A DNA stretch of 64,000 bases from Salisapilia sapeloensis CBS 127946 (taxonomy: Eukaryota > Protista > Oomycota). Location of the stretch: assembly GCA_023334545.1 (NCBI GenBank), contig JAADVB010000065.1, positions 1 to 64,000 on the forward strand. Direction: 5' to 3'. Both the position numbers and the translations under genes were made by a program. A model generated the notes under the pieces. That model was not told the origin of the DNA and did no database searches. It saw only the letters and a list, made by a program, of their open reading frames with translations. How positions within the stretch are numbered: the stretch's first letter is position 1; each line of letters opens with the position of its first letter. Positions 1 to 64,000 of the stretch are shown piece by piece.

Positions 1-99
1 GGCCTTGGTCGAGTTCGGCGCGATCTTGATCACGCGTGGCCCTTGGGTCGATCCGTCTTGGTCGACGAGCTGGTTGTAGACGGAATCCGAGATTGCCAT
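1..99 (-). CDS. 5' end of a Myb paralog (copy 0), continuing off the window
   Basis: Not in the ORF track. ATG at 99 reads MAISDSVYNQLVDQDGSTQGPRVIKIAPNSTKA, the same N-terminal motif as the neighbouring Myb genes (copy 1 MTISRTVYNQLF...QIIRL). The Myb repeat itself is outside the window. Confidence 0.8.
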   Translation of the reverse strand, partial: MAISDSVYNQLVDQDGSTQGPRVIKIAPNSTKA

Positions 100-128
100 T
101 GGAAGTGGAGGTGTACGTAGTTGGTGGT

Positions 129-135
129 GGAATGA
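129..135 (-). promoter_or_regulatory. Oomycete initiator (INR) TCATTCC
   Basis: Matches YCATTYY, 30 nt upstream of the copy-0 ATG. Confidence 0.5.
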
Positions 136-485
136 ATAATGGCACATCCATCAGATCCAACCCAAACTCGTAGCGACGGAAGCGGCAGGTGGATGATGGC
201 TACATTCGCAAAATATCCATCGATGAGTTGACTCGAATCGAGTATGCAAGTGTAGCCATGCATCTTCGAACAAGAATGGATTTGGCATCGTGTCCAACGA
301 ATGGAGGTGCAGAAATTCTCTACGTCAAAGATCTCATCTCCTGGCTACTTCGGATAATAAATAGAGTACTAGATGACAGAAATATCCAGAAGGAAGCATG
401 CCCGAATCATTTTTTAACGAAAAATAGTTCTTGATTATGAACCCAACAGGCCTCAATAAAGAAAAGAAATAGCGCCTAAAATAAT

Positions 486-1499
486 TTAGTACAACCGGCT
501 AGATAATTCCATCGGCAGAGACGGAGGCGGACGACCGCTGACGCTACTTGCACTACTTCCAGAAGCTACACTCTGCCGGAGTACCTGGGATAACGGTGGC
601 AAACTACTTCCACGTCCGATAGGAGCCACGCGCGGTGCTTCAACCTGGGGTTCTGGGTACACTGGAGCAGTTGTCTGCCGATTCAAGTAGTATGCGCGTT
701 CCGCGGCTGCCTGGTTGACCATTTCATGCTGTTGCTGTCGCAGGTTGAAGGAAGGCGGCTTCTCTGTCTTCACATAATATCCTGGCCCCCCTGAGCCCGT
801 GCAGGGCATGGTAGGTGGGTGATACCGTTCATGTACCACCGGTGTACCATATACTGGTGCTTGTGTTTGCACCGGTGCCGGCACGGATGCGCTCGGAGGG
901 TGATGGTATCTGGGCTCTGTCACGTATTTGGCCTGGGAGAGATGCTGCGTTGTAGTTACCGGCGCTTGGTAGCTTCCAGAACTCCAGTAAGGGAGCTGGG
1001 TGGATGGCAGAGCCGACGCCGCGGCTGTGGCCGAGCCGTAACAAGGCCGCTGGGGTAATTCTGTCTGCTCGACTTGATGCTGTTGTGCCCGTCGTTGGCG
1101 CTGTAACCCTCGCTGTCGTCTCATGATCTTCTGTCGGTACTTCTGGGCATGTGTCTATGGAGCGTATCAGAATCAGATTTGTGGCTGTTCGACTACGTGG
1201 ACGAATGCGCCTACCATGGTCTGACGCGGTGTTTTCGTCCCAATGTGCTCTGCTATCTTCTTCCAAGGACCTTCAGGGTACATCTGGAGCGCGTGGAGAA
1301 ACCGGTCATGCTCTTCCGACGTCCATAGCTGTACTTTGTTACTACGCGTTTGCGGTGCGGCGGAGCCTTCGGAATCGCTGCCGAGCTTCGCGCTCGGCTC
1401 GAGACGAATGATTTGGCTGCGTGGTTCATCCGCGGCCGTTCCTCCGCTCCCGCCGGTCGTTTGGAAGAGTTGGTTGTACACCGTCCTCGAAATGGTCAT
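486..1499 (-). CDS. SHAQKYF-class Myb transcription factor (copy 1), 2 exons: 1499-1215, 1154-486
   Basis: WTSEEHDRFLHALQMYPEGPWKKIAEHIGTKTPRQTM, then a 60-nt GT-AG intron (1155-1214), then THAQKYRQKIMRRQRGL. P/Q/S-rich tail with SSLPPLSQVL. Start chosen by alignment of paralog N-termini. Confidence 0.9.
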
Positions 1500-2396
1500 G
1501 TCCGAACTAACTACCTGTTCGCGGTCAAGATCGGAAGTGATGGAGCGATAGAGAGCACTCGTCGCCCCAAAAACATTTGCGAACCCTGTCGACAGCGCAC
1601 TTTCTCGCAACCCGTTACATATGGCTGTAGTGGCTACGATTGAACCTATCGTGGGTTTACAGTCTAAATTTGAAACGGACGGAGACTACTCGCGGGCTTT
1701 TGCTGCGAGTGATGGAGAGAGCACCTCTTCGCAAGAAACACCTTTCCATCCATCCACCGGACTTTCAAATTTTTCGAGCGACAGAAAAGTAAGACGTCCA
1801 AGCAAGAAAGGGTTCGTAAAGGGGCTGTTTTTGGCTGACTCGTGAAAACATTTGCGAAGTGGATACATAAGTGTGAGTGAGCGATTGGTAGAAAAGAATT
1901 TCGTTAGTAATCTGTTGGCTAAAATTGTGTCAAGCCTCGATCATCAGTTCAGTCAAAAATTGCTTGAATGACCGTCTACTTCGTCCGACCACCGTGTCCA
2001 GTGCACCGGACGAAACTGCATTCTCGCGCTTTTCGCATGTAAACATGATCGAGGAGGCTTTGTAAAGTAATCGGGAAGAACTAGGATCGGTCAGCACGCT
2101 ATCGCAAGCTCAGTCGCAAGCATTGTTGAGTCATGATGCAAACCAAACTCATGGTGTCTGGATCTCTCGATGCTGCAATCCATCTTCAACTTTAGACGAA
2201 GGGGCATACAAACTTCAGGTGTGTAAACGAAGCATAGCATGAATGCGATATCGGCCAGGATGACACGGAAAGACATCATTGCTGTCGTTGCCTTTAAAGA
2301 CGCATCAAACTCTGTTTGCAGGAGGGCACACCGCGCATCTTGTACGCATGTCGTAATGTGGAAGCGTGTGAAAGTGGATACGAACAGCCGAAGAAA

Positions 2397-2516
2397 CTCC
2401 AGGTAGATCAGAAGCCAAGCGCTGTGATGGAAACTTGCGAATGGTAACTTGATCGTGTGAACTGGGTATCATTCGCAAATTTCCATCACGGCGCTTGGCT
2501 TCTGATTTATCTGGAG
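2397..2516. repeat. Long inverted repeat / hairpin (50-bp arms, 20-nt loop)
   Basis: 2397-2446 pairs with 2467-2516 at 45/50 Watson-Crick. On the + strand four of the five mismatches are G.U and one is C.A. Confidence 0.85.
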
Positions 2517-4183
2517 ATCAGTCAGGTGTTTGTATCTGCAGTGCGCTGCTTTTTCATAGCTGGACAAACCTGTCGAGCATGTGAAGTCAGTGCTAACGAA
2601 TAAACAAAACAAAGTTTCGGGTACGTGTGGAGCGCATAGTGATAGAAATAGATGCTTGTTTCATGATCGATTGATGTTCAACTGTTCAAGATCAGCCGCA
2701 CTCGACCACAGTGCCGATGGATATAGATTTCCGCGCCGTACTTGCTTCTCGTTGGGGCCTGGAAGTAGAAAAATCGACCCAGTTGACATATAGGTATTAT
2801 CGCCACACCTCCATTGTGTGCTATTGAATCAGCTTTAGCTTGAAAATGGCACACCATAGCGAGTCATGGTCGGATGCACCACATAATCCGCAAACAAGAG
2901 CTCAGTTGTAGACCTTATCCGATCTGCCATCGCCGACTTGGTATTAAACTCAGGATAGGTGATGAGCAGTCAAGAAAGCGATATTCTTGAACTGATTCTG
3001 TCGCTACACACATATCGCTAGATTACACAAACTCGCCGGTAGGTCATCGAACGACACGACTGCGTCTGACTTTCCGGTTGCCTTTATCGCATGAGGAACA
3101 GTTACTCGATCTGTATCTCTCGATGATAGTGCATATAAAGACACCGAAGTCATGTAGCTTATCTCGTACATTAAGTTTCAACTTAGCACAAGATAAAGCA
3201 TGTAGAGCACAGACAGTAGATGCATCGATCATTTGCGCTTTCATCGCTTCACTCAACCTCATTACATTCGCACGCGTTTGTACTTGATCGCAAAAGCTGA
3301 AAATAAGATCGAGGATACTTGTACATTTATAGCTCAGCTAGGGATAGTACTCCATTAAGCACTTTAGTCCTCAATGGAAATGAAATTGTGCGTTATTATC
3401 GACATAGGCCTAGAGTAGACTTAAAATATATGCTTCATATTTACTCTAGCCTGCGATCCTTCCTGAGTTTGAAAAAGTCTAGAAAACTGATAAGATATCC
3501 ATGTTATTCGAAGCTATCACCATGACGGTGGTTTTAAAATCAAAGAGTCTGTCCTTCCATACATATCGAAGGATCGGATGGGAGATTCTGCGTACCTTAG
3601 CTAACCAAAAGCTACAGTCTACGTTGTTAGGCTGGTTGACTACCTATGCGCAGTGATACCACTAGCAAGCTATGAATAATGCTATCATATTATCATCATA
3701 TTCACTTTAGCCTCGTCTTGCACATTAAACTCGAGTAAAACGACATTCTGTACACGACGCTTAGACCATACTTGAATCTCCACGGTTCCAAGTAAGCGTA
3801 CACGGTGTGCTGTCATACAATTTTAGTAGTCATTAAGAACATCCGCCGTTTAAGTTAAACTTGGATCGTCCTATACGGATCAAGAGCTGTTCGCATTATA
3901 TCATAATGGGCGTGCTTGAAGCTTATCACCAGAAGTTACCTGATTATACATGGGAAGCTCAACTGTACTTGTCTGTTTTGCAAATCCCACTCAGTGGTCC
4001 GTCGTCATGACAAGTAAAACAGGTTGCTATGATAATACATTATCATATCGTACACAGTGCAACGCCCGAAGCTAAGGGCTGGAACGGAGGAAAGTGACAG
4101 AGGTATGAAGGTCCGTAGGCTGCTTATAAGTGACCTTAAAGCTGCGATGACGACTATAGTACGAGTGTGTATCACTTTGGTAC

Positions 4184-4597
4184 TTGTATGGTGGTGTTTT
4201 ATCCACTGAAGACGTAGATATCTTATACAATGAGAACGCTAGACAGAATGGAGATTATTTCTGGTATTTTGCTAACAAGTACGGCGTTTGCTATTTGGTT
4301 GGGAAAGCTTACAAAATCATCTATGAGGGCTTAAAGCAAAGCACTCGAAAAGCTTTTAGTACATATATACGTACGCTTAACCTCAAGGCGTTCGATCAGT
4401 AGCACACTGCTTACAGACTTGAATGGTTACTGCAAAGGTCGAAAGTTGCCTGGTTCTTTAGTCGAAGTGCTTCGTTTGACGGAAAGAATGTCTCACTACA
4501 TCCTAACTTAGGTAGTGGACATTATCAGAATTGAAGCGCAGGTGATCTTCGTGGCTATGAAATGCTTCAAACTATGGTAGATGAACATCCAGTCTAA
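4184..4597 (+). pseudogene. Possible decayed coding relic, family unidentified
   Basis: The 72-aa ORF continues in frame through two stops (4400-4402, 4532-4534): ...LEWLLQRSKVAWFFSRSASFDGK...GDLRGYEMLQTMVDEHPV. No recognisable motif. Confidence 0.2.
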
Positions 4598-5864
4598 ATA
4601 GGTAGCGACTTTAATATCTCGCTACTGCAGACATAGCAGTCAATTAAATCTTATAGGCAAACGGTGACTATCACCATGACTCATATTGTAGAAACATTTT
4701 TACGTGACGACCATTTGACTGGTAACTACGAGACATGATAGAAAGCTGGTTCTACTAGCTTCACAACGTAGTATCCAAGCACTTGCGCCATGACAAGTGT
4801 GATTAGAGTCCGCATGCAATCCAACCTCCAGTTGGCTATCCTAACCAGTCATTGACCAGACCAATGTTGATTCGAAGCATATCGTCCAGTTTCTCGTCAC
4901 AATTGACATGCCTGCTTAGTTAGCTTGCAAGGAAACAACGACAATCGATGCACATGGCACCAACATAGCTAGGCACATCATCACGATGTACAACAGAGAG
5001 TAGGGTTCCCTTTACGAACATAGATGCCCTTGTACCAAGCAGCATCTTGCAGTCAAAGTATCTTGCAGCCATGTGATATCCTGATTTACGTGTATCCACC
5101 GCTACCAAAATTTGCTCTCTGCATGCCCGTGGACTTTAAATATACTTTCAAAGCATATCATTTAAATCTTCGCAGCGACCTCTTCAAGAGGTGTAATGGC
5201 AACACCTAGTAAATATCTAAAGCTGTTCATTTTCAAACTTGACGCATTACCATAGATACAATCCTTTCGGTGCTTGTCCACTGGGCGGACGTGACCTTCA
5301 TTCAAGCGCCGATGGACTGCAAATTTCCAAATGTGCCCATTGAAGGATGTAGATGTCTCTGAGGTTTCTACTGAGAATATCCACGAAAGCATTTGCGAAA
5401 GTTTCCAATGGGTATCCTCGCTACATGAATGTTTTACCACGTCGGTCAGGTGAGTCGATTCCCTCTTGCTGTATTTTCATACCTCGATATGCGCGAAGAC
5501 AACCCAAAAAGAAAATTACGTAGACCTTCATTCCCCAGTTTATTCATTTAATTTCATTCGATAGATTTAAAAACGCAATCGCCATCAACCCAAACATGAC
5601 TCAAGACTGGATACTATCTTTGAGTACCACTAACTCAGAGCGACTTCGCTGACGATAAGTATATGTTTTAAATCGGTCAGACATCGGTCTAGCCATTCTG
5701 TGTACCCACGAATATGCATTGTAATATTGAGAGAGTAAGCAAGTCGGTTATTATTCATTTCGAGATGTCGGACACTGCTTTCACCCATCCTGTGGGTACG
5801 CATGTACGTCAGCACTGGCAACAGCTACCACGAGCGAACATCCTTTTGTATTTGCTCGCTAAGT

Positions 5865-5879
5865 TCATTTCCAGATTTC
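5865..5879 (+). promoter_or_regulatory. Oomycete INR+FPR core promoter
   Basis: TCATTTCCAGATTTC fits the INR (YCATTYY) plus FPR (AWTTNY) arrangement, about 50 nt upstream of Myb copy 2. Confidence 0.6.
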
Positions 5880-5929
5880 CTTTGAGCTAAAGAAGCAACA
5901 CTAGAAACACACGAAAGACTCTACTCGTC

Positions 5930-6471
5930 ATGACTATTTCTACTCGTGTTAAGAACGAATTATACGACGGCGATAATGTGATCAGCATTCCACCCTCAAG
6001 GCTACCGTCTCATGATGGATCGACCTTTGCCAGTTACTGGACACCGGAAGAGCATGCCAAGTTTCTTGAAGCGCTACGACTCTACCCCTCAGGGACGTGG
6101 AAGGATATTGCACGTCACATTGGCACAAAGTCCAGTCGACAGGCTTCTAGCCATGCACAGAGTAAGCTTATATGCACGAGTATATACGTGATATCGATGC
6201 TGACAGCATTGTCTCTATAGAATACAGACAAAAGATTGCGAGGCGACAAAAGTATGATCAGCAACGAGCTCAAACGATAGCGCAGTTCGGTTCTGCCAGT
6301 GCTACTTCCCTTGATTGCCAAGAACCGGAGTGTGAGCCGAATGAAAACGACCCGGCACTGGAATCTTTGCTCCAAAATACGGATGAAGACTTCCGAAAGG
6401 GCTTCATGGCTGCCATCTCTCTTCTCGATTTGATCGATATTTCGGAACTCGAGGATGTTATCAACAGCTAA
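5930..6471 (+). CDS. SHAQKYF-class Myb transcription factor (copy 2), 2 exons: 5930-6161, 6221-6471
   Basis: WTPEEHAKFLEALRLYPSGTWKDIARHIGTKSSRQASSHAQ, a phase-1 59-nt intron (GTAAG...TAG, 6162-6220) splitting the Lys codon, then YRQKIARR. Acidic C-terminus. Confidence 0.9.
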
Positions 6472-6962
6472 TAGGCAGCTTTGGTAGCATCATAGAGAAA
6501 CTAAAGTACTGCATTTATCAGCCTTTCTATTGAGTTAAAGTAAAAGGTACTAGATCTTATTCTCCAGCTACATATCTTCAAATGGACCGACTTTCTGTCA
6601 CGTCACGATACATTGACAACTTCACGTCAGCTATCGAACTAGCTCATCACGATATAAAAGGATGTACAAGCAAAGCAATTACGCATCGCTTACACATTGG
6701 CGGTGGCTCACCTCATAATTTTGCTTCGTGGGTGCAGCTACATCTGCACGGCGCGCATATGAGACATACAGTGTATCCAGTACTTTTGAGCATAGCTTTC
6801 GATTCGCTGTTAAATGTAGCACGGCTATCTGATTGGTTGATTGTGATCTACTGGATTTTGCTCCACCGAAAAATGTGAAAGTCGAAAATGGGCGTGGATA
6901 CTTTTGTCCATGAACGTAGAGCGGGACGCACATTCAACCCCGCAGGATTGCTTAGTACATGT

Positions 6963-6969
6963 TCACTTT
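6963..6969 (+). promoter_or_regulatory. INR-like TCACTTT
   Basis: YCAYTYY match about 33 nt upstream of the copy-3 ATG. Confidence 0.4.
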
Positions 6970-7001
6970 GACTCTTGCACTCGTCCGCGTAAGCTGTGGA
7001 C

Positions 7002-7901
7002 ATGACTTTCACACGTGCTGTTCACAATGAGCTGTTTGAAGGCTCCGGTGAGCATCGTCGGCTCATACGCCTACCGTTGGATCCGAACAAATTGCGCAGT
7101 GCACAAACTCGTCGACATGCTGCGAATGCAGCGATATGGACCGAAGAGGAGCACGAAACGTTCCTCAATGGTCTTGAAATGTACCCCAAAGGTCCGTGGC
7201 GTAGTATCGCAGCACTCATCGAGAGCAAGACAGAGCGTCAAGTGATGGTGCGTCTTCTTGCCTTGTAGTTGTGTAGAAAGATAGATGATGAACCCATGTT
7301 AAATCAACAGACACACGCGCAAAAATACCGCCAGAAAATCAAACGATGGAAACGAGGTCTACAATCTACCGTCCACACTCGTACTACTTCAATTGCTTCC
7401 GAGGAAAAGCAGGAGAGCTTAACAGCGTCTCCGTCTAGTGCATCATGGACGTCGGACAGCGAGTCTGTTGCAACCATCGTACCGCTTGCAGCGAGCACCA
7501 ATGCTTCGTATCCGACCACGGAAGTGCTACCATTCAATGCCCCACAGACGTCGTTCGTGCCGAGTACGATCCACCATGAAGCGGACTGGAATGAGTTTAC
7601 GGAACTTTGGAGTGCATCCTCGATGGAGCTGCCATGTAGTACTGACTCAATGATGGCAATGAATGCCCCCTTTGCCAATGCAAATGTCCATGGCAATCCA
7701 ACCTCTTCCACAGATTTGTTTATGGTGGATCGTACGTCGATGCACATGTGTCCCGATCGGAGCGTGCAAATGAGCAATGGGAACGATCGTGGACATCCGT
7801 GGTTCCTCGAACCCGGGGCAAGTGTGGACCATTTCGCTGATTTCTCCATCTCGGATCTATATGAGGCACCCTCGACTAACCAGTCGACCTCGGATGTCTA
7901 A
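7002..7901 (+). CDS. SHAQKYF-class Myb transcription factor (copy 3), 2 exons: 7002-7247, 7311-7901
   Basis: WTEEEHETFLNGLEMYPKGPWRSIAALIESKTERQVM, intron 7248-7310, then THAQKYRQKIKRWKRGL. Confidence 0.9.
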
Positions 7902-8207
7902 CGTGTGCATGTCAAAGTTTATGTGGTTTCAAGTGTCTACCGGCAGTCGTTTCAATTCAATTAGTCCAAATAGAAATGACTTTTTTATCTTTTCTTTCGC
8001 TTTCTTTCTCCCTTCCAGTCTGCCAAGCAGGACACGTCTGCGGCAGACGAAGCAGTGAAGAGTTGCATCATGACGATGAAACGACACTAGATCTGGATAG
8101 ATCGAAAATTTCAATGTACGAATACCCCTTTATTTCATCTTCTGTTCCCTTTTGCACGAAGTCTTCCTTCCTTTCGTCCGAGTCCATGCGCGTCTGACTT
8201 GTTTCCG

Positions 8208-8945
8208 TTACCGGTGCTGGCGGAGTTGTAGAATTTCCGCAAGAGGAGGTAAATTACTTTGCACCGGCAGAGGCTGGTGCATCATCGATGGGTACGATTG
8301 GCTGACCGGAAGATACTCGTGATGGAAATGAGGATACGCCGTCGTATCCTTTTCTTCTGGCAGACTCGACTCCCGCTTGATCCCAGCCTCTCGTGCCATC
8401 AGCGTCGCCTTCTGTGTCGCTTGATTGGCCAAAATATCTAAGAATCCAGTGTTGCCGGCTGGGGGATATGTAGCCGACGTGGGTTCAACTTTTTCCGACT
8501 GGCACGAGTCGTCCTTCTTCGATTTCTTCTGCCGTTTAGGCGCAGTTGGAAGCTCTTCGTCGCTCTCTTTCCCTCGCTTGCCTTGGTTTCGTAACCCGCG
8601 CTCGCGTCGCAAGATTTTCTGCCGGTACTTTTGGGCATGCGTCTATTTACACGTAATAAATAAGATTCGCTCGTTTACTAGTCACTCAGAGGGTAGTACC
8701 ATGGTTTGACGTGGAGTCTTCGTTCCAATATGTTCCGCGATGCGTTTCCATGGACCAGCAGGATAGATTTCGAGTGCCTCCAAAAAGCGATTGTGTTCTT
8801 CAGGCGTCCAATTCTGCGCTCGACTGCGGGTCGGAGGTGCAGGCGGCGGAATCTCCTTTCCGGAAGCATCTAGGCGGATGACTTTGTGCTCGCTCTCGGC
8901 CTGCGCAGCGTCGAAAAGCTGGTTGTACACCGTGCGGGATATCAT
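8208..8945 (-). CDS. SHAQKYF-class Myb transcription factor (copy 4), 2 exons: 8945-8700, 8642-8208
   Basis: WTPEEHNRFLEALEIYPAGPWKRIAEHIGTKTPRQTM, intron 8643-8699, then THAQKYRQKILRRERGL. C-terminal NLPPLAEIL. Confidence 0.9.
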
Positions 8946-9061
8946 GGATGTGATCTGGGGCGCAAAAAACTCTTTTTTGACAGACTTCCTATCTGGGCGC
9001 AAAACTCGATGTGATGCAACCCAAGAATATGATGTATCTTAAATTTTGTATGCAGTTACAC

Positions 9062-9464
9062 ATGGCTACATTCATTGTCCGCAAAATCTCTCTTGTCTGG
9101 GGCGATCTACGCCCAGCGTGGCTTCCAGATCAAAGCTTTGGACGTGGGTGGGTTCACGATGGGGTGATTGGCAGGTGGCTTCCCGGCAAATGGGCATTTT
9201 ACCGGAAAACCGATGATGAAAGTAACGACTTTTGGCTCGGGAATTCATACCATCTTGTTTGAAAACAAGTCAGATCGAGGATACATCCATCAAGTCGATC
9301 TGCATGTTAACTTTGCAATTGCACTCAAGGATTATGGCGCTTGTAGAAAATTTAAACGAACCGAATGCACCGAAGGGAATGGCCTCGACGACGCCACTCC
9401 AGGCGCATCGTACCACGCTTCGTGTAAAGTAAATCCCAACTGGTGTCTCAACAAGATCCATTAG
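9062..9464 (+). pseudogene. Possible frameshifted gene or transposon relic between Myb copies 4 and 5
   Basis: Trp-rich frame (WGDLRPAW...GRGWVHDGVIGRWLPGKWAFYRKTDDESNDFWLG) overlaps a second protein-like frame (...FAIALKDYGACRKF...). No family recognised. Confidence 0.3.
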
Positions 9465-9746
9465 ATAACGAGCTGACAGGCCAAGGTACATCCGATCGAC
9501 GCCACATTGAAGCTAGTATTGGGCGAAAACTTTTGGTCCACACCTCAACCGAACAACCACTCATTGCGTCCCGAAATTGCGTCCAGATAAAGTGGTGTCT
9601 ATTTTCCAGCCCGAACGAACCCATTTAAGACCTTCGTTGTTCGCAATAAGTAGGAAGGATTCCTCCAGGCCTTCGTGAGCGTCTAGTTCGATCCTGTACC
9701 CACGACTAGATTGAACAGTGGCGGCAATACACCCATTACTTGAAGC

Positions 9747-10726
9747 ATGACAATTTCGGCGAACGTGCGCAACGAGCTCTTTGAGCTAGGCGCCGCCGAA
9801 CAAGCACGTCTCATACGCATTCGTCCTACGGACGCCAAGGCCGGTACAACAGTTTATTCAAGCCGCCAGTCCCAGCCTCTACGCATGTGGACGCAAGAAG
9901 AGGTATGACATTCTTCAAATAGCTCAATTGTACTCGATTGCTCACCAGGAAGAAAATATAGCACGAGAAATTTCTGGAAGCAATGGAAAAGTACCCTTCT
10001 GGCCCTTGGAAGAACATTGCAGCATTTATCGGTACCAAGACCACTCGTCAGACGATGGTATGAACCCCTACGTCCGTTTTCATTAACCTCATGCATATTT
10101 ATTTATACTTTGCTATTAATGACCAGACCCATGCTCAAAAGTATCGTCAGAAAATTGGTCGATGGCGCCGTGGTTTGCGCCATAAAGGACGCCGCGGAGC
10201 TTCCGCAACGGCATCGAATCAACCGAGTGAAGATGATGGTGGTCATCAGAAGGCGGAGGACCAGGAGACGAACAGCCATCAAGGGGAGGCAGCTGCCAAC
10301 GACGAGCTTTTCCGTCTCGCAGAGGTCGCGTCGTCTTCTGTTCGTCCAAACAACGAAGGTGAGGGTTTGGAACCAGCGCAAGAAGAAAAGTTTACTGCGA
10401 CAAGTAGCAGGGAGCTGAATACGCGTGACAATGGAGTGAAACTTACACCGTTGAGACAGACGTCCGGCATGGAAGCCTCTCAACACTTTCTGCACGATGA
10501 CGCGCGTAAGAACTCGATGCTGATGATGATGACCGCACCGATGGATCCGAACTACCAGTTACCGCCATTGCAGTATGGAGCGCCAATGGCGTCGATGGCG
10601 ATGCCGGCACCGGAGCCTATGGACACGCGTAGCGTTGCTTCGAACAGCTCAGACGATGTGGCAATACCACCACTGCGATCGAAGATTAATCCAAACGTAT
10701 TGGAGCATCAGTATTCGACAGTCTGA
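9747..10726 (+). CDS. SHAQKYF-class Myb transcription factor (copy 5), 3 exons: 9747-9902, 9962-10057, 10127-10726
   Basis: MTISANVRNELF...WTQEE | HEKFLEAMEKYPSGPWKNIAAFIGTKTTRQTM | THAQKYRQKIGRWRRGL. Both introns are GT-AG, phase 0 (59 and 69 nt). Exons 1-2 are absent from the ORF track. Confidence 0.9.
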
Positions 10727-11076
10727 AGAGGATGGAATGGACGTTGCGAAGGCCAGAGGAAGCACCACACACGTCTCGTTTTTACTTTTGGATTGGGAAG
10801 AACCTTTTTTTCTTTTGCTATGAGCGATAGAAGCTTGTAGATGAAAGGGAAATAGCTTGAGAACGAATGACACACCACGAATTAAGCCAAATGTTGCAGC
10901 TAAGTTGTAGTTCGAGTCAGATACGACCACCGAGGAAGCCACGGGCGGTTACGTTCGCGTCCTCTTCAATCACGTCGAGCGCTTTGGAATGGGCGACAAT
11001 ATCGAAATTTTTATTGCAAGTAGACTTGCCCATAACAAGTAGTGCTCTGCTCGCTTTCAAGCGTTGTGTACATTTT

Positions 11077-11998
11077 CTATAGAATGATCAAGCCTGACCG
11101 CTCGTAAACGATGAAAAGGATGGTAGAGGCGAGGATGGCGATGCCTGCACCTATCCATATCCGATCTTGACGAGCTTGCCACTGAATTGACAACGAATTA
11201 AATACACTTAGAAGAAGATGATAAAGTAAGATTATACCTGTAGAGCTTTAATCGTCTTGCGAACTTGTGCCAGTTCAGCATTTGCACTGCCATACTCCGA
11301 GTGTGACAGCTGAAGACTCGTACGACCATCATCTACAATGGGCTGAGCATCATTCTAAGCACGACTATCGACAGTTACTCACTTAAAACTTCGGTGACGG
11401 AGCCGACACGCTGGATTTCTTCTGACATGACCTGCTTTGTACGCTTTAAAGATGCTGTCACGTCTCCGGTATTACCATTTGCTTCCCTGCGATTTTATCA
11501 ATTAGTTCCCTAGACATTTATAATTCGCTACACAATTTACTTTCGTCGGCAACTACTGTCCTTGTCGGTGGCCAGCAACCTGTCTCGAGCATACTGCAGT
11601 CGGACTTTCTTCGCATGCTCCCGATAGGACACTTGAAACTAGAACATACTTTTAGATCCCTGGTCTACAACATAATTGATGACTGTCAATACCTTTTGGA
11701 GCTTTGCTACATATTTAGGAATCCGTTGTTGATGTTCGTTTGCTATTTGCTGCGCTTCGTGTTTCTCCTTTACATCCATAATTTCCGCCGTAGAGTGCAC
11801 GAACGCCTGGACGGTCTTCCGATAGTCATCCAAGGCTTCTCTCAGCTTGTCTTCAAGCTCTTGCTCTTCTTCAATTGTATAACTAAATCCATATGCACCG
11901 TCCGCATCTCCACTGCCACTTTTGGACGCATCCAATGTAGCCAAAGCACGGTCAAGTACCTCTGATACATGTCTATCAGCCTCCTCAACTTGATTCAT
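11077..11998 (-). CDS. SEC20: Sec20/BNIP1-like Qb-SNARE, 5 exons (11998-11693, 11638-11541, 11486-11383, 11332-11238, 11181-11077), 235 aa
   Basis: Four 50-56-nt GT-AG introns give one open frame. Sec20-type SNARE region DVTASLKRTKQVMSEEIQRV...VRKTIKALQWQARQDR, then a C-terminal TM segment IWIGAGIAILASTILFIVYER. Confidence 0.8.
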
Positions 11999-12225
11999 GT
12001 TTGTTGTCTAGATTCGTTGTCTCCCTACTTAGATCAAGAGACTCTATTTAACCCAAAGCGTTGTTTCTACGACATTCCAATCCAACGAAGTTTGACAGTT
12101 TGACAGATGGCTAAATTCACGCCTGCTCGATCTGATTCCATTCGCGACGAGCTCCATCCCACGACGTGATTGGAATCCTGCGCTACTGCGTCGAAGACGC
12201 CATATCACAAGTGCTTTAAGGCATC
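11999..12225. promoter_or_regulatory. Probable bidirectional promoter SEC20/VPS13
   Basis: 227 nt between divergent start codons. CCAAT near 12075 and ATTGG near 12169 are in opposite orientations, plus a tandem TTTGACAG repeat. Confidence 0.45.
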
Positions 12226-15200
12226 ATGTTCATCCAGCGCTACGTGTCCGCACTTGTGGATGCCGTACTGGGTAAATATGTGAAAAACTTGGATCCGGAG
12301 GCGCTCAAGATCAGCGTATGGAGCGGCGCGATTGAGATCGAAGCCGTGGAGCTCCAGCCAGGATTACCCATCCCAGGCCTCCCTGAAGTTCGTGTCGTCC
12401 AAGGAACACTCCATCAACTCAGGATCAATGTTCCGTGGCACAACCTAGCCAATCAACCGATGGAAGTAGCTGTCGAGGACGTGAGTCTGCTATTGGAAGT
12501 CGCTCACGAAGATGAGAACGCTTCATCACATACTGCAGAAGGTAGTGACGGCAAGAGTCAACGCCAAGAAGTACTACAAAGAAAACGTGCTACTATTGAT
12601 GCCATCGAACAGGCCACAAGCTTCCGCGAGCAGCAAAAGACACAGCAAAAGAACTCGAGTAGTGACGAAGGCGGATGGGCAAATAGTTTCTTCCTAAAGC
12701 TGCTTGTGAAGCTAGTCGATAATGTCCAGCTGTCCGTTCAAAGGGTTCACATACGACTGGAAGACCGGCAGTCGAATGTCCAACAGCCGTATGCAGTCGG
12801 CATCACGCTGCAGTCGCTCGTGATGCACTCTGCTGATGAAGATTGGAACTACACGATGGATGTGCGTGGTGGTGGATCTCCATCTGCACTCCTAAGGAAA
12901 AAACTAGAAGTCCATCGCTTTGGCATTTATTGGTCATTGCCGCTGCAGCAGGTGCCTTTAACTGTCTTCGAAGACAGCTTCGCCTTCACACGGCTGATGC
13001 AACGCTGCTTCTGGGCGACGACGCCAGAGCAACTAGCCCATATTCCAGCATTGATAGAGGATAGTGACTATCTGATTGCCCCTCTTTCCTTGTCGATGAA
13101 ACTAACCGTGAACGACGGCGATGGTAAGCTGGCGTTGACTCACCAAGAGCTAAGTGCTCGCGTCTTGTCGAGGCTCGGCACGCCTTGGATGGTCGAGACT
13201 ATCGACATGATCGGAGATGATGCGTGGGATGAATTCGTTCAGTCCATGCCTTCTCTCGCAGGCGGGCGCAAGTATACGTTGGGATTTGTGTTTTCAGAAG
13301 CATGGGCAGTGGCACGTGAGTGGTCGGAAGAAGAGGATGCGATTCCGACGCTAGAGCAGTTCAAACAAGCTCTTTCCAGTTGCCTGCTCTGGTCTGTCGA
13401 AGAAGTGAATCGAGTAGAGCGCAGTATCATCAAGTATCGTGAAGCTGTCGTGCAGGTGATGGACGAGAAAACGACGTACATTGACGCACAAGCAGACATT
13501 GATCATATCAATGTATCACTGTCTAGAGACCAGTACCTCAGCCAACTCTCTTTCGTCTCTTTCTTGACTAGCAGAAGGCGGCGAAAGCGCATTGCTGCCT
13601 TGCATCCAAAGCAAAGTGTGAAACAAAACCCGCGTGCCTGGTGGCGATTTGCAATCGAAGCAGTGTTGCTCGATGTGAGAGAGCGTATCGGTCGAGAAGA
13701 TTGGCGTGTGATGGACCATCAGCGACGTCAGCGGAAAAAGTATATGGAGTTGTATTTGCGTCTGTGGCACAGTTCTAGCTACGCAGCCACGCTCATTTCG
13801 AAAGGCGTGAAAGAAATGAGTAGTGAGGAAGCTGCCACAGCGTTTGACGATCTCGAGTACGAGTTGGAGACACCCAAGCTCTTGAGTCTTCGTCGTGCTG
13901 TTCGCAAAGACATGGCAAAGAAAGAGCTGCTGAAGCCAAAGTCCACCAAGACCTCAGAACAGACACCACAGACGAATGCAACGTGGTGGTCATGGCTTCG
14001 AGGCACTACGTCTTCTCCTCCTTCCCAAAGTGAAGAGAGTGCGTCGACTCCGGAGGATGAAAGGTGGAGCGAACAGGATACAAAGAAGCTTTATGAAGCT
14101 ATTGACTTCCACCCAGAAGAGGAAAGCATTGGCGAAGAAGATACATTGAATGCACAGACTGAGAGCGACTCTGAAAAAGCGTCAAACATGCAGCAGGTAC
14201 AAAAACGTAAAAAGTCCATGGGAGAACAGCAGCGTGTACTCTATCGTGTTCAGTCGACGCTGAAGCAAGCGACGCTGCAGCTCGGATGGAATCGCCACAG
14301 CGGCATGGGCAAACCACGCGACTTGCTACTGGCTGAATTTGACGACATGAACATCCAATTCCTTGTTCGTCCTTCTTCACTAGAAGTCGGTCTGCAGCTC
14401 CACGACGCGTACTTTTGCCAGAACGCATCGGACTTGGCGGATATTGTCAGGAGAGTGAAGCAGCAGTCGGTGTTTTCCACACGAGACTTTTTCCTTGAAC
14501 GCATGGACATGAACGAGATTCTGGAGAACCATCCAGAAGATGTCCAACAGCAGATGAGCAGTGTCCGACTGCGCCACTGCGAGAGGGAGCTGCCGGTGCT
14601 GGATTTAAGTCTTGCCTTGTATAGTGAAGAGCATGACCCAGACGATGCTAACGGCAGCGTCGTGGCAGAGGAAGGAGAGGTGGCCGGGTCGCACGCCACT
14701 GCGCAATACTCTCGAGTCATTCGCGTCTCGCTGGTAACGCAAGCAATCAAGTGCAACATCAACCTCGTCTTCCTGCTCAACCTCATGTCGTTCTTCCAGC
14801 GGCCTGTCAATGTGGACTTGTCTCGACTTGAAAACACGGCGTGGCGCAATGCACAACGGTTGCAGCGGTACAGCACACATCAGCTCAAGGAAGCTCTGGC
14901 GAGACGTACGAAGCTGGAGATGCAGCTGGATGTAGTGTCTCCATGGATCTCTATCGTGCGTGCTTCGGTGGACAAAGAGAAAGAGAGTTCGAGGAGGGTC
15001 GGCATCCTCTTGTTCTTGGGCCATCTGCGAGCGTCGACGTTGCATCCGACCAAGGAGAGACGGTCGAGCATGACGCCTCATACGTTCAGTAATGGAGAAG
15101 GAGACTTGGGCTCTGGCGCACAAGAGTTTATGGTGTCGAGCCCAACGGAAGAGCATCTATACGACGTCATTGATTTCTTTATCTCTGGCGTAGAAGTGCG

Positions 15201-18200
15201 TGTACTAGACAGTGTCCAACAGGATGCAGACGCTTTAACGGGAGATTGGCAGTACTTGCTGGAGAAGACTTCGTTAAAACTGAGCTCGCATTTGAGTGTG
15301 GCACCGAGAGACCCGACTATTCCACTGGTAAAGCTAGTGGGTGACGTCGCGACTGTGCAGCTGAATCTGTCCGCATCGAGCTTTCGCTCCCTCCTTTCGC
15401 TTGTGTACTCGTTCGCATACAACGTTAGCGATTTCAAAGAGCAGAATGCTCAAGTGGAAGAAATAGTGGATGTGGACGAAAACGATCAAGCGAGTAGCAA
15501 GGACACACGCAGTAGTTCTAGCCAAGTGCTACTGTCGCCGCCTCACTCCTCACATGGCATTGCTTCAGCCATGCGGAAGAAGAAGCGAATGGATTTCATG
15601 TCCACAACAGATTCACAGTCTGGGTCTTCCGAGCGGACCTCTGGAGGAGATGACAAGACACCTCTAGATAACGGAGTGCCTTCTTCCCCGACGCATCCAT
15701 TTGCAGCAACCGAGTCGTTCGGGACTGCTGCCACCATCGCTGCGTCCCACGCTGAAAAGGATCTCGAAGATCGAGATTTAATGAAACTATGGAGACGTGT
15801 GCTGTGCCACATGCGGTTCCACGTTGGCGAAATCGTGTTGAGATTACAGGTCAAAGAGATGGATGAACCGGGTACGCATAAGGTGATTGAGGCGAGACTG
15901 GGCGAGATCAACACGCGAGTCAAGATCCGATCGTATGACCGACGTCTCGAGTTTGGACTCGGTACATTTGTCCTGGAAGACATGGTACTTTCCCACTCGA
16001 CGAAAGAAAATGGGAAGCCCAACGTCATTCAAAGGAGGTTCATTATGGAATCAGGAGAAGCTGGGGAGAAGGAGATGCCGAAAAGCACGTCGGAGCATCT
16101 GATTCGATGGGCACTAACGAGTGTGAGCTCAGATGCACCGCTGCCCAAGGACAAAGGTCTATGCAAATACATTGCGTATGAGACACTCGTGCCTGATGCA
16201 ACTGCCAAGTATTCCGTCTGGCAAGATCCGTTGGTGACACCACTCTCGCTTGAAGCTAGCTTGCGCACACTTACGATCCACGTGCGTCAGGACACGATGG
16301 CTGAGATCATCGTCTTTTTTTTCAGTAGCAATCGCCCCACCGAGCCGGAACCTCCGAAAGAGACTGAGTCGTCACCAAAGAAGCGGGCGAGACCAAAGTC
16401 CAATGACCTGCCAGACCTGACGGAGGAAGATTTGCGTTCCGTCTCGTCATCTGACCGCCAAGTGCACGAATCGCTTTCTCGACGTCTTGGCGTGTGGGTA
16501 AAATCTTCGCTTCTTGAGAACGTAGCAGATAGTTCGTATGGATCGGATACAAAGCCTCCATCATGGTCAAAGCAAAGTACTGAAGCTGAGGAAAAAGCGG
16601 ACACTCCAGCACAGGAGGGAGACAAATGGGAAGATTTACCTGCAAAACTACAGCTACGTCTGCATGTAGACGGTCTCACCGTATTTCTGCATCAAGACGA
16701 AAAGGAAGTTGCCGAAGGAGCGTCGTCTGCCATCGTTAGTCTCTCAACGGAAAAGTTCTGTGGGTGCATTCACAAATTTCCGCGTTACATGAACATCTTC
16801 GCATCGCTCAGTTCTTTGAAACTTAGCGATACGTCGCTAACGGACCGCCATCATCGAGAAATCGTTTCACACGCGACGAGTCTCAAGGCGCACGAGAGTC
16901 CTACTCTTGAAAAGGAGTTTGGTCATGTCCCGACGGTTGAAGAAGTGCTGCAGACTTTAGAAGAGATTCCGGCTGTTTTCTCTTGTGCCATGCAGTTCTA
17001 CGGTCCAGATAATATCCAAGAGGCATGGCATCCCGGTTACTCGAACCGCTTCTCCGTGCGTCTCAAGTCCCCTCGTATCCGTGTACTGTACCGTTTCGTC
17101 GACGACATCCGCAACTACTTTTTCAATGGCATCTTGCTCCAAACGGTCATGTCGGTGTGGTATCGTGCTCGTCCTGAAATGTCATGGGAAGGCGATTTTC
17201 AGCTAGCTCAAGTAGCAACTGGACAGTCGTTCCAGTCCCACACAGAGTCGAACGATAAGAGTGGCGGCGAATCAACCGTCTTTGGCTCGGACGTGGTGTC
17301 CATGTTCCCTCTCTTAGACGTACAAATGGATGATGCTGTCTTGGAAATGCCACCGCATCGTGTGTCGTCTGAGGCTCTCATCTTACGTTACGACCGCTTC
17401 AAGTTCTCCAATGTTCACGTCTTGAACGAGTATGCTGATATGGATAATCGTGTGCTGGCGAAGGTGCTTTTGAATTCTTCCTTGTCACAGCTCAAGATGG
17501 AAGTTTCGACCTTGCGTATCGTGTCAAATATTCTACTCTTTACGGATGATGCACCAGGAATGAATTCAGGCGGAAGTTTCATGGAACAGAGTCTGCTAGG
17601 GTCCACGGACATTCATCTCGACATTAATTTGCGCACACTGTCAGCCATCAAAGTAGATATTGACTTCACGCCAGTACGTCTCGTGTGCAATCAAGAACAG
17701 TACGCCTTCCTCCTCCGAGTACCCTTCCAAAACCTACAAGAGCGTAGTCGCTATCGCTTCCCGATGCGATCGGCCGTAGAGCTACAGCATTTGCTAACTC
17801 GCGGTGGGAACCCTGAACGTCCGACCACACCACCGCCTTCAGAGCACTTTGAGGCCTCTGGTTTTTCGACGATGACAGGAGACATCATTACATCGATCAC
17901 ATCGGAAGTAGGAGAGGAGTCTGAAGACGATGCGTTTGACGAAGTGGGAGAGCAAGACGAGAAGCATGCGACTGTGGTGATCATCGTTCCTGAACTCACG
18001 ATGGAACTTTTGCGTGGATACCAGGGATACCAACCGTCCAGTAGTGGCGATTTGTCCATGGCAGACAAGGATAAAAAGTACCAAGGCTCGATTTGTGTCT
18101 TGGATTTCACCAAGTGCCGCACGCAGGTCGGCTATGCCTTCACCACGCGCAGGTTGGAGTCAGAGGTTACTATTGACGGCATCCATGTCCGTGATTCTCG

Positions 18201-21200
18201 AGCAGAGTCTCATATCTCTGAATCGTATCGCGATGTTGTCGTCTTTGAACAGCCTAGTGAAGACGAGTGGGATATGCTCAAGCAGACCAAGTCAGTACAA
18301 ATTCGCTTCGTGAAGGAAACTCGACAAGTGGAGGCAGGTAGTATCAAGCTGGAAGCGAGTGACAACAAGGAGGTACCTTCTGGAAGCCAAGATCACAGTC
18401 GTGGCAATAGCAATCTCTCTAATCCACCTTCTTCCTCCGAGACGAGGGAGAAAATGACGTCATCGAACCACGTACAAAGCTCAACGCGTAGTCGCGGAGG
18501 GCTTCGTAAGAGGAACACTTTGGCAGACTCCGTGACGGAACGCTCCAAGCTCTCTAATTCCCACTCTCGGCTTGTGTACGGTCGAGACATTGCGGAGTCA
18601 AGTGCGATCAGTCAACGGCTGCCAGGTAGACCTTTAGTCGATGAGAATCGAATGGAGTTGAATGTCGATGTACTCGGTTTCCGAGTCATTCCATCCAATA
18701 TTCACTACGATATTGTGCGCTTTGTACTGCATCGCGTCAGTAGTGCTGCTTATGACAGCGACAACGAAAGCACGACGAGCCGTAGCGATGGGAGAAGCAG
18801 TGAGTCCGGGGAAGACGGAGACGAGGATGAAGTCATCGATAGCGAGCAGTTGCTACCGTCCTATCGACTTATCTCGATCAATCTGACGCTCGGTCCATCG
18901 GCAGTACTGCTCGTAGAAGATCCATTTCGACAAAAGTCTCGTGCACTACGCTTTTCATGGGACGCGTCACTCTCGCTAGACTACTTGCGAACGATATACC
19001 CTAATGAATATATGGGGATTCAAGACTTCGACTGGATGGTGGACCGGAACCAAGTCTTTTTCAAGGGAGACATTAACAACATCCATGCCACGTCGAGGTT
19101 GTCGAAAGATAGCGTGTGGGCTGGAGGCGGCAATTTCTCTGCTGCAACGGCAGACTGTTTAAAACCTATCGGTCTTGGGTTCGAAATTCAAATGGACCTC
19201 GCCACTAGCTTTTTAGATTGTCGTGTCGCCTTTGATCGTATCATGGACCTTCGATTCGGGTACCTGGACTTTTGCACGACGTACGCTGCCTTGGAAAGCA
19301 TTTTGCGCATGTCGAGGTCTCGGTACGACAGTGAGAGTGAAGGTGCGAAGCGACCACGAGCGCACTCTTCATCCTCTGTGTCGTCCGCTACGAACGTCGA
19401 CCGATCCCCACCGTCTTCATCGTCCTCCTCTTCTGCTTCCGGCATGAATGCGTCGATGTATCGTACCGGATTGGCCGGCTCTCGAAAGAGATCCAACAGT
19501 GCGACGACCAAGTACGGCACTTCTCTAATCTACTTGATCTCTGCTAGCTTCCGCGGTCGTCTACAGACACGTCCTGTCGTTGGCATCTACAACTCTCCGT
19601 GGCGTAAGCGGTATCTAGTACTTCCGTACACGCCACAAGAGAGAAATCTAGTCGAAAGCGTCGCCTTCCGGATCCTGCCGGCACCAGGAAGCACGAAAGA
19701 GATTGGAGATGAAGTATACTATGGAGATCGGATCATCCTCGAAGTCGTTCCAAACCAGACCGAAGATATGTCTGCTCAGAAATCTCTTCGTAGCAATGCT
19801 GATGGACTCCAGCATCAAATGAGCTCCAGTCGATCACCTGAAGCAGGAGGTTTGTTAAGTGCTTCGATGACAGAGGACGCCAGTGCTCGGCGAATGCTAA
19901 TCAGCAAATACGACCGCCTTGGTGCTAATGGATACTTGGGTCTCGACGGTGCTGCTGGAACGTTTGAGACGACGATATGGAAGCACGGAACGACCGTATT
20001 CAACTCGGAGAAGAGCGTCGTGTTCGATCGAGATGTCATTGCGCTGGAAGAGATGACCATCTACCGTACATTCAGTCGTGCCGTGAAGAACCAGACCAGT
20101 CGAACGCCGGGTAATCGACAGCAGCCTGTACAATTTGGTTCGAGAGGAAAGAAAAAGCCTGATATGCAGGAGCTTACAGACTTGATGGGGACGAGTGCAA
20201 AGGAAGGTGGGGGCTATCTCATGTTCAATGGAGTTGGAGACGCACCGATTCCGTTCGCTTTGTCTATATCGACAGAACCGACGAAAGTAAACGATTCAGC
20301 GGAAACAACGAACGAGAATGAAACGAAGAAGAGAAGTGACTCATCCGATACAATGGACAAGGCCAAGCTTCCAGCAAAGACTCTTTTGGACAATTTGAAG
20401 GTCATCGAGTTCTCTCTACCCGGTGTCAACGCTACCATTGTCAACGATTATAACAACATGCTACTGCCGTTGCTTCACCTACGTGTGTCGAATTTGCATC
20501 TGGACGTGCGTGGTCAGCTCGACCAGCGCTTCAGTGCTCTCGCTCAACTCCGTTGTGGCGTTCAAGCATACAACTCCCAACTGGCTGTATGGGAGCCGTT
20601 TGTCGAAGACTTTAACGTCGATGCAGCATTACACGGTCGAGGCGGAGCACTATGTGACTACTGTCTGTCTGAACGACAGCAAGTGTCGCCCACTGGCATC
20701 AAGCTCCAGTGCGCTGGTCTCCCAACATGTCTTTTCCGCCCTGCCCGCACAGAAGTCTTCACTGAGGCACTCGCGCACTCGTGGCAGTCCAAGCATTTCA
20801 TCTACCGAGAGCTACTCCACCGATCGGATGGAGACGACGGGACAGTTACGGACGCAAACACGTTCGTGCTCGTCATCAAAGAGGACTTGAACATCAATCT
20901 TTCTCGCAACGTTGTGAACGTAATGCTGCACTTTGTAGCTCTTGTGACGCGCGTCGCTCCATCCGATGAGAGGTTGGCGATGCGTCTTGGTCCGTTCATC
21001 TACGTTGACAACAAGTCAGGTATCCCATTCCGTGTGGCACGCAATCAGTCCTCTGCATCAGGTCCACCACCTTCGGATGGTGTAAATCTCTTCAACAAGA
21101 GTCGGAATGAACTGCAGGATATGGTTCAGCCATCACTAGAGCAAGGTTTGGCGTCACCAACAGCTGACTGGATCACTGCCGAGAGTGGAGAACGAGTTGC

Positions 21201-24200
21201 AACCAATATCGTCGCACATGAAGCGCCTGCCGGGAGTGTCACGTCACCATTGCGTCGACTACTATGGTTGAAGCCACTTCCACCTTCCACCGAGAACTCG
21301 TCGCCACAGTCCACCACTTCGTCTTCATCTGCGACGAACAAGGCGGTGCCGGTGCCAATTGGATACTCCAATCGTAGTTTCCTCCACCTTGATAATGCGC
21401 ATGGATCATCTCAAGACCCATGGCGAGGGGAAAGCATCATTTGTGAAACTGTTGCAGAGCAAGGCACGCTAGTTCTTCGTCTGCGTAGTAAAGTCCAGAT
21501 CGCAAACTACTTATCTGTACCTGTCGAACTTGTCTATAACAATGGAGAATACCGTGAAGTCGTTTCTCCGAGCGGAGAGAAGCATGCGCACTACGTACCA
21601 GTGCAATTCCTCTCTCAAGGTGAAATTGCTTTCTGTCCGATGCTCGAAGGTGGTAGGCTACACAAGTCCAACTCGTTCCGGATCGAGTCCCTAGTTCAAC
21701 CCCCGGACACGCAAAAGATAACTCGGACGCAAAGCAAGTCGACCGCTCATGCTAAACGCGAGCCGGCCAAGATGAGACGTGCCCTTACTTTCTACTGGGA
21801 CGTCCATCCGGAAGCAGATACCGACGAGTCATTCGAAGCTGGACGGCCGCCGTTCCAGCTCGTGTTGTCGGCATCTCGGAAGGCGAATCGTCATGAGACG
21901 CACATCTCACTACGTGCTCCAGTGCAGCTAGAAAACTTGATCCCTTTCTCTCTCCTCTACCGGACAGTGTGCCTTAAATCCGAATCGGATGTCGGGTGGA
22001 TCGAAGGGAACGAAGAATCTTTCACTGGTACACACGGCCGCATTGCGTCTGGTGATCATGCTCATATTTCTGAACTGGAGATGCTCATGGATGGACGAGG
22101 TGAAAGCATGCAAGAGCTAGAGACACCGACAGTAGTGGCGCTCAGCGTCAGTCTCCCTGAAGTCCGAAAGGGGCTTTACAGTCAATGGAAGTACGGCACT
22201 TTCGTGTACGGCACAGCTTCCGTCGCGAGGCGTCTTGAACTTGATTTAGGTCCGTCCTACACGGAGGATGGGTCTGCACGACAGTTGGGGAAGCTACCGA
22301 TATGTGTCGAGGTAGAGCCTGTGGACAAAGCCCGGTCGATTGACGCGAAAGAGCAGATCGTCGACCCGCTAGCTCCAGTTATCGTACGACTGTATTGCGA
22401 GTACTGGCTCATCGATCGCACTGGCCTCGGTCTTCACTTTTATACACCATCAGGCGCGAGAATCACGACCGGTCGGACGAAACGTGTGACAGCAATGGAT
22501 GAGGAGTCCACAGACGGTGTGACGGCATCGAGTGTCTCGCTTGCAGTGTACTCTGGTGAGCCTAGTCAGAAGCTCTCTCGAATGAAGATCGGCGTCCCCA
22601 GCACACGAGGTCGAGAGGAAGTCCGGTCTGAAGTGTTTGACACAGGCGCAGTGGGCATCCGAGGCCAGGTGCTCGTGCCGTCATCATCCATGCAGACGCG
22701 GCGACTGGAGCAGACAACAGCAGGCGCAGCGTTGTTTAGTATCGGCGAAGACACGCCTGCCTCCAACGGCTCGACGACAGCAGCGCAGATGGATTTGTTT
22801 AAACAGCACGAGTTTGGTGTCATCGTAGAGCAAGGTCCTGCCAAATTCTCTCGCTCCAAAGTCGTGACATTAGTTCATCGTCATTACTTTGTGAATTCAT
22901 CCGACCGGTTCCAAGTTCACATTCGTCAGGAAGGCAGTTTAGATGAACGAGCGATCGTTCGTCTCGGACCACGCGAAAGTAACTATTTCCACTGGAGTGA
23001 CTCGAGACTGAGAGCAAGAGTACAGGTGCGTTTTGTACTTCCTGAATACGCAACTCAGGATGATGGAGAGAACAAACGGGCGATTGGAAATACGTCCGAG
23101 TGGAGCTCTCCATTCGAACTGTCATCCGTAGGAAACTTTGTATTGCGTCTGAAGAAGCCGCTGCAACGAGCCCCATCCTACTTGCCTCAATGCTTGGACG
23201 ATCGAAAGTACAAAGAGAGTCATCCGGAGGACTACATCGATGAGCTTGACGTGTACTATGAAGAGCGACAGATGCTGTCGAGCGGCCTTAAGCTCTCTGT
23301 CGCAGTCGAACTGCACGATCCGTCCGTCGTGGTGTACCTAGAGGAAGGAGAGAAGCTCGAAGCTCCTCCACCATCTGGTAATACCGACCCAGATTTGGAA
23401 ATGGCTGTCGAGGCATCACGTGATGAAGGCAATAGGAGCGCATTTGTACCGTTTAAAATCAAGAACGAATGTAGCAACCTGGAGCTCGTGGTCTGGCAGA
23501 AGACACTTGCAGGTGATGCACACACTGGTTTGCGCGTTGGATTTGAAGGGGGCGACCTCGTAAGACCTTTCCAGACTGTTGACTACGTTCCGTACGCCTT
23601 TGCAGGGCAGCCTTGTGTCTTTGTCCAAGTCCAGACATCAATTGGTCTAGATGATGACAAGGACGCAAGCGACAAGAAAAGTAAGCGCAACGCGAAGAGA
23701 CGGCGTAGACGGCGTAATTCTGGGGATCCACTAGGTGCTAGCGCTTCGCTCCCGAGTGGGACCAATACACAGGTCCTCACGAGCTTTGAGATTCAGCTGA
23801 ACAAGCTCCATCGACTACCCACGATGGATCTATCAGATAAGAAAACCAAGAGACGGCTGTGGGTCGAAGTGCGTTTGGACGAGACTGCAAAGACTCTGCT
23901 GGTGACAGACATGCTCCCGGGCGACTCCAGCGAACACAAGCGTCGACGTCGAGCCACACTGCTGCGTAGTTGGAAGAGATATAATGCTGCAGTCCTCTCC
24001 CTATCTCGTTTAATTGCAGCCCATAGCTCGACGTACGATCAGCCGGATATGTTTGAGTCCATGAACGAAGGTGATGAAGGCTTTAGTCGAAACAGTCGAA
24101 AGCATGTGCACTTTGCTGGGTACAGTCCAGAGAAGATTGACGAGCAGCAGCTAGATATGTACCCAGCATTTTCTGGAGTGACACGAGATCGAACGGTCGA

Positions 24201-27200
24201 AACTGACACTCAGAACGCCAAGATCGCGCTATGTGTACGTCTGGTGCATGTACTCAAGCTAGAAGAACTGTATCGACGTCACGGAACGACGGATTGGGCT
24301 TCCTGTAGACCGTACGTTACCATTCGTTTGGAAACAACCGGACAGCATACGGAGAGCAAGATCTATCCGCAGGCAGCCGCGATCCTTCCTCGATGGGTGC
24401 CTATTTTAACAGACAAGAAGAAGGCACCGTCCCCAGAACTCCAGCTTCTCATTGGTGCTGGTGACGACAAGCTAGATGCAACGCTCGTGATCGAGATCAG
24501 AGAACCTGATCGATATCTCTTCGGATCGACGCTCCTATCCGTCCTCGAAATGCCACTCCAAAAGTATTTGGAGAACGTCCGGACGTCACAGCATACCTAT
24601 GAACCGTTGTCAGCGCTTCAATTCTTGGCACCTGTGGAGATGGGCGACCAGAGCGAAGACAAGACGATGATCCGGTTGGAAATGTGTGCAGAGTACTATC
24701 CTCCAGGCTCCTTACAAGACTCAGATGAGAGCGTAGACGCGTTCGAACGGGTGCAACGTGCCATGCGACTAGCCCGCATCAAACGTCAGTTGGAAAGCCT
24801 TCGCAAGTCTCGCACTGATTTGCGCGGTCTTTTGGAGAAGGAGGCCGTCGACATCTCCACCGGTCACCATGACAAACACCTCCCCTCTGTCAGCACTGCC
24901 GCTTCTGTCGCGTCCAAGACAGTGTCGAGCGATAAGAAGATCCACAGATCAAGACGAACGTCCTTGTCGGAAATGTCAGACACGTCCAGTGTGACGAGTA
25001 TGTCGGTCGCATCATCCGTCGCGACGGAGGAAAGCAAAAGCTCGGACGACGCCTACGATGATTTGCGTGACGAACGCCAGCTCACTGCTGTCATGATCGG
25101 AGTGTCGAACCTACAAGTACCTGCATCCATGGTACGCCGTAGCGGACGCCGTGTGTACGGCAGTACGGAGCGCAAGGAAGTTCGTGAACCAAAGGTTTAC
25201 TGCACCATCACGTACAAGGAGTCGACTCGATCTGCCATGTCTGCCGTAGCAAAGCGTTCTAGCGAGAGTGAAGCAAAGAACGAGTTGGATGCGAATACTG
25301 GTGACGGCAGTGAGAGTAGTGCCGATAGCTCTCCCGACCGTCATCGTCACGTGCGCACGTATGAGTTTGCTAAAGGCCAGCGTCTGGGACTAGACCTCGT
25401 CTACCAGAATGGTCGAGTGCTCGTCCAAGGTGTTCTGTGTGGTGACGCTTGTGGACAGCTGCTTCATGAAGGCAAAGTTCGGATCGGAGATACGGTCGTC
25501 GCTGTGGATGGCCAGACAATTGTGAATCTGCATCGAGAAGCGTCCTTCCGAGCGATTGAAAAGGCGAGACAGCTTGGAACTGTTGATGAAGAGAGGGAAG
25601 AGGAAGCTCCAACGACATTTACGTTGTCTTTCTTGGACCAGCCGATGAGCCAGCGACCGACGTGGAGATCGCAGGAGTCTATCGAACGATCTGATGAAGA
25701 TCGAGGGAAGGAGGAAGAGGAGGAGATGGCAGGGTATGATGCCGAGTGGAATCGACGAGTAGAGTTTGTAGAAACTGCTCCATCGGCTGGTGATCGAACG
25801 TCTACTGCAACCAAGGAAGAATCGGTCCTGGTGCGGGTGTACCTTCGGAATGACGCTGTGGACCACGGACTATCAAACGCACAAGAGTCGAGCGTCGTGC
25901 CGTTCCTCTACTTCTTCGGAGATGACTCGACAATGGATCACTTGGACCATAGCAAACAGGATTCGAGGTTTGATGAGCTCTTGGGTGAGTGCTGGGTTCC
26001 ATTGCCTCCATTCAATACAGGCGACGCAACCTCAGCATTTGAAAATGCAGAGAGCGTCTTGTCCAGCGCAGTCGACCCACTGTCGATTGACTCTTCCCCT
26101 GATTCTGCTTTCTACGAACGAGTTTGTGCGTTGTATCTGCCACGCACGAGGTCTGGGCAGTCCAGCCGGAGGATGATGACGATGATCGGAGAGCTACGAC
26201 TTGCGCTCAAGTGGGACCTATTGGACCCGCTGGCTACGGCTAAAAGTAAGGAGGATCTGCGTATCTACAGCCAGATCGAGATGGCACACGTGTGTGTGTC
26301 TGTGATCGATGACGCTTCTTCATCTGCTCCTAGCAGCTCGTCCGGTCAAGCCCAGGAAGTGCTGAATATCTCCATGTCGAATAAGTTCGCGGATGCAGGC
26401 ATACAGCTGAGCTACGCATACATGAGTAGTGGTAAGCACGTGTTGAATGCTTCCGTCGGGCACTTCCAAATCGACAACCAGATGCTCGATACGGACTATC
26501 CTGTCTTTCTGCACCCCATGCGCTTGATCGACAATCAAGTGGAGCAGAGTGCACCGGATGAAGACGGCGCGGATACATCGCCTAGCATCCGTCTTCTACC
26601 GACGTTCCAGCTCATGACTGTCTTTGGCACCGAACCTGGCGTCGCCCGATTCGACTACATCTTTGCTCAACTGCAGGAGCTGGAGATCAAGCTGGAAGAC
26701 TCTACGTTAGTCGCACTTGCACATGTGCTGAGAGGTGTGAACTGGGGACTCCTGGACACTTCGTCTGGAAACTCGCAGCATGAGCGTCAGCCGTCTAAGT
26801 CCTTTGCCGACGACATGACTGGCACTGGTGCCGGCTACGAGACATCCGAGGATCAGCCAGAGCTGAACCTAGCGCTCCGACTGCTGGAGAAGGAATGGTC
26901 GTCTCCTGTCCGTATCCTCGCGTCTTCTGCCGGTGCCATGACCATCTCATCTTCGGCTGAAAGCCACCACACTGGTACGACCAAGGTGTTATTGCGATGG
27001 CTACTCCTGTGTCCAGTTAAAGTCAATGTGACATTTACAAGCACAGCGGATCGAGCTCGACTGCTTTCACTCTTATCGCCCGACATGTCGTCCACACTAC
27101 GTGCCGTCATCAGTGCTGCAGCGGCACTCATGTCGAACTTGGACCAAGCTCCAATCAAGATTCCAGAGTTTTACGTTGAAAACTTGCTCGAAACGACACG

Positions 27201-28857
27201 TACGCTTGCGTTCTACGGCGTCCAGCATTATGTCCACCATGGCCTACGCAGTTGGTATAACCTCATGGGCTCTGTCGATGTCCTAGGCAATCCGATCGGA
27301 CTTGTGAGCACACTTGGCACTGGTGTCAAAGACTTTTTCTATACACCAGCGCAGATGCTACTAGACGATGAAGACGGTAGCATCCGAATTTCCAACTTGC
27401 GTACAGGCATGACGAAAGGCTCCAAAAGCTTGCTGCGTAACACTGCCGTCGGTATCTTCCATACGACTGGGAAGATCACAGAGACACTCGGCAAAGGTCT
27501 CTCCATGCTCGCGCTAGATGACCAGTATACGCTGCATCGACAACGTCAGTTGTCGAAACAGAGTCGAGAGATCCAGGACTTGGGCGGAGCCATCACCGTC
27601 GGTAGCAGGGGACTAATTGGAGGACTGTGGGATGGCGTCAAGGGCGTCGTGTCTGCACCGGTGGAAGGTGCCGAAGTCGATGGCGCGGGCGGATTCGTCC
27701 TTGGTATTGGCAAAGGATTTGCTGGGTTAGTCGTCAAGCCGACTGCAGGCTTCTTGGATCTATTAACGAGTCTTTCGCGAGGAGCGAAGAGTAGTGCAGA
27801 AGCTATTGACGGAGGAGACCACGACTTCCAGACCGTGACACGGTTCCGACTACCACGTCGGTTCTGTGCAGATGGCGTCATCGTGTCGTACTCTTCTCGT
27901 GAAGCGAAGGGGTATGCTGTGCTCTTGCTGACGTCTCTGGACAAGACGGACGAGTACGTCTACCATGTGGACTATGGTCTTGAATCTCGAGGCATGGTCT
28001 TGCTCACGGATAAGCGAGTGGTGTGCTTAAGTGCAAAGAGTGGTCAGAAACTATGGGAGTTAGCATTGGACTCGACGCTCGTGGTACAGGTAGCAGGTAT
28101 CATGCTTTCGATCGGCCAGGCATCTGCCGCTCAGAAGACGTACAACATTGAATGCGACAATGAGATCGTTGCACTCAACTTCCAAGTCGCCGTGGATTCA
28201 GCTCGAGTTGATCCCTCCGCTACGCGCTACTTGCTGCTAAATCTCGAAAAGAATCAGGAGGAAGAGACGAGGAGAGGGATGAAGATGGTTAAGTCCAAGG
28301 GTCGAACAATCGATAGGAGAGATGCAGGAACGGAGCGAACGGATTTGCGTCTATTAATGGAAAACGTGCAGGATACCAAGGTTACTGGTTTGTCGGAGGA
28401 AGACTTGCAAGCGCAGCCTCTACGAAGTGTACGCGTGGAACTGTGCCATTTGCATAACCAAGATGCGCACTCGAACGTCCCGTCGCGGACAGTCGATCAT
28501 CTACTTTCATTCACGGTCTTTCAGATCCAGGTATACGGCGGTCCGTACCAATGGACTGTCTTCCGTCGGTACAGTCAGTTTCGAGAGCTCGTTTCCGCGC
28601 TTGAAGCTTCTGGCTATAATCTGGACTCAATGCCGTCGCTGCCACCGCGCACGTTTTTGCCCAGCACACGAGACGCTGTAGCCAAGCACCGACAAGAAGC
28701 GTTGACAGTTTTCTTGCAGGCAGCTGTAATGCATTCTGCGATTAGTCGCAGCTCGCCCATGCTTGAGTTTGTCACGAGTGAGGCGCAGGAGATGCGGGTT
28801 AGCTTACCACCTCGATCGCCTGGTATTCTCGGTGAAGACGACGAAGATGAGCAGTAA
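12226..28857 (+). CDS. VPS13: VPS13-family bridge-like lipid transfer protein, 5543 aa, single exon, with C2, PDZ and C-terminal PX domains
   Basis: Chorein_N start (LGKYVKNLDPEALKISVWSGAIE), NPRAWWRFAI, YNSQLAVWEPFVEDF, VAB/SHR-BD region (FSRSKVVTLVHRHYFVN), FQIDNQM, C-terminal GSVDVLGNPIGL and ATG2_C-like GLVVKPTAGFLD. Confidence 0.95.
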   Translation: MFIQRYVSALVDAVLGKYVKNLDPEALKISVWSGAIEIEAVELQPGLPIPGLPEVRVVQGTLHQLRINVPWHNLANQPMEVAVEDVSLLLEVAHEDENASSHTAEGSDGKSQRQEVLQRKRATIDAIEQATSFREQQKTQQKNSSSDEGGWANSFFLKLLVKLVDNVQLSVQRVHIRLEDRQSNVQQPYAVGITLQSLVMHSADEDWNYTMDVRGGGSPSALLRKKLEVHRFGIYWSLPLQQVPLTVFEDSFAFTRLMQRCFWATTPEQLAHIPALIEDSDYLIAPLSLSMKLTVNDGDGKLALTHQELSARVLSRLGTPWMVETIDMIGDDAWDEFVQSMPSLAGGRKYTLGFVFSEAWAVAREWSEEEDAIPTLEQFKQALSSCLLWSVEEVNRVERSIIKYREAVVQVMDEKTTYIDAQADIDHINVSLSRDQYLSQLSFVSFLTSRRRRKRIAALHPKQSVKQNPRAWWRFAIEAVLLDVRERIGREDWRVMDHQRRQRKKYMELYLRLWHSSSYAATLISKGVKEMSSEEAATAFDDLEYELETPKLLSLRRAVRKDMAKKELLKPKSTKTSEQTPQTNATWWSWLRGTTSSPPSQSEESASTPEDERWSEQDTKKLYEAIDFHPEEESIGEEDTLNAQTESDSEKASNMQQVQKRKKSMGEQQRVLYRVQSTLKQATLQLGWNRHSGMGKPRDLLLAEFDDMNIQFLVRPSSLEVGLQLHDAYFCQNASDLADIVRRVKQQSVFSTRDFFLERMDMNEILENHPEDVQQQMSSVRLRHCERELPVLDLSLALYSEEHDPDDANGSVVAEEGEVAGSHATAQYSRVIRVSLVTQAIKCNINLVFLLNLMSFFQRPVNVDLSRLENTAWRNAQRLQRYSTHQLKEALARRTKLEMQLDVVSPWISIVRASVDKEKESSRRVGILLFLGHLRASTLHPTKERRSSMTPHTFSNGEGDLGSGAQEFMVSSPTEEHLYDVIDFFISGVEVRVLDSVQQDADALTGDWQYLLEKTSLKLSSHLSVAPRDPTIPLVKLVGDVATVQLNLSASSFRSLLSLVYSFAYNVSDFKEQNAQVEEIVDVDENDQASSKDTRSSSSQVLLSPPHSSHGIASAMRKKKRMDFMSTTDSQSGSSERTSGGDDKTPLDNGVPSSPTHPFAATESFGTAATIAASHAEKDLEDRDLMKLWRRVLCHMRFHVGEIVLRLQVKEMDEPGTHKVIEARLGEINTRVKIRSYDRRLEFGLGTFVLEDMVLSHSTKENGKPNVIQRRFIMESGEAGEKEMPKSTSEHLIRWALTSVSSDAPLPKDKGLCKYIAYETLVPDATAKYSVWQDPLVTPLSLEASLRTLTIHVRQDTMAEIIVFFFSSNRPTEPEPPKETESSPKKRARPKSNDLPDLTEEDLRSVSSSDRQVHESLSRRLGVWVKSSLLENVADSSYGSDTKPPSWSKQSTEAEEKADTPAQEGDKWEDLPAKLQLRLHVDGLTVFLHQDEKEVAEGASSAIVSLSTEKFCGCIHKFPRYMNIFASLSSLKLSDTSLTDRHHREIVSHATSLKAHESPTLEKEFGHVPTVEEVLQTLEEIPAVFSCAMQFYGPDNIQEAWHPGYSNRFSVRLKSPRIRVLYRFVDDIRNYFFNGILLQTVMSVWYRARPEMSWEGDFQLAQVATGQSFQSHTESNDKSGGESTVFGSDVVSMFPLLDVQMDDAVLEMPPHRVSSEALILRYDRFKFSNVHVLNEYADMDNRVLAKVLLNSSLSQLKMEVSTLRIVSNILLFTDDAPGMNSGGSFMEQSLLGSTDIHLDINLRTLSAIKVDIDFTPVRLVCNQEQYAFLLRVPFQNLQERSRYRFPMRSAVELQHLLTRGGNPERPTTPPPSEHFEASGFSTMTGDIITSITSEVGEESEDDAFDEVGEQDEKHATVVIIVPELTMELLRGYQGYQPSSSGDLSMADKDKKYQGSICVLDFTKCRTQVGYAFTTRRLESEVTIDGIHVRDSRAESHISESYRDVVVFEQPSEDEWDMLKQTKSVQIRFVKETRQVEAGSIKLEASDNKEVPSGSQDHSRGNSNLSNPPSSSETREKMTSSNHVQSSTRSRGGLRKRNTLADSVTERSKLSNSHSRLVYGRDIAESSAISQRLPGRPLVDENRMELNVDVLGFRVIPSNIHYDIVRFVLHRVSSAAYDSDNESTTSRSDGRSSESGEDGDEDEVIDSEQLLPSYRLISINLTLGPSAVLLVEDPFRQKSRALRFSWDASLSLDYLRTIYPNEYMGIQDFDWMVDRNQVFFKGDINNIHATSRLSKDSVWAGGGNFSAATADCLKPIGLGFEIQMDLATSFLDCRVAFDRIMDLRFGYLDFCTTYAALESILRMSRSRYDSESEGAKRPRAHSSSSVSSATNVDRSPPSSSSSSSASGMNASMYRTGLAGSRKRSNSATTKYGTSLIYLISASFRGRLQTRPVVGIYNSPWRKRYLVLPYTPQERNLVESVAFRILPAPGSTKEIGDEVYYGDRIILEVVPNQTEDMSAQKSLRSNADGLQHQMSSSRSPEAGGLLSASMTEDASARRMLISKYDRLGANGYLGLDGAAGTFETTIWKHGTTVFNSEKSVVFDRDVIALEEMTIYRTFSRAVKNQTSRTPGNRQQPVQFGSRGKKKPDMQELTDLMGTSAKEGGGYLMFNGVGDAPIPFALSISTEPTKVNDSAETTNENETKKRSDSSDTMDKAKLPAKTLLDNLKVIEFSLPGVNATIVNDYNNMLLPLLHLRVSNLHLDVRGQLDQRFSALAQLRCGVQAYNSQLAVWEPFVEDFNVDAALHGRGGALCDYCLSERQQVSPTGIKLQCAGLPTCLFRPARTEVFTEALAHSWQSKHFIYRELLHRSDGDDGTVTDANTFVLVIKEDLNINLSRNVVNVMLHFVALVTRVAPSDERLAMRLGPFIYVDNKSGIPFRVARNQSSASGPPPSDGVNLFNKSRNELQDMVQPSLEQGLASPTADWITAESGERVATNIVAHEAPAGSVTSPLRRLLWLKPLPPSTENSSPQSTTSSSSATNKAVPVPIGYSNRSFLHLDNAHGSSQDPWRGESIICETVAEQGTLVLRLRSKVQIANYLSVPVELVYNNGEYREVVSPSGEKHAHYVPVQFLSQGEIAFCPMLEGGRLHKSNSFRIESLVQPPDTQKITRTQSKSTAHAKREPAKMRRALTFYWDVHPEADTDESFEAGRPPFQLVLSASRKANRHETHISLRAPVQLENLIPFSLLYRTVCLKSESDVGWIEGNEESFTGTHGRIASGDHAHISELEMLMDGRGESMQELETPTVVALSVSLPEVRKGLYSQWKYGTFVYGTASVARRLELDLGPSYTEDGSARQLGKLPICVEVEPVDKARSIDAKEQIVDPLAPVIVRLYCEYWLIDRTGLGLHFYTPSGARITTGRTKRVTAMDEESTDGVTASSVSLAVYSGEPSQKLSRMKIGVPSTRGREEVRSEVFDTGAVGIRGQVLVPSSSMQTRRLEQTTAGAALFSIGEDTPASNGSTTAAQMDLFKQHEFGVIVEQGPAKFSRSKVVTLVHRHYFVNSSDRFQVHIRQEGSLDERAIVRLGPRESNYFHWSDSRLRARVQVRFVLPEYATQDDGENKRAIGNTSEWSSPFELSSVGNFVLRLKKPLQRAPSYLPQCLDDRKYKESHPEDYIDELDVYYEERQMLSSGLKLSVAVELHDPSVVVYLEEGEKLEAPPPSGNTDPDLEMAVEASRDEGNRSAFVPFKIKNECSNLELVVWQKTLAGDAHTGLRVGFEGGDLVRPFQTVDYVPYAFAGQPCVFVQVQTSIGLDDDKDASDKKSKRNAKRRRRRRNSGDPLGASASLPSGTNTQVLTSFEIQLNKLHRLPTMDLSDKKTKRRLWVEVRLDETAKTLLVTDMLPGDSSEHKRRRRATLLRSWKRYNAAVLSLSRLIAAHSSTYDQPDMFESMNEGDEGFSRNSRKHVHFAGYSPEKIDEQQLDMYPAFSGVTRDRTVETDTQNAKIALCVRLVHVLKLEELYRRHGTTDWASCRPYVTIRLETTGQHTESKIYPQAAAILPRWVPILTDKKKAPSPELQLLIGAGDDKLDATLVIEIREPDRYLFGSTLLSVLEMPLQKYLENVRTSQHTYEPLSALQFLAPVEMGDQSEDKTMIRLEMCAEYYPPGSLQDSDESVDAFERVQRAMRLARIKRQLESLRKSRTDLRGLLEKEAVDISTGHHDKHLPSVSTAASVASKTVSSDKKIHRSRRTSLSEMSDTSSVTSMSVASSVATEESKSSDDAYDDLRDERQLTAVMIGVSNLQVPASMVRRSGRRVYGSTERKEVREPKVYCTITYKESTRSAMSAVAKRSSESEAKNELDANTGDGSESSADSSPDRHRHVRTYEFAKGQRLGLDLVYQNGRVLVQGVLCGDACGQLLHEGKVRIGDTVVAVDGQTIVNLHREASFRAIEKARQLGTVDEEREEEAPTTFTLSFLDQPMSQRPTWRSQESIERSDEDRGKEEEEEMAGYDAEWNRRVEFVETAPSAGDRTSTATKEESVLVRVYLRNDAVDHGLSNAQESSVVPFLYFFGDDSTMDHLDHSKQDSRFDELLGECWVPLPPFNTGDATSAFENAESVLSSAVDPLSIDSSPDSAFYERVCALYLPRTRSGQSSRRMMTMIGELRLALKWDLLDPLATAKSKEDLRIYSQIEMAHVCVSVIDDASSSAPSSSSGQAQEVLNISMSNKFADAGIQLSYAYMSSGKHVLNASVGHFQIDNQMLDTDYPVFLHPMRLIDNQVEQSAPDEDGADTSPSIRLLPTFQLMTVFGTEPGVARFDYIFAQLQELEIKLEDSTLVALAHVLRGVNWGLLDTSSGNSQHERQPSKSFADDMTGTGAGYETSEDQPELNLALRLLEKEWSSPVRILASSAGAMTISSSAESHHTGTTKVLLRWLLLCPVKVNVTFTSTADRARLLSLLSPDMSSTLRAVISAAAALMSNLDQAPIKIPEFYVENLLETTRTLAFYGVQHYVHHGLRSWYNLMGSVDVLGNPIGLVSTLGTGVKDFFYTPAQMLLDDEDGSIRISNLRTGMTKGSKSLLRNTAVGIFHTTGKITETLGKGLSMLALDDQYTLHRQRQLSKQSREIQDLGGAITVGSRGLIGGLWDGVKGVVSAPVEGAEVDGAGGFVLGIGKGFAGLVVKPTAGFLDLLTSLSRGAKSSAEAIDGGDHDFQTVTRFRLPRRFCADGVIVSYSSREAKGYAVLLLTSLDKTDEYVYHVDYGLESRGMVLLTDKRVVCLSAKSGQKLWELALDSTLVVQVAGIMLSIGQASAAQKTYNIECDNEIVALNFQVAVDSARVDPSATRYLLLNLEKNQEEETRRGMKMVKSKGRTIDRRDAGTERTDLRLLMENVQDTKVTGLSEEDLQAQPLRSVRVELCHLHNQDAHSNVPSRTVDHLLSFTVFQIQVYGGPYQWTVFRRYSQFRELVSALEASGYNLDSMPSLPPRTFLPSTRDAVAKHRQEALTVFLQAAVMHSAISRSSPMLEFVTSEAQEMRVSLPPRSPGILGEDDEDEQ

Positions 28858-29782
28858 TTTCAGAAACAATGAGTCAAAGTGGTATCGATTGAGAAGACTG
28901 TAGTGGACTGATAGGTGGGTAGAGACAGATAGTTGTAATCAAGGATTGTTGTGCATCTAGCACGACAGAAATAATGGAAACATCTTTTACGCTGAAATGA
29001 GTGTATAAACCTCGTGGGAGCTGTAAGATCTTCTGTCATTTGGATGGTAGAGCCTCTGTTCAGTTTCCTGTGAGATATGGAAAAGGTCTGCTGGTATATT
29101 AAAATGGAAGTCTTGGGATAAATGCCCGGAGGGTGTAGACACTTATATTCAGTGTAAGTGTTGGGGTGTCGCGCTTACAAACTAGTAGATGCTCGGGTCT
29201 TAGTCATGCAGAGCTCTTCGAAACAACACTGGAAGAAATTTGCTTTCCTTCTGTAGATCTGTGCTCCACTACGACGTATTTATACCACTAGGCCGTCTAG
29301 GATGATGTCTTTCCATAGGAAGATGGTTCTGTCGCAACGGTTTTACCCTTCCATTGAAAAATGGACGCATCTAATTGTGATCAATCCATTCCATCATACC
29401 ATGACTGCAGCTTCTCCCTAGTTCAAATCAACGCATAGTATGTCTACTCCTATGGCATCAAATAACGGTCAAAACCACTAGAATAGTTGTTAAAGTCCGC
29501 ATTGCAACAACATTGTGACTATGTGTACATTCCCATTTTCAGGCGTTTCGACCGTCTCCATGCTCTTCTGGACTCTAACCGCCACCAACATACTTTCTGT
29601 TTTTGCATGACATATATCATCCAAGTGAAGTGGCTCGCAGTCCCTTCTTTGCGAGTGCTTTCTTTCCAAGGATTCCGTTTCACTGGCCAGCATACGTGAT
29701 CGAGGATGAATGTGCGATAGGTCATGTTTCATCACAACGTGCGTTAGCCCCTCTCTACAGGCGAGCTTGCTCTGACATCGCA

Positions 29783-29799
29783 GCTCATTTTTAAATTCT
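29783..29799 (+). promoter_or_regulatory. Oomycete INR+FPR core promoter
   Basis: GCTCATTTTTAAATTCT, 47 nt upstream of the copy-6 ATG. Confidence 0.6.
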
Positions 29800-29846
29800 C
29801 TGCACAGGGAGCAAGCACAAACAAATTTAGTCGCATCATTGATACA

Positions 29847-30597
29847 ATGACGCTAACACCGAAGGTCAAGCAGCAACTATCCGAGTTCACTCACTCGCTG
29901 GCACATGCACCGCTTCAACTGTCCTCCCCTCCTTCACAACGAAGTTCGCCTTCCAAGTCGTCTGTGTCACCGACGTCGCCATCACACAGTAGATCGCCCC
30001 CACATGCACTCGCCGGACGAACGAAGCAAATGTGGACAGCAGAAGAGGTAAACACGTGACATGCCATATATGATCACTGTCGAGCAAGGTATTAACCATA
30101 CCTTTCATGATAGCACGAACGGTTCTTGGAAGCGCTGCAGCTATACCCAAGTGGCCCATGGAGAAGAATAGCTGAACACGTCGGTACGAAGAATGCCAGG
30201 TAAAGAGCGCTATAACATTAGCATGTACTATCAACCGTAAAGCTCATTCACCATCCATTGCAGGCAATCCATGAGCCACTGTCAAAAGTTTAGACAGAAG
30301 ATCACGCGGTGGCAACAGCAGCAAGCCGCCCAAGTTTCCAAACAAACATCGACCCACTGTAGTTCAACTGGTGGATCTACCGATACGAACGTGATCGTTA
30401 ATCATTACAAACCTATAAAGACGGAGCGTCAGAGACTATCGGAGTGTAGCAACCAATTAAAGAGCCTGCAGGTTCCGTCAGAGCCTCCATTTGATGTCGA
30501 CATGTCGGAAGAAGACTTTTTCGAAAAGGAGATTTTACCCATTTTGGAGAGTTTAGAAGATTTCCGTGATCAATATGACGAGAAAAATGGTAACTGA
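29847..30597 (+). CDS. Divergent SHAQKYF-class Myb (copy 6), 3 exons: 29847-30047, 30114-30199, 30264-30597
   Basis: WTAEE | HERFLEALQLYPSGPWRRIAEHVGTKNAR (phase-2 intron inside the Arg codon) QSMSHCQKFRQKITRW. Introns of 66 and 64 nt. Confidence 0.85.
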
Positions 30598-31578
30598 GTC
30601 GAATAAGACAAAGAGTACGGCAATGAACCGATGGATAAATGCCGAAGGAATGTATGAATGCAAAACGTTTAATGTGAAAAGTAAAGTATTTGCTTCCAAA
30701 GAGCGAATATCCATCAAAATTCGCATTCGGCTTGATGTAGCTTGTCGCATCTTGTACTCCATCTTTGCAAAATGCCTTTTACAACTCCTTGAGGGTTGCA
30801 TAGCTTAAGTAATTAATAGGTGTCGTAGAACCTATCCGCCCATCGACGTATTTAAAAAAAAATTGTCTAATATGCGGTAACAATCTAAATGTTAAATGCT
30901 GCTTTTAGGGTCATGCGTATCATTTGTTAGCTACTGAGTAGAATGCGTTCTTTCATAAAATGACGAATGCGCAATGACGACAAAATATTAACTCATGACG
31001 ACCTAATACGAACAGTCTTCCATGTACTTTCCCCATTATTTTTCTAAAGCCAGACAATATGCTACTGACCATGACAAACGGGTAGAAGAGGCGAGCAAAA
31101 CTCCTCAAGTACAGTAAAAATACTTGTACTATTTATTGGACATTTAGAATTATAGCTATGGTAACTTGGATTGTGTAGACTTGAGATCCACGTAAATGTG
31201 CGGTACAGTTTTAACATAGCTCACTTGAGAATTCGTCCCAAACAGCCGAAGTCGCATCTCCATATCGCGATACTATTGCAAAAGGGCTTGGGACCGTAGA
31301 GAATTTCCCCCTAGGGTGCCTCTTGAAAAATCGCCTTACATAGGGAACCATATACCCTTTTATAGTGATTATACTTGAAATTTATATGTGAAAATGTTTT
31401 ATACCAGAATTTGTATACGTCTTCAAGTAGATGAAGGAAAGAATTGTATGAATTAAAGCGAGTTTCTTTCTCTACTAAGATGACCTTCAATCTATGTAAA
31501 GTCTAAAATTTGTTGTCTTGTATTTACACACTTTTCTTCCTCCTCATTTACTCCCGTACAGTAGCTTGATCCCACAAG

Positions 31579-31938
31579 TTAAGATTTTAAAGACGTAGAC
31601 GTATCATCTTTTAAGTTGCTGCACTCGCGGGTTTCTTTGAAGATGTGTTTTAATGCAGCGTTATCTGTTGCTGCAGTTGTAGGAGAGTAGAAAACAGTAT
31701 TTATCTTCTTGCCATTGACCCGAAATATAGGTGGACCTCGCTTGGCATCTCCTATCAAAGATGCTGGGTTCACTTTAAGGCAGCAGTCGTTGTCGATTTT
31801 GGGTCACAAGAGATACCGACCAAGCGTAATAGCATGGCCAAATAAACCAACGTCATTGTCGATTTCCTTTGGATATTTCTGAACCTTGTTTGTCTCTTTC
31901 AACTTCTCCGTAGCTGCAGTGTTATTCGTTTTGCTCAT
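31579..31938 (-). pseudogene. Possible decayed ORF
   Basis: 120-codon frame from ATG 31938 with one internal stop (…GRYLL*PKIDNDCC…) in AT-rich DNA. No family recognised. Confidence 0.2.
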
Positions 31939-32537
31939 TGAGAGGTATAGGATGAAAGACTACGTTTGCGGCTGCACGATTTGAATGAAATGCACTAGAA
32001 ATTTGTCGAGGGTAGGGAATCCCTATGGAAAATCGCCATACTTCGGGGGCTCAGACAGGGTAGGGAGGGTGCCATACCTATGCGATGGTTCGGTGTCCTG
32101 CATTGCAACCCACACTTTAATAAAACAGTTTTACAAGTTGAAGTCCGGATATTCGTAGTCTGACCAACACACACTAGTCTTCTTATCTTTACTCAAAACT
32201 TTTTACCTTCCAAGCCACCTTCCATCCTCTTGTCGAATGCAGCCGTAATAAAATTTAAACCTCTTGTCCATGTAAAGCAGGTTCTCTAAAAGTTATTTAG
32301 CTATTCGTTTTAACGCCTACCACCCAAATGAAGCCAGATTCGAGTAGAGTTAAACGACTCAGTCATGGCAGCGTGAAAGCAACAAGCTATTGCTGGATTT
32401 ATTTACCACGTCACGTGCAATTCTCGTAGTAACTATCCATCCCACTCCATTCTGCTTGGAAGCGACATTTTCAGTTTACGCCTATACAAAAAGCAATATA
32501 AAACTTCAACCTTCATTTTTGATCAGCAAGAGACGAT

Positions 32538-34782
32538 ATGCGCCGTCTGCTCCACGTCCGACGCAGCCTCCACAGGAACTACGCCTTCCGCAAGCTTCAT
32601 AGGAAGCATCCACAAGCCCATAGATGTCTCTCTACTATAATCACAAGCAACGATAGCGACGAAACGGAAGGAACGCATCCAGCAGAGTTCCACGATCTGC
32701 CTGGCGCCGAAGAGCTAGACAAGGATGATAACGCACTGCTTCCAGCTCTACGCGTTCTATCAGAGGCACTCACAATGGCTCGGGAAAGCCCTGCTATCAA
32801 GCGGTGGACTTCCACCGAATGGCTCATGGGTCTGACCGTACTCGCTCAGCACCGCTCGAATCAACGACGTAAAGGAGATACGGTCGCCGTTTCCACTCGC
32901 TTCGAGCATTCCAGCAGTCGTTTTCCGCTTGAAAAAGACAAGTTGCAAACGTTGCTGCGCCATGTACGCACGAGTGATGCTGTGTATGAACGCAACGTCT
33001 CGTCCTTTTGCACACATACAGACTTTACGGAAGACCAAGTTCTTCGGACACACACGGGCGGCTTCTTCTCTCCCAAGTTCCACCTCGTACTAGACCATGA
33101 CCACAAAGAAATCGTCCTGACAGTCCGAGGATCGGCGTCCATTCTAGACTTTGTCACCGACCTGCACATGTGGAACGAACCTTTTCACGACGGACAAGGC
33201 CATCGAGGCATGGTACACGCCGCCAATTGGCTCGTGGCGCATCTAAAGGATGAACTAGTAGACTTACAGCATGAATACACTTCTTATCAAGTCGTTCTTA
33301 CAGGGCACAGCCTCGGCGCCGCTGTTGCTGCCTTGGCCACCATTCGTCTCCAGGACGAGATTCCAAACATCCGCTGCTATGGCTTTGGTACAGCTGCGTG
33401 TGTGACGAAAGATATCGCTCATAAATGTGCAGACTGTGTCACGACAATCGTTTATGGCGACGACTGTGTGCCTCGGCTGCATCAGCACTCGATCATCGAT
33501 CTGCACGATGAAGTCGCTTTATTTGACTGGAGACAGACACTAAAAGACATGGTCAAGGAAGGCGTGGAAGATCAAAAGATGATTATGCAGAAGACGACAG
33601 AGACACAGATCGAGGGACTAAGACAAAAGCTGGAGGCCCTGACACTCGTAAGAGAGAACGAGAACAGTGCTTTATCCAAGCTTGGACACTTGCTATCTGT
33701 ATACGCACCTTCATGCTAATATCTGAGGAACACAGGCCTAACAGAGTACATAGAACTGGTCGGAGCTGTTTCCAAACAAGACCGAAGGCTCCATGTCAGC
33801 GTCGTGGAACGCGACTCGCGCGTCCTTCCAGATGGATCGTCTTGCACTCGACCGAGTCGAGTCGATTAAAAACTTATTTATGTCTGATAGGAAAGAGGAT
33901 AAGAAGGGAAAGAGTAAGAAAGAAAGCTCTTCTTTCTGGTGGAAGCAGATGGAGTCGTCTGTCGATGCACTCGAGTTGCTTAGTGACTCGGTGAACAAAC
34001 CAGAGGAGCTCGAAAGACTACTAACTGAATCCAAGAAACTATTGGCGAAAACGTCTCAATCGGCCAAAAAGGGATCCGTTGCTGCGAAAGGTGCGCTTTA
34101 CATTGATGCAGATGGCTGACAGTACCTCACGTTGCTTGTAGTACCGCCGCAAGTGCGTAAGTTCCAGGAGCGGATTGACGGTGTCATTAAAAAGACGTCC
34201 GACTCGCTCAGTTCTGCTTTTAAAGACAAAATATCCGAGGTATCCGATGCTGTAGCTTCGAACGTTCATGACTATGTCGAAAGCGTCAAGGACGAAGCAC
34301 AGACGTGGACGACAAAACTCCGAAAGTCTTTCAAAGGAATGTCTTCATCCAACTCGAGCGGTGCGAAGCGAGAGGACATTGAATCCATGTTCCAGGCACT
34401 AGAAGCAGACACACTTGCACTACCGTCTACTAGTTGTAGCGACAAGACATCCAGTGAGAAGGCTCCATCCAAGTCAGAGCTAGAAGCACAAGAAGAGGCA
34501 CGGGATATGATTGAAAAGGAGGCTGCTAGTCAAGAGATCGAAGGAACGACGGAAGAATTGATGCATGACCCACTCTACCCTCCTGGACGACTACTGTACT
34601 TGAGCAGACCTACGGAAGATGGAAAAGAACTGGATCTGGTTGAAGTGGAAAACGACGAGTTTCAGCATATCGTTCTGTCGAATCGTATGCTGCTAGACCA
34701 CTTGTGTACGACATACGAAAAAGTGCTGCAAGAAGTGGAGAAGAAGTGGATTGAAAAGGACACAGAGATCGAAGCCAAGTAG
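32538..34782 (+). CDS. Class-3 lipase (mono/diacylglycerol-lipase-like), 3 exons: 32538-33698, 33754-34090, 34142-34782
   Basis: LTVRGS, GHRGMV, nucleophile elbow LTGHSLGAAVA, GDDCVPRL, C-terminal LYPPGRLLYL...MLLDHL. 55- and 51-nt introns keep the frame. Confidence 0.85.
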
Positions 34783-35112
34783 ACACTACTAACATGCCCA
34801 GACAAATAGATGATAGACGTCTACTCTACTCTTTTAAAGCATTCATGCTTGTCTTACTTGGGAATTTGTTCAAGAATTTGTAAGATTTCTTGCAGCCAGT
34901 CTTTCATGTCGGTAGATGGGATGTCATCCACCTTATTCCACGAGTCTTCTTTGCACCAGGCTATCTTAGTAACGAAACTAGTTGTAGCCTCTCGCTTTGC
35001 GAGAGGTATAACACGTTAGGATGGTTGATGAACATTTAGGGTGGATAAAGGAGCAAATAATACATTCTATTGTTATGCAACAGCCACTAAATTGCGTGGA
35101 GACAAATATATT

Positions 35113-35131
35113 TATATATATATATATATAT
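35113..35131. repeat. (TA)n microsatellite, about 9 units
   Basis: Direct reading of the sequence. Confidence 0.9.
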
Positions 35132-35336
35132 TGATCTTTCGATCACGTTTTTTAATTCTATCTTACATCATGCGTTCTATAGAATGTGTTCGCGCTAAGT
35201 ACTGAGTCGGCATAATTAGGATTCACATGTTGAAACTCTGATAACGATGATCGAATCGGGCGCTTCTGTGTTTGTTGGGAATAGATGATTTTGATTTGCC
35301 ACTTGCCATTGGAAACCTAGCGAAACACTTTAGGTG

Positions 35337-36124
35337 AGTACTGACGTCCAGGACTGAAAATAGTCCTAAACCTAAGATGGATCCATGACTGTCCAGGATT
35401 GGTTCAGTATCAGTCAAGGATTTGCAATGATTAGCTATAAATTATTCGAGCCAATTAAAATGACTTGAAATATATGAAGAATCGCGGTAATTTGTAACTT
35501 GTACATAGAAATCTTGAAAATCGACCAAGTACATGGTTCCTGGTACAAGACTTCATGTGGACGATTCATATCGATATACGAGGGAAAAAAGTGGACTGAA
35601 AGCAAAAGTGCATTACTAAAGTATATCTATTCGATGCTGTTATCCTTATCTCGACCAAGTGAAGGCCTTTCATATCGGCCGTATGTCTACGCTTGTACAA
35701 TCATGATCGACCAATATGTAGTAACGTAGCCTTTTGACAAGCACAAAGAGATTGTATTCATTGTTTATCGGGCTAAACTACACAGCACTGCTTGCCTGCA
35801 GGCTAATGTCTAGTTCAATCCAACGATAGTTAGCGGTATTGACTTGCACAAGTGATATTGACTGGCACAAGCGACATCATTCGCAACACTACCTTCACTT
35901 GCCAGTTTCATGAATTGTAACCTTACCACCACCTTCGTTTATGGTCTCACCTGTGCTGTTATGCCGCCATCGCCATTGGCCACCATGCTGGCTTGCTCAG
36001 TATACAGAGAATATATATGTGAGAACTAAATGTCAAGTATCCTCTTAGCCAGCCAATTATTTCTGAAACTTACAATAATTCCAGTCCTGGCTTAGTCTTG
36101 GATGTAGAATCCTGTCCTGGTACT
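35337..36124. mobile_element. Possible degenerate MITE-like element
   Basis: 35381-35402 matches the reverse complement of 36081-36103 at about 18/23 with one gap. Both ends carry AGTAC...CAGGAC. No clear target-site duplication. Confidence 0.25.
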
Positions 36125-37542
36125 GCTCCTAATACGAGGGTAGGTTTAAAATAATCCTGAACAACAGTATTTGCGTATATAAAACTGCATACCCCGTTAC
36201 TACGCCATTAAGTGATCTATCTGTTCAATCTGTCGTGCTGGAATCACCAGTATTAGCGCCTGATGTTATACCTATCATCATCAACAAGGTGGTCGTGGTT
36301 GCAAAGACGAGATAGAAGAAGGAATGCCACCGGTTCCGCTTAATGTCCTAGACGGCGTATACCGATGGGTCCGTTTAGCTTGTATCCATGGATAGGCAAT
36401 TCGAGCATGTACGTAAAGGGGTATATTTTTGTAGTGTGCCAATACAGCTTTATCCAAGAACGAACGTACAGAGCTTAAGTTTTATAATTGGCAAAGTGAA
36501 CGGAAATATAAAGTCGGTAGTGGTGCTTAGGAGAAAGAAGTACAACAGCAAAGCATTATGAAGTAGTCAGAACAGAGTAAAAGGCAAAAGTATGGCATTT
36601 ATGCTGCCGAGTAAGGCTTTGCAAAGTTACAAGCAACTTCAGGAGCGCCAAGACCATAACAGATTCGAAGCATTCCAACAATAATCACAATTAGCCGTCA
36701 AACTTTGTGCCCTGGGGCTATTCGTCTTCCGGAAAGAAACATTCATGCTTTTTCCTGGTCGTCATATCACTCAGTCGACAGTCCGTCCCGATGCTTTCCT
36801 CGACTATTCGAGGCAGAAGACGGGGTTAACTCGAGAGGCAAAACCGAAATGTTGAAGGAATCATAACATTTGTGGAAATATAACTTTGAGTGTTTTGTTT
36901 GCTTTTGCGCTATCGGGACCGTCGTAAACGTCGGCTGTGGTGTTAAGTAACACGCGGAAATAATAGATTGTGCGGAAGTATCTTTACTCGGCGAATACGC
37001 TCTCTTCTTTCCACCAATGCCTTGAAACCTTTCTTTCCATCAAAAATTTATTTAGACAGTTCGAAAGCTTAAAAGAGATGGAGACATATACTTCGCAGAG
37101 ATATAAGTATCGCACATGTACGCTCGTCACATGCTCTAAGACGATGAAAAGACAAACATAATGGTCTCATCTACTATATAATTTGCTTTATCATTGCATT
37201 TGCTCCGGAAACCTCGATCAAGTAGGTTTTCCATAAACAACAAAATTGGATAGAGCTGACCGTCGTATTGCGGTGTATTCTAGTTTGCGCTGACTGTCCG
37301 TATCTAGTAGATGGATATCATAGAGTTATCTAAATTGTATCGGTCCTAATGTCGAAAGTCGAAAAATCTGGCTGTTTAGCGCTGGACATATCGAAAGTCT
37401 GTCCCTGCCCTTGCTATGGAAAGCCACTTGCCACTTACTGGCCATGAGTCGGAGCACCAGCATGTCATTCGATGAGGAGTCGTAAGGAACGATCACTACC
37501 AAATTTCATCCCTTCTACTTACGTTGCTTTCGTCTGACCACT

Positions 37543-38238
37543 ATGATATCATCTCACGTGATAAAAGAGCTTCAGACAGTGCGCAATCTACAGCACTACT
37601 TGCCTACAGCACCACGTTCAGAAGGTGGATGGAGTTCACAAGAGGAAGATCGGTTTTGGGAAGCCCTCGAGCTCTTTCCTCAAGGGCCTTGGACGTATAT
37701 AGCCGAGCACATCGGCACTCGGTCAACTCGGCAGGCAATGACGAGGGGACAAAAGCTTAGACAGAAGCTCATGCGGTGGCGAGATCGATTGCAATCGCTG
37801 CCGACGACTGCTGGAATGGCGGAAGAACTAGTCGCTACTGATCACAATGTCGAGAGATGGCAATATCAAGAGAATCATCGTAGCGATTTTGCAGTCAATG
37901 CACAAGGTGAAGGTATTACGGCAAATAGTGCGACGCCAGTGGAAATGGACACTCACGTAGGACGAGAGCGAGAATTTGAACGTAAATGCGCTGATCTGAC
38001 CTTGTCTCCAAGTTCAGGTAAGTCTTCCGTTGCAATTGAGTTGTATTGACAGTCTTTCCATGTGCACGACACTTACTAACGGTTGCGTGTCTTCTCAGGC
38101 GCTTTAATGGACGAGTTGGAGGATGCACAGGACGTATTCAGCATTGCGCCGATTCAAAATTCCGACCCTATATTCGCGCTCACAAGTCTACCACATGACG
38201 AATTGCACGAATTGCTGTCTGTCCTACAAGATGACTGA
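37543..38238 (+). CDS. Divergent SHAQKYF-class Myb (copy 7), 2 exons: 37543-38017, 38099-38238
   Basis: WSSQEEDRFWEALELFPQGPWTYIAEHIGTRSTRQAMTRGQKLRQKL with no intron in the repeat. A 3' intron at 38018-38098 (GTAAGT...TACTAAC...CAG) leads to an acidic tail ...DELHELLSVLQDD*. Confidence 0.85.
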
Positions 38239-38394
38239 ATCTGATAGTTCCTTGTATGTATCTTTGTTGTGTCGTGAGGACGTCGAAAACAAACATGCAG
38301 TGCACACTATTTTTCTCTTTTCATAGCAAGTTGAACTTGAGTGAAGTATGGAACAAAAAAAGAAAAACACTAAACCAGACAACGAAAGCTCCAA

Positions 38395-39381
38395 ATGGAT
38401 TTTGAAGGCTTTGTTTGGCTTTTGGATGCTGGTGGCGGATGGTTTGGCCGGGATCGATGGATAGAGACACCGCTCTTCATTCGCTCGACCTATGTCGAGT
38501 TTATGCAGTCGCATCAATCTGTATTACAGTTCCAAAATGCCGATTATATCGTCCATAGCTCTCAAGGGTCTGGTGTCGAGCACCAAGAAACCCATCGCAT
38601 ATTGATAAAGCTCGCGGTACGGAAGCTAGAGGATCTACGCAAGTCGTACATTTATCATACTGCCACAAAGACAACTCAAATTGAATTTTACGCCGAATCG
38701 GACGATGTATATCAAGAAATTCTTCGCAGTTTCCAATCCAAAACGACTACGACAAAGGACTTGAGTGTCGTCATAAATGATGCTTTTCAAGCACTCGAAA
38801 TGGCTCAAAAAGCGTCAGGACGTGGAGAGTCGACAAAAGCTGTAAAGCTTTATAATGATGCTCAAATGGGCTTCACTACAGCTGCCAAGGGCGTCGTCGA
38901 CAGTAAACGAAAAGAGCTTTTCAAAACCCAATGCGAAGACATCCAAAAAAATATTGATGAAATACAAAAATCATGTCTCGATCTACTAGAATTCCAAGTT
39001 GAAAGCAACAACGATGCAAGGACGATGGAGGAGAGGATGCATGAGTTGGACGATTTTGCACAACAGAGAGCAGCGCATAGAGCTCAAGATGAGAAAAGCA
39101 CGGACCCGAAAGACTTGGCAGTCCGACTGAGTGCATTGAAGAATGAGCGTCGGAAGGCCTCGAGTATTCAAGCCCTAACGTCTCGACTGCAAAAGCTACG
39201 TGGTCACGAAAGTGAGCAAGATGGAGACCGTGAAAGTTCTTCCGAAGTGAACCGAATCATTCAACAGGCTCAAGATGAAGTCACGCTTGGATTGGCACAA
39301 GAAGAAAATATGTCTGACCTAGATAGAGACTCCAGTTCTTCGGATGAACAAAGTGACGAAAAGTCTTCTTTCAATTGCTAA
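38395..39381 (+). CDS. Putative PH-like + MIT-like protein with C-terminal MIM1-like motifs
   Basis: N-terminal FEGFVW...W...F beta pattern ending in EFYAESDDVYQEILRSF (PH-like). Helical AFQALEMAQKASGRGESTKAVKLYNDA (MIT-like). LAVRLSALK and LTSRLQKLR motifs. Confidence 0.55.
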   Translation: MDFEGFVWLLDAGGGWFGRDRWIETPLFIRSTYVEFMQSHQSVLQFQNADYIVHSSQGSGVEHQETHRILIKLAVRKLEDLRKSYIYHTATKTTQIEFYAESDDVYQEILRSFQSKTTTTKDLSVVINDAFQALEMAQKASGRGESTKAVKLYNDAQMGFTTAAKGVVDSKRKELFKTQCEDIQKNIDEIQKSCLDLLEFQVESNNDARTMEERMHELDDFAQQRAAHRAQDEKSTDPKDLAVRLSALKNERRKASSIQALTSRLQKLRGHESEQDGDRESSSEVNRIIQQAQDEVTLGLAQEENMSDLDRDSSSSDEQSDEKSSFNC

Positions 39382-39403
39382 CTCAAAGGCAGTTGCTTTC
39401 AAA

Positions 39404-40374
39404 TTAAAAAACGGGCTGCATGGCGCTGTCGTAGATAGCCAAGAGCAGATCGTGGTAGTCGGCCGTCGTCGCCTCATCGATACTCTCGCGCAGATTCTTG
39501 CCGTACGCCTCTTCGTACATTTCGGACACTCGGGGCAGAACAGAGAAGTAGCGGACGATTGCGTGGCTCAACATGCTGCCGCTGTCTGTGCTGATCTCCT
39601 CGATGGCGGTGTTGAAGTGGCCGGCAAGCGCCGAGGTTGGCTCGATTGCCATCTGAATGCTGAACAGCAGAGCATCCTTGGCTTCATCCTCAAACTCCTC
39701 TTCAACCTGACCCTTCACCGACTCATCAGCGTTGCCCGTCATAATGACACTGACGTGATTCACGAGGTCTTCTTTGATCGATTCACCAGGCTCATCGCCG
39801 TCGTCCGCGTCCTTCTCGGCAGCCTTCAACGCTGCAATCATCACGTCCTTGAAGTCTCCAGACAGGTTACTGTCAAAGAAAGCCTCCAAGTCTTCATCGT
39901 ATGCCTTCTGGAATGTCTGACGCAAGATAGCGATCTCACCTTTGGTTCTTCCCATCACAATCTACATGATACTTGAGCTCATGTTTCTTTTAGTAAAAAG
40001 ACAAAAATACGTACAGGAAAGATGGCCTTCTTATCGTCTGTGAAGAATCCAGTGGCGTTCTTCAAAAGAGAAGCTTCCGCATCCGGAAGTGGAGTGCACA
40101 GCAGCTTGAGCAAGTCACGGTAGGCGCCAGAGGTTTCACCCTTGACTTCGTCCTTGAGGTTAACTCCAAAGATCTTCTTGTAGTAGTGCGCAACGAGGAA
40201 GCGGTTTTCTGGCCTGGACGCCGCCAATGCTTCACTCAAAAGCTTTTCGTTCGTGCCGACGCCGACACACGCCTCTTTCACTTGCTCGACGGTGATATTA
40301 ACATCAACCGGGATCAAGTTCTGGTCCATTTGCGTGGACAAGTGGAAGGCAGCGGAAGGATAGAGGTGCAACAT
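39404..40374 (-). CDS. Annexin, 2 exons: 40374-40015, 39961-39404 (305 aa)
   Basis: ACVGVGTNEKLL, LKDEVKGETSGAYRDLL, LSGDFKDVM, LRESIDEATTADYHDLLLA repeats. 53-nt intron. Confidence 0.9.
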
Positions 40375-40412
40375 CTTGTTGTCGCGGTCTTGTGGGGTAG
40401 ATGGATCTTTCG

Positions 40413-40419
40413 GAAATGA
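40413..40419 (-). promoter_or_regulatory. INR TCATTTC upstream of annexin
   Basis: YCATTYY match about 39 nt upstream of the ATG. Confidence 0.5.
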
Positions 40420-40694
40420 GTTGGGAGAGCGTTTTTTCGATAGAAATCAGGTTACACTTGCTATTTGTATGCAAGGAACGACGGAGAAAAAGATGGCTTT
40501 GAAATCGATCTCAATGGTTTCGTATGTCGTTAGTAGACTTTACGCGCCGATGCAATTAGTTTCGTCTAGTGGTAGTCACAGGCAAGGAGAAGAAGAGGTT
40601 CGTTGGTGCTGCATGCATCCTCATTGGAACATTGGTGGTACAAGGCATAGAGGCAGAACTGAAATCGAAGTCAAAGTATACTGCAAAATACTCG

Positions 40695-42053
40695 TTACTT
40701 CTTTTTCCCACCTTTCTTCGACTTCTTTTTCTTCTCCATCTCGAGTTTCACTGCAAACTCCAGCGCCTTTCGGTCCGAGACTTGGCGTAAACGGTCTTCC
40801 TCTTCTTTCATCAATCGCTGTCGCTCTTGTTCCTGTTTCATCCGTTCGACATGACGCTCTTGCTTTCGTTCTTCGATCCAGTGTTCCTAATTCCATGCAA
40901 ATTAAGTACTTGCAACATTAAAAGTATGCATAAACAATGTACCTCTTCCACTTGCTTCAACGCCAGATCGTGCCGCGCCTGCTCTTTCGCAGCTGCTGTC
41001 AAATGAGCTTTTCGCAGTACCACCTTCTTCTCTTGCAGCTCATCAAACCTCTGCTGGTTGCGAACGATTTGAGCTCGAATATGCCTCTCGTCGTCAACGG
41101 CAAGGCGGTTGTTTCCAACATCAAGGCTAATCAAAGTTTCATTCTTGCTAATAGAGTTCGCTATATGCCTCCCCCCTTCGACACCCAAGCGGGTTCGCCA
41201 CAGACTTAAGCTTCGAAGCGTTGAATTCACTGCGAGCATCTCTCCAAGCGCAAGGACCCCACTAAAGTCTTTTTCATCATCCGTAAGAGGGTTGCTTTCT
41301 AGATTGAGCAACAAGAGTGTTTTGTTCTTTCGTAAAGCCATCGCTAGCTCTTTGGCCGTAGATGATCCAAATTCATTTCCTTCCAGCTCCAGCCTCTGGA
41401 GCGTCGAGTTGCGACTTAATAAAGTAGCAAGCCATTTGCCTGCATCATGTCGTAGCTTGTTTCCACATAGACTAAGCGAAACGAGAGAATGATTGAATTG
41501 AAGCCGCTTGCACAAAGCTCTCGTCGCGACGCCGTTCAACTTGAGTTCTGCGTTCATAGGGGTCCGTTGCTGTTGAACTAGTCCCAGCCACACTTCGAGC
41601 TCTGGGTTATTTGACAGCTCGGAAACTTCTTCCTTGAGCTCCTGTTCTCGCTCTTGCCGACGGCGTTGCACCGTTTCTTTCAAATAGCTCCTCGCTGCTG
41701 CCTGTTGCTTGCGATGCTGTCTCGCATGGGACTCGGCCAAGTGCTCTCGATTAAACTCTTCTTGAAGAGTAGCGGCGTCGTCATTGAAAAACCCTTTAGG
41801 CTGGAGACCTCGGTCCAGCATCTACAATACAACGAATGCTTTACGTGCCGTGTGTAGCGTGAAGAGAATGAGCTAATACCTCTCGACGGATCTCGTTCTG
41901 AGCAAGCGTGAAGGCATCCGTAGGCTTGCTATCGTCAGGCGTGACACGAGACAAGATGGCTTCACGATCGCTCGATGGCAACCTGGCAATGTCAACGTCT
42001 GTATCCTCGTCATATTGCACGTCGCTACCTCCTAAGAATTCATCCAAGTCCAT
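40695..42053 (-). CDS. RNI-like leucine-rich-repeat protein with coiled coils and a polybasic tail, 3 exons: 42053-41880, 41821-40943, 40886-40695
   Basis: Repeats LxxLxLxxNxL/F...G..L..AL..N. 58- and 56-nt introns. Ends KKKKSKKGGKKK*. Confidence 0.8.
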
Positions 42054-42139
42054 CGTGGCAAGTTTTGGACTCGTCGAGTTTTTGTTTATTCAGAGGCAGA
42101 ATTAGTCACGAAACGCCCCAAGATAAAGTAAGAAAACAT

Positions 42140-43996
42140 CTATTCGTCCTCAGGCTTTTGATCTGAAGCAAGTAGTTCGGTCTCATCGACCACTTGTGCT
42201 ACATCGCGGTCTTTCACTTCGTCCGGTTTCTCTGTTTCTTCCGTTTTAGCTGTTGGTTCTGGCTCCGAATCCTCCTCTGCGCCCGAAGGTGCTGGGCCTT
42301 GACCATACTCGTTCGTGCGCTTGGCATCCACTGGGTAGATCCATCGCTGATAGAGGTAGATGAAGAAGATGAGGTCATCCCGGAAGCAGCTGAGGCGATG
42401 CATCCACGGCATCGTGATGACAAAAGCGAAGAGGTCGTCGATGAACGTGTTCAGAGACTTGTAGACCATGGCGCGCCAGGGCAAGTGAGCAACGCTCTTA
42501 AGCTTGTAATTGATGTAGAGCTGTGGTGTCATCATGACAAAGCCAAAGGCATAGACGAAGCTTGTGAGACTCGAGATGACCCACGAGTACCACCCTTTAT
42601 GGACTCCGTAGGTGAGTGTGTAGAACGCTTGGCCGACGATGAGGGGGTAAATGACAAAGGAAAGGTGGGCGACGGCCACTCGGTCATGCTCGGCCGTGGG
42701 AGACGCATCGTACGACTCTTCTGCATCCACTCGCCACTTGCCGGTCTCCGGGTCTTTTTGCACTTTAATCGCTTTGGTGATTTTCCATGCATCAATAACG
42801 AGGGAGACAAAGGAGCTGAGTAGGATCATCCAGGACGTGTCGTTGTCCATAAGGTAGAGGAAGATGACCACTTGGAAGAACGTGTTGAGGCCAAGCGTCC
42901 GGAGGGAGATGCCTGCCAAGGATTTTTGGTTCTTCCAGAAGCTCACATCGTTCTTGAAGGCTAAAAAGTCAAAGAGCGAGTGGAATAGCGACACAACAAA
43001 GGTGATGGCCAATAGGTACGGGTTGGACTCGAGCACCATTCTCTTCATGCTGTCCGTGTCTTTTCGAGAAGACGTCCCAGAGGCTTCTTGCTGCTCAAAG
43101 GACTGCTGCATCTGCGTATAAGCTGCTAGTTTGTAGATGGGTAGACTGTAGAAAGAGATGTGGAGTGGGACGGTCGAGACGCTCTTGTTGACCGGTACGA
43201 GCATGTCGTCCAGAACCCAAAAGTCATTCATGAAAAGCACTGGCGAGTACTTTTTCTTTTGTTTGTCCACGTGCATGCGTCCTCGCAGGAATGGGGGTGG
43301 CGGGGATGACGGAGCAAAGGTCGTTTCATCATACACGACGTTCACGACAAACGATGGTCTCCACATCGTCACGTACGTTTCATCATGCATGTCCTCCACG
43401 ACCTCTTCTACATCTTCGTCGGAAGACAGCAAGTTTCTCTTCTTCACAATAGCATTTGCCGGGCGGTACGTCACGAGAGGGTGGCTCTTGTACAGAACGG
43501 CCAACGGGTCGTCTCGTTCTGGAGACACGCCTGCTTTGGATAGGTATACATGTGCATACATTGACTTGTTGTTGGCGAACCAGTCCTCCTGTATACTAAC
43601 GTTCAAATCAGCCGTCCACTGCCCTTCATCGCTTCCTTTGGGCTCCGTGAGGTACGAGTACGTCAGACCGTCCTGAATGTGCCACCGTAAAAGCTGCTGT
43701 GCATCCGCCGCAGACAATGCTGTCAAGTCCAGTTGCTCTTCCGGACTAATGTAAACACGCAACTCTATCGGTTCGTCCGTTTTCCATGCATTGCTGAGTA
43801 TTCCTTCGACAGGCTTGGCCACTGGAGCAGACGACGCGTCCTTCGTGTCGCTTAGTTGGGGTTTCGTGGGCGGCGGAGTTGGCGCCATAAAGTTATTCAG
43901 CACGGCCTGGATTGCATACCACATGAAGGCCATGCGGATGACCGGCTTCCACCGTTCGATCCATCCCCCGCCCTCCTGCTCATTCTCCTCGACCAT
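42140..43996 (-). CDS. CLPTM1: CLPTM1/CLPTM1L family multi-pass membrane protein
   Basis: FDFLAFKNDVSFWK, GFVMMTPQLYINYKLKSVAHLPWRAMVYKSLNTFIDDLFAFVI, LYQRWIYPVD. Start taken at MVEENEQ (43996) rather than the ORF start at 44101. Confidence 0.92.
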   Translation of the reverse strand: MVEENEQEGGGWIERWKPVIRMAFMWYAIQAVLNNFMAPTPPPTKPQLSDTKDASSAPVAKPVEGILSNAWKTDEPIELRVYISPEEQLDLTALSAADAQQLLRWHIQDGLTYSYLTEPKGSDEGQWTADLNVSIQEDWFANNKSMYAHVYLSKAGVSPERDDPLAVLYKSHPLVTYRPANAIVKKRNLLSSDEDVEEVVEDMHDETYVTMWRPSFVVNVVYDETTFAPSSPPPPFLRGRMHVDKQKKKYSPVLFMNDFWVLDDMLVPVNKSVSTVPLHISFYSLPIYKLAAYTQMQQSFEQQEASGTSSRKDTDSMKRMVLESNPYLLAITFVVSLFHSLFDFLAFKNDVSFWKNQKSLAGISLRTLGLNTFFQVVIFLYLMDNDTSWMILLSSFVSLVIDAWKITKAIKVQKDPETGKWRVDAEESYDASPTAEHDRVAVAHLSFVIYPLIVGQAFYTLTYGVHKGWYSWVISSLTSFVYAFGFVMMTPQLYINYKLKSVAHLPWRAMVYKSLNTFIDDLFAFVITMPWMHRLSCFRDDLIFFIYLYQRWIYPVDAKRTNEYGQGPAPSGAEEDSEPEPTAKTEETEKPDEVKDRDVAQVVDETELLASDQKPEDE

Positions 43997-44125
43997 CGCT
44001 ATCTCAATGAGCTTCAGGTCAGAACCAACAGAAAGCATTGGTGGAAAACACAGTATTTCTACCAATCCAACATCGACTCCGAGCAACAAAGCGGGCATCA
44101 AACATCCGACCAGGGATCAGACAGG

Positions 44126-46331
44126 ATGAAAGTGGTAAGCAAGGTCTATACTGCTACTTGATTATACGAGACTCATTGCAGTGGTGCAGATTCAATTGGG
44201 TGGCACCAATGATGCCTTGTGTCAATTCGTTAGTTTAGGAGGGTATCACCTCTTGCTGGACTGTGGCATCCATCTCAACTTTCGAGAGGACGGGAAGGTT
44301 TTGGCCGTGCTGCCTGATGTAGAGCGGGTGGAAGTTGGCGGTGTGGATATATTACTTTTATCGAACCACAGCAGTACATTTGCACTGCCGTTCCTCGTTA
44401 AATACTTCGGATTTCGAGTATCTATTTGTATATTTTACTGGTTAATCGTCCATACTCATTATTGCTGCTTCGTACAGGGCAAAATATACGCTACAGCCGC
44501 AACCGTGTCCTTTGGTCGTGCGATGCTCAATCAGTTACTAGACCAGGCCTCGAACGGGAATGTCATCTTCACGTCCTATGACGGCTCGAAAGAGTTTCAT
44601 CTTTCGCCGAGTGAAATCGCCGAGAGCTTTGACCAAGTCATTCATATCGAGTACAAAGAAGTGCTGAAGCTCCAGTACAATATCCAGATCATAGCACTCA
44701 GTTCAGGGTTTTGTCTTGGTGCTAGCATTTACGTCATTGAGGGAGGCGGAGAGAAACTGGCGTACGTCCCAGCCGCGTCGGGCGACCTCAACCGCCACCC
44801 GAAAGAACTGGACTTGACCCCTTTGGCTAATTGTGAAACGCTTTTCCTTACAGACCTCAAACCTGACCGTGACCCCCATGCGACGACGGAATATCGTGTC
44901 GAGCAGTTACTCGCAAGTGTGACCCAGGTGCTGGACAGAGGCGGCATCTGCATCTTCCCCTGCTCGCCCACCGGCACCGTCTACGATCTCATTGAAGCCG
45001 TGTCTGCCGTCTGTCTCCGCTCACGTCAGCATCCTTCTCCTATGGTTCTAGTTTCGTCTTTAGCAAAGGAGATCTTGGAGCTCATTCAAGTCGGTCCGGA
45101 GTGGTTGTGCGAAAAGAAGATCGAACGACTGTATGCTGGAGAAGATGCGTTTCCGTTGCAATGGCTCGTAAACAACAATGTGTTGCACTTGGTTCCAGAG
45201 GTGACGCCACAACTGCCTTCGTTGTTGCAGGTATGTATCGATCTATCTCGGATGTCGCAGTACTCCACTCATACGTGCTGATAGAATGGAGGAGTTGTCT
45301 TTGCGGATGATCCGACACTTCGCTTTGGACCGGCTGCCGATGTCATCCGGATGTTTGGCGAGGATACGAAGAACGCCGTTCTTTTGATTGGTATGTGCAT
45401 CCTCTATCCCTTCTCCATGTGACGCTTACCCAAGTGTCCAGACCCGACGATTGATCCGAATGTGGCGGTGAGTCCGCTCATGTCGCTCCCGCTTGAGAAG
45501 ATGGCGTGTCCGATCGACGCGCGCTTGAGCTGTGGAGATGCGAATCAGTTCGTGACTCGTTGTGCACCGACGGCACTGATTGTTCCGTACGAGTACACCG
45601 TTGCACCGGACGCTAATCGAAACGACGAGGCTTCCCGTTTTATCAAGGTGGCTCCTTTATCCGAACTGATCGTTGCCAAGCCAAAGACGGAGCTGCAGAC
45701 GGTGCCTATAAAGAGACTGGAACCTGTTCAGATGGACAAGGGCTCCAAGTACATCGACGGATGGCTCGACCCAGAGGTAAAGATGTAACTCGTCATACGT
45801 CTTGATCGTACTTCATCTGCTTTGTAGCTGTCTGTTAAGGTGAAGCTGACTCAAACCGGTGGGAAAGCGGTGGGAGGTGTTCGCGGCGTCTTTCGAGCAG
45901 AGAAGGATACCTTTATCCTAGAGGAGTTGGGACCCCAACCTAAACTTCAGACAGCAGAGGCAGATCCGAATGAAGGCAAGAAGGTAACCGGTAAGCGCAA
46001 ATCTCCAGGTCAGTCGACGTCGTACCACTCGTCTGCATCAATTGCCAGTCAGGACCGTCTCGAGTTTCAAGAGCAGAGCAGCCTGGTCTTTGGTACCATT
46101 GACGAAGAATATCTGATGCGGCAAATCAAGAAGCATGATCCGAGTGCACAAGTGTTTGCGACGCAAGGGCCACATGGGGCAGATGTGCTTTTAAACATTC
46201 CGTCGATGGAAGCAAAGGTGACTTTGTGGAAGGACGAGCCGAAGACGCTCGTGGAGACAAACAACGAAAATGCTAGAAACTTGCTGTCGTCCCTCATCAC
46301 GGCGCAACTAGTTACGTTTGCACCGTACTAA
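44126..46331 (+). CDS. INTS9: Integrator complex subunit 9-like (catalytically degenerate beta-CASP), about 6 exons
   Basis: MKV|IQLGG...LLDCG, VDILLLSNHSSTFALPFL, GKIYATAATVSFG, SSGFCLGAS, RHPKELD, FPCSPTGTVYDLIE, WLCEKK...FP, CPIDARLS. GT-AG introns near 44135, 44420, 45231, 45391 and 45777. Confidence 0.85.
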
Positions 46332-46482
46332 TATACTCGTTTCCATTCGAAAAGTGTTCATGCATGTCGAAGGATGATATTTTCCGAGGGAAGGAAGCTT
46401 CCATCTAAAATATAAATAGACTCTTCGATCCTATTTGCGGACCTGGGGGAGAAAGAGGAGTATTCAAGGTGATTGTGAGCGG

Positions 46483-48543
46483 ATGACTAAAACTGAGCCA
46501 TGGAACGAGCTCAATAATGTGCCCCCGATGTTTCGAAGAGGTTATTATCAGAATCTTTGTGCATTGTTCCTGTAGCTCATCGCAATGTAGGTATCTCGAA
46601 CAAGTTTACAAAGGATCATCGAGGCAACTTTCAAGACACAAGTATTAATGGTGCCACGGCATCTCGGTTACGAGCTGAGAAGAGAGCTGCACGACAGGCA
46701 GAAGCTATTCAGCGACAACAAGAGAAAGTTAGTCATGAGGTATTTGCGCACTATGTTCCCGAGACTATTAACTTGGTCAGGCTAATGCCATGTGATGTCA
46801 ATGCGATAGATGAAGAAAATTGAGGAACTAACGCGGTATCTTCACCGACAGCAGGCGAGAGAGGCTGATCGACTACGAAACCGATTGAACTACTCTGCAA
46901 TTGTTATACAGCAGGCTTGCAGTCGGGCTATGCTCAGGTGGCGGAGACGACAGCAACTTCAGTCAACGGTAATCCAGCGCTATTGGCGTGGTTACAGGCA
47001 CCGACAGCGGTATCTCGGGATGAAGCAAGAGCTGCGTCGCTTGATGCTTGATCACTCTGCTTGCTTGATCACGAGATCGCTGAGGATTTACATCCTTTAC
47101 CAAAGACGAAAGCGAGTAGTTGTAGCCCAAGACAAAGCAGCATTAACGATACAACGGGTTGTTCGAGGTATTATCGGACGACGGCAAGCCGACATGGTAG
47201 TTTGGGATCTCCTCAATAAAGCCAGAAGGAACTGGGCAGCTATCAACATCCAAAAAAACATGAAGTGTTACCTCATGAGGACCGTCTATCTCGATATCCT
47301 CTACTTAGTTTGCCGTATTCAAGCTAATATGCGAGGATACCTCATACGCAAGCGCCTCCGATGGATTGCATCAATAGACATCGACGGGTTATGTAAATTT
47401 CAAGCATTATATCGAGGTTATGCTTTAAGACAGCGACGAAAACTTTGTTTCAGCAGGAAGCGGGTAAGCGATAGTTTGGGTTCAGAGGCGTTTACGACTA
47501 CTTTTCCAGCTCACCAACTACTTGCTCGTCGGTCCCTTCCATCGGAAACCACTCTATGCACTTCCAATCGTCTTGGGACTCCACCACTGCGTAAAGCAGA
47601 CTCCCTTCGGACGCGAACTTGTGAAGATACTTCGATCGGTACAGGCATCAAGCGACCCTACTGGGTTCCTTCAGGAATCAGTACATCTACGACCACTGTG
47701 CGTCTTCCCGCTTTAACGCAGTCCCGAAAACTTTCCATGTCGTTGGCAAATGAGGGTAGAATGATGCAGTCGTTTGGTAACTTACAGTCCATTCAGACAA
47801 CTCCAAAGAAGAGATTTCAAAGAACGATACGTCCAATACGACTGTCCCCTGTAGAGCACTTACCACACTCAGCATGCTCGCCTTTAACCTTGGAAAGTGA
47901 AGTGCCATCGGAGGACTGGGATCTAGAGTATCGCCAAAGGCGGGAGGAAGAGCTAAAGGCCAAGCTGATGTACCAACAGCAGCAAGCAAAGCGTCGACAG
48001 GAACTAGAGCTACAACTAAAAGAGGAAAGAGCTCGTGAAGCGAGTGAGAGGAAATTAATGGAAATGGAAGAACGTCGGCAGAAATTGGAAGTTAAAGTAC
48101 AAAATCGTAGAGCTAGAGATTTGATCAAGAGAAGGTTTTGCAAGGAGCAGCGTTTGATGCAGCAAGAAAAGATGAAGATGGCGCGCGAAGAGCGTCTGAT
48201 GCGTCTGCACATGAAAGTTAGGAGTCGAAAAGTGTCGGAGGAAGTTGCTACCAAGAAAAAGGAGGTCGAGCCTAAGCAAAGTGGTAGGAAATGGACTCCA
48301 CAAGAGGGAACCTTACTGCGCTCAGCAGGTAGCACCAAGTCGAAAACCAAGCTAAAGGTTAATAGCAAAGAGGGCAAGGCAAAGACCAGATCAAGTAAGA
48401 AAGCCAAGCTTCATTCATCGTTACTCTTTCCAGAAGTATCTGTTACAGCGAGAGAACCATCCAACAATAGCGTTCATGTCGAGTACGGAGATGAATTTGA
48501 GGATATAGTGGACGAACAAGAGCTTGTCCGACTGCTCTGCTAG
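46483..48543 (+). CDS. Multi-IQ-motif (calmodulin-binding) coiled-coil protein; 5' exons tentative
   Basis: IQRYWRGYRHR, IQRVVRGIIGR, IQKNMKCYLMR, IQANMRGYLIR, FQALYRGYALR. Probable introns 46541-46590 and 46728-46809. Confidence 0.7.
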
Positions 48544-48550
48544 CATGTGC

Positions 48551-51052
48551 TTAAGCGACGTCCTTTCTGCGGAACAGGTACAGGTAGCCGCTGTCGAAGG
48601 GCGGGTATTCCGAGAGCGCTACTTTGTCATCGTTAAAGATAACCCATCGACCTTCCTTCTTCATGTGCGCCACGTAATGACCCGAGTTGACGTTCTTACC
48701 AATGTGGCTGACAAAGCCCATCAACTCATACTCGTGCTCGGCTTCAACGTCCAATCTCTTGAGCCCTCGTGCATTCGACTGCTGACCGTCGGCAGATGCG
48801 ACGGCGGCGTCCAAGTCGTCCATGTGACTAAACAGCCACTCGGCTGCGCGGTCTGGGTTTTGGTCAGTTTGCTTGAGCGCAACTGTGGCCTGCTCGTCCG
48901 TGAAACCCATGGCCATGAGTGTCGATACAAGCTCTGTATTTACGTCTGGCGTTTTCGTCTTAGCGGCAGGAGGGTCGTTAAAGTCGGCGTCCTCCATGTG
49001 AGCCAAGACCCACTCCATGGCAGCTTCCGGCGATCCGTTGTTGGTGGCAATGGCAGCACGTTTGCATCCGTTGATGGGGAAGCCCATGCTCATGAGCTGC
49101 ATCACCAACGTCTCGTCCGGCTCCACTTCCTGCGACTCGGATGCTGAGGCTGCTTCGTCCTCTGGCAGCAGCGTCTCGTCTGGCTGTGGGCCTGTAGCCT
49201 TATAGTCCGAAGCAGAGAGGTAGGAAGACAAGGAGAAGGTCTCTGGCACGTCGACACTAACGTCCATTTTCTTGGGCGTCCAGTCATCCGAGACGTAGAA
49301 GCGGCGCATCTGGAGAAGCAGGTAGCGAGGATAACTTTTTAATCGAACGACCTTTTCGGCATCTCCTTTCTGCTTTGTTGCTGGCGATAAAAAGTCGTGA
49401 ATGGTTTCCGTCGCAAAGTACGAGCGCAAGCACGCCTCGAACGGTACCTTCGGGACGACAGCCTCTCCGCTGTCGTTAGCGTCCGTCCGCTGTCGTTTCT
49501 GTTCCTTTTCCAAATACGCCTGCACCTCGCTTTGGTTCGTCGCACAGTCCATGGGAATAGGCATCTGCAATATACTCTCGTCTCGGCTGACGTACTTGAC
49601 CTGCTTCGAAGCGAGACACTGGACACGGTCTTCTAAAGCGAATCGGAAGAGCTGGGAGGTAGGTGTGCTCTTCGACTCAGCGTCGGACGGAATCAACGCG
49701 CCGATGCGGTCGACAGACGTACGTTCACTCTTCTGCATCACATCGAGCAGGTAGAAGAGGTATTCGACTGCGTCCTGCTGCTGGTTTGTGGAAAAGTCCG
49801 GATGTCCTCGTCCGACAAGAGATCGGAATGTCGTCGGACGCAGCTCTGGGTCTTTCCACTCCTCCACCAGTTCTCCGTCTTCTATCGTACGCTTGTACCT
49901 GTCTGTGAGGACACCTTTGGCCAATTTGGCAAGTTGCGTGGGCAAATCGTCCGACGGATTGTCCGGCGCGGACTGGAAGACCACGTCCGCCGGTTCCAAG
50001 TATCTGTTCTGCACTTCGGTCATTGCCAGCAGGAGTTGTAGCGTCGAGTTCATGTAGCAACTGTTGCCGAGGTTCTTGAGGCCAATGTACCCTGCGCCCG
50101 TCACTGGCTGTAGCTTGTTCCCGGCCTCGGTGATCTTGTCAAATTCGTACGACATGTTCAGGCCGACCTGCAGTTCATCCATCGACTTGTCCGTCTTTTT
50201 CATCTGGGCGACGTTGATGCCAAAGTGGGCCAAATGGGCGCTCAAGTGAGGATCAATCACCATGTCGTCTTCGTCCGCAGCGTAGCTGTACACGTCTCCA
50301 CCTTCTGCCGTGATCGTGCCTAGTTTTACAGACAAAGGGAACTGCTTGTCAGTGTCGTCGTAGTGGCGGAGTGCCTCTCCACATCCGCCGGACCCGTCCC
50401 AGTTGCGACGCCCACAGCCAATGTATCCGTCCGACAGATTCATCCAGAGATTCTCCTTCTTGTCGCAATCACCAGCCTGGCATTGCCATTTAGACGGATC
50501 CGACGACACTTTTGTAGCATCCGGTAGCTGAACAAGGTTGTCGGCATATTTGGTAACCTTCCTCTGCTCCTCCCACGTCGCAACTTCCTCTGTCACAGTA
50601 TTGCCAGCGTGCTGGAGCACGCTCTCGACGCTTTCTTTTACATTCTGGGGGACAGCTGCATCATGCAGAGGAAGTTCCTGCGGATCTTCCGATTCGTTCG
50701 TAAAGATAGCGATCCGATCGTCTCGTTCGACATCGTACCTGTCTTCCTTATCGGCAGCGAAGCCTCCGACAGCAGACCCGATGGCCAACTTGGACGGAGT
50801 CTGCGCCTTCTCTTCTGTCTTATTTTTGGGAATCTTCTTGTAGCACCGATGAAGGTAGATGCTATTGGGATGCTTTAGTCGGTCGAGAAGGATGTACCGT
50901 TGCCCAAAGGATTGGAAAGTCGATAGATTCGTAAAGAGTCCATCGGTTGAAAATGGCGAGTCGAATGAGAACATGCATTCATCCTTGAACACTCGGTCGG
51001 ATGGCCGAGCAATGCGTGCGGATGCCGAGGCCACTTGTACTTTCACCTCCAT
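48551..51052 (-). CDS. UBP14: Ubiquitin C-terminal hydrolase, isopeptidase T family (USP5/13, UBP14)
   Basis: ZnF-UBP (WMNLSDGYIGCGR...GCGEALRHY), Cys box GLKNLGNSCYMNS, two UBA domains, His box SGHYVAHMKK...FNDDKV. Confidence 0.95.
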   Translation of the reverse strand: MEVKVQVASASARIARPSDRVFKDECMFSFDSPFSTDGLFTNLSTFQSFGQRYILLDRLKHPNSIYLHRCYKKIPKNKTEEKAQTPSKLAIGSAVGGFAADKEDRYDVERDDRIAIFTNESEDPQELPLHDAAVPQNVKESVESVLQHAGNTVTEEVATWEEQRKVTKYADNLVQLPDATKVSSDPSKWQCQAGDCDKKENLWMNLSDGYIGCGRRNWDGSGGCGEALRHYDDTDKQFPLSVKLGTITAEGGDVYSYAADEDDMVIDPHLSAHLAHFGINVAQMKKTDKSMDELQVGLNMSYEFDKITEAGNKLQPVTGAGYIGLKNLGNSCYMNSTLQLLLAMTEVQNRYLEPADVVFQSAPDNPSDDLPTQLAKLAKGVLTDRYKRTIEDGELVEEWKDPELRPTTFRSLVGRGHPDFSTNQQQDAVEYLFYLLDVMQKSERTSVDRIGALIPSDAESKSTPTSQLFRFALEDRVQCLASKQVKYVSRDESILQMPIPMDCATNQSEVQAYLEKEQKRQRTDANDSGEAVVPKVPFEACLRSYFATETIHDFLSPATKQKGDAEKVVRLKSYPRYLLLQMRRFYVSDDWTPKKMDVSVDVPETFSLSSYLSASDYKATGPQPDETLLPEDEAASASESQEVEPDETLVMQLMSMGFPINGCKRAAIATNNGSPEAAMEWVLAHMEDADFNDPPAAKTKTPDVNTELVSTLMAMGFTDEQATVALKQTDQNPDRAAEWLFSHMDDLDAAVASADGQQSNARGLKRLDVEAEHEYELMGFVSHIGKNVNSGHYVAHMKKEGRWVIFNDDKVALSEYPPFDSGYLYLFRRKDVA

Positions 51053-51140
51053 ACTTGTTGTACGCTGTCTGGAAGATTCTAACCATTGCAACCTTCGTGC
51101 AACCTCCTCGCACCAACATCAAACAGGTTTCAATCGCAAT

Positions 51141-54100
51141 ATGAGCGATCGAGAAGAGAGCGCCCTGGAGCTACCGCTCGTCGGGTCTCGAGATGACGGA
51201 ATCATCGATTTTGCACGCGTATATAGGCGTAGCAGAGGAGACCAAGGTATGGAGTCGATGAACGAACTCCCCAAGGAGTTTTCGACCAACAGCGAGCTCC
51301 AGAGGCAGCCAAAGGTGGAGACGGAGGACGAAGACTTGGTGCGTGAAGCACCTGATCAGACCCACTTGCTCCAATCTAGCCATGCGAGAGATGAGTCTTC
51401 ATCTGGCTTTCGACACGTACCTCTGAATGACGACGATGCCGTTCGAGAACGCCGAGGGAAGCCGATGCTACGCTTTACCAAGCCAACGACCGCGCCATTT
51501 CTAGAAGCTGCAGAGGTGGAGTGCAACACTAGACGGCGCATCCAGCTCCTGCAGGACGGTGGAAGTGATGAGCTGTATTCCAAGATTGAACAAGTTCCAT
51601 GGGAAGACGACATTCAGTGGGGATCGGATAACGAGAAGAAAAGGGATCATGACGACGCAAAGAAATCGAGTACAGCGCCACCAGCCAACACCTACAGTCG
51701 CAGCACTTCTGCTGCTGAGACCATGTGGGTACCGGACATGCGTCAGCAAGCGTTTGACATGACCAAGCCAGGTCTCCATCGCTGGGAGATTGACGGTGAG
51801 AGCAGTCGACCGAAAGCGACGGCTCCGAGAGCCCCGAAAGCAAATGCTCAAGATCTTCCTTGCGTGTTGAATGAAGAGTTTGAGCGAGGCGACTGGGTAC
51901 GAGCGATCGGGTGGGAAGCGACGTGGACGATGCCGGACAGCCAGCTCGTGCTAGATGAGAACGATACGCACCTGATCTTTTTGACAAAGGAGATGGAAGA
52001 GCTACGACCGACGCTGCGTATTCCAGAGCGCAAGTTGGGTGCCGCGGAGAAGAAGAGACAAGAGAACAATGCCAAGTTGACGGCCAAGAACCACCGGATC
52101 AAGGATGTGATGGACCACCTCGAATTTGGCGATGAAGTCGCTGAGAACAAGTTAGGCACAGAAGGAGGCAAGAAGCCGAGTAATAGTCGTGTGAAGAAGA
52201 GTATAGGGTACGTCCATCACTCAATGCCGGCGATTAAGCTGACGCTGACAAAGCCAGAGCTGCCAAAGTCTAAGCTACGTGACTTTCATCGTCCTCGAGG
52301 CCGATTTAAAATCAACGAGCACGTTGCGTTCGCTCCACCGCAGCCCACGAGCTCCAAGGCGCCAAAGAACGACTCGTCCGTTGTCGCTCAGATCAAGAAG
52401 AGCAGCGACTTGAATCCGACGGCCGGCGGGAAGCTAGTCATGATCGAGTACACGGAGCAGAACCCTCCGGTGTTGTCCAACCTCGGCATGGCGTCTCGCA
52501 TCCTGCACTATTGGCGTGCTCCGGAAGACGAGGAGAAGACGTTGGAGACGGCGTTCAAGAAACGTCCGAAGAAGTCACAGCCAAAGCCTCCGGACATGAA
52601 GATGGGTCAGGTGATTACGCTGGGCGAGAGGGACGAGTCGCCGTTCGTGGGCGACGTGCCACCTGGTCGAGTCGTCACGTCCTTAAACTCGAAGCTGTTC
52701 AAAGTGCCGCTCTTCAAGCACAAGCCTCGCGTGCCGTACGTGAAGGAGCCAGGTCAGCGCTCTCACGCTGCGTCGGAGCTCTTCCTGCTGTGCCGTAGCG
52801 CCAGTAAGAAGAAGGGTCTTGGTGTCCCTAAGTCCACGATGTACGTACTGGAGCTGCCGGACACATACTTGGCAGGCCAGATCGAGCCTCAGATGGAGGT
52901 ACCGGCGCCAAACTCTCGCAGTGCCAACGACTTTATTCGTCCATACATGTCCTTCCACATCCTTCGATTGTTCAAGAAAGCAAGCGATGGCGAGCGACTG
53001 AAGATTGAGGACATTGCTCGTGCGTTTCCGAACCAGTCGAGTACTGCGACGCGTAAACGTATGAAGGAGGTGGCGACGTTTGAGCGTGGCGGTAACGACT
53101 CTGGCTGGTGGAAAAAGAAGCCGACATCGATGCTCACGAGTGAAGAGGAGCTGGCGGACAGCATCTCACCAGAGTCAGTGTGTCTCTATGAGAGCATGAT
53201 GGCTGGTCATCGGAAGCTCATGGACATTGGACTAACGAGGATCTCGATGCCGACGGGCGTGAACACTGCTATCAACCACCTTTTGAAGCGACTGGAAGTG
53301 CGGAAGAAGACCTTGTCGCAACATATTATCGAGCCCCGAGGGCTGGACAAGCGCGCGAAGGAACGAGCGAAGACGGCACTCTTCAAGACCGATCCGGTCG
53401 TTCGGAAGCTGGAAAAAGAGATTCAGGTGGGACGGTACATCTACGAGCAACTGCAGCTGACGCCGTGGAATCTGACCAACAATTACGTCGAGTGTCACTT
53501 GCAAGGCAAGGGCTCTGGGATGCTCAAGCTCCGAGGACTTGGTGATCCGACCGGACGAGGGGAAGGATTTAGTTTCGTCCGTGTACCTCAGTCGCGTGCC
53601 AAGAAGCGAGATGGAGAGGACGATGGAGCAGGCAATGCAGCTGGATCGACGGCCGTCAAAGATGCAGTGGCAGCGGTGACGGGTACGGCGGCCGATCTGC
53701 GGAAGCTGAAGATGAAGGAGGCAGGAGACGTGTTGCGCAACTTGGGTCTAGCTGACGAAGACATTAAAAAACTGAAGCGATGGGATCGAATCCACATGGT
53801 GCGAGAGCTGAGTAGTCGAGCAACAGCACACGGCATGGCTGGGCCCTTGTCTAAGTTTGCTCGAGGGGCAAGGAAGAGTTTATCGGCACAGCAGCAAGAG
53901 TACAGAAAGCGATGCGACGAAATTTACGCGTGCCAGATGAATGTGCTATCGTCAGAGGAGCTTCCCGTGGCGTCGGATGAAGAGTCTGATGGAGAGGATG
54001 ATATGTTTGATGAGCTGACGAAGGACCTAGAAGACGATATCATCGGCAGCTCTAACGGAGACAATAAGATCGCCAAGCGCGGGCCGAAGAACATTTTCTC

Positions 54101-55343
54101 CAAGGGAGGCGGAGGACTCAATCGGACGGTGGAGGCCGTGGCGGAGCGAGAGGACGCTGCCGAGTTGAGAAAGCTTTTGCGAGATATGAAGGAAGACGCA
54201 GGCGAGCGTCGGCCGGATGTGGACAGTAGCCAGCTGCGCAGTCAGCTCCAGGCAAGCGGTATTGAAAGTAGCAGTGCGTCCAGGACTGGCGCGTCAAGAG
54301 GAGAGTCGGGTTTTAACAGTGCCACGGCGACTCCTCCATCCCAAACCCGAGCGTCGTCTCCGTCCATGCCTACTCCTCAGCCGAGTGCAAGGCCAACGAA
54401 GAAGGCCTTGATGCGTACCACTCGGACGATCAAAGAGGACGGGAGTGAAGATGTGAAGATTGAGTTCATCACGGACGAACGGCAAGTGCGTGAATTCCAG
54501 CGGCAGGAAGCGAGACATTCACGCAAGGATAATGCCACGAACCGCAAGAGGAAGCGCGTCCTTGGTGCGGAAGAAGACGCTGCGAAGAAACGCAAGCAGC
54601 TCCAGGATGAACTGAGGCAGCTGCAGAGGACGGAGGAGCAGAACAAGGGGTATCAGGAGATGCTGCAGAAGCAAGGCCAGCCTGGATCCGGAGCCTTCGA
54701 GTCAACGCCCCCAAGGGGTGGCATCCGCTGCACCCAATGTGGACAAGTGGGTCACATGCGGACGAATCGGAACTGTCCTCTGTACATGGCCAGCAGCGAG
54801 GCCAAGCCGAAGAAGGAGGAGGTGGTGGACGCAGACGGGAAGATCACTGTGAACCTGTCGGAGCTGAGAGAGGGTGCACGGCGAGCAAATGAAGAGAAGA
54901 AGAGGAAGAGACTGCAGGAGCAGCAGGAGCAGGCAGAGATATACCGTCGGCCGTACTTGAACAACGTGGTGAAGCAGAGCAGAAGCCGTATGCCTAAGGA
55001 ACAGCTAAATGAAACGCTCGGGCAAGTCGTGGACAACCTAATCGGTATGCCAGAGAGCGAGATCTTCCGCGCGGCAGTCAACCCAGAGGCTGTGCCAGGC
55101 TACTACCAGTTCATCAAGCACCCGATCGATCTCGGCGCGATCAAGCAGAAGACGGAGAAACAAGAGTACGACCTGATGCGTGACTTTGTGAAAGACCTGG
55201 AGCTCATGGTGAGCAACTCCAAGGCGTACAACGGCGACCCGAGCGTCTCGGTGATCACTCAGAACGCTGTACTTTTGCAAAAGAAGGCGCAGGAGGAGCT
55301 ATCTCAGGTCAAGACGGAAGGAGGGTACACGCCTCGAGACTAG
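51141..55343 (+). CDS. TAF1: TFIID subunit 1
   Basis: DUF3591 core (EYTEQNPPVLSNLGM, LTPWNLTNNY, GDPTGRGEGFSFVR), zinc knuckle CTQCGQVGHMRTNRNCP, one C-terminal bromodomain (YYQFIKHPIDL). Start taken at MSDREE. Confidence 0.95.
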   Translation: MSDREESALELPLVGSRDDGIIDFARVYRRSRGDQGMESMNELPKEFSTNSELQRQPKVETEDEDLVREAPDQTHLLQSSHARDESSSGFRHVPLNDDDAVRERRGKPMLRFTKPTTAPFLEAAEVECNTRRRIQLLQDGGSDELYSKIEQVPWEDDIQWGSDNEKKRDHDDAKKSSTAPPANTYSRSTSAAETMWVPDMRQQAFDMTKPGLHRWEIDGESSRPKATAPRAPKANAQDLPCVLNEEFERGDWVRAIGWEATWTMPDSQLVLDENDTHLIFLTKEMEELRPTLRIPERKLGAAEKKRQENNAKLTAKNHRIKDVMDHLEFGDEVAENKLGTEGGKKPSNSRVKKSIGYVHHSMPAIKLTLTKPELPKSKLRDFHRPRGRFKINEHVAFAPPQPTSSKAPKNDSSVVAQIKKSSDLNPTAGGKLVMIEYTEQNPPVLSNLGMASRILHYWRAPEDEEKTLETAFKKRPKKSQPKPPDMKMGQVITLGERDESPFVGDVPPGRVVTSLNSKLFKVPLFKHKPRVPYVKEPGQRSHAASELFLLCRSASKKKGLGVPKSTMYVLELPDTYLAGQIEPQMEVPAPNSRSANDFIRPYMSFHILRLFKKASDGERLKIEDIARAFPNQSSTATRKRMKEVATFERGGNDSGWWKKKPTSMLTSEEELADSISPESVCLYESMMAGHRKLMDIGLTRISMPTGVNTAINHLLKRLEVRKKTLSQHIIEPRGLDKRAKERAKTALFKTDPVVRKLEKEIQVGRYIYEQLQLTPWNLTNNYVECHLQGKGSGMLKLRGLGDPTGRGEGFSFVRVPQSRAKKRDGEDDGAGNAAGSTAVKDAVAAVTGTAADLRKLKMKEAGDVLRNLGLADEDIKKLKRWDRIHMVRELSSRATAHGMAGPLSKFARGARKSLSAQQQEYRKRCDEIYACQMNVLSSEELPVASDEESDGEDDMFDELTKDLEDDIIGSSNGDNKIAKRGPKNIFSKGGGGLNRTVEAVAEREDAAELRKLLRDMKEDAGERRPDVDSSQLRSQLQASGIESSSASRTGASRGESGFNSATATPPSQTRASSPSMPTPQPSARPTKKALMRTTRTIKEDGSEDVKIEFITDERQVREFQRQEARHSRKDNATNRKRKRVLGAEEDAAKKRKQLQDELRQLQRTEEQNKGYQEMLQKQGQPGSGAFESTPPRGGIRCTQCGQVGHMRTNRNCPLYMASSEAKPKKEEVVDADGKITVNLSELREGARRANEEKKRKRLQEQQEQAEIYRRPYLNNVVKQSRSRMPKEQLNETLGQVVDNLIGMPESEIFRAAVNPEAVPGYYQFIKHPIDLGAIKQKTEKQEYDLMRDFVKDLELMVSNSKAYNGDPSVSVITQNAVLLQKKAQEELSQVKTEGGYTPRD

Positions 55344-55369
55344 AAAGAAGGAAAATACATTCTTTGGCT

Positions 55370-56726
55370 TTAGGACATCACCTTGTTCTTTTTCAGGTAC
55401 CCTGTGGCAAAGACACTAATGGCCGCTGCGATAAGACTGCATCCGACAAGCGTCTGGTGCTTCTCAAAGAGCTGTAGCGCCCTCGCCATGACGCCTTGGA
55501 CCTCTAACACGGCAGGCTTTTTGTTCTTCTTGACAGCAGAAGACCGGCCGATGTCCTCGATGTCTCCGTCCTCGGTCTTCTTGTTCTTGTTCTTGAGCGC
55601 AAGCTGGCCGCAGGCCCCATCAATGTCCATCCCGTGGTTCTCACGGATCGTTACCTTGAGGTTGTACGGATTGCGCAAGACGGAGTGAAAGGCTTGGATG
55701 GCTTCGCGGGACGGAGCGTTGTAGGCTGCGTCCACTTCCGTCGCGTTGTACGGAATGAGATTCACGTGCACGGAACGATTCTGGAGCAGCTTTCCGAGGT
55801 CATGTGCGGTTTCGATCGAGTCATTTACGCCTTCCAGCATACAGTACTCGACCATGACCATTCGGTTCTCCCTATTTTCATACTGTTAAAATTGGACAAT
55901 TCTAATCAATGCTGTTAAACACACTTTTGGGCAAGATGCTCGTCGACAACGGTCATGAGCTTGTCTAGCGGGTAAGCAGTTGAAGTTGGAACGATTTCGG
56001 ACCGAAGTGTTTGTGTCGGGGCGTGCAGAGACAGCGCCAGTCGGACCAGTGGAGCGTCCTATGAGTAGAGTTTAGTCTTCGAGCATATTTATGTACGTGA
56101 ATGCGTAGGACCTTGTTGAGTTGGCGGATGCGGTGAATGACACCAACAGTTGAAAGCGTGATGTGTCGTGGGGCGATGCCAAAGACGCTAGTCATACCTC
56201 GGATGGCATCCAGTACAGCGTCGTAATTGTTCAAGGGCTCGCCCATGCCCATGAAAACAACGTTTCGGATAGGAGCAAAGCGGAAGGCAGCTGCCAACTG
56301 CTCTAGGATCTCCCCACTGCATAAGTCGGCAATGATGCCCATGGTCCCCGTTGCACAGAACGTGCAGCCCATTTGGCATCCTACTTGGGACGACACGCAC
56401 AGCGTGTGTCTGCCTGTGTGCTTCATGATGACTGCTTCGACCTCGTGACCATCCTGCAGTCGCAGCAAAAGCTTGATTGTACCATCGCTGGACTCTTGCT
56501 TGGTAATAAGGCTTAAAGAACTGACAGTGAACTCCTCCGCCAGTCGCTTTTTCAGCTTATGAGGCAAATTCGGCACCTTGTCCAAGTTTTTCTCTTCCGG
56601 ATGCTGAGCCAAGTACCGCCAGATCGTCGTAGCATGTAGCTCTTTAAATCCTTCCGCTCGAAGGAACTCTGGCAGTCGTGTCTGGTCCAGCAGAGGCTGT
56701 GGCGATAGCGACCTCTTCTTGACCAT
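55370..56726 (-). CDS. RlmN/Cfr-family radical SAM RNA methyltransferase, 3 exons: 56726-56112, 56058-55925, 55871-55370 (416 aa), with a C-terminal hydrophobic tail
   Basis: LCVSSQVGCQMGCTFCATG (CxxxCxxC), VFMGMGEPL, ITLSTVG, LALSLHAP, NLIPYN, DIDGACGQL. Two 53-nt introns. Confidence 0.92.
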
Positions 56727-57009
56727 GTTTGTTGGTTGTCAATTTTAGTGTCATTTAGCAGGTTTTACTTGTGACACACTCCTTTTCTTCCCTTCGTAAC
56801 ACAAAGCATACAAATTGAAGGGTATGATAGCTCTTCCATTGCACATCATAATGCAAGTAGGGCGTTGAATTAATCTTCAGCTTTGCCTGTGATTGGTCCC
56901 ATATGGGCAACTGCGCTCGGATTGGAGGAAAATCTGGCAAGACGAACCACAAAACTTGACACAAAACACAAAAGCGTCGACTCGGCAGAAGAAGGGAGCT
57001 TCGGAGGTG

Positions 57010-60000
57010 ATGAGCAGCCCCAGCAGCAACCAGAGCCAAGGTGCCGCCTCCCCTAAGCTAACTACGGATACAGCTGCCACCACCCAGTATGTTACGCTCC
57101 ATTCGCGCGTCGGAAAGCGGTACCAGGCCGTTATCCCGCCAATGATCAGCCCGGCACCGACCGATCTGAGCCATGGCAAGTCAAATGCCTTTCGAGACGC
57201 AACAAAGAAAGACCCTCGGACTCAGCTCTACATTCCCAAGACAAAATACTGTCCAGATCGCGCCGAAGGTACTTGTTTATTTCTTTTTATATGCGTTAAA
57301 TTAAAAATCGAGTGCCAATATCACCCTCCATTGTATTGTGCATTGAGTATGTTGTGCATACCCACTACCTGAGTATCATCAAACCTATTCTCTGTTTTGC
57401 ATATGAGTATTCTTGTCGGAAAACTAAGCTTGGATGGAACAGCACTGGGAGATGAACTCGACAAGTACTTGGACCTCGCTCGGTCCCTTCGTGATGGTGC
57501 CACCTTTGATACGGAAGAACAGGTCAAGGAGCTGGCACTGAACTACCTTCATCGATTTAATTATCAGCCAATTGATGCCGCCTGTTGCCTCTACGCGCGA
57601 CATAGCCTAGAAGTTCCTCAAACCGTTGCAGCAGTTCAGCAGACGTCGACGGATCCTGCTGCTGTCTGGATCACTACACTATACCGCATCCTTCGCCAGT
57701 CACGACTCACGCAGCAGGACGTCACGAAGCTTCAGGAGCTGAGCACGAAAGCGAAGAAGATGGATCGTGCTAGATTACCTGAAGCGGAAGCTGGTGTGGT
57801 CAGTCGACTCCTCCAGCGCCTGTCCAAATGGCAGAAACGATGTCGAGAGGTGCAGAATAAAGTGACGAACCGTGTGGACCTCATTCGCCTTTTGTACGAA
57901 GCGGAGGACTTGCAATTTGAGTGTGAAGAGAGAGAAGCTATTCAACGTCGCGTCTTATCTTTTGATGACGCATATAAGAAACTAAAGTCTGCCTTGGAAC
58001 GACCTTCTAGGAAAAACCATCCGCGTGTGAAGCTGGTGGAACTAGAAAAGTTGTTCATGTCGACGACAGAGCCGTTGATCAGTTTCCCGGATCGTGCAGA
58101 GATCGAAGCGACCGTGACGCAGGCTCGTGAGCTCCAAGACACGATGACTCGTATGCTGGCCGAAGATAAAGTGAGCTTGCCAGCGATGAGAGAAGTAATG
58201 TCTCGTCTTGACTCGGTGCCAGTGAACTTTGACAAGGAACTAGAAAAGTTCCAGCAAAAGATGCTAAGTGCGCAAGACTGGCTGGCCAAGGCTCGCAAGT
58301 GCATTCCCAAGAAACGCCCGACGCGACGTGTCGGAGGCGGTGAACCGAAGAAAGTGGAGCTAGATGCCATCCGTGCGCTGGTGGATGACGCCCCGTGCGA
58401 CGACAGCGCCGAGGTGTTTGAGATGCAGGACCTCCTCGATTGCGCCGATGAATGGGCGCGTAAGGTGAAAGAGGCGATTGAAGGCACGGGTGAGGCACCC
58501 ATCGAGCACCTCCGAGAGCTACAGGAAGAAGCAGATGAAATGCCTGTGGACATGGATGAATGCAAGTACCTTGGCGCTGAAATCGGTGCTCGTGAGTGGT
58601 GCGCCGAAGCAACAGAGATGCTGGCCAAGCGCAAGAGTCTGCGGCAACTGGAACGCATGGGTGAGCGAGCTCAACAGATTCGAAAGCAGTTGCATCCAAA
58701 GAAGCAGTCTCGTTGGAAGCCACAGGTGGAGAGAGATATTCATGCGTCTGTCGACAGTGCTCGTCGGTGGGTAAATGAGGTGCGAGATAATGTCGGTTCG
58801 GGCGTGTTCGACAAGCTCGTGGCAGCTGCGTCGTCCGTGGACATTGCCACATTGCTGCCTAAGCTAGAGGCAGCGGGCGCATCGAATAAGCAGAAAAAGA
58901 CGATGGAGGCGGTTGAAAAGGTGCTGGCAAAGGCTGACAAGCTCACGGTCGACGTCTCTTCGTACGTGAACCCAATGACGAGGTTGCTAGATGAAGCCAA
59001 GCGATCACAGGAGCAGGCCAGGGAGACACTAGCCGTTCTCAACGGCACGCAGCAAGGAGAAGGTCCGCTCGACTTTATGACCACGAGAGCTCTGCAGGAA
59101 AAGGTGGAAGCTTTCCCCTTCTCGTTCGAGGAAGGAGAACAGCTCAGTGCTATCCTCGAGAGCGAGCGTGGGTGGGCTAAGCGTGTTCGAGAAACGCTTC
59201 CTCCTCGCCAATCACGCAAGAAGCGTAAGCTGGCGGACGGAGTGACGATGGCGTTCTTGGAGTCACTCTTGGCCGAAAGTCAGCAACTCCACTTTGACTT
59301 TCCAGATGAGATTGGACTACTTCGGAAAGAATTGGATGAAATGCGTGCTTGGGAGGCAAAGGCGGTGCAGGTGCTTGAGACACCTTTGAACGAAAGCATA
59401 CAGCAGGTGTTGGCGACGCTCCAATCATTTGATCTAAAGGTGCATGCAAAAGTGCAGCAAGGGAAGGAAAAAATGCTGGCGTCGGACCCGACGTTTCAGC
59501 AACTGCGTGCTGAAGAGCAGGAAGTTTTGGACACACAAGTGCAGGATCAAAGTGCAGCGACTGAAGAACCAGCGGAAGACGCATCCGTGTCGGTGGTACC
59601 ACAGCTGAATGCAGCTGCAAGCGTCTTCTCTCGCGTCGAGTCGAGTGTGCGAGAGTCGCCCGAGTTCCTGCAGGTGGATACGATCGTCACGCACATTCGA
59701 ATGGAGACGGGATGTCTGCAGAGCGTGCAGAGCAAAGAGCATCGCGTCCGAGCCTCTGCGCCTCCGACGTCTGCCACTCCTTTTCAGACAAATGAAGGCC
59801 AGATACCGGTTCTTCAACCGCTGCTGTCGGCCGTGGAGCAGAGTCTGGAGGCACTCAGCAGTCTTGAACTCAAGTCGGAGAAGCGAGCGAGTGTCGAGAC
59901 ATTGGTGCAACTGGCTGACGACGGCGACACGGCTCTGACGGACAACATAACGGAAGGTGCGGTCAAGCAGCTCAGCCAGTGGAAGCAGCAGATCCAGCAG

Positions 60001-62259
60001 GTGCTGGAAGAGTCGCACTTGCTGAGCGCTGTGGCACCGAAGAGCGCGGTGCTTGAGACGACTGTTCGACTAATCGACTGGCTGCTTTCATCCCGCTCGA
60101 TCTTCTACGATGAAGCGCTGCCCCTGAATGACCTGTCGGACAAGGGTCGTGAGCTACGAAATTCGTTGTCGGAGATGAAGCAGGAACAGGCGCTTCAGGT
60201 ATGGGTGCTACAATCGCTCGAAACCATGCTGTGGCCACTCCCGTACCTTGAAGCTCAAGAGCACGTTGTCGCAGCATGGAAAGACCGCGTCTCTGCTTGC
60301 ATCAAGCAAAAGTCTGCTTCTCTCCATGAAATGCGCAGGCTGTTGGCGGAAGGCAGCCACTTGCTTATGGAGCCAGAGGCCTTCAAGCAGATTGTGGATG
60401 AAGTGAAGCGAGCCAAAGTGTGGCTTGGGAAGCTAAAGAAGCGTGTGAAAACGTTGATGAACAAGAAAGAGGCGAGGTTGACGATGAATGCTACCAAGGC
60501 TTTAGTGGAGGATGGTGAGCAGCTAGCTGTGGAACTCCCTGCGTTTGAACTGCTCAAGGAGCAATACGAAAGTGCACAAGACTGGGAAAGCCGTGTATTG
60601 TCCTCCGGGCTAGAAAGCGGGCAAGCACGTATCGCCCAGTTGGTTGGACTGTTGAACGAGTACGATGGCGCGAGATTCTGGGTCGACCTAGACCACCACC
60701 GAGAGGTGCTCAAGTCAGCGACTGAGAGGTACTGCATCTGTCGCCAGCCGTTTGATGGATTCATGATCGGGTGCGACCATTGTGACGACTGGTTCCACGA
60801 CAACTGCATCGGTATGAGCAAGGACAAGGCTGAGAAAGTTGAACACTACACCTGTCCGTCGTGTACCATTCTCCAAGGTCTGTCTGCTGTGCTGACACAA
60901 GAACGCGGCAACCAAGCCACTCTTTGGGATGACTCCACGACAGAAAAGAACTATGAAAAGCAATACAGTTCGGCACACCGAAAGATCAAACGTGAGGAGA
61001 AGGCGATTGAGCGCAACGAAGAGTTGTTGCAGAAAGGTGAACGACAACTCAGTCATCTCGTGACTTGCATCGAACAGCTCGAAGCACACAAAGGTCCGGC
61101 ACCAATCGAGCCTACACCACCAACCGTCGCTGATCAAGCAGAGGGTGTCCCGCCACCAGCGGCTGAAGATGTAGAAGTACGTCTAGCGAAACTGCGAAAC
61201 GAGTATGCTGATGCGAAGGCGCAAATCCGCGACATCCATGACTCACTTCGACTGTCACGTGACCGACTGCAACAGGCGCATACGACGTTACATGGACTCA
61301 AACGGGAGCGCGAATGTCGAGATGAGCGACTACCACTAGCACGGAAGTGGGTCCACGCCACCGCGGTGTTGCTGAACAACACGTCTGTCTTGCGCCGTTT
61401 GAACATGGCTGCCGACTCGTTTATGCCGAAAGAGTATGCAGAAGCCATTGCGGAAGCCAACAGCGGGAGCTTTCCTATTGAGCAAGGGTTCCCTGAAGTG
61501 CGTACATATGTCAAGCTGCTTCGACTCACCGGTTGGGTATGCTGCGTCGTCGGCATGCTTCAAGAACGTCCGTCCCGCCGCACACTTGCAGACGCCATCA
61601 CATACGCAGCATCCTACAACTTGTTAGACGTGAAGACGATTGCTCCCTTACGTAGTGTCGTCAGCCGCATGGACTCGTGGATCAACAAACTTCACAAGTG
61701 CATGTTTAAGACTTCGAACAAGGCACAGAGATTAGCACGGCTGAAGGTTCTTCTAAACGAGTACTCGAAGCTCCCTCTTACATGCCACTGGGTCGATGCC
61801 GTCGAGAACTACGTCAAGAAAGAGGATGGAAACGTTGCTATCGACCATCGCTCTGGACGCACCCTTTCGTTACAAGATGCAGAACAGGCAGCAGTCGCCG
61901 CAGTGACGGCGGCTACGGCTGAGACTGCGGCTGACGCAGCTACGGCAGCGCAACAGAAATTGCCTAGAAAACGACGACCGTATAACCGCAAGGAGAAGAC
62001 CATCGCTGGACCTGCGAAAAAGAAGTTGAAAAGCAAAGACGAGGAGGGTACAGAGATCAAGGACGAATTGAAGGATGAAACCACGGAAGAGGGTGGAACC
62101 GAGTCCAAGCAGGCTGAAGACGCGCAACTGAAGACTGAGGCAGCGCCGATGACTATGGTACAGGATAGCGAGGGCAAGCCCGTAGGGAATTCTTCTCGAG
62201 GAACAGAGCAAAAGGATGAGACGATGGCTCCGACGGCAGCATCAACAGTGTCGGCGTAG
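57010..62259 (+). CDS. ELM2 + PLU-1-like repeats + PHD finger chromatin protein, no JmjC; intron probably 57269-57442
   Basis: SRVGKRYQAVIP (ELM2 start), PLU-1-like helical repeats (WLAKARK, WARKVKEA, WAKRVRE), PHD YCICRQPFDGFMIGCDHCDDWFHDNCIG...CPSC. Confidence 0.8.
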
Positions 62260-62438
62260 ATGGAATGCGGAGATTTGCACATCGGGTAACGTATGATTTC
62301 AGTAAGCGAAACATGAGGCTTCGTTTGCGTATTTCATTTGATCCACGTTGAAGCGAATCGACTTGGGTTATTTTTAGTCACCCTGTCCTTGTTCCTTCGC
62401 ATACAGCAACTCTCGGATTCACCTTGCAGATTGGGAAC

Positions 62439-62981
62439 ATGTACCGTGGGAGAAGGACGAAAGCCACACAAGCAGTGCAAGAGATGGCGCCTCACCCGCC
62501 AGCTTGTATCTCGCAAAAGATGATGCCTGCCGAAGAGAGTAATGTTCAGGGTCCATCGTCTACTGGCGTCGAAGTCAACACAATGAGGTTTGAAAAGGAG
62601 GGACCGCAAGATATTGACGGGCTTCATGATGAGGTGATGATTTCTGAATCTGAAAAGGAAGCTGCAGAAATCTTAAACAGCATGAGCGCGTCTTGCAAGC
62701 GTCATGACGAATGGTAAGGTTGCGACAAACCCATATATCTCACGCTAGAGATTTACTCGATACATGCTTTTCGTAATTTCAGGTACTCAAAGATAAGCGC
62801 AGAGGTGAATGATGCTAGTCAAAACATGGTTGACATGGGCAACCACTATGCACAAATGAACGAGGAGCTAAACGACCTTGCTGCATTATGTGAGAACGAT
62901 ATCGACGGTGAGAAAATCGACCAGCTCTACCGCAGTCTCCCTTTGGAAGAGCAGCAAAACTTGATTGCTTTTACGATATAA
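62439..62981 (+). CDS. Hypothetical acidic protein, 2 exons: 62439-62713, 62783-62981
   Basis: GTAAG...TTCAG 69-nt intron keeps the frame (…RHDEW|YSKISAEVND…LIAFTI*). An upstream exon is possible. Confidence 0.5.
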
Positions 62982-63074
62982 ATAGACAATCGCTCTCTGG
63001 GTGTGGTCTTCAAAGATTAGTAGGTGAAACGATAAATAAAAATAAATTACCTTTAATTTGCTTCTTGCTCTAGT

Positions 63075-64000
63075 ATGGAAGATGAGCAAGATGAGGTGGA
63101 CTACTCGCAGTGGCAACAACTCGTTCTTCAGCGAGTCAATGAAAACGTTTTCACGCTAGGCACATTGCTCTCGTCTGGATGTGACCGTTTGGTCGTGCTT
63201 AATCTGCAGCGCAACTCGATTACGGACCTTGAACCGATTCAAATTACCGCCGGGACTCTTCGTTATCTCGATGTCTCTTTTAACAGCATCGCCAAATTAC
63301 CAGGTCGAGCTTATTGGAAGAAGTTCAAGCAATTGACCTTTTGCTTTTTGGAGGCCAACGCACTCGAGAAATGGACTGAAATACAAAGGCTGCACGTTTG
63401 CTCTTCATCCCTCCTCTGGTTAAAGCTCGCAGGCAATCCGGTAATGGAGAAAGAAGGATCTCGTCAACAGCTCATTCTCAAGCTTCCTTTCCTTAAAGCT
63501 ATTGACAAATTCACCGTGTCCGACGTCGAAGTATATGCCGCACAAGGTATACCATCTTCGAAATCTATAAGATGTTACGTATCTCATGCGTCTAACTTTT
63601 GGACAATGCACAGGAGGCTCGACTAGACCTTCCCTGTTACCCATATTCCGAAATATATCCGTTCTGGCTGAGCGAGTAGAATTCGACTCAGACAATGATG
63701 CGCTGGAGTACGTTGAGAGTGCTAAGAAGAATATACAGCGCGTGTATCGCGAGAGCAGTCCAGTGGTTTTAGTGCAGCGTATTGTACGAGGCTATTTATC
63801 TCGAAGTTTTATTTTATCGCGAATTAGCACGTTACGCCAGCTAGTCCTTCTAGTTCAAAAGGTTACTAGAGGCTTTTTACTCCGAATTAACTTACGACGG
63901 GAATTTGTTCGTCTCATGGGTGAACGAGGGGAGAAGATCATTCTACTGGGCTATGACGGAGGGATTGGTGTGCCTTCCAAAACTGCTCGTGGGTTAAATA
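63075..64000 (+). CDS. LRR + IQ protein (LRRIQ3-like), partial; intron 63547-63613
   Basis: SDS22-like LRRs (LNLQRNSI, LDVSFNSI, LAGNPV...LKAID), then VQRIVRGYLSR and VQKVTRGFLLR. Confidence 0.75.

What the first reader, a model, noticed from the sequence alone, without database searches (positions are those of the whole stretch)
28430..28800. VPS13 with a fused C-terminal PX domain
After the PH-like domain the chain ends in a PX fold (FTVFQIQV...WTVFRRYSQFRELVSAL...PSLPPRTF...KHRQEALTVFLQ...SPMLEFV) that keeps the RRYS basic motif used for PI3P binding. Known: yeast Vps13 is recruited to endosomes by the separate PX adaptor Ypt35, and human VPS13A binds SNX5. Inference: this paralog carries its own phosphoinositide-targeting module, an architecture I do not recognise as described.
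Basis: partly seen in the sequence, partly recalled or inferred. Interest (0 to 1): 0.7.

Follow-up and report, generated by a model that had tools for sequence, protein, structure and literature searches.

The report
Oomycete VPS13 with built-in PX domain
A giant lipid-transfer bridge protein (VPS13) of an oomycete really does end in its own PX membrane-targeting domain. This fusion is transcribed, is conserved across oomycetes and was not found in the VPS13 papers I searched, but it is visible in public protein databases and is a modest variation on a known theme.

Summary
Window 12226-28857 (+) is one uninterrupted 5543-aa ORF with VPS13_N, VPS13_M, VAB and VPS13_C (PH-like) regions. After a disordered linker of about 40 aa, it ends in a PX domain: Pfam PF00787 at 50 bits (cut-off 21.6), and a predicted fold matching the SGK3/CISK PX at Z 12.8.

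Spliced, RNA-like contigs of 6.5-14.4 kb from four runs (one study) cross PH, linker, PX and stop codon without a joint or mismatch. The same architecture occurs in about 20 full-length orthologues across oomycetes (Phytophthora, downy mildews, Pythium, Lagenidium, Saprolegnia, Achlya, Aphanomyces) and in one unnamed metagenomic eukaryote. The next-closest VPS13s (35% identity or less), including other oomycete paralogues, carry no PX.

Three of the four canonical PI3P-contact residues are kept. The fourth, the Lys of the PPK loop, is an invariant Arg. The likely function is direct (in cis) docking of the bridge's C-terminal end onto PI3P membranes. Yeast and human VPS13 get this in trans from the PX adaptors Ypt35 and SNX5. 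Lipid binding is inferred, not shown.

None of the VPS13 or PX papers I opened, nor the other search hits by title and abstract, mentions the architecture, but automatic database annotation already displays it. The scan also noted it in an overlapping window. Verdict: new variant of a known kind, moderate interest.

The parts
12226..28857 (+). Complete intron-less VPS13-family ORF, 5543 aa plus stop
   Evidence: Single ORF from ATG to stop. There are no internal stops. Contig X2 record 4 (14,445 nt) is colinear from the left edge of the laid stretch (25500) to 29055.
12238..15501 (+). VPS13_N (chorein) region, aa 5-1092
   Evidence: PF12624: E 1.2e-94 for aa 5-296, and E 5e-44 for the continuation over aa 412-1092.
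20290..20616 (+). VPS13_M match, aa 2689-2797
   Evidence: PF25033, E 1.4e-10. This is below the family's gathering score.
22381..23160 (+). VAB (adaptor-binding) repeats, best stretch aa 3386-3645
   Evidence: PF25036, E 1.3e-19, 70.5 bits against a cut-off of 22.6.
27847..28284 (+). VPS13_C / PH-like domain, aa 5208-5353
   Evidence: PF25037, E 6e-12. The model shows seven strands plus a C-terminal helix at pLDDT 70-88. VIA-align gives Z 9.9-8.5 to PH domains. The ESM Atlas match is a VPS13_C cluster.
28285..28410 (+). Flexible linker between the PH-like and PX domains, aa 5354-5395
   Evidence: pLDDT is below 50 in both models. The distal half is conserved in Peronosporales.
28411..28803 (+). 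PX domain, aa 5396-5526, with an insertion of about 22 aa between strands 1 and 2 and an extra terminal strand
   Evidence: PF00787 at 50.1 bits. A PDB profile search hits CISK, Nischarin, SNX16 and SGK3 PX domains at E 1.6e-13 to 1e-10.
28564..28572 (+). R5447-R5448-Y5449, the Arg that would bind the 3-phosphate and the aromatic residue beside it
   Evidence: Both Arg residues are invariant in 11 of 11 oomycete tails. The aromatic residue is Tyr here and Phe in the other 10.
28648..28650 (+). R5475 in the LPPRTF loop, at the position of the canonical Lys of the PsiPxxPxK loop
   Evidence: Invariant Arg in 11 of 11. The motif definition is from PMC6449406.
28690..28692 (+). R5489, the Arg of helix alpha-2 (canonical fourth contact)
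   Evidence: Invariant in 11 of 11. It aligns with the Arg of the EKRKQGL segment of CISK-PX.
28804..28857 (+). Short Pro/acidic C-terminal tail and stop codon
   Evidence: Translation. pLDDT is below 50.

Best explanation
The window encodes an oomycete orthologue of a VPS13A/C/D-type bridge-like lipid-transfer protein. This orthogroup acquired a PX domain, tethered by a flexible linker of about 40 aa behind the usual C-terminal PH-like domain, no later than the common ancestor of the sampled oomycetes (Saprolegniales plus the peronosporalean orders). The PX domain most probably binds PI3P. It would thereby dock the C-terminal, lipid-delivering end of the bridge directly onto PI3P-rich membranes (endosomes, vacuole, autophagic membranes). 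This would give the protein an adaptor-independent address. Yeast Vps13 and human VPS13A obtain the same address in trans from PX-containing adaptors (Ypt35, SNX5) that bind the VAB domain. The VAB domain is retained, so other adaptors could still redirect the protein. Shown here: the ORF, the domains, co-transcription, and conservation. Inferred: lipid specificity, the organelle, and the direction of lipid flow.
For: The 5543-aa ORF is continuous. Pfam finds VPS13_N, VPS13_M, VAB, VPS13_C and PX in one chain. The PX and PH-like folds are confirmed structurally.

Contigs from four runs carry GT..AG joints in the neighbouring gene and leave intergenic stretches at zero depth, so they behave as RNA. 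They cover 25500 to 28956-29055 with no joint, gap or mismatch.

Twenty long proteins carry PF12624 + PF00787 with 46-70% identity in the tail: 19 named oomycete proteins and one metagenomic protein. Fragmentary models from Aphanomyces, Saprolegnia diclina and Phytophthora boehmeriae also carry VPS13_C + PX or match the tail profile.

E-values drop sharply from 1e-127 (orthologues with PX) to 1e-40 (VPS13s without PX), and the second group includes other oomycete paralogues.

The canonical pocket residues R-R-(Y/F), R and R are invariant, and the secondary-site position is not conserved. The nearest solved PX domains are those of SGK3/CISK, Nischarin and SNX16. In the human survey SNX16 binds PtdIns3P exclusively and SGK3 binds PtdIns3P plus PtdIns(3,4)P2; Nischarin is not mentioned in that paper's text (PMC6449406). 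The trans-acting precedents are in PMC6168272 and PMC10053439.
Against: No lipid-binding or localisation data exist. The PPK-loop Lys, one of four side chains that PMC6449406 calls strictly required, is Arg in all orthologues. The stacking Tyr is Phe in 10 of 11. The RNA evidence is assembled contigs labelled only 'RNA? (a guess)', not raw or long reads. Contigs cannot exclude a minor isoform that ends before the PX. No FFAT motif was found, so the partner membrane of the N-terminal end is unknown.
Confidence: 0.65

Rival explanations
1. The PX fold is real and fused, but it does not read PI3P. It would bind another phosphoinositide or acidic lipid, or serve as a protein-binding module, as the SNX5 PX does.
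For: The Lys-to-Arg change in the PsiPxxPxK loop is fixed in all orthologues. Only a minority of human PX domains (12 of 39 tested) are PI3P-exclusive, and several bind no lipid (PMC6449406). The fold has an extra insertion between strands 1 and 2 and an extra terminal strand.
Against: The 3-phosphate Arg, the aromatic residue and the alpha-2 Arg are invariant, and Arg keeps the charge of the Lys. The His/Tyr secondary site used for other phosphoinositides is not conserved (V, C, H or Y) and lacks the flanking basic run. The closest solved relatives include PX domains shown to bind PtdIns3P (SNX16, SGK3).
Confidence: 0.25
2. The PX is a separate downstream gene, or an assembly or annotation artefact, and is not part of the VPS13 protein.
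For: Several public gene models of the orthologue are fragmentary (499-2171 aa). One Globisporangium model lacks a full PX.
Against: There is no stop codon between the PH-like and PX domains in a 16.6-kb frame. Contigs from four runs are colinear and identical across the junction. Twenty full-length homologues (19 named oomycete proteins and one metagenomic) carry both domains.
Confidence: 0.02
3. The PX is a decaying relic with no current function.
For: None specific. The extreme C-terminal tail after the PX is poorly conserved.
Against: Forty-three columns are invariant across 11 tails that span Saprolegniales to Peronosporales, and they include every pocket residue. The core of the model has pLDDT above 90.
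Confidence: 0.03

Closest known systems
Yeast Vps13 with the adaptor Ypt35 (a PxP motif plus a PI3P-binding PX domain)
   Same: A PX domain supplies endosome or vacuole (PI3P) targeting to a VPS13 lipid bridge (PMC6168272).
   Different: In yeast the PX sits on a separate protein that binds the VAB domain through a PhixxPhixPxPPhi motif. Here the PX is covalently attached behind the PH-like domain, and no PxP motif exists anywhere in the protein. I found no evidence that the oomycete PX derives from Ypt35.
Human VPS13A with SNX5 (PX-BAR)
   Same: A PX-domain protein recruits a VPS13 to endosomal contact sites (PMC10053439).
   Different: The interaction is in trans, through the VAB domain. The SNX5 PX is a non-PI3P binder (PMC6449406), whereas the PX here keeps the canonical pocket apart from the K-to-R change.
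VPS13 paralogues with extra accessory domains (UBA and ricin lectin in VPS13D, beta-sandwich in VPS13B, PH/C2/Vps62 in plant VPS13M1/2)
   Same: These are lineage-specific folded modules added near the C-terminal third of the bridge, presumably for targeting or partner binding (PMC7613979).
   Different: PX does not occur in the text of that survey or of the Archaeplastida survey (PMC10683392). The PX is appended at the extreme C-terminus rather than inserted in a loop.
PX-containing lipid-transfer or tether proteins: Mdm1/SNX13-14-19-25 and Lec1/Ypr097w
   Same: A PX domain is fused to a lipid-handling module so that one end docks on a PI3P membrane at a contact site (PMC6168272; PMC9648973).
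   Different: The lipid-binding folds are unrelated (PXA/Nexin_C helical cavities, not an RBG bridge).
PX domains of SGK3/CISK, Nischarin and SNX16
   Same: These are the nearest solved PX domains by sequence profile (E 1.6e-13 to 1e-10) and by fold (Z 12.8-11.6).
   Different: Identity is only 20-27%. They sit at the N-termini of kinases, LRR proteins or coiled-coil proteins, not on a lipid-transfer protein.

Membership tests
VPS13 (bridge-like lipid transfer protein) | N-terminal chorein / VPS13_N region | tested here: met
   PF12624 at E 1.2e-94, 318 bits against a cut-off of 80. The match extends to aa 1092.
VPS13 (bridge-like lipid transfer protein) | VAB (adaptor-binding) repeat domain | tested here: met
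   PF25036 at E 1.3e-19, 70.5 bits against a cut-off of 22.6.
VPS13 (bridge-like lipid transfer protein) | C-terminal VPS13_C / PH-like domain | tested here: met
   PF25037 at E 6e-12. PH-like fold at Z 9.9. The Atlas match is a VPS13_C cluster.
VPS13 (bridge-like lipid transfer protein) | Continuous repeating beta-groove with a hydrophobic channel; bulk lipid transfer | not tested
Lipid transfer needs an assay.
PX domain (PF00787) | Sequence match above the curated threshold | tested here: met
   50.1 bits against a gathering score of 21.6. A PDB profile search gives 42 PX chains at E up to 0.01.
PX domain (PF00787) | Fold of three beta strands followed by three alpha helices | tested here: met
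   Models. Foldseek probability 1.00 to PX structures. VIA-align Z 12.8.
Canonical PI3P-binding PX (Group II of PMC6449406) | Four strictly conserved side chains: Arg (3-phosphate), Tyr/Phe, Lys of PsiPxxPxK (1-phosphate), Arg of helix alpha-2 | tested here: inconclusive
   R5448, Y5449 and R5489 are present and invariant (Tyr or Phe at the aromatic position). The Lys position is an invariant Arg, R5475. The assignment of equivalent positions rests on the CISK alignment and on my knowledge of p40phox.
Canonical PI3P-binding PX (Group II of PMC6449406) | Measured selective PI3P binding | not testable with these tools
   Needs liposome or ITC assays.
Ypt35-type Vps13 adaptor | PxP motif PhixxPhixPxP(Phi/T) in an unstructured region near the lipid-binding domain | tested here: not met
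   There is no P-x-P in the last 200 aa and no consensus match anywhere in the 5543 aa.

The most novel reading that the evidence does not exclude
The fusion is a natural 'Rosetta stone'. It would show that PI3P/PX-based recruitment is a general, ancient way of addressing VPS13 bridges. In oomycetes one VPS13 would have become hard-wired to PI3P membranes, independently of adaptors, possibly to feed lipid to the unusually PI3P-rich membrane systems of these organisms during sporulation, vacuole or autophagosome expansion. This would give a clean genetic handle (delete or swap the PX) to test how the address of one end of a lipid bridge sets the direction and site of bulk lipid flow.
Probability: 0.2. 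Interest if true: 0.6.

Novelty: new variant of a known kind. Interest (0 to 1): 0.4.

Why it matters
How VPS13 bridges are addressed to particular organelles is a central question in the contact-site field. The known answers are trans-acting adaptors (Ypt35, Mcp1, Spo71, SNX5, Rab7 and others). A VPS13 with a covalently attached, conserved PX domain is an adaptor-free solution made by evolution. It supports the idea that PI3P membranes are a recurrent VPS13 destination, and it gives a simple construct for testing whether lipid-based docking alone suffices. The orthogroup appears restricted to oomycetes, many of which are important plant and animal pathogens, so it is also a lineage marker and a candidate for functional study. 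It remains a domain-shuffling variant of a well-known family. It is already visible in automatic database annotation, so it is not a surprise of the first order.

Tried and rejected
1. I looked for VPS13-PX outside oomycetes.
- The profile search of 1.84 billion representatives with the PX tail gave VPS13-type hits only from oomycetes or unnamed metagenomes. Every source-named hit among the ten top hits I looked up was an oomycete. Only the best 150 of 1713 hits are listed, so independent fusions with a distant PX cannot be excluded.
- The word-based search with the VPS13_C/PH region listed 33 non-orthologous VPS13s, none with PF00787.

2. I tried to name the organism behind metagenomic P0027 by searching a neighbouring 1086-aa gene. 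Only unnamed hits came back, so it is left as 'unnamed eukaryote, oomycete-level similarity' (60% identity in the VPS13_C/PH region).

3. The two ESM Atlas feature searches gave only generic VPS13 clusters or nothing. The Atlas fold search matched the two domains separately, and no cluster combined VPS13_C with PX.

4. An FFAT-like motif scan for the ER end found nothing in the window protein or in three of four orthologues.

5. The idea that the conserved tail after the PX (VRVSLPP(L/R)SP) is a built-in PxP motif for the protein's own VAB domain is rejected. There is no P-x-P spacing and no consensus match.

6. Literature: six full-text searches and eight papers opened found no description of VPS13-PX. 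One search was a badly designed query and was swamped by oomycete terms.

7. The exact species of the window was not determined. The best tail identity is 70% and the best conserved-region identity 77%, to Phytophthora and Nothophytophthora.

Full report
**What is in the sequence**

Window 12226..28857 (+) is a single ORF of 5543 codons from ATG to stop, with no internal stop. Pfam places these regions in one chain:
- VPS13_N at aa 5-296 (E 1.2e-94), continuing to aa 1092
- VPS13_M at about aa 2689-2797
- VAB at about aa 3386-3645 (E 1.3e-19)
- VPS13_C at aa 5208-5304 (E 6e-12)
- PX (PF00787) at aa 5441-5518

The PX hit scores E 1.1e-11 in context. On the isolated tail it scores 4.1e-13 / 50.1 bits, against a gathering score of 21.6.

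**Structure**

I made an 11-sequence alignment of orthologous tails (A1) and a 12-sequence alignment of the last 400 residues (A2), and folded both.
- The 200-aa model has a confident core (82 residues at pLDDT 90 or more). Its order of elements is strand, insertion, two strands, helix, proline-rich loop, long helix, short helices and a final short strand.
- Foldseek against the PDB returns only PX domains at the top: Nischarin, SNX16, SNX7, CISK/SGK3, Bem1, SNX3 and p40phox (probability 1.00, E 4e-5 upward).
- The 400-aa model resolves two folded units separated by a stretch with pLDDT below 50.
- VIA-align against 48,161 PDB representatives matches model residues 253-383 to PX domains: designed CISK-PX at Z 12.8 (rmsd 2.2, 101 aligned), SNX16 at Z 12.2, and p40phox bound to PI3P at Z 10.6. 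It matches residues 77-188 to PH domains: Trio at Z 9.9 and the DENND3 PH-like domain at Z 9.8.
- The ESM Atlas fold search matches the first unit to a VPS13_C cluster.

The C-terminus is therefore PH-like (aa about 5208-5353), then a flexible linker (aa about 5354-5395), then PX (aa about 5396-5526, nt 28411-28803), then a short tail.

**Is it one gene product?**

Four runs from one study (two samples, 'organism A') hold the stretch. They are kept as contigs and labelled only 'RNA? (a guess)'.

When laid on 25500-31400 they behave as RNA. They carry GT..AG joints at 30045/30112 and 30196/30261 in the next gene. They have zero depth at 29440-29636 and at 30819-31400.

Their long contigs (6.5 to 14.4 kb) run from the left edge of the laid stretch to 28956-29055 without a joint, an indel or a single differing letter. 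They pass straight through the PH-like domain, linker, PX and stop codon. Contigs cannot prove single molecules. Together with an uninterrupted reading frame, though, they leave very little room for a separate PX gene.

**Conservation and distribution**

I searched the 5.8-billion-protein collection with the tail alone, restricted to candidates of comparable full length. It returned 19 proteins of 4270-5682 aa, all oomycete:
- many Phytophthora species, Nothophytophthora, Plasmopara, Peronospora and Bremia (67-70% identity)
- Pythium oligandrum (60%), Lagenidium (53%), Saprolegnia (48%) and Achlya (46%)

All carry precomputed PF12624 and PF00787, except a Globisporangium model whose PX is truncated by a mis-predicted 3' end.

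An exhaustive profile search of 1.84 billion representatives found 14 hits below 1e-30. I looked up ten of the top hits, eight of them below 1e-30. Those with source names are all oomycete, including Aphanomyces euteiches, Saprolegnia diclina and Phytophthora boehmeriae fragments. The exceptions are unnamed metagenome proteins.

One of these, P0027 (3781 aa), is a full VPS13 with a terminal PX on a gene-dense 38.8-kb ENA metagenome scaffold. It is 41% identical to the window protein over the last 1030 residues, with the same domain order.

Searching with the VPS13_C/PH region instead shows a sharp step. The orthologues with PX score E 1e-127 or better (60% identity or more). Everything else starts at 8e-40 (35% identity or less) and lacks PF00787. 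That second group includes vertebrate VPS13C, other protist VPS13s, and other oomycete paralogues of 3300-3700 aa that carry a PDZ_2 hit.

The PX-bearing protein is therefore a distinct orthogroup of VPS13A/C/D type. It is at least as old as the split between Saprolegniales and Peronosporales, and I did not detect it outside oomycete-like sequences. The limits are that one search lists only the best 150 of 1713 hits and that depends on shared words. An independent VPS13-PX fusion with a distant PX elsewhere in eukaryotes is not excluded.

**Predicted ligand site**

PMC6449406 defines canonical PI3P recognition by four strictly conserved side chains around the PsiPxxPxK loop. The first Arg binds the 3-phosphate, and the Lys binds the 1-phosphate. 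The paper also defines a secondary site, centred on a His/Tyr in helix alpha-1 with neighbouring basic residues, for other phosphoinositides.

In the window the corresponding residues are R5447-R5448-Y5449 (FRRYSQF), R5475 (LPPRTF) and R5489 (HRQEAL). Across 11 oomycete tails they read R, R, Y/F (Tyr only here, Phe in the other ten), R and R, each invariant apart from the aromatic.

The equivalence of positions rests on the HMM alignment to CISK-PX and on my knowledge of the p40phox-PI3P structure (R58, Y59, K92, R105). Three of the four canonical residues are thus kept, and the Lys is replaced by a fixed Arg.

The secondary-site position is V, C, H or Y and is followed by mostly acidic or neutral residues. 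The nearest solved relatives are the SGK3/CISK, Nischarin and SNX16 PX domains. In the human survey SNX16 binds PtdIns3P exclusively and SGK3 binds PtdIns3P as well as PtdIns(3,4)P2. I read this as a probable PI3P binder, but the K-to-R change keeps it an inference.

**Mechanism proposed**

- Yeast Vps13 reaches endosomes and the vacuole through Ypt35, a PI3P-binding PX protein whose PxP motif binds the VAB domain (PMC6168272).
- Human VPS13A uses the PX-BAR protein SNX5 (PMC10053439).

The oomycete protein carries the PX itself on a flexible leash after the PH-like domain. The simplest reading is constitutive, adaptor-independent docking of the C-terminal end on PI3P membranes. The retained VAB domain leaves room for additional adaptors.

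The protein contains no PxP consensus anywhere. It is therefore not a wholesale Ypt35 fusion, and the conserved VRVSLPP(L/R)SP tail is not a self-binding PxP motif. No FFAT-like motif was found, so the membrane held by the N-terminal end is unknown.

**Comparison with what is known, and novelty**

The RBG-superfamily survey lists UBA, lectin, beta-sandwich, PH, C2 and Vps62 accessory domains and even mentions a Phytophthora VPS13B, but the term 'phox' does not occur in it. The following also lack any mention:
- The Archaeplastida VPS13 survey does not contain 'PX domain' or 'phox'.
- A cross-eukaryote FYVE/PX architecture survey does not mention VPS13.
- A Phytophthora sojae FYVE-PX paper does not mention VPS13.

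None of the 18 papers containing both 'VPS13' and 'Phytophthora' has a title or abstract that deals with an oomycete VPS13. I opened only two of them. PX domains fused to other lipid-handling modules are known, for example Mdm1/SNX13-family proteins and Lec1.

On the other hand, the deposited oomycete proteins already carry automatic VPS13 + PX domain hits. Some are named 'PX domain-containing protein' in UniRef. This scan also noted the same feature in an overlapping window (s1-307877).

I therefore class it as a new variant of a known kind. It is real, conserved, sensible, and apparently undescribed in print, but it is neither hidden nor mechanistically startling.

**Limits**
- The species of the window was not identified. 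It is a peronosporalean-grade oomycete, 70-77% identical to Phytophthora and Nothophytophthora in this protein.
- The RNA evidence is from assembled contigs of one study.
- Lipid binding, localisation and lipid transfer are untested.

Noticed in passing
window 28956-29126: Just 3' of the VPS13 stop, the RNA-like contigs carry two short joints whose ends read CT..AC (28956/29011, skips 54; run X4) and CT..GC (29055/29126, skips 70; runs X2, X3). These would be GT..AG and GC..AG introns on the minus strand. This suggests a convergent or antisense spliced transcript overlapping the VPS13 3' UTR. No convincing ORF is there.
   Followed up: partly
window 29702-30656: A downstream plus-strand gene is covered by separate contigs of about 0.7 kb with GT..AG introns of 69 nt (one run only), 66 nt and 64 nt. 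It includes the 108-aa ORF 30271-30597.
   Followed up: no
window 25375-25572: A weak PDZ match (PF00595, 17.5 bits, below the cut-off of 23.2) lies inside the VPS13 body. Several orthologues are named 'PDZ domain-containing protein' by UniRef. A Saprolegnia diclina fragment has a C2 hit (E 6e-5) between VAB and VPS13_C. The earlier notes s1-296484 and s1-308022 concern this region.
   Followed up: partly
P0029 (JGI metagenome protein, 2202 aa): This protein has six tandem PX domains (PF00787 at 200 bits in six stretches) and nothing else recognisable. It is an unusual multi-PX architecture.
   Followed up: no
L001 9262-21346: In the metagenomic relative, the VPS13_N start is called as a separate 251-aa gene that overlaps the 3781-aa gene by 17 bases. 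This is probably a frameshift or a short intron, so the real protein would be about 4030 aa.
   Followed up: no
public orthologue models P0019, P0020, P0021, P0023, P0025: Many deposited gene models of this orthologue are broken or mis-joined. Examples are Phytophthora cinnamomi (1338 aa, with the N- and C-termini fused), Phytophthora boehmeriae (499 aa), Aphanomyces (676-892 aa), Saprolegnia diclina (2171 aa) and Globisporangium splendens (5682 aa, reading through the PX into unrelated sequence). Database architecture counts will therefore under-report the fusion.
   Followed up: partly
window 28765-28815 (aa 5514-5530): A conserved motif follows the last PX helix: VRVSLPP(L/R)SP in Peronosporales, and (V/I)HVA(H/R) in Saprolegniales. 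The model makes its start a short extra strand. It does not fit the Vps13-adaptor PxP consensus, and its role is unknown.
   Followed up: partly
window 12226-28857: At 5543 aa the protein is about 1800 aa longer than vertebrate VPS13C. Long stretches (aa 1093-2688 and 3646-5207) have no Pfam hit above threshold. No FFAT-like motif is present.
   Followed up: no
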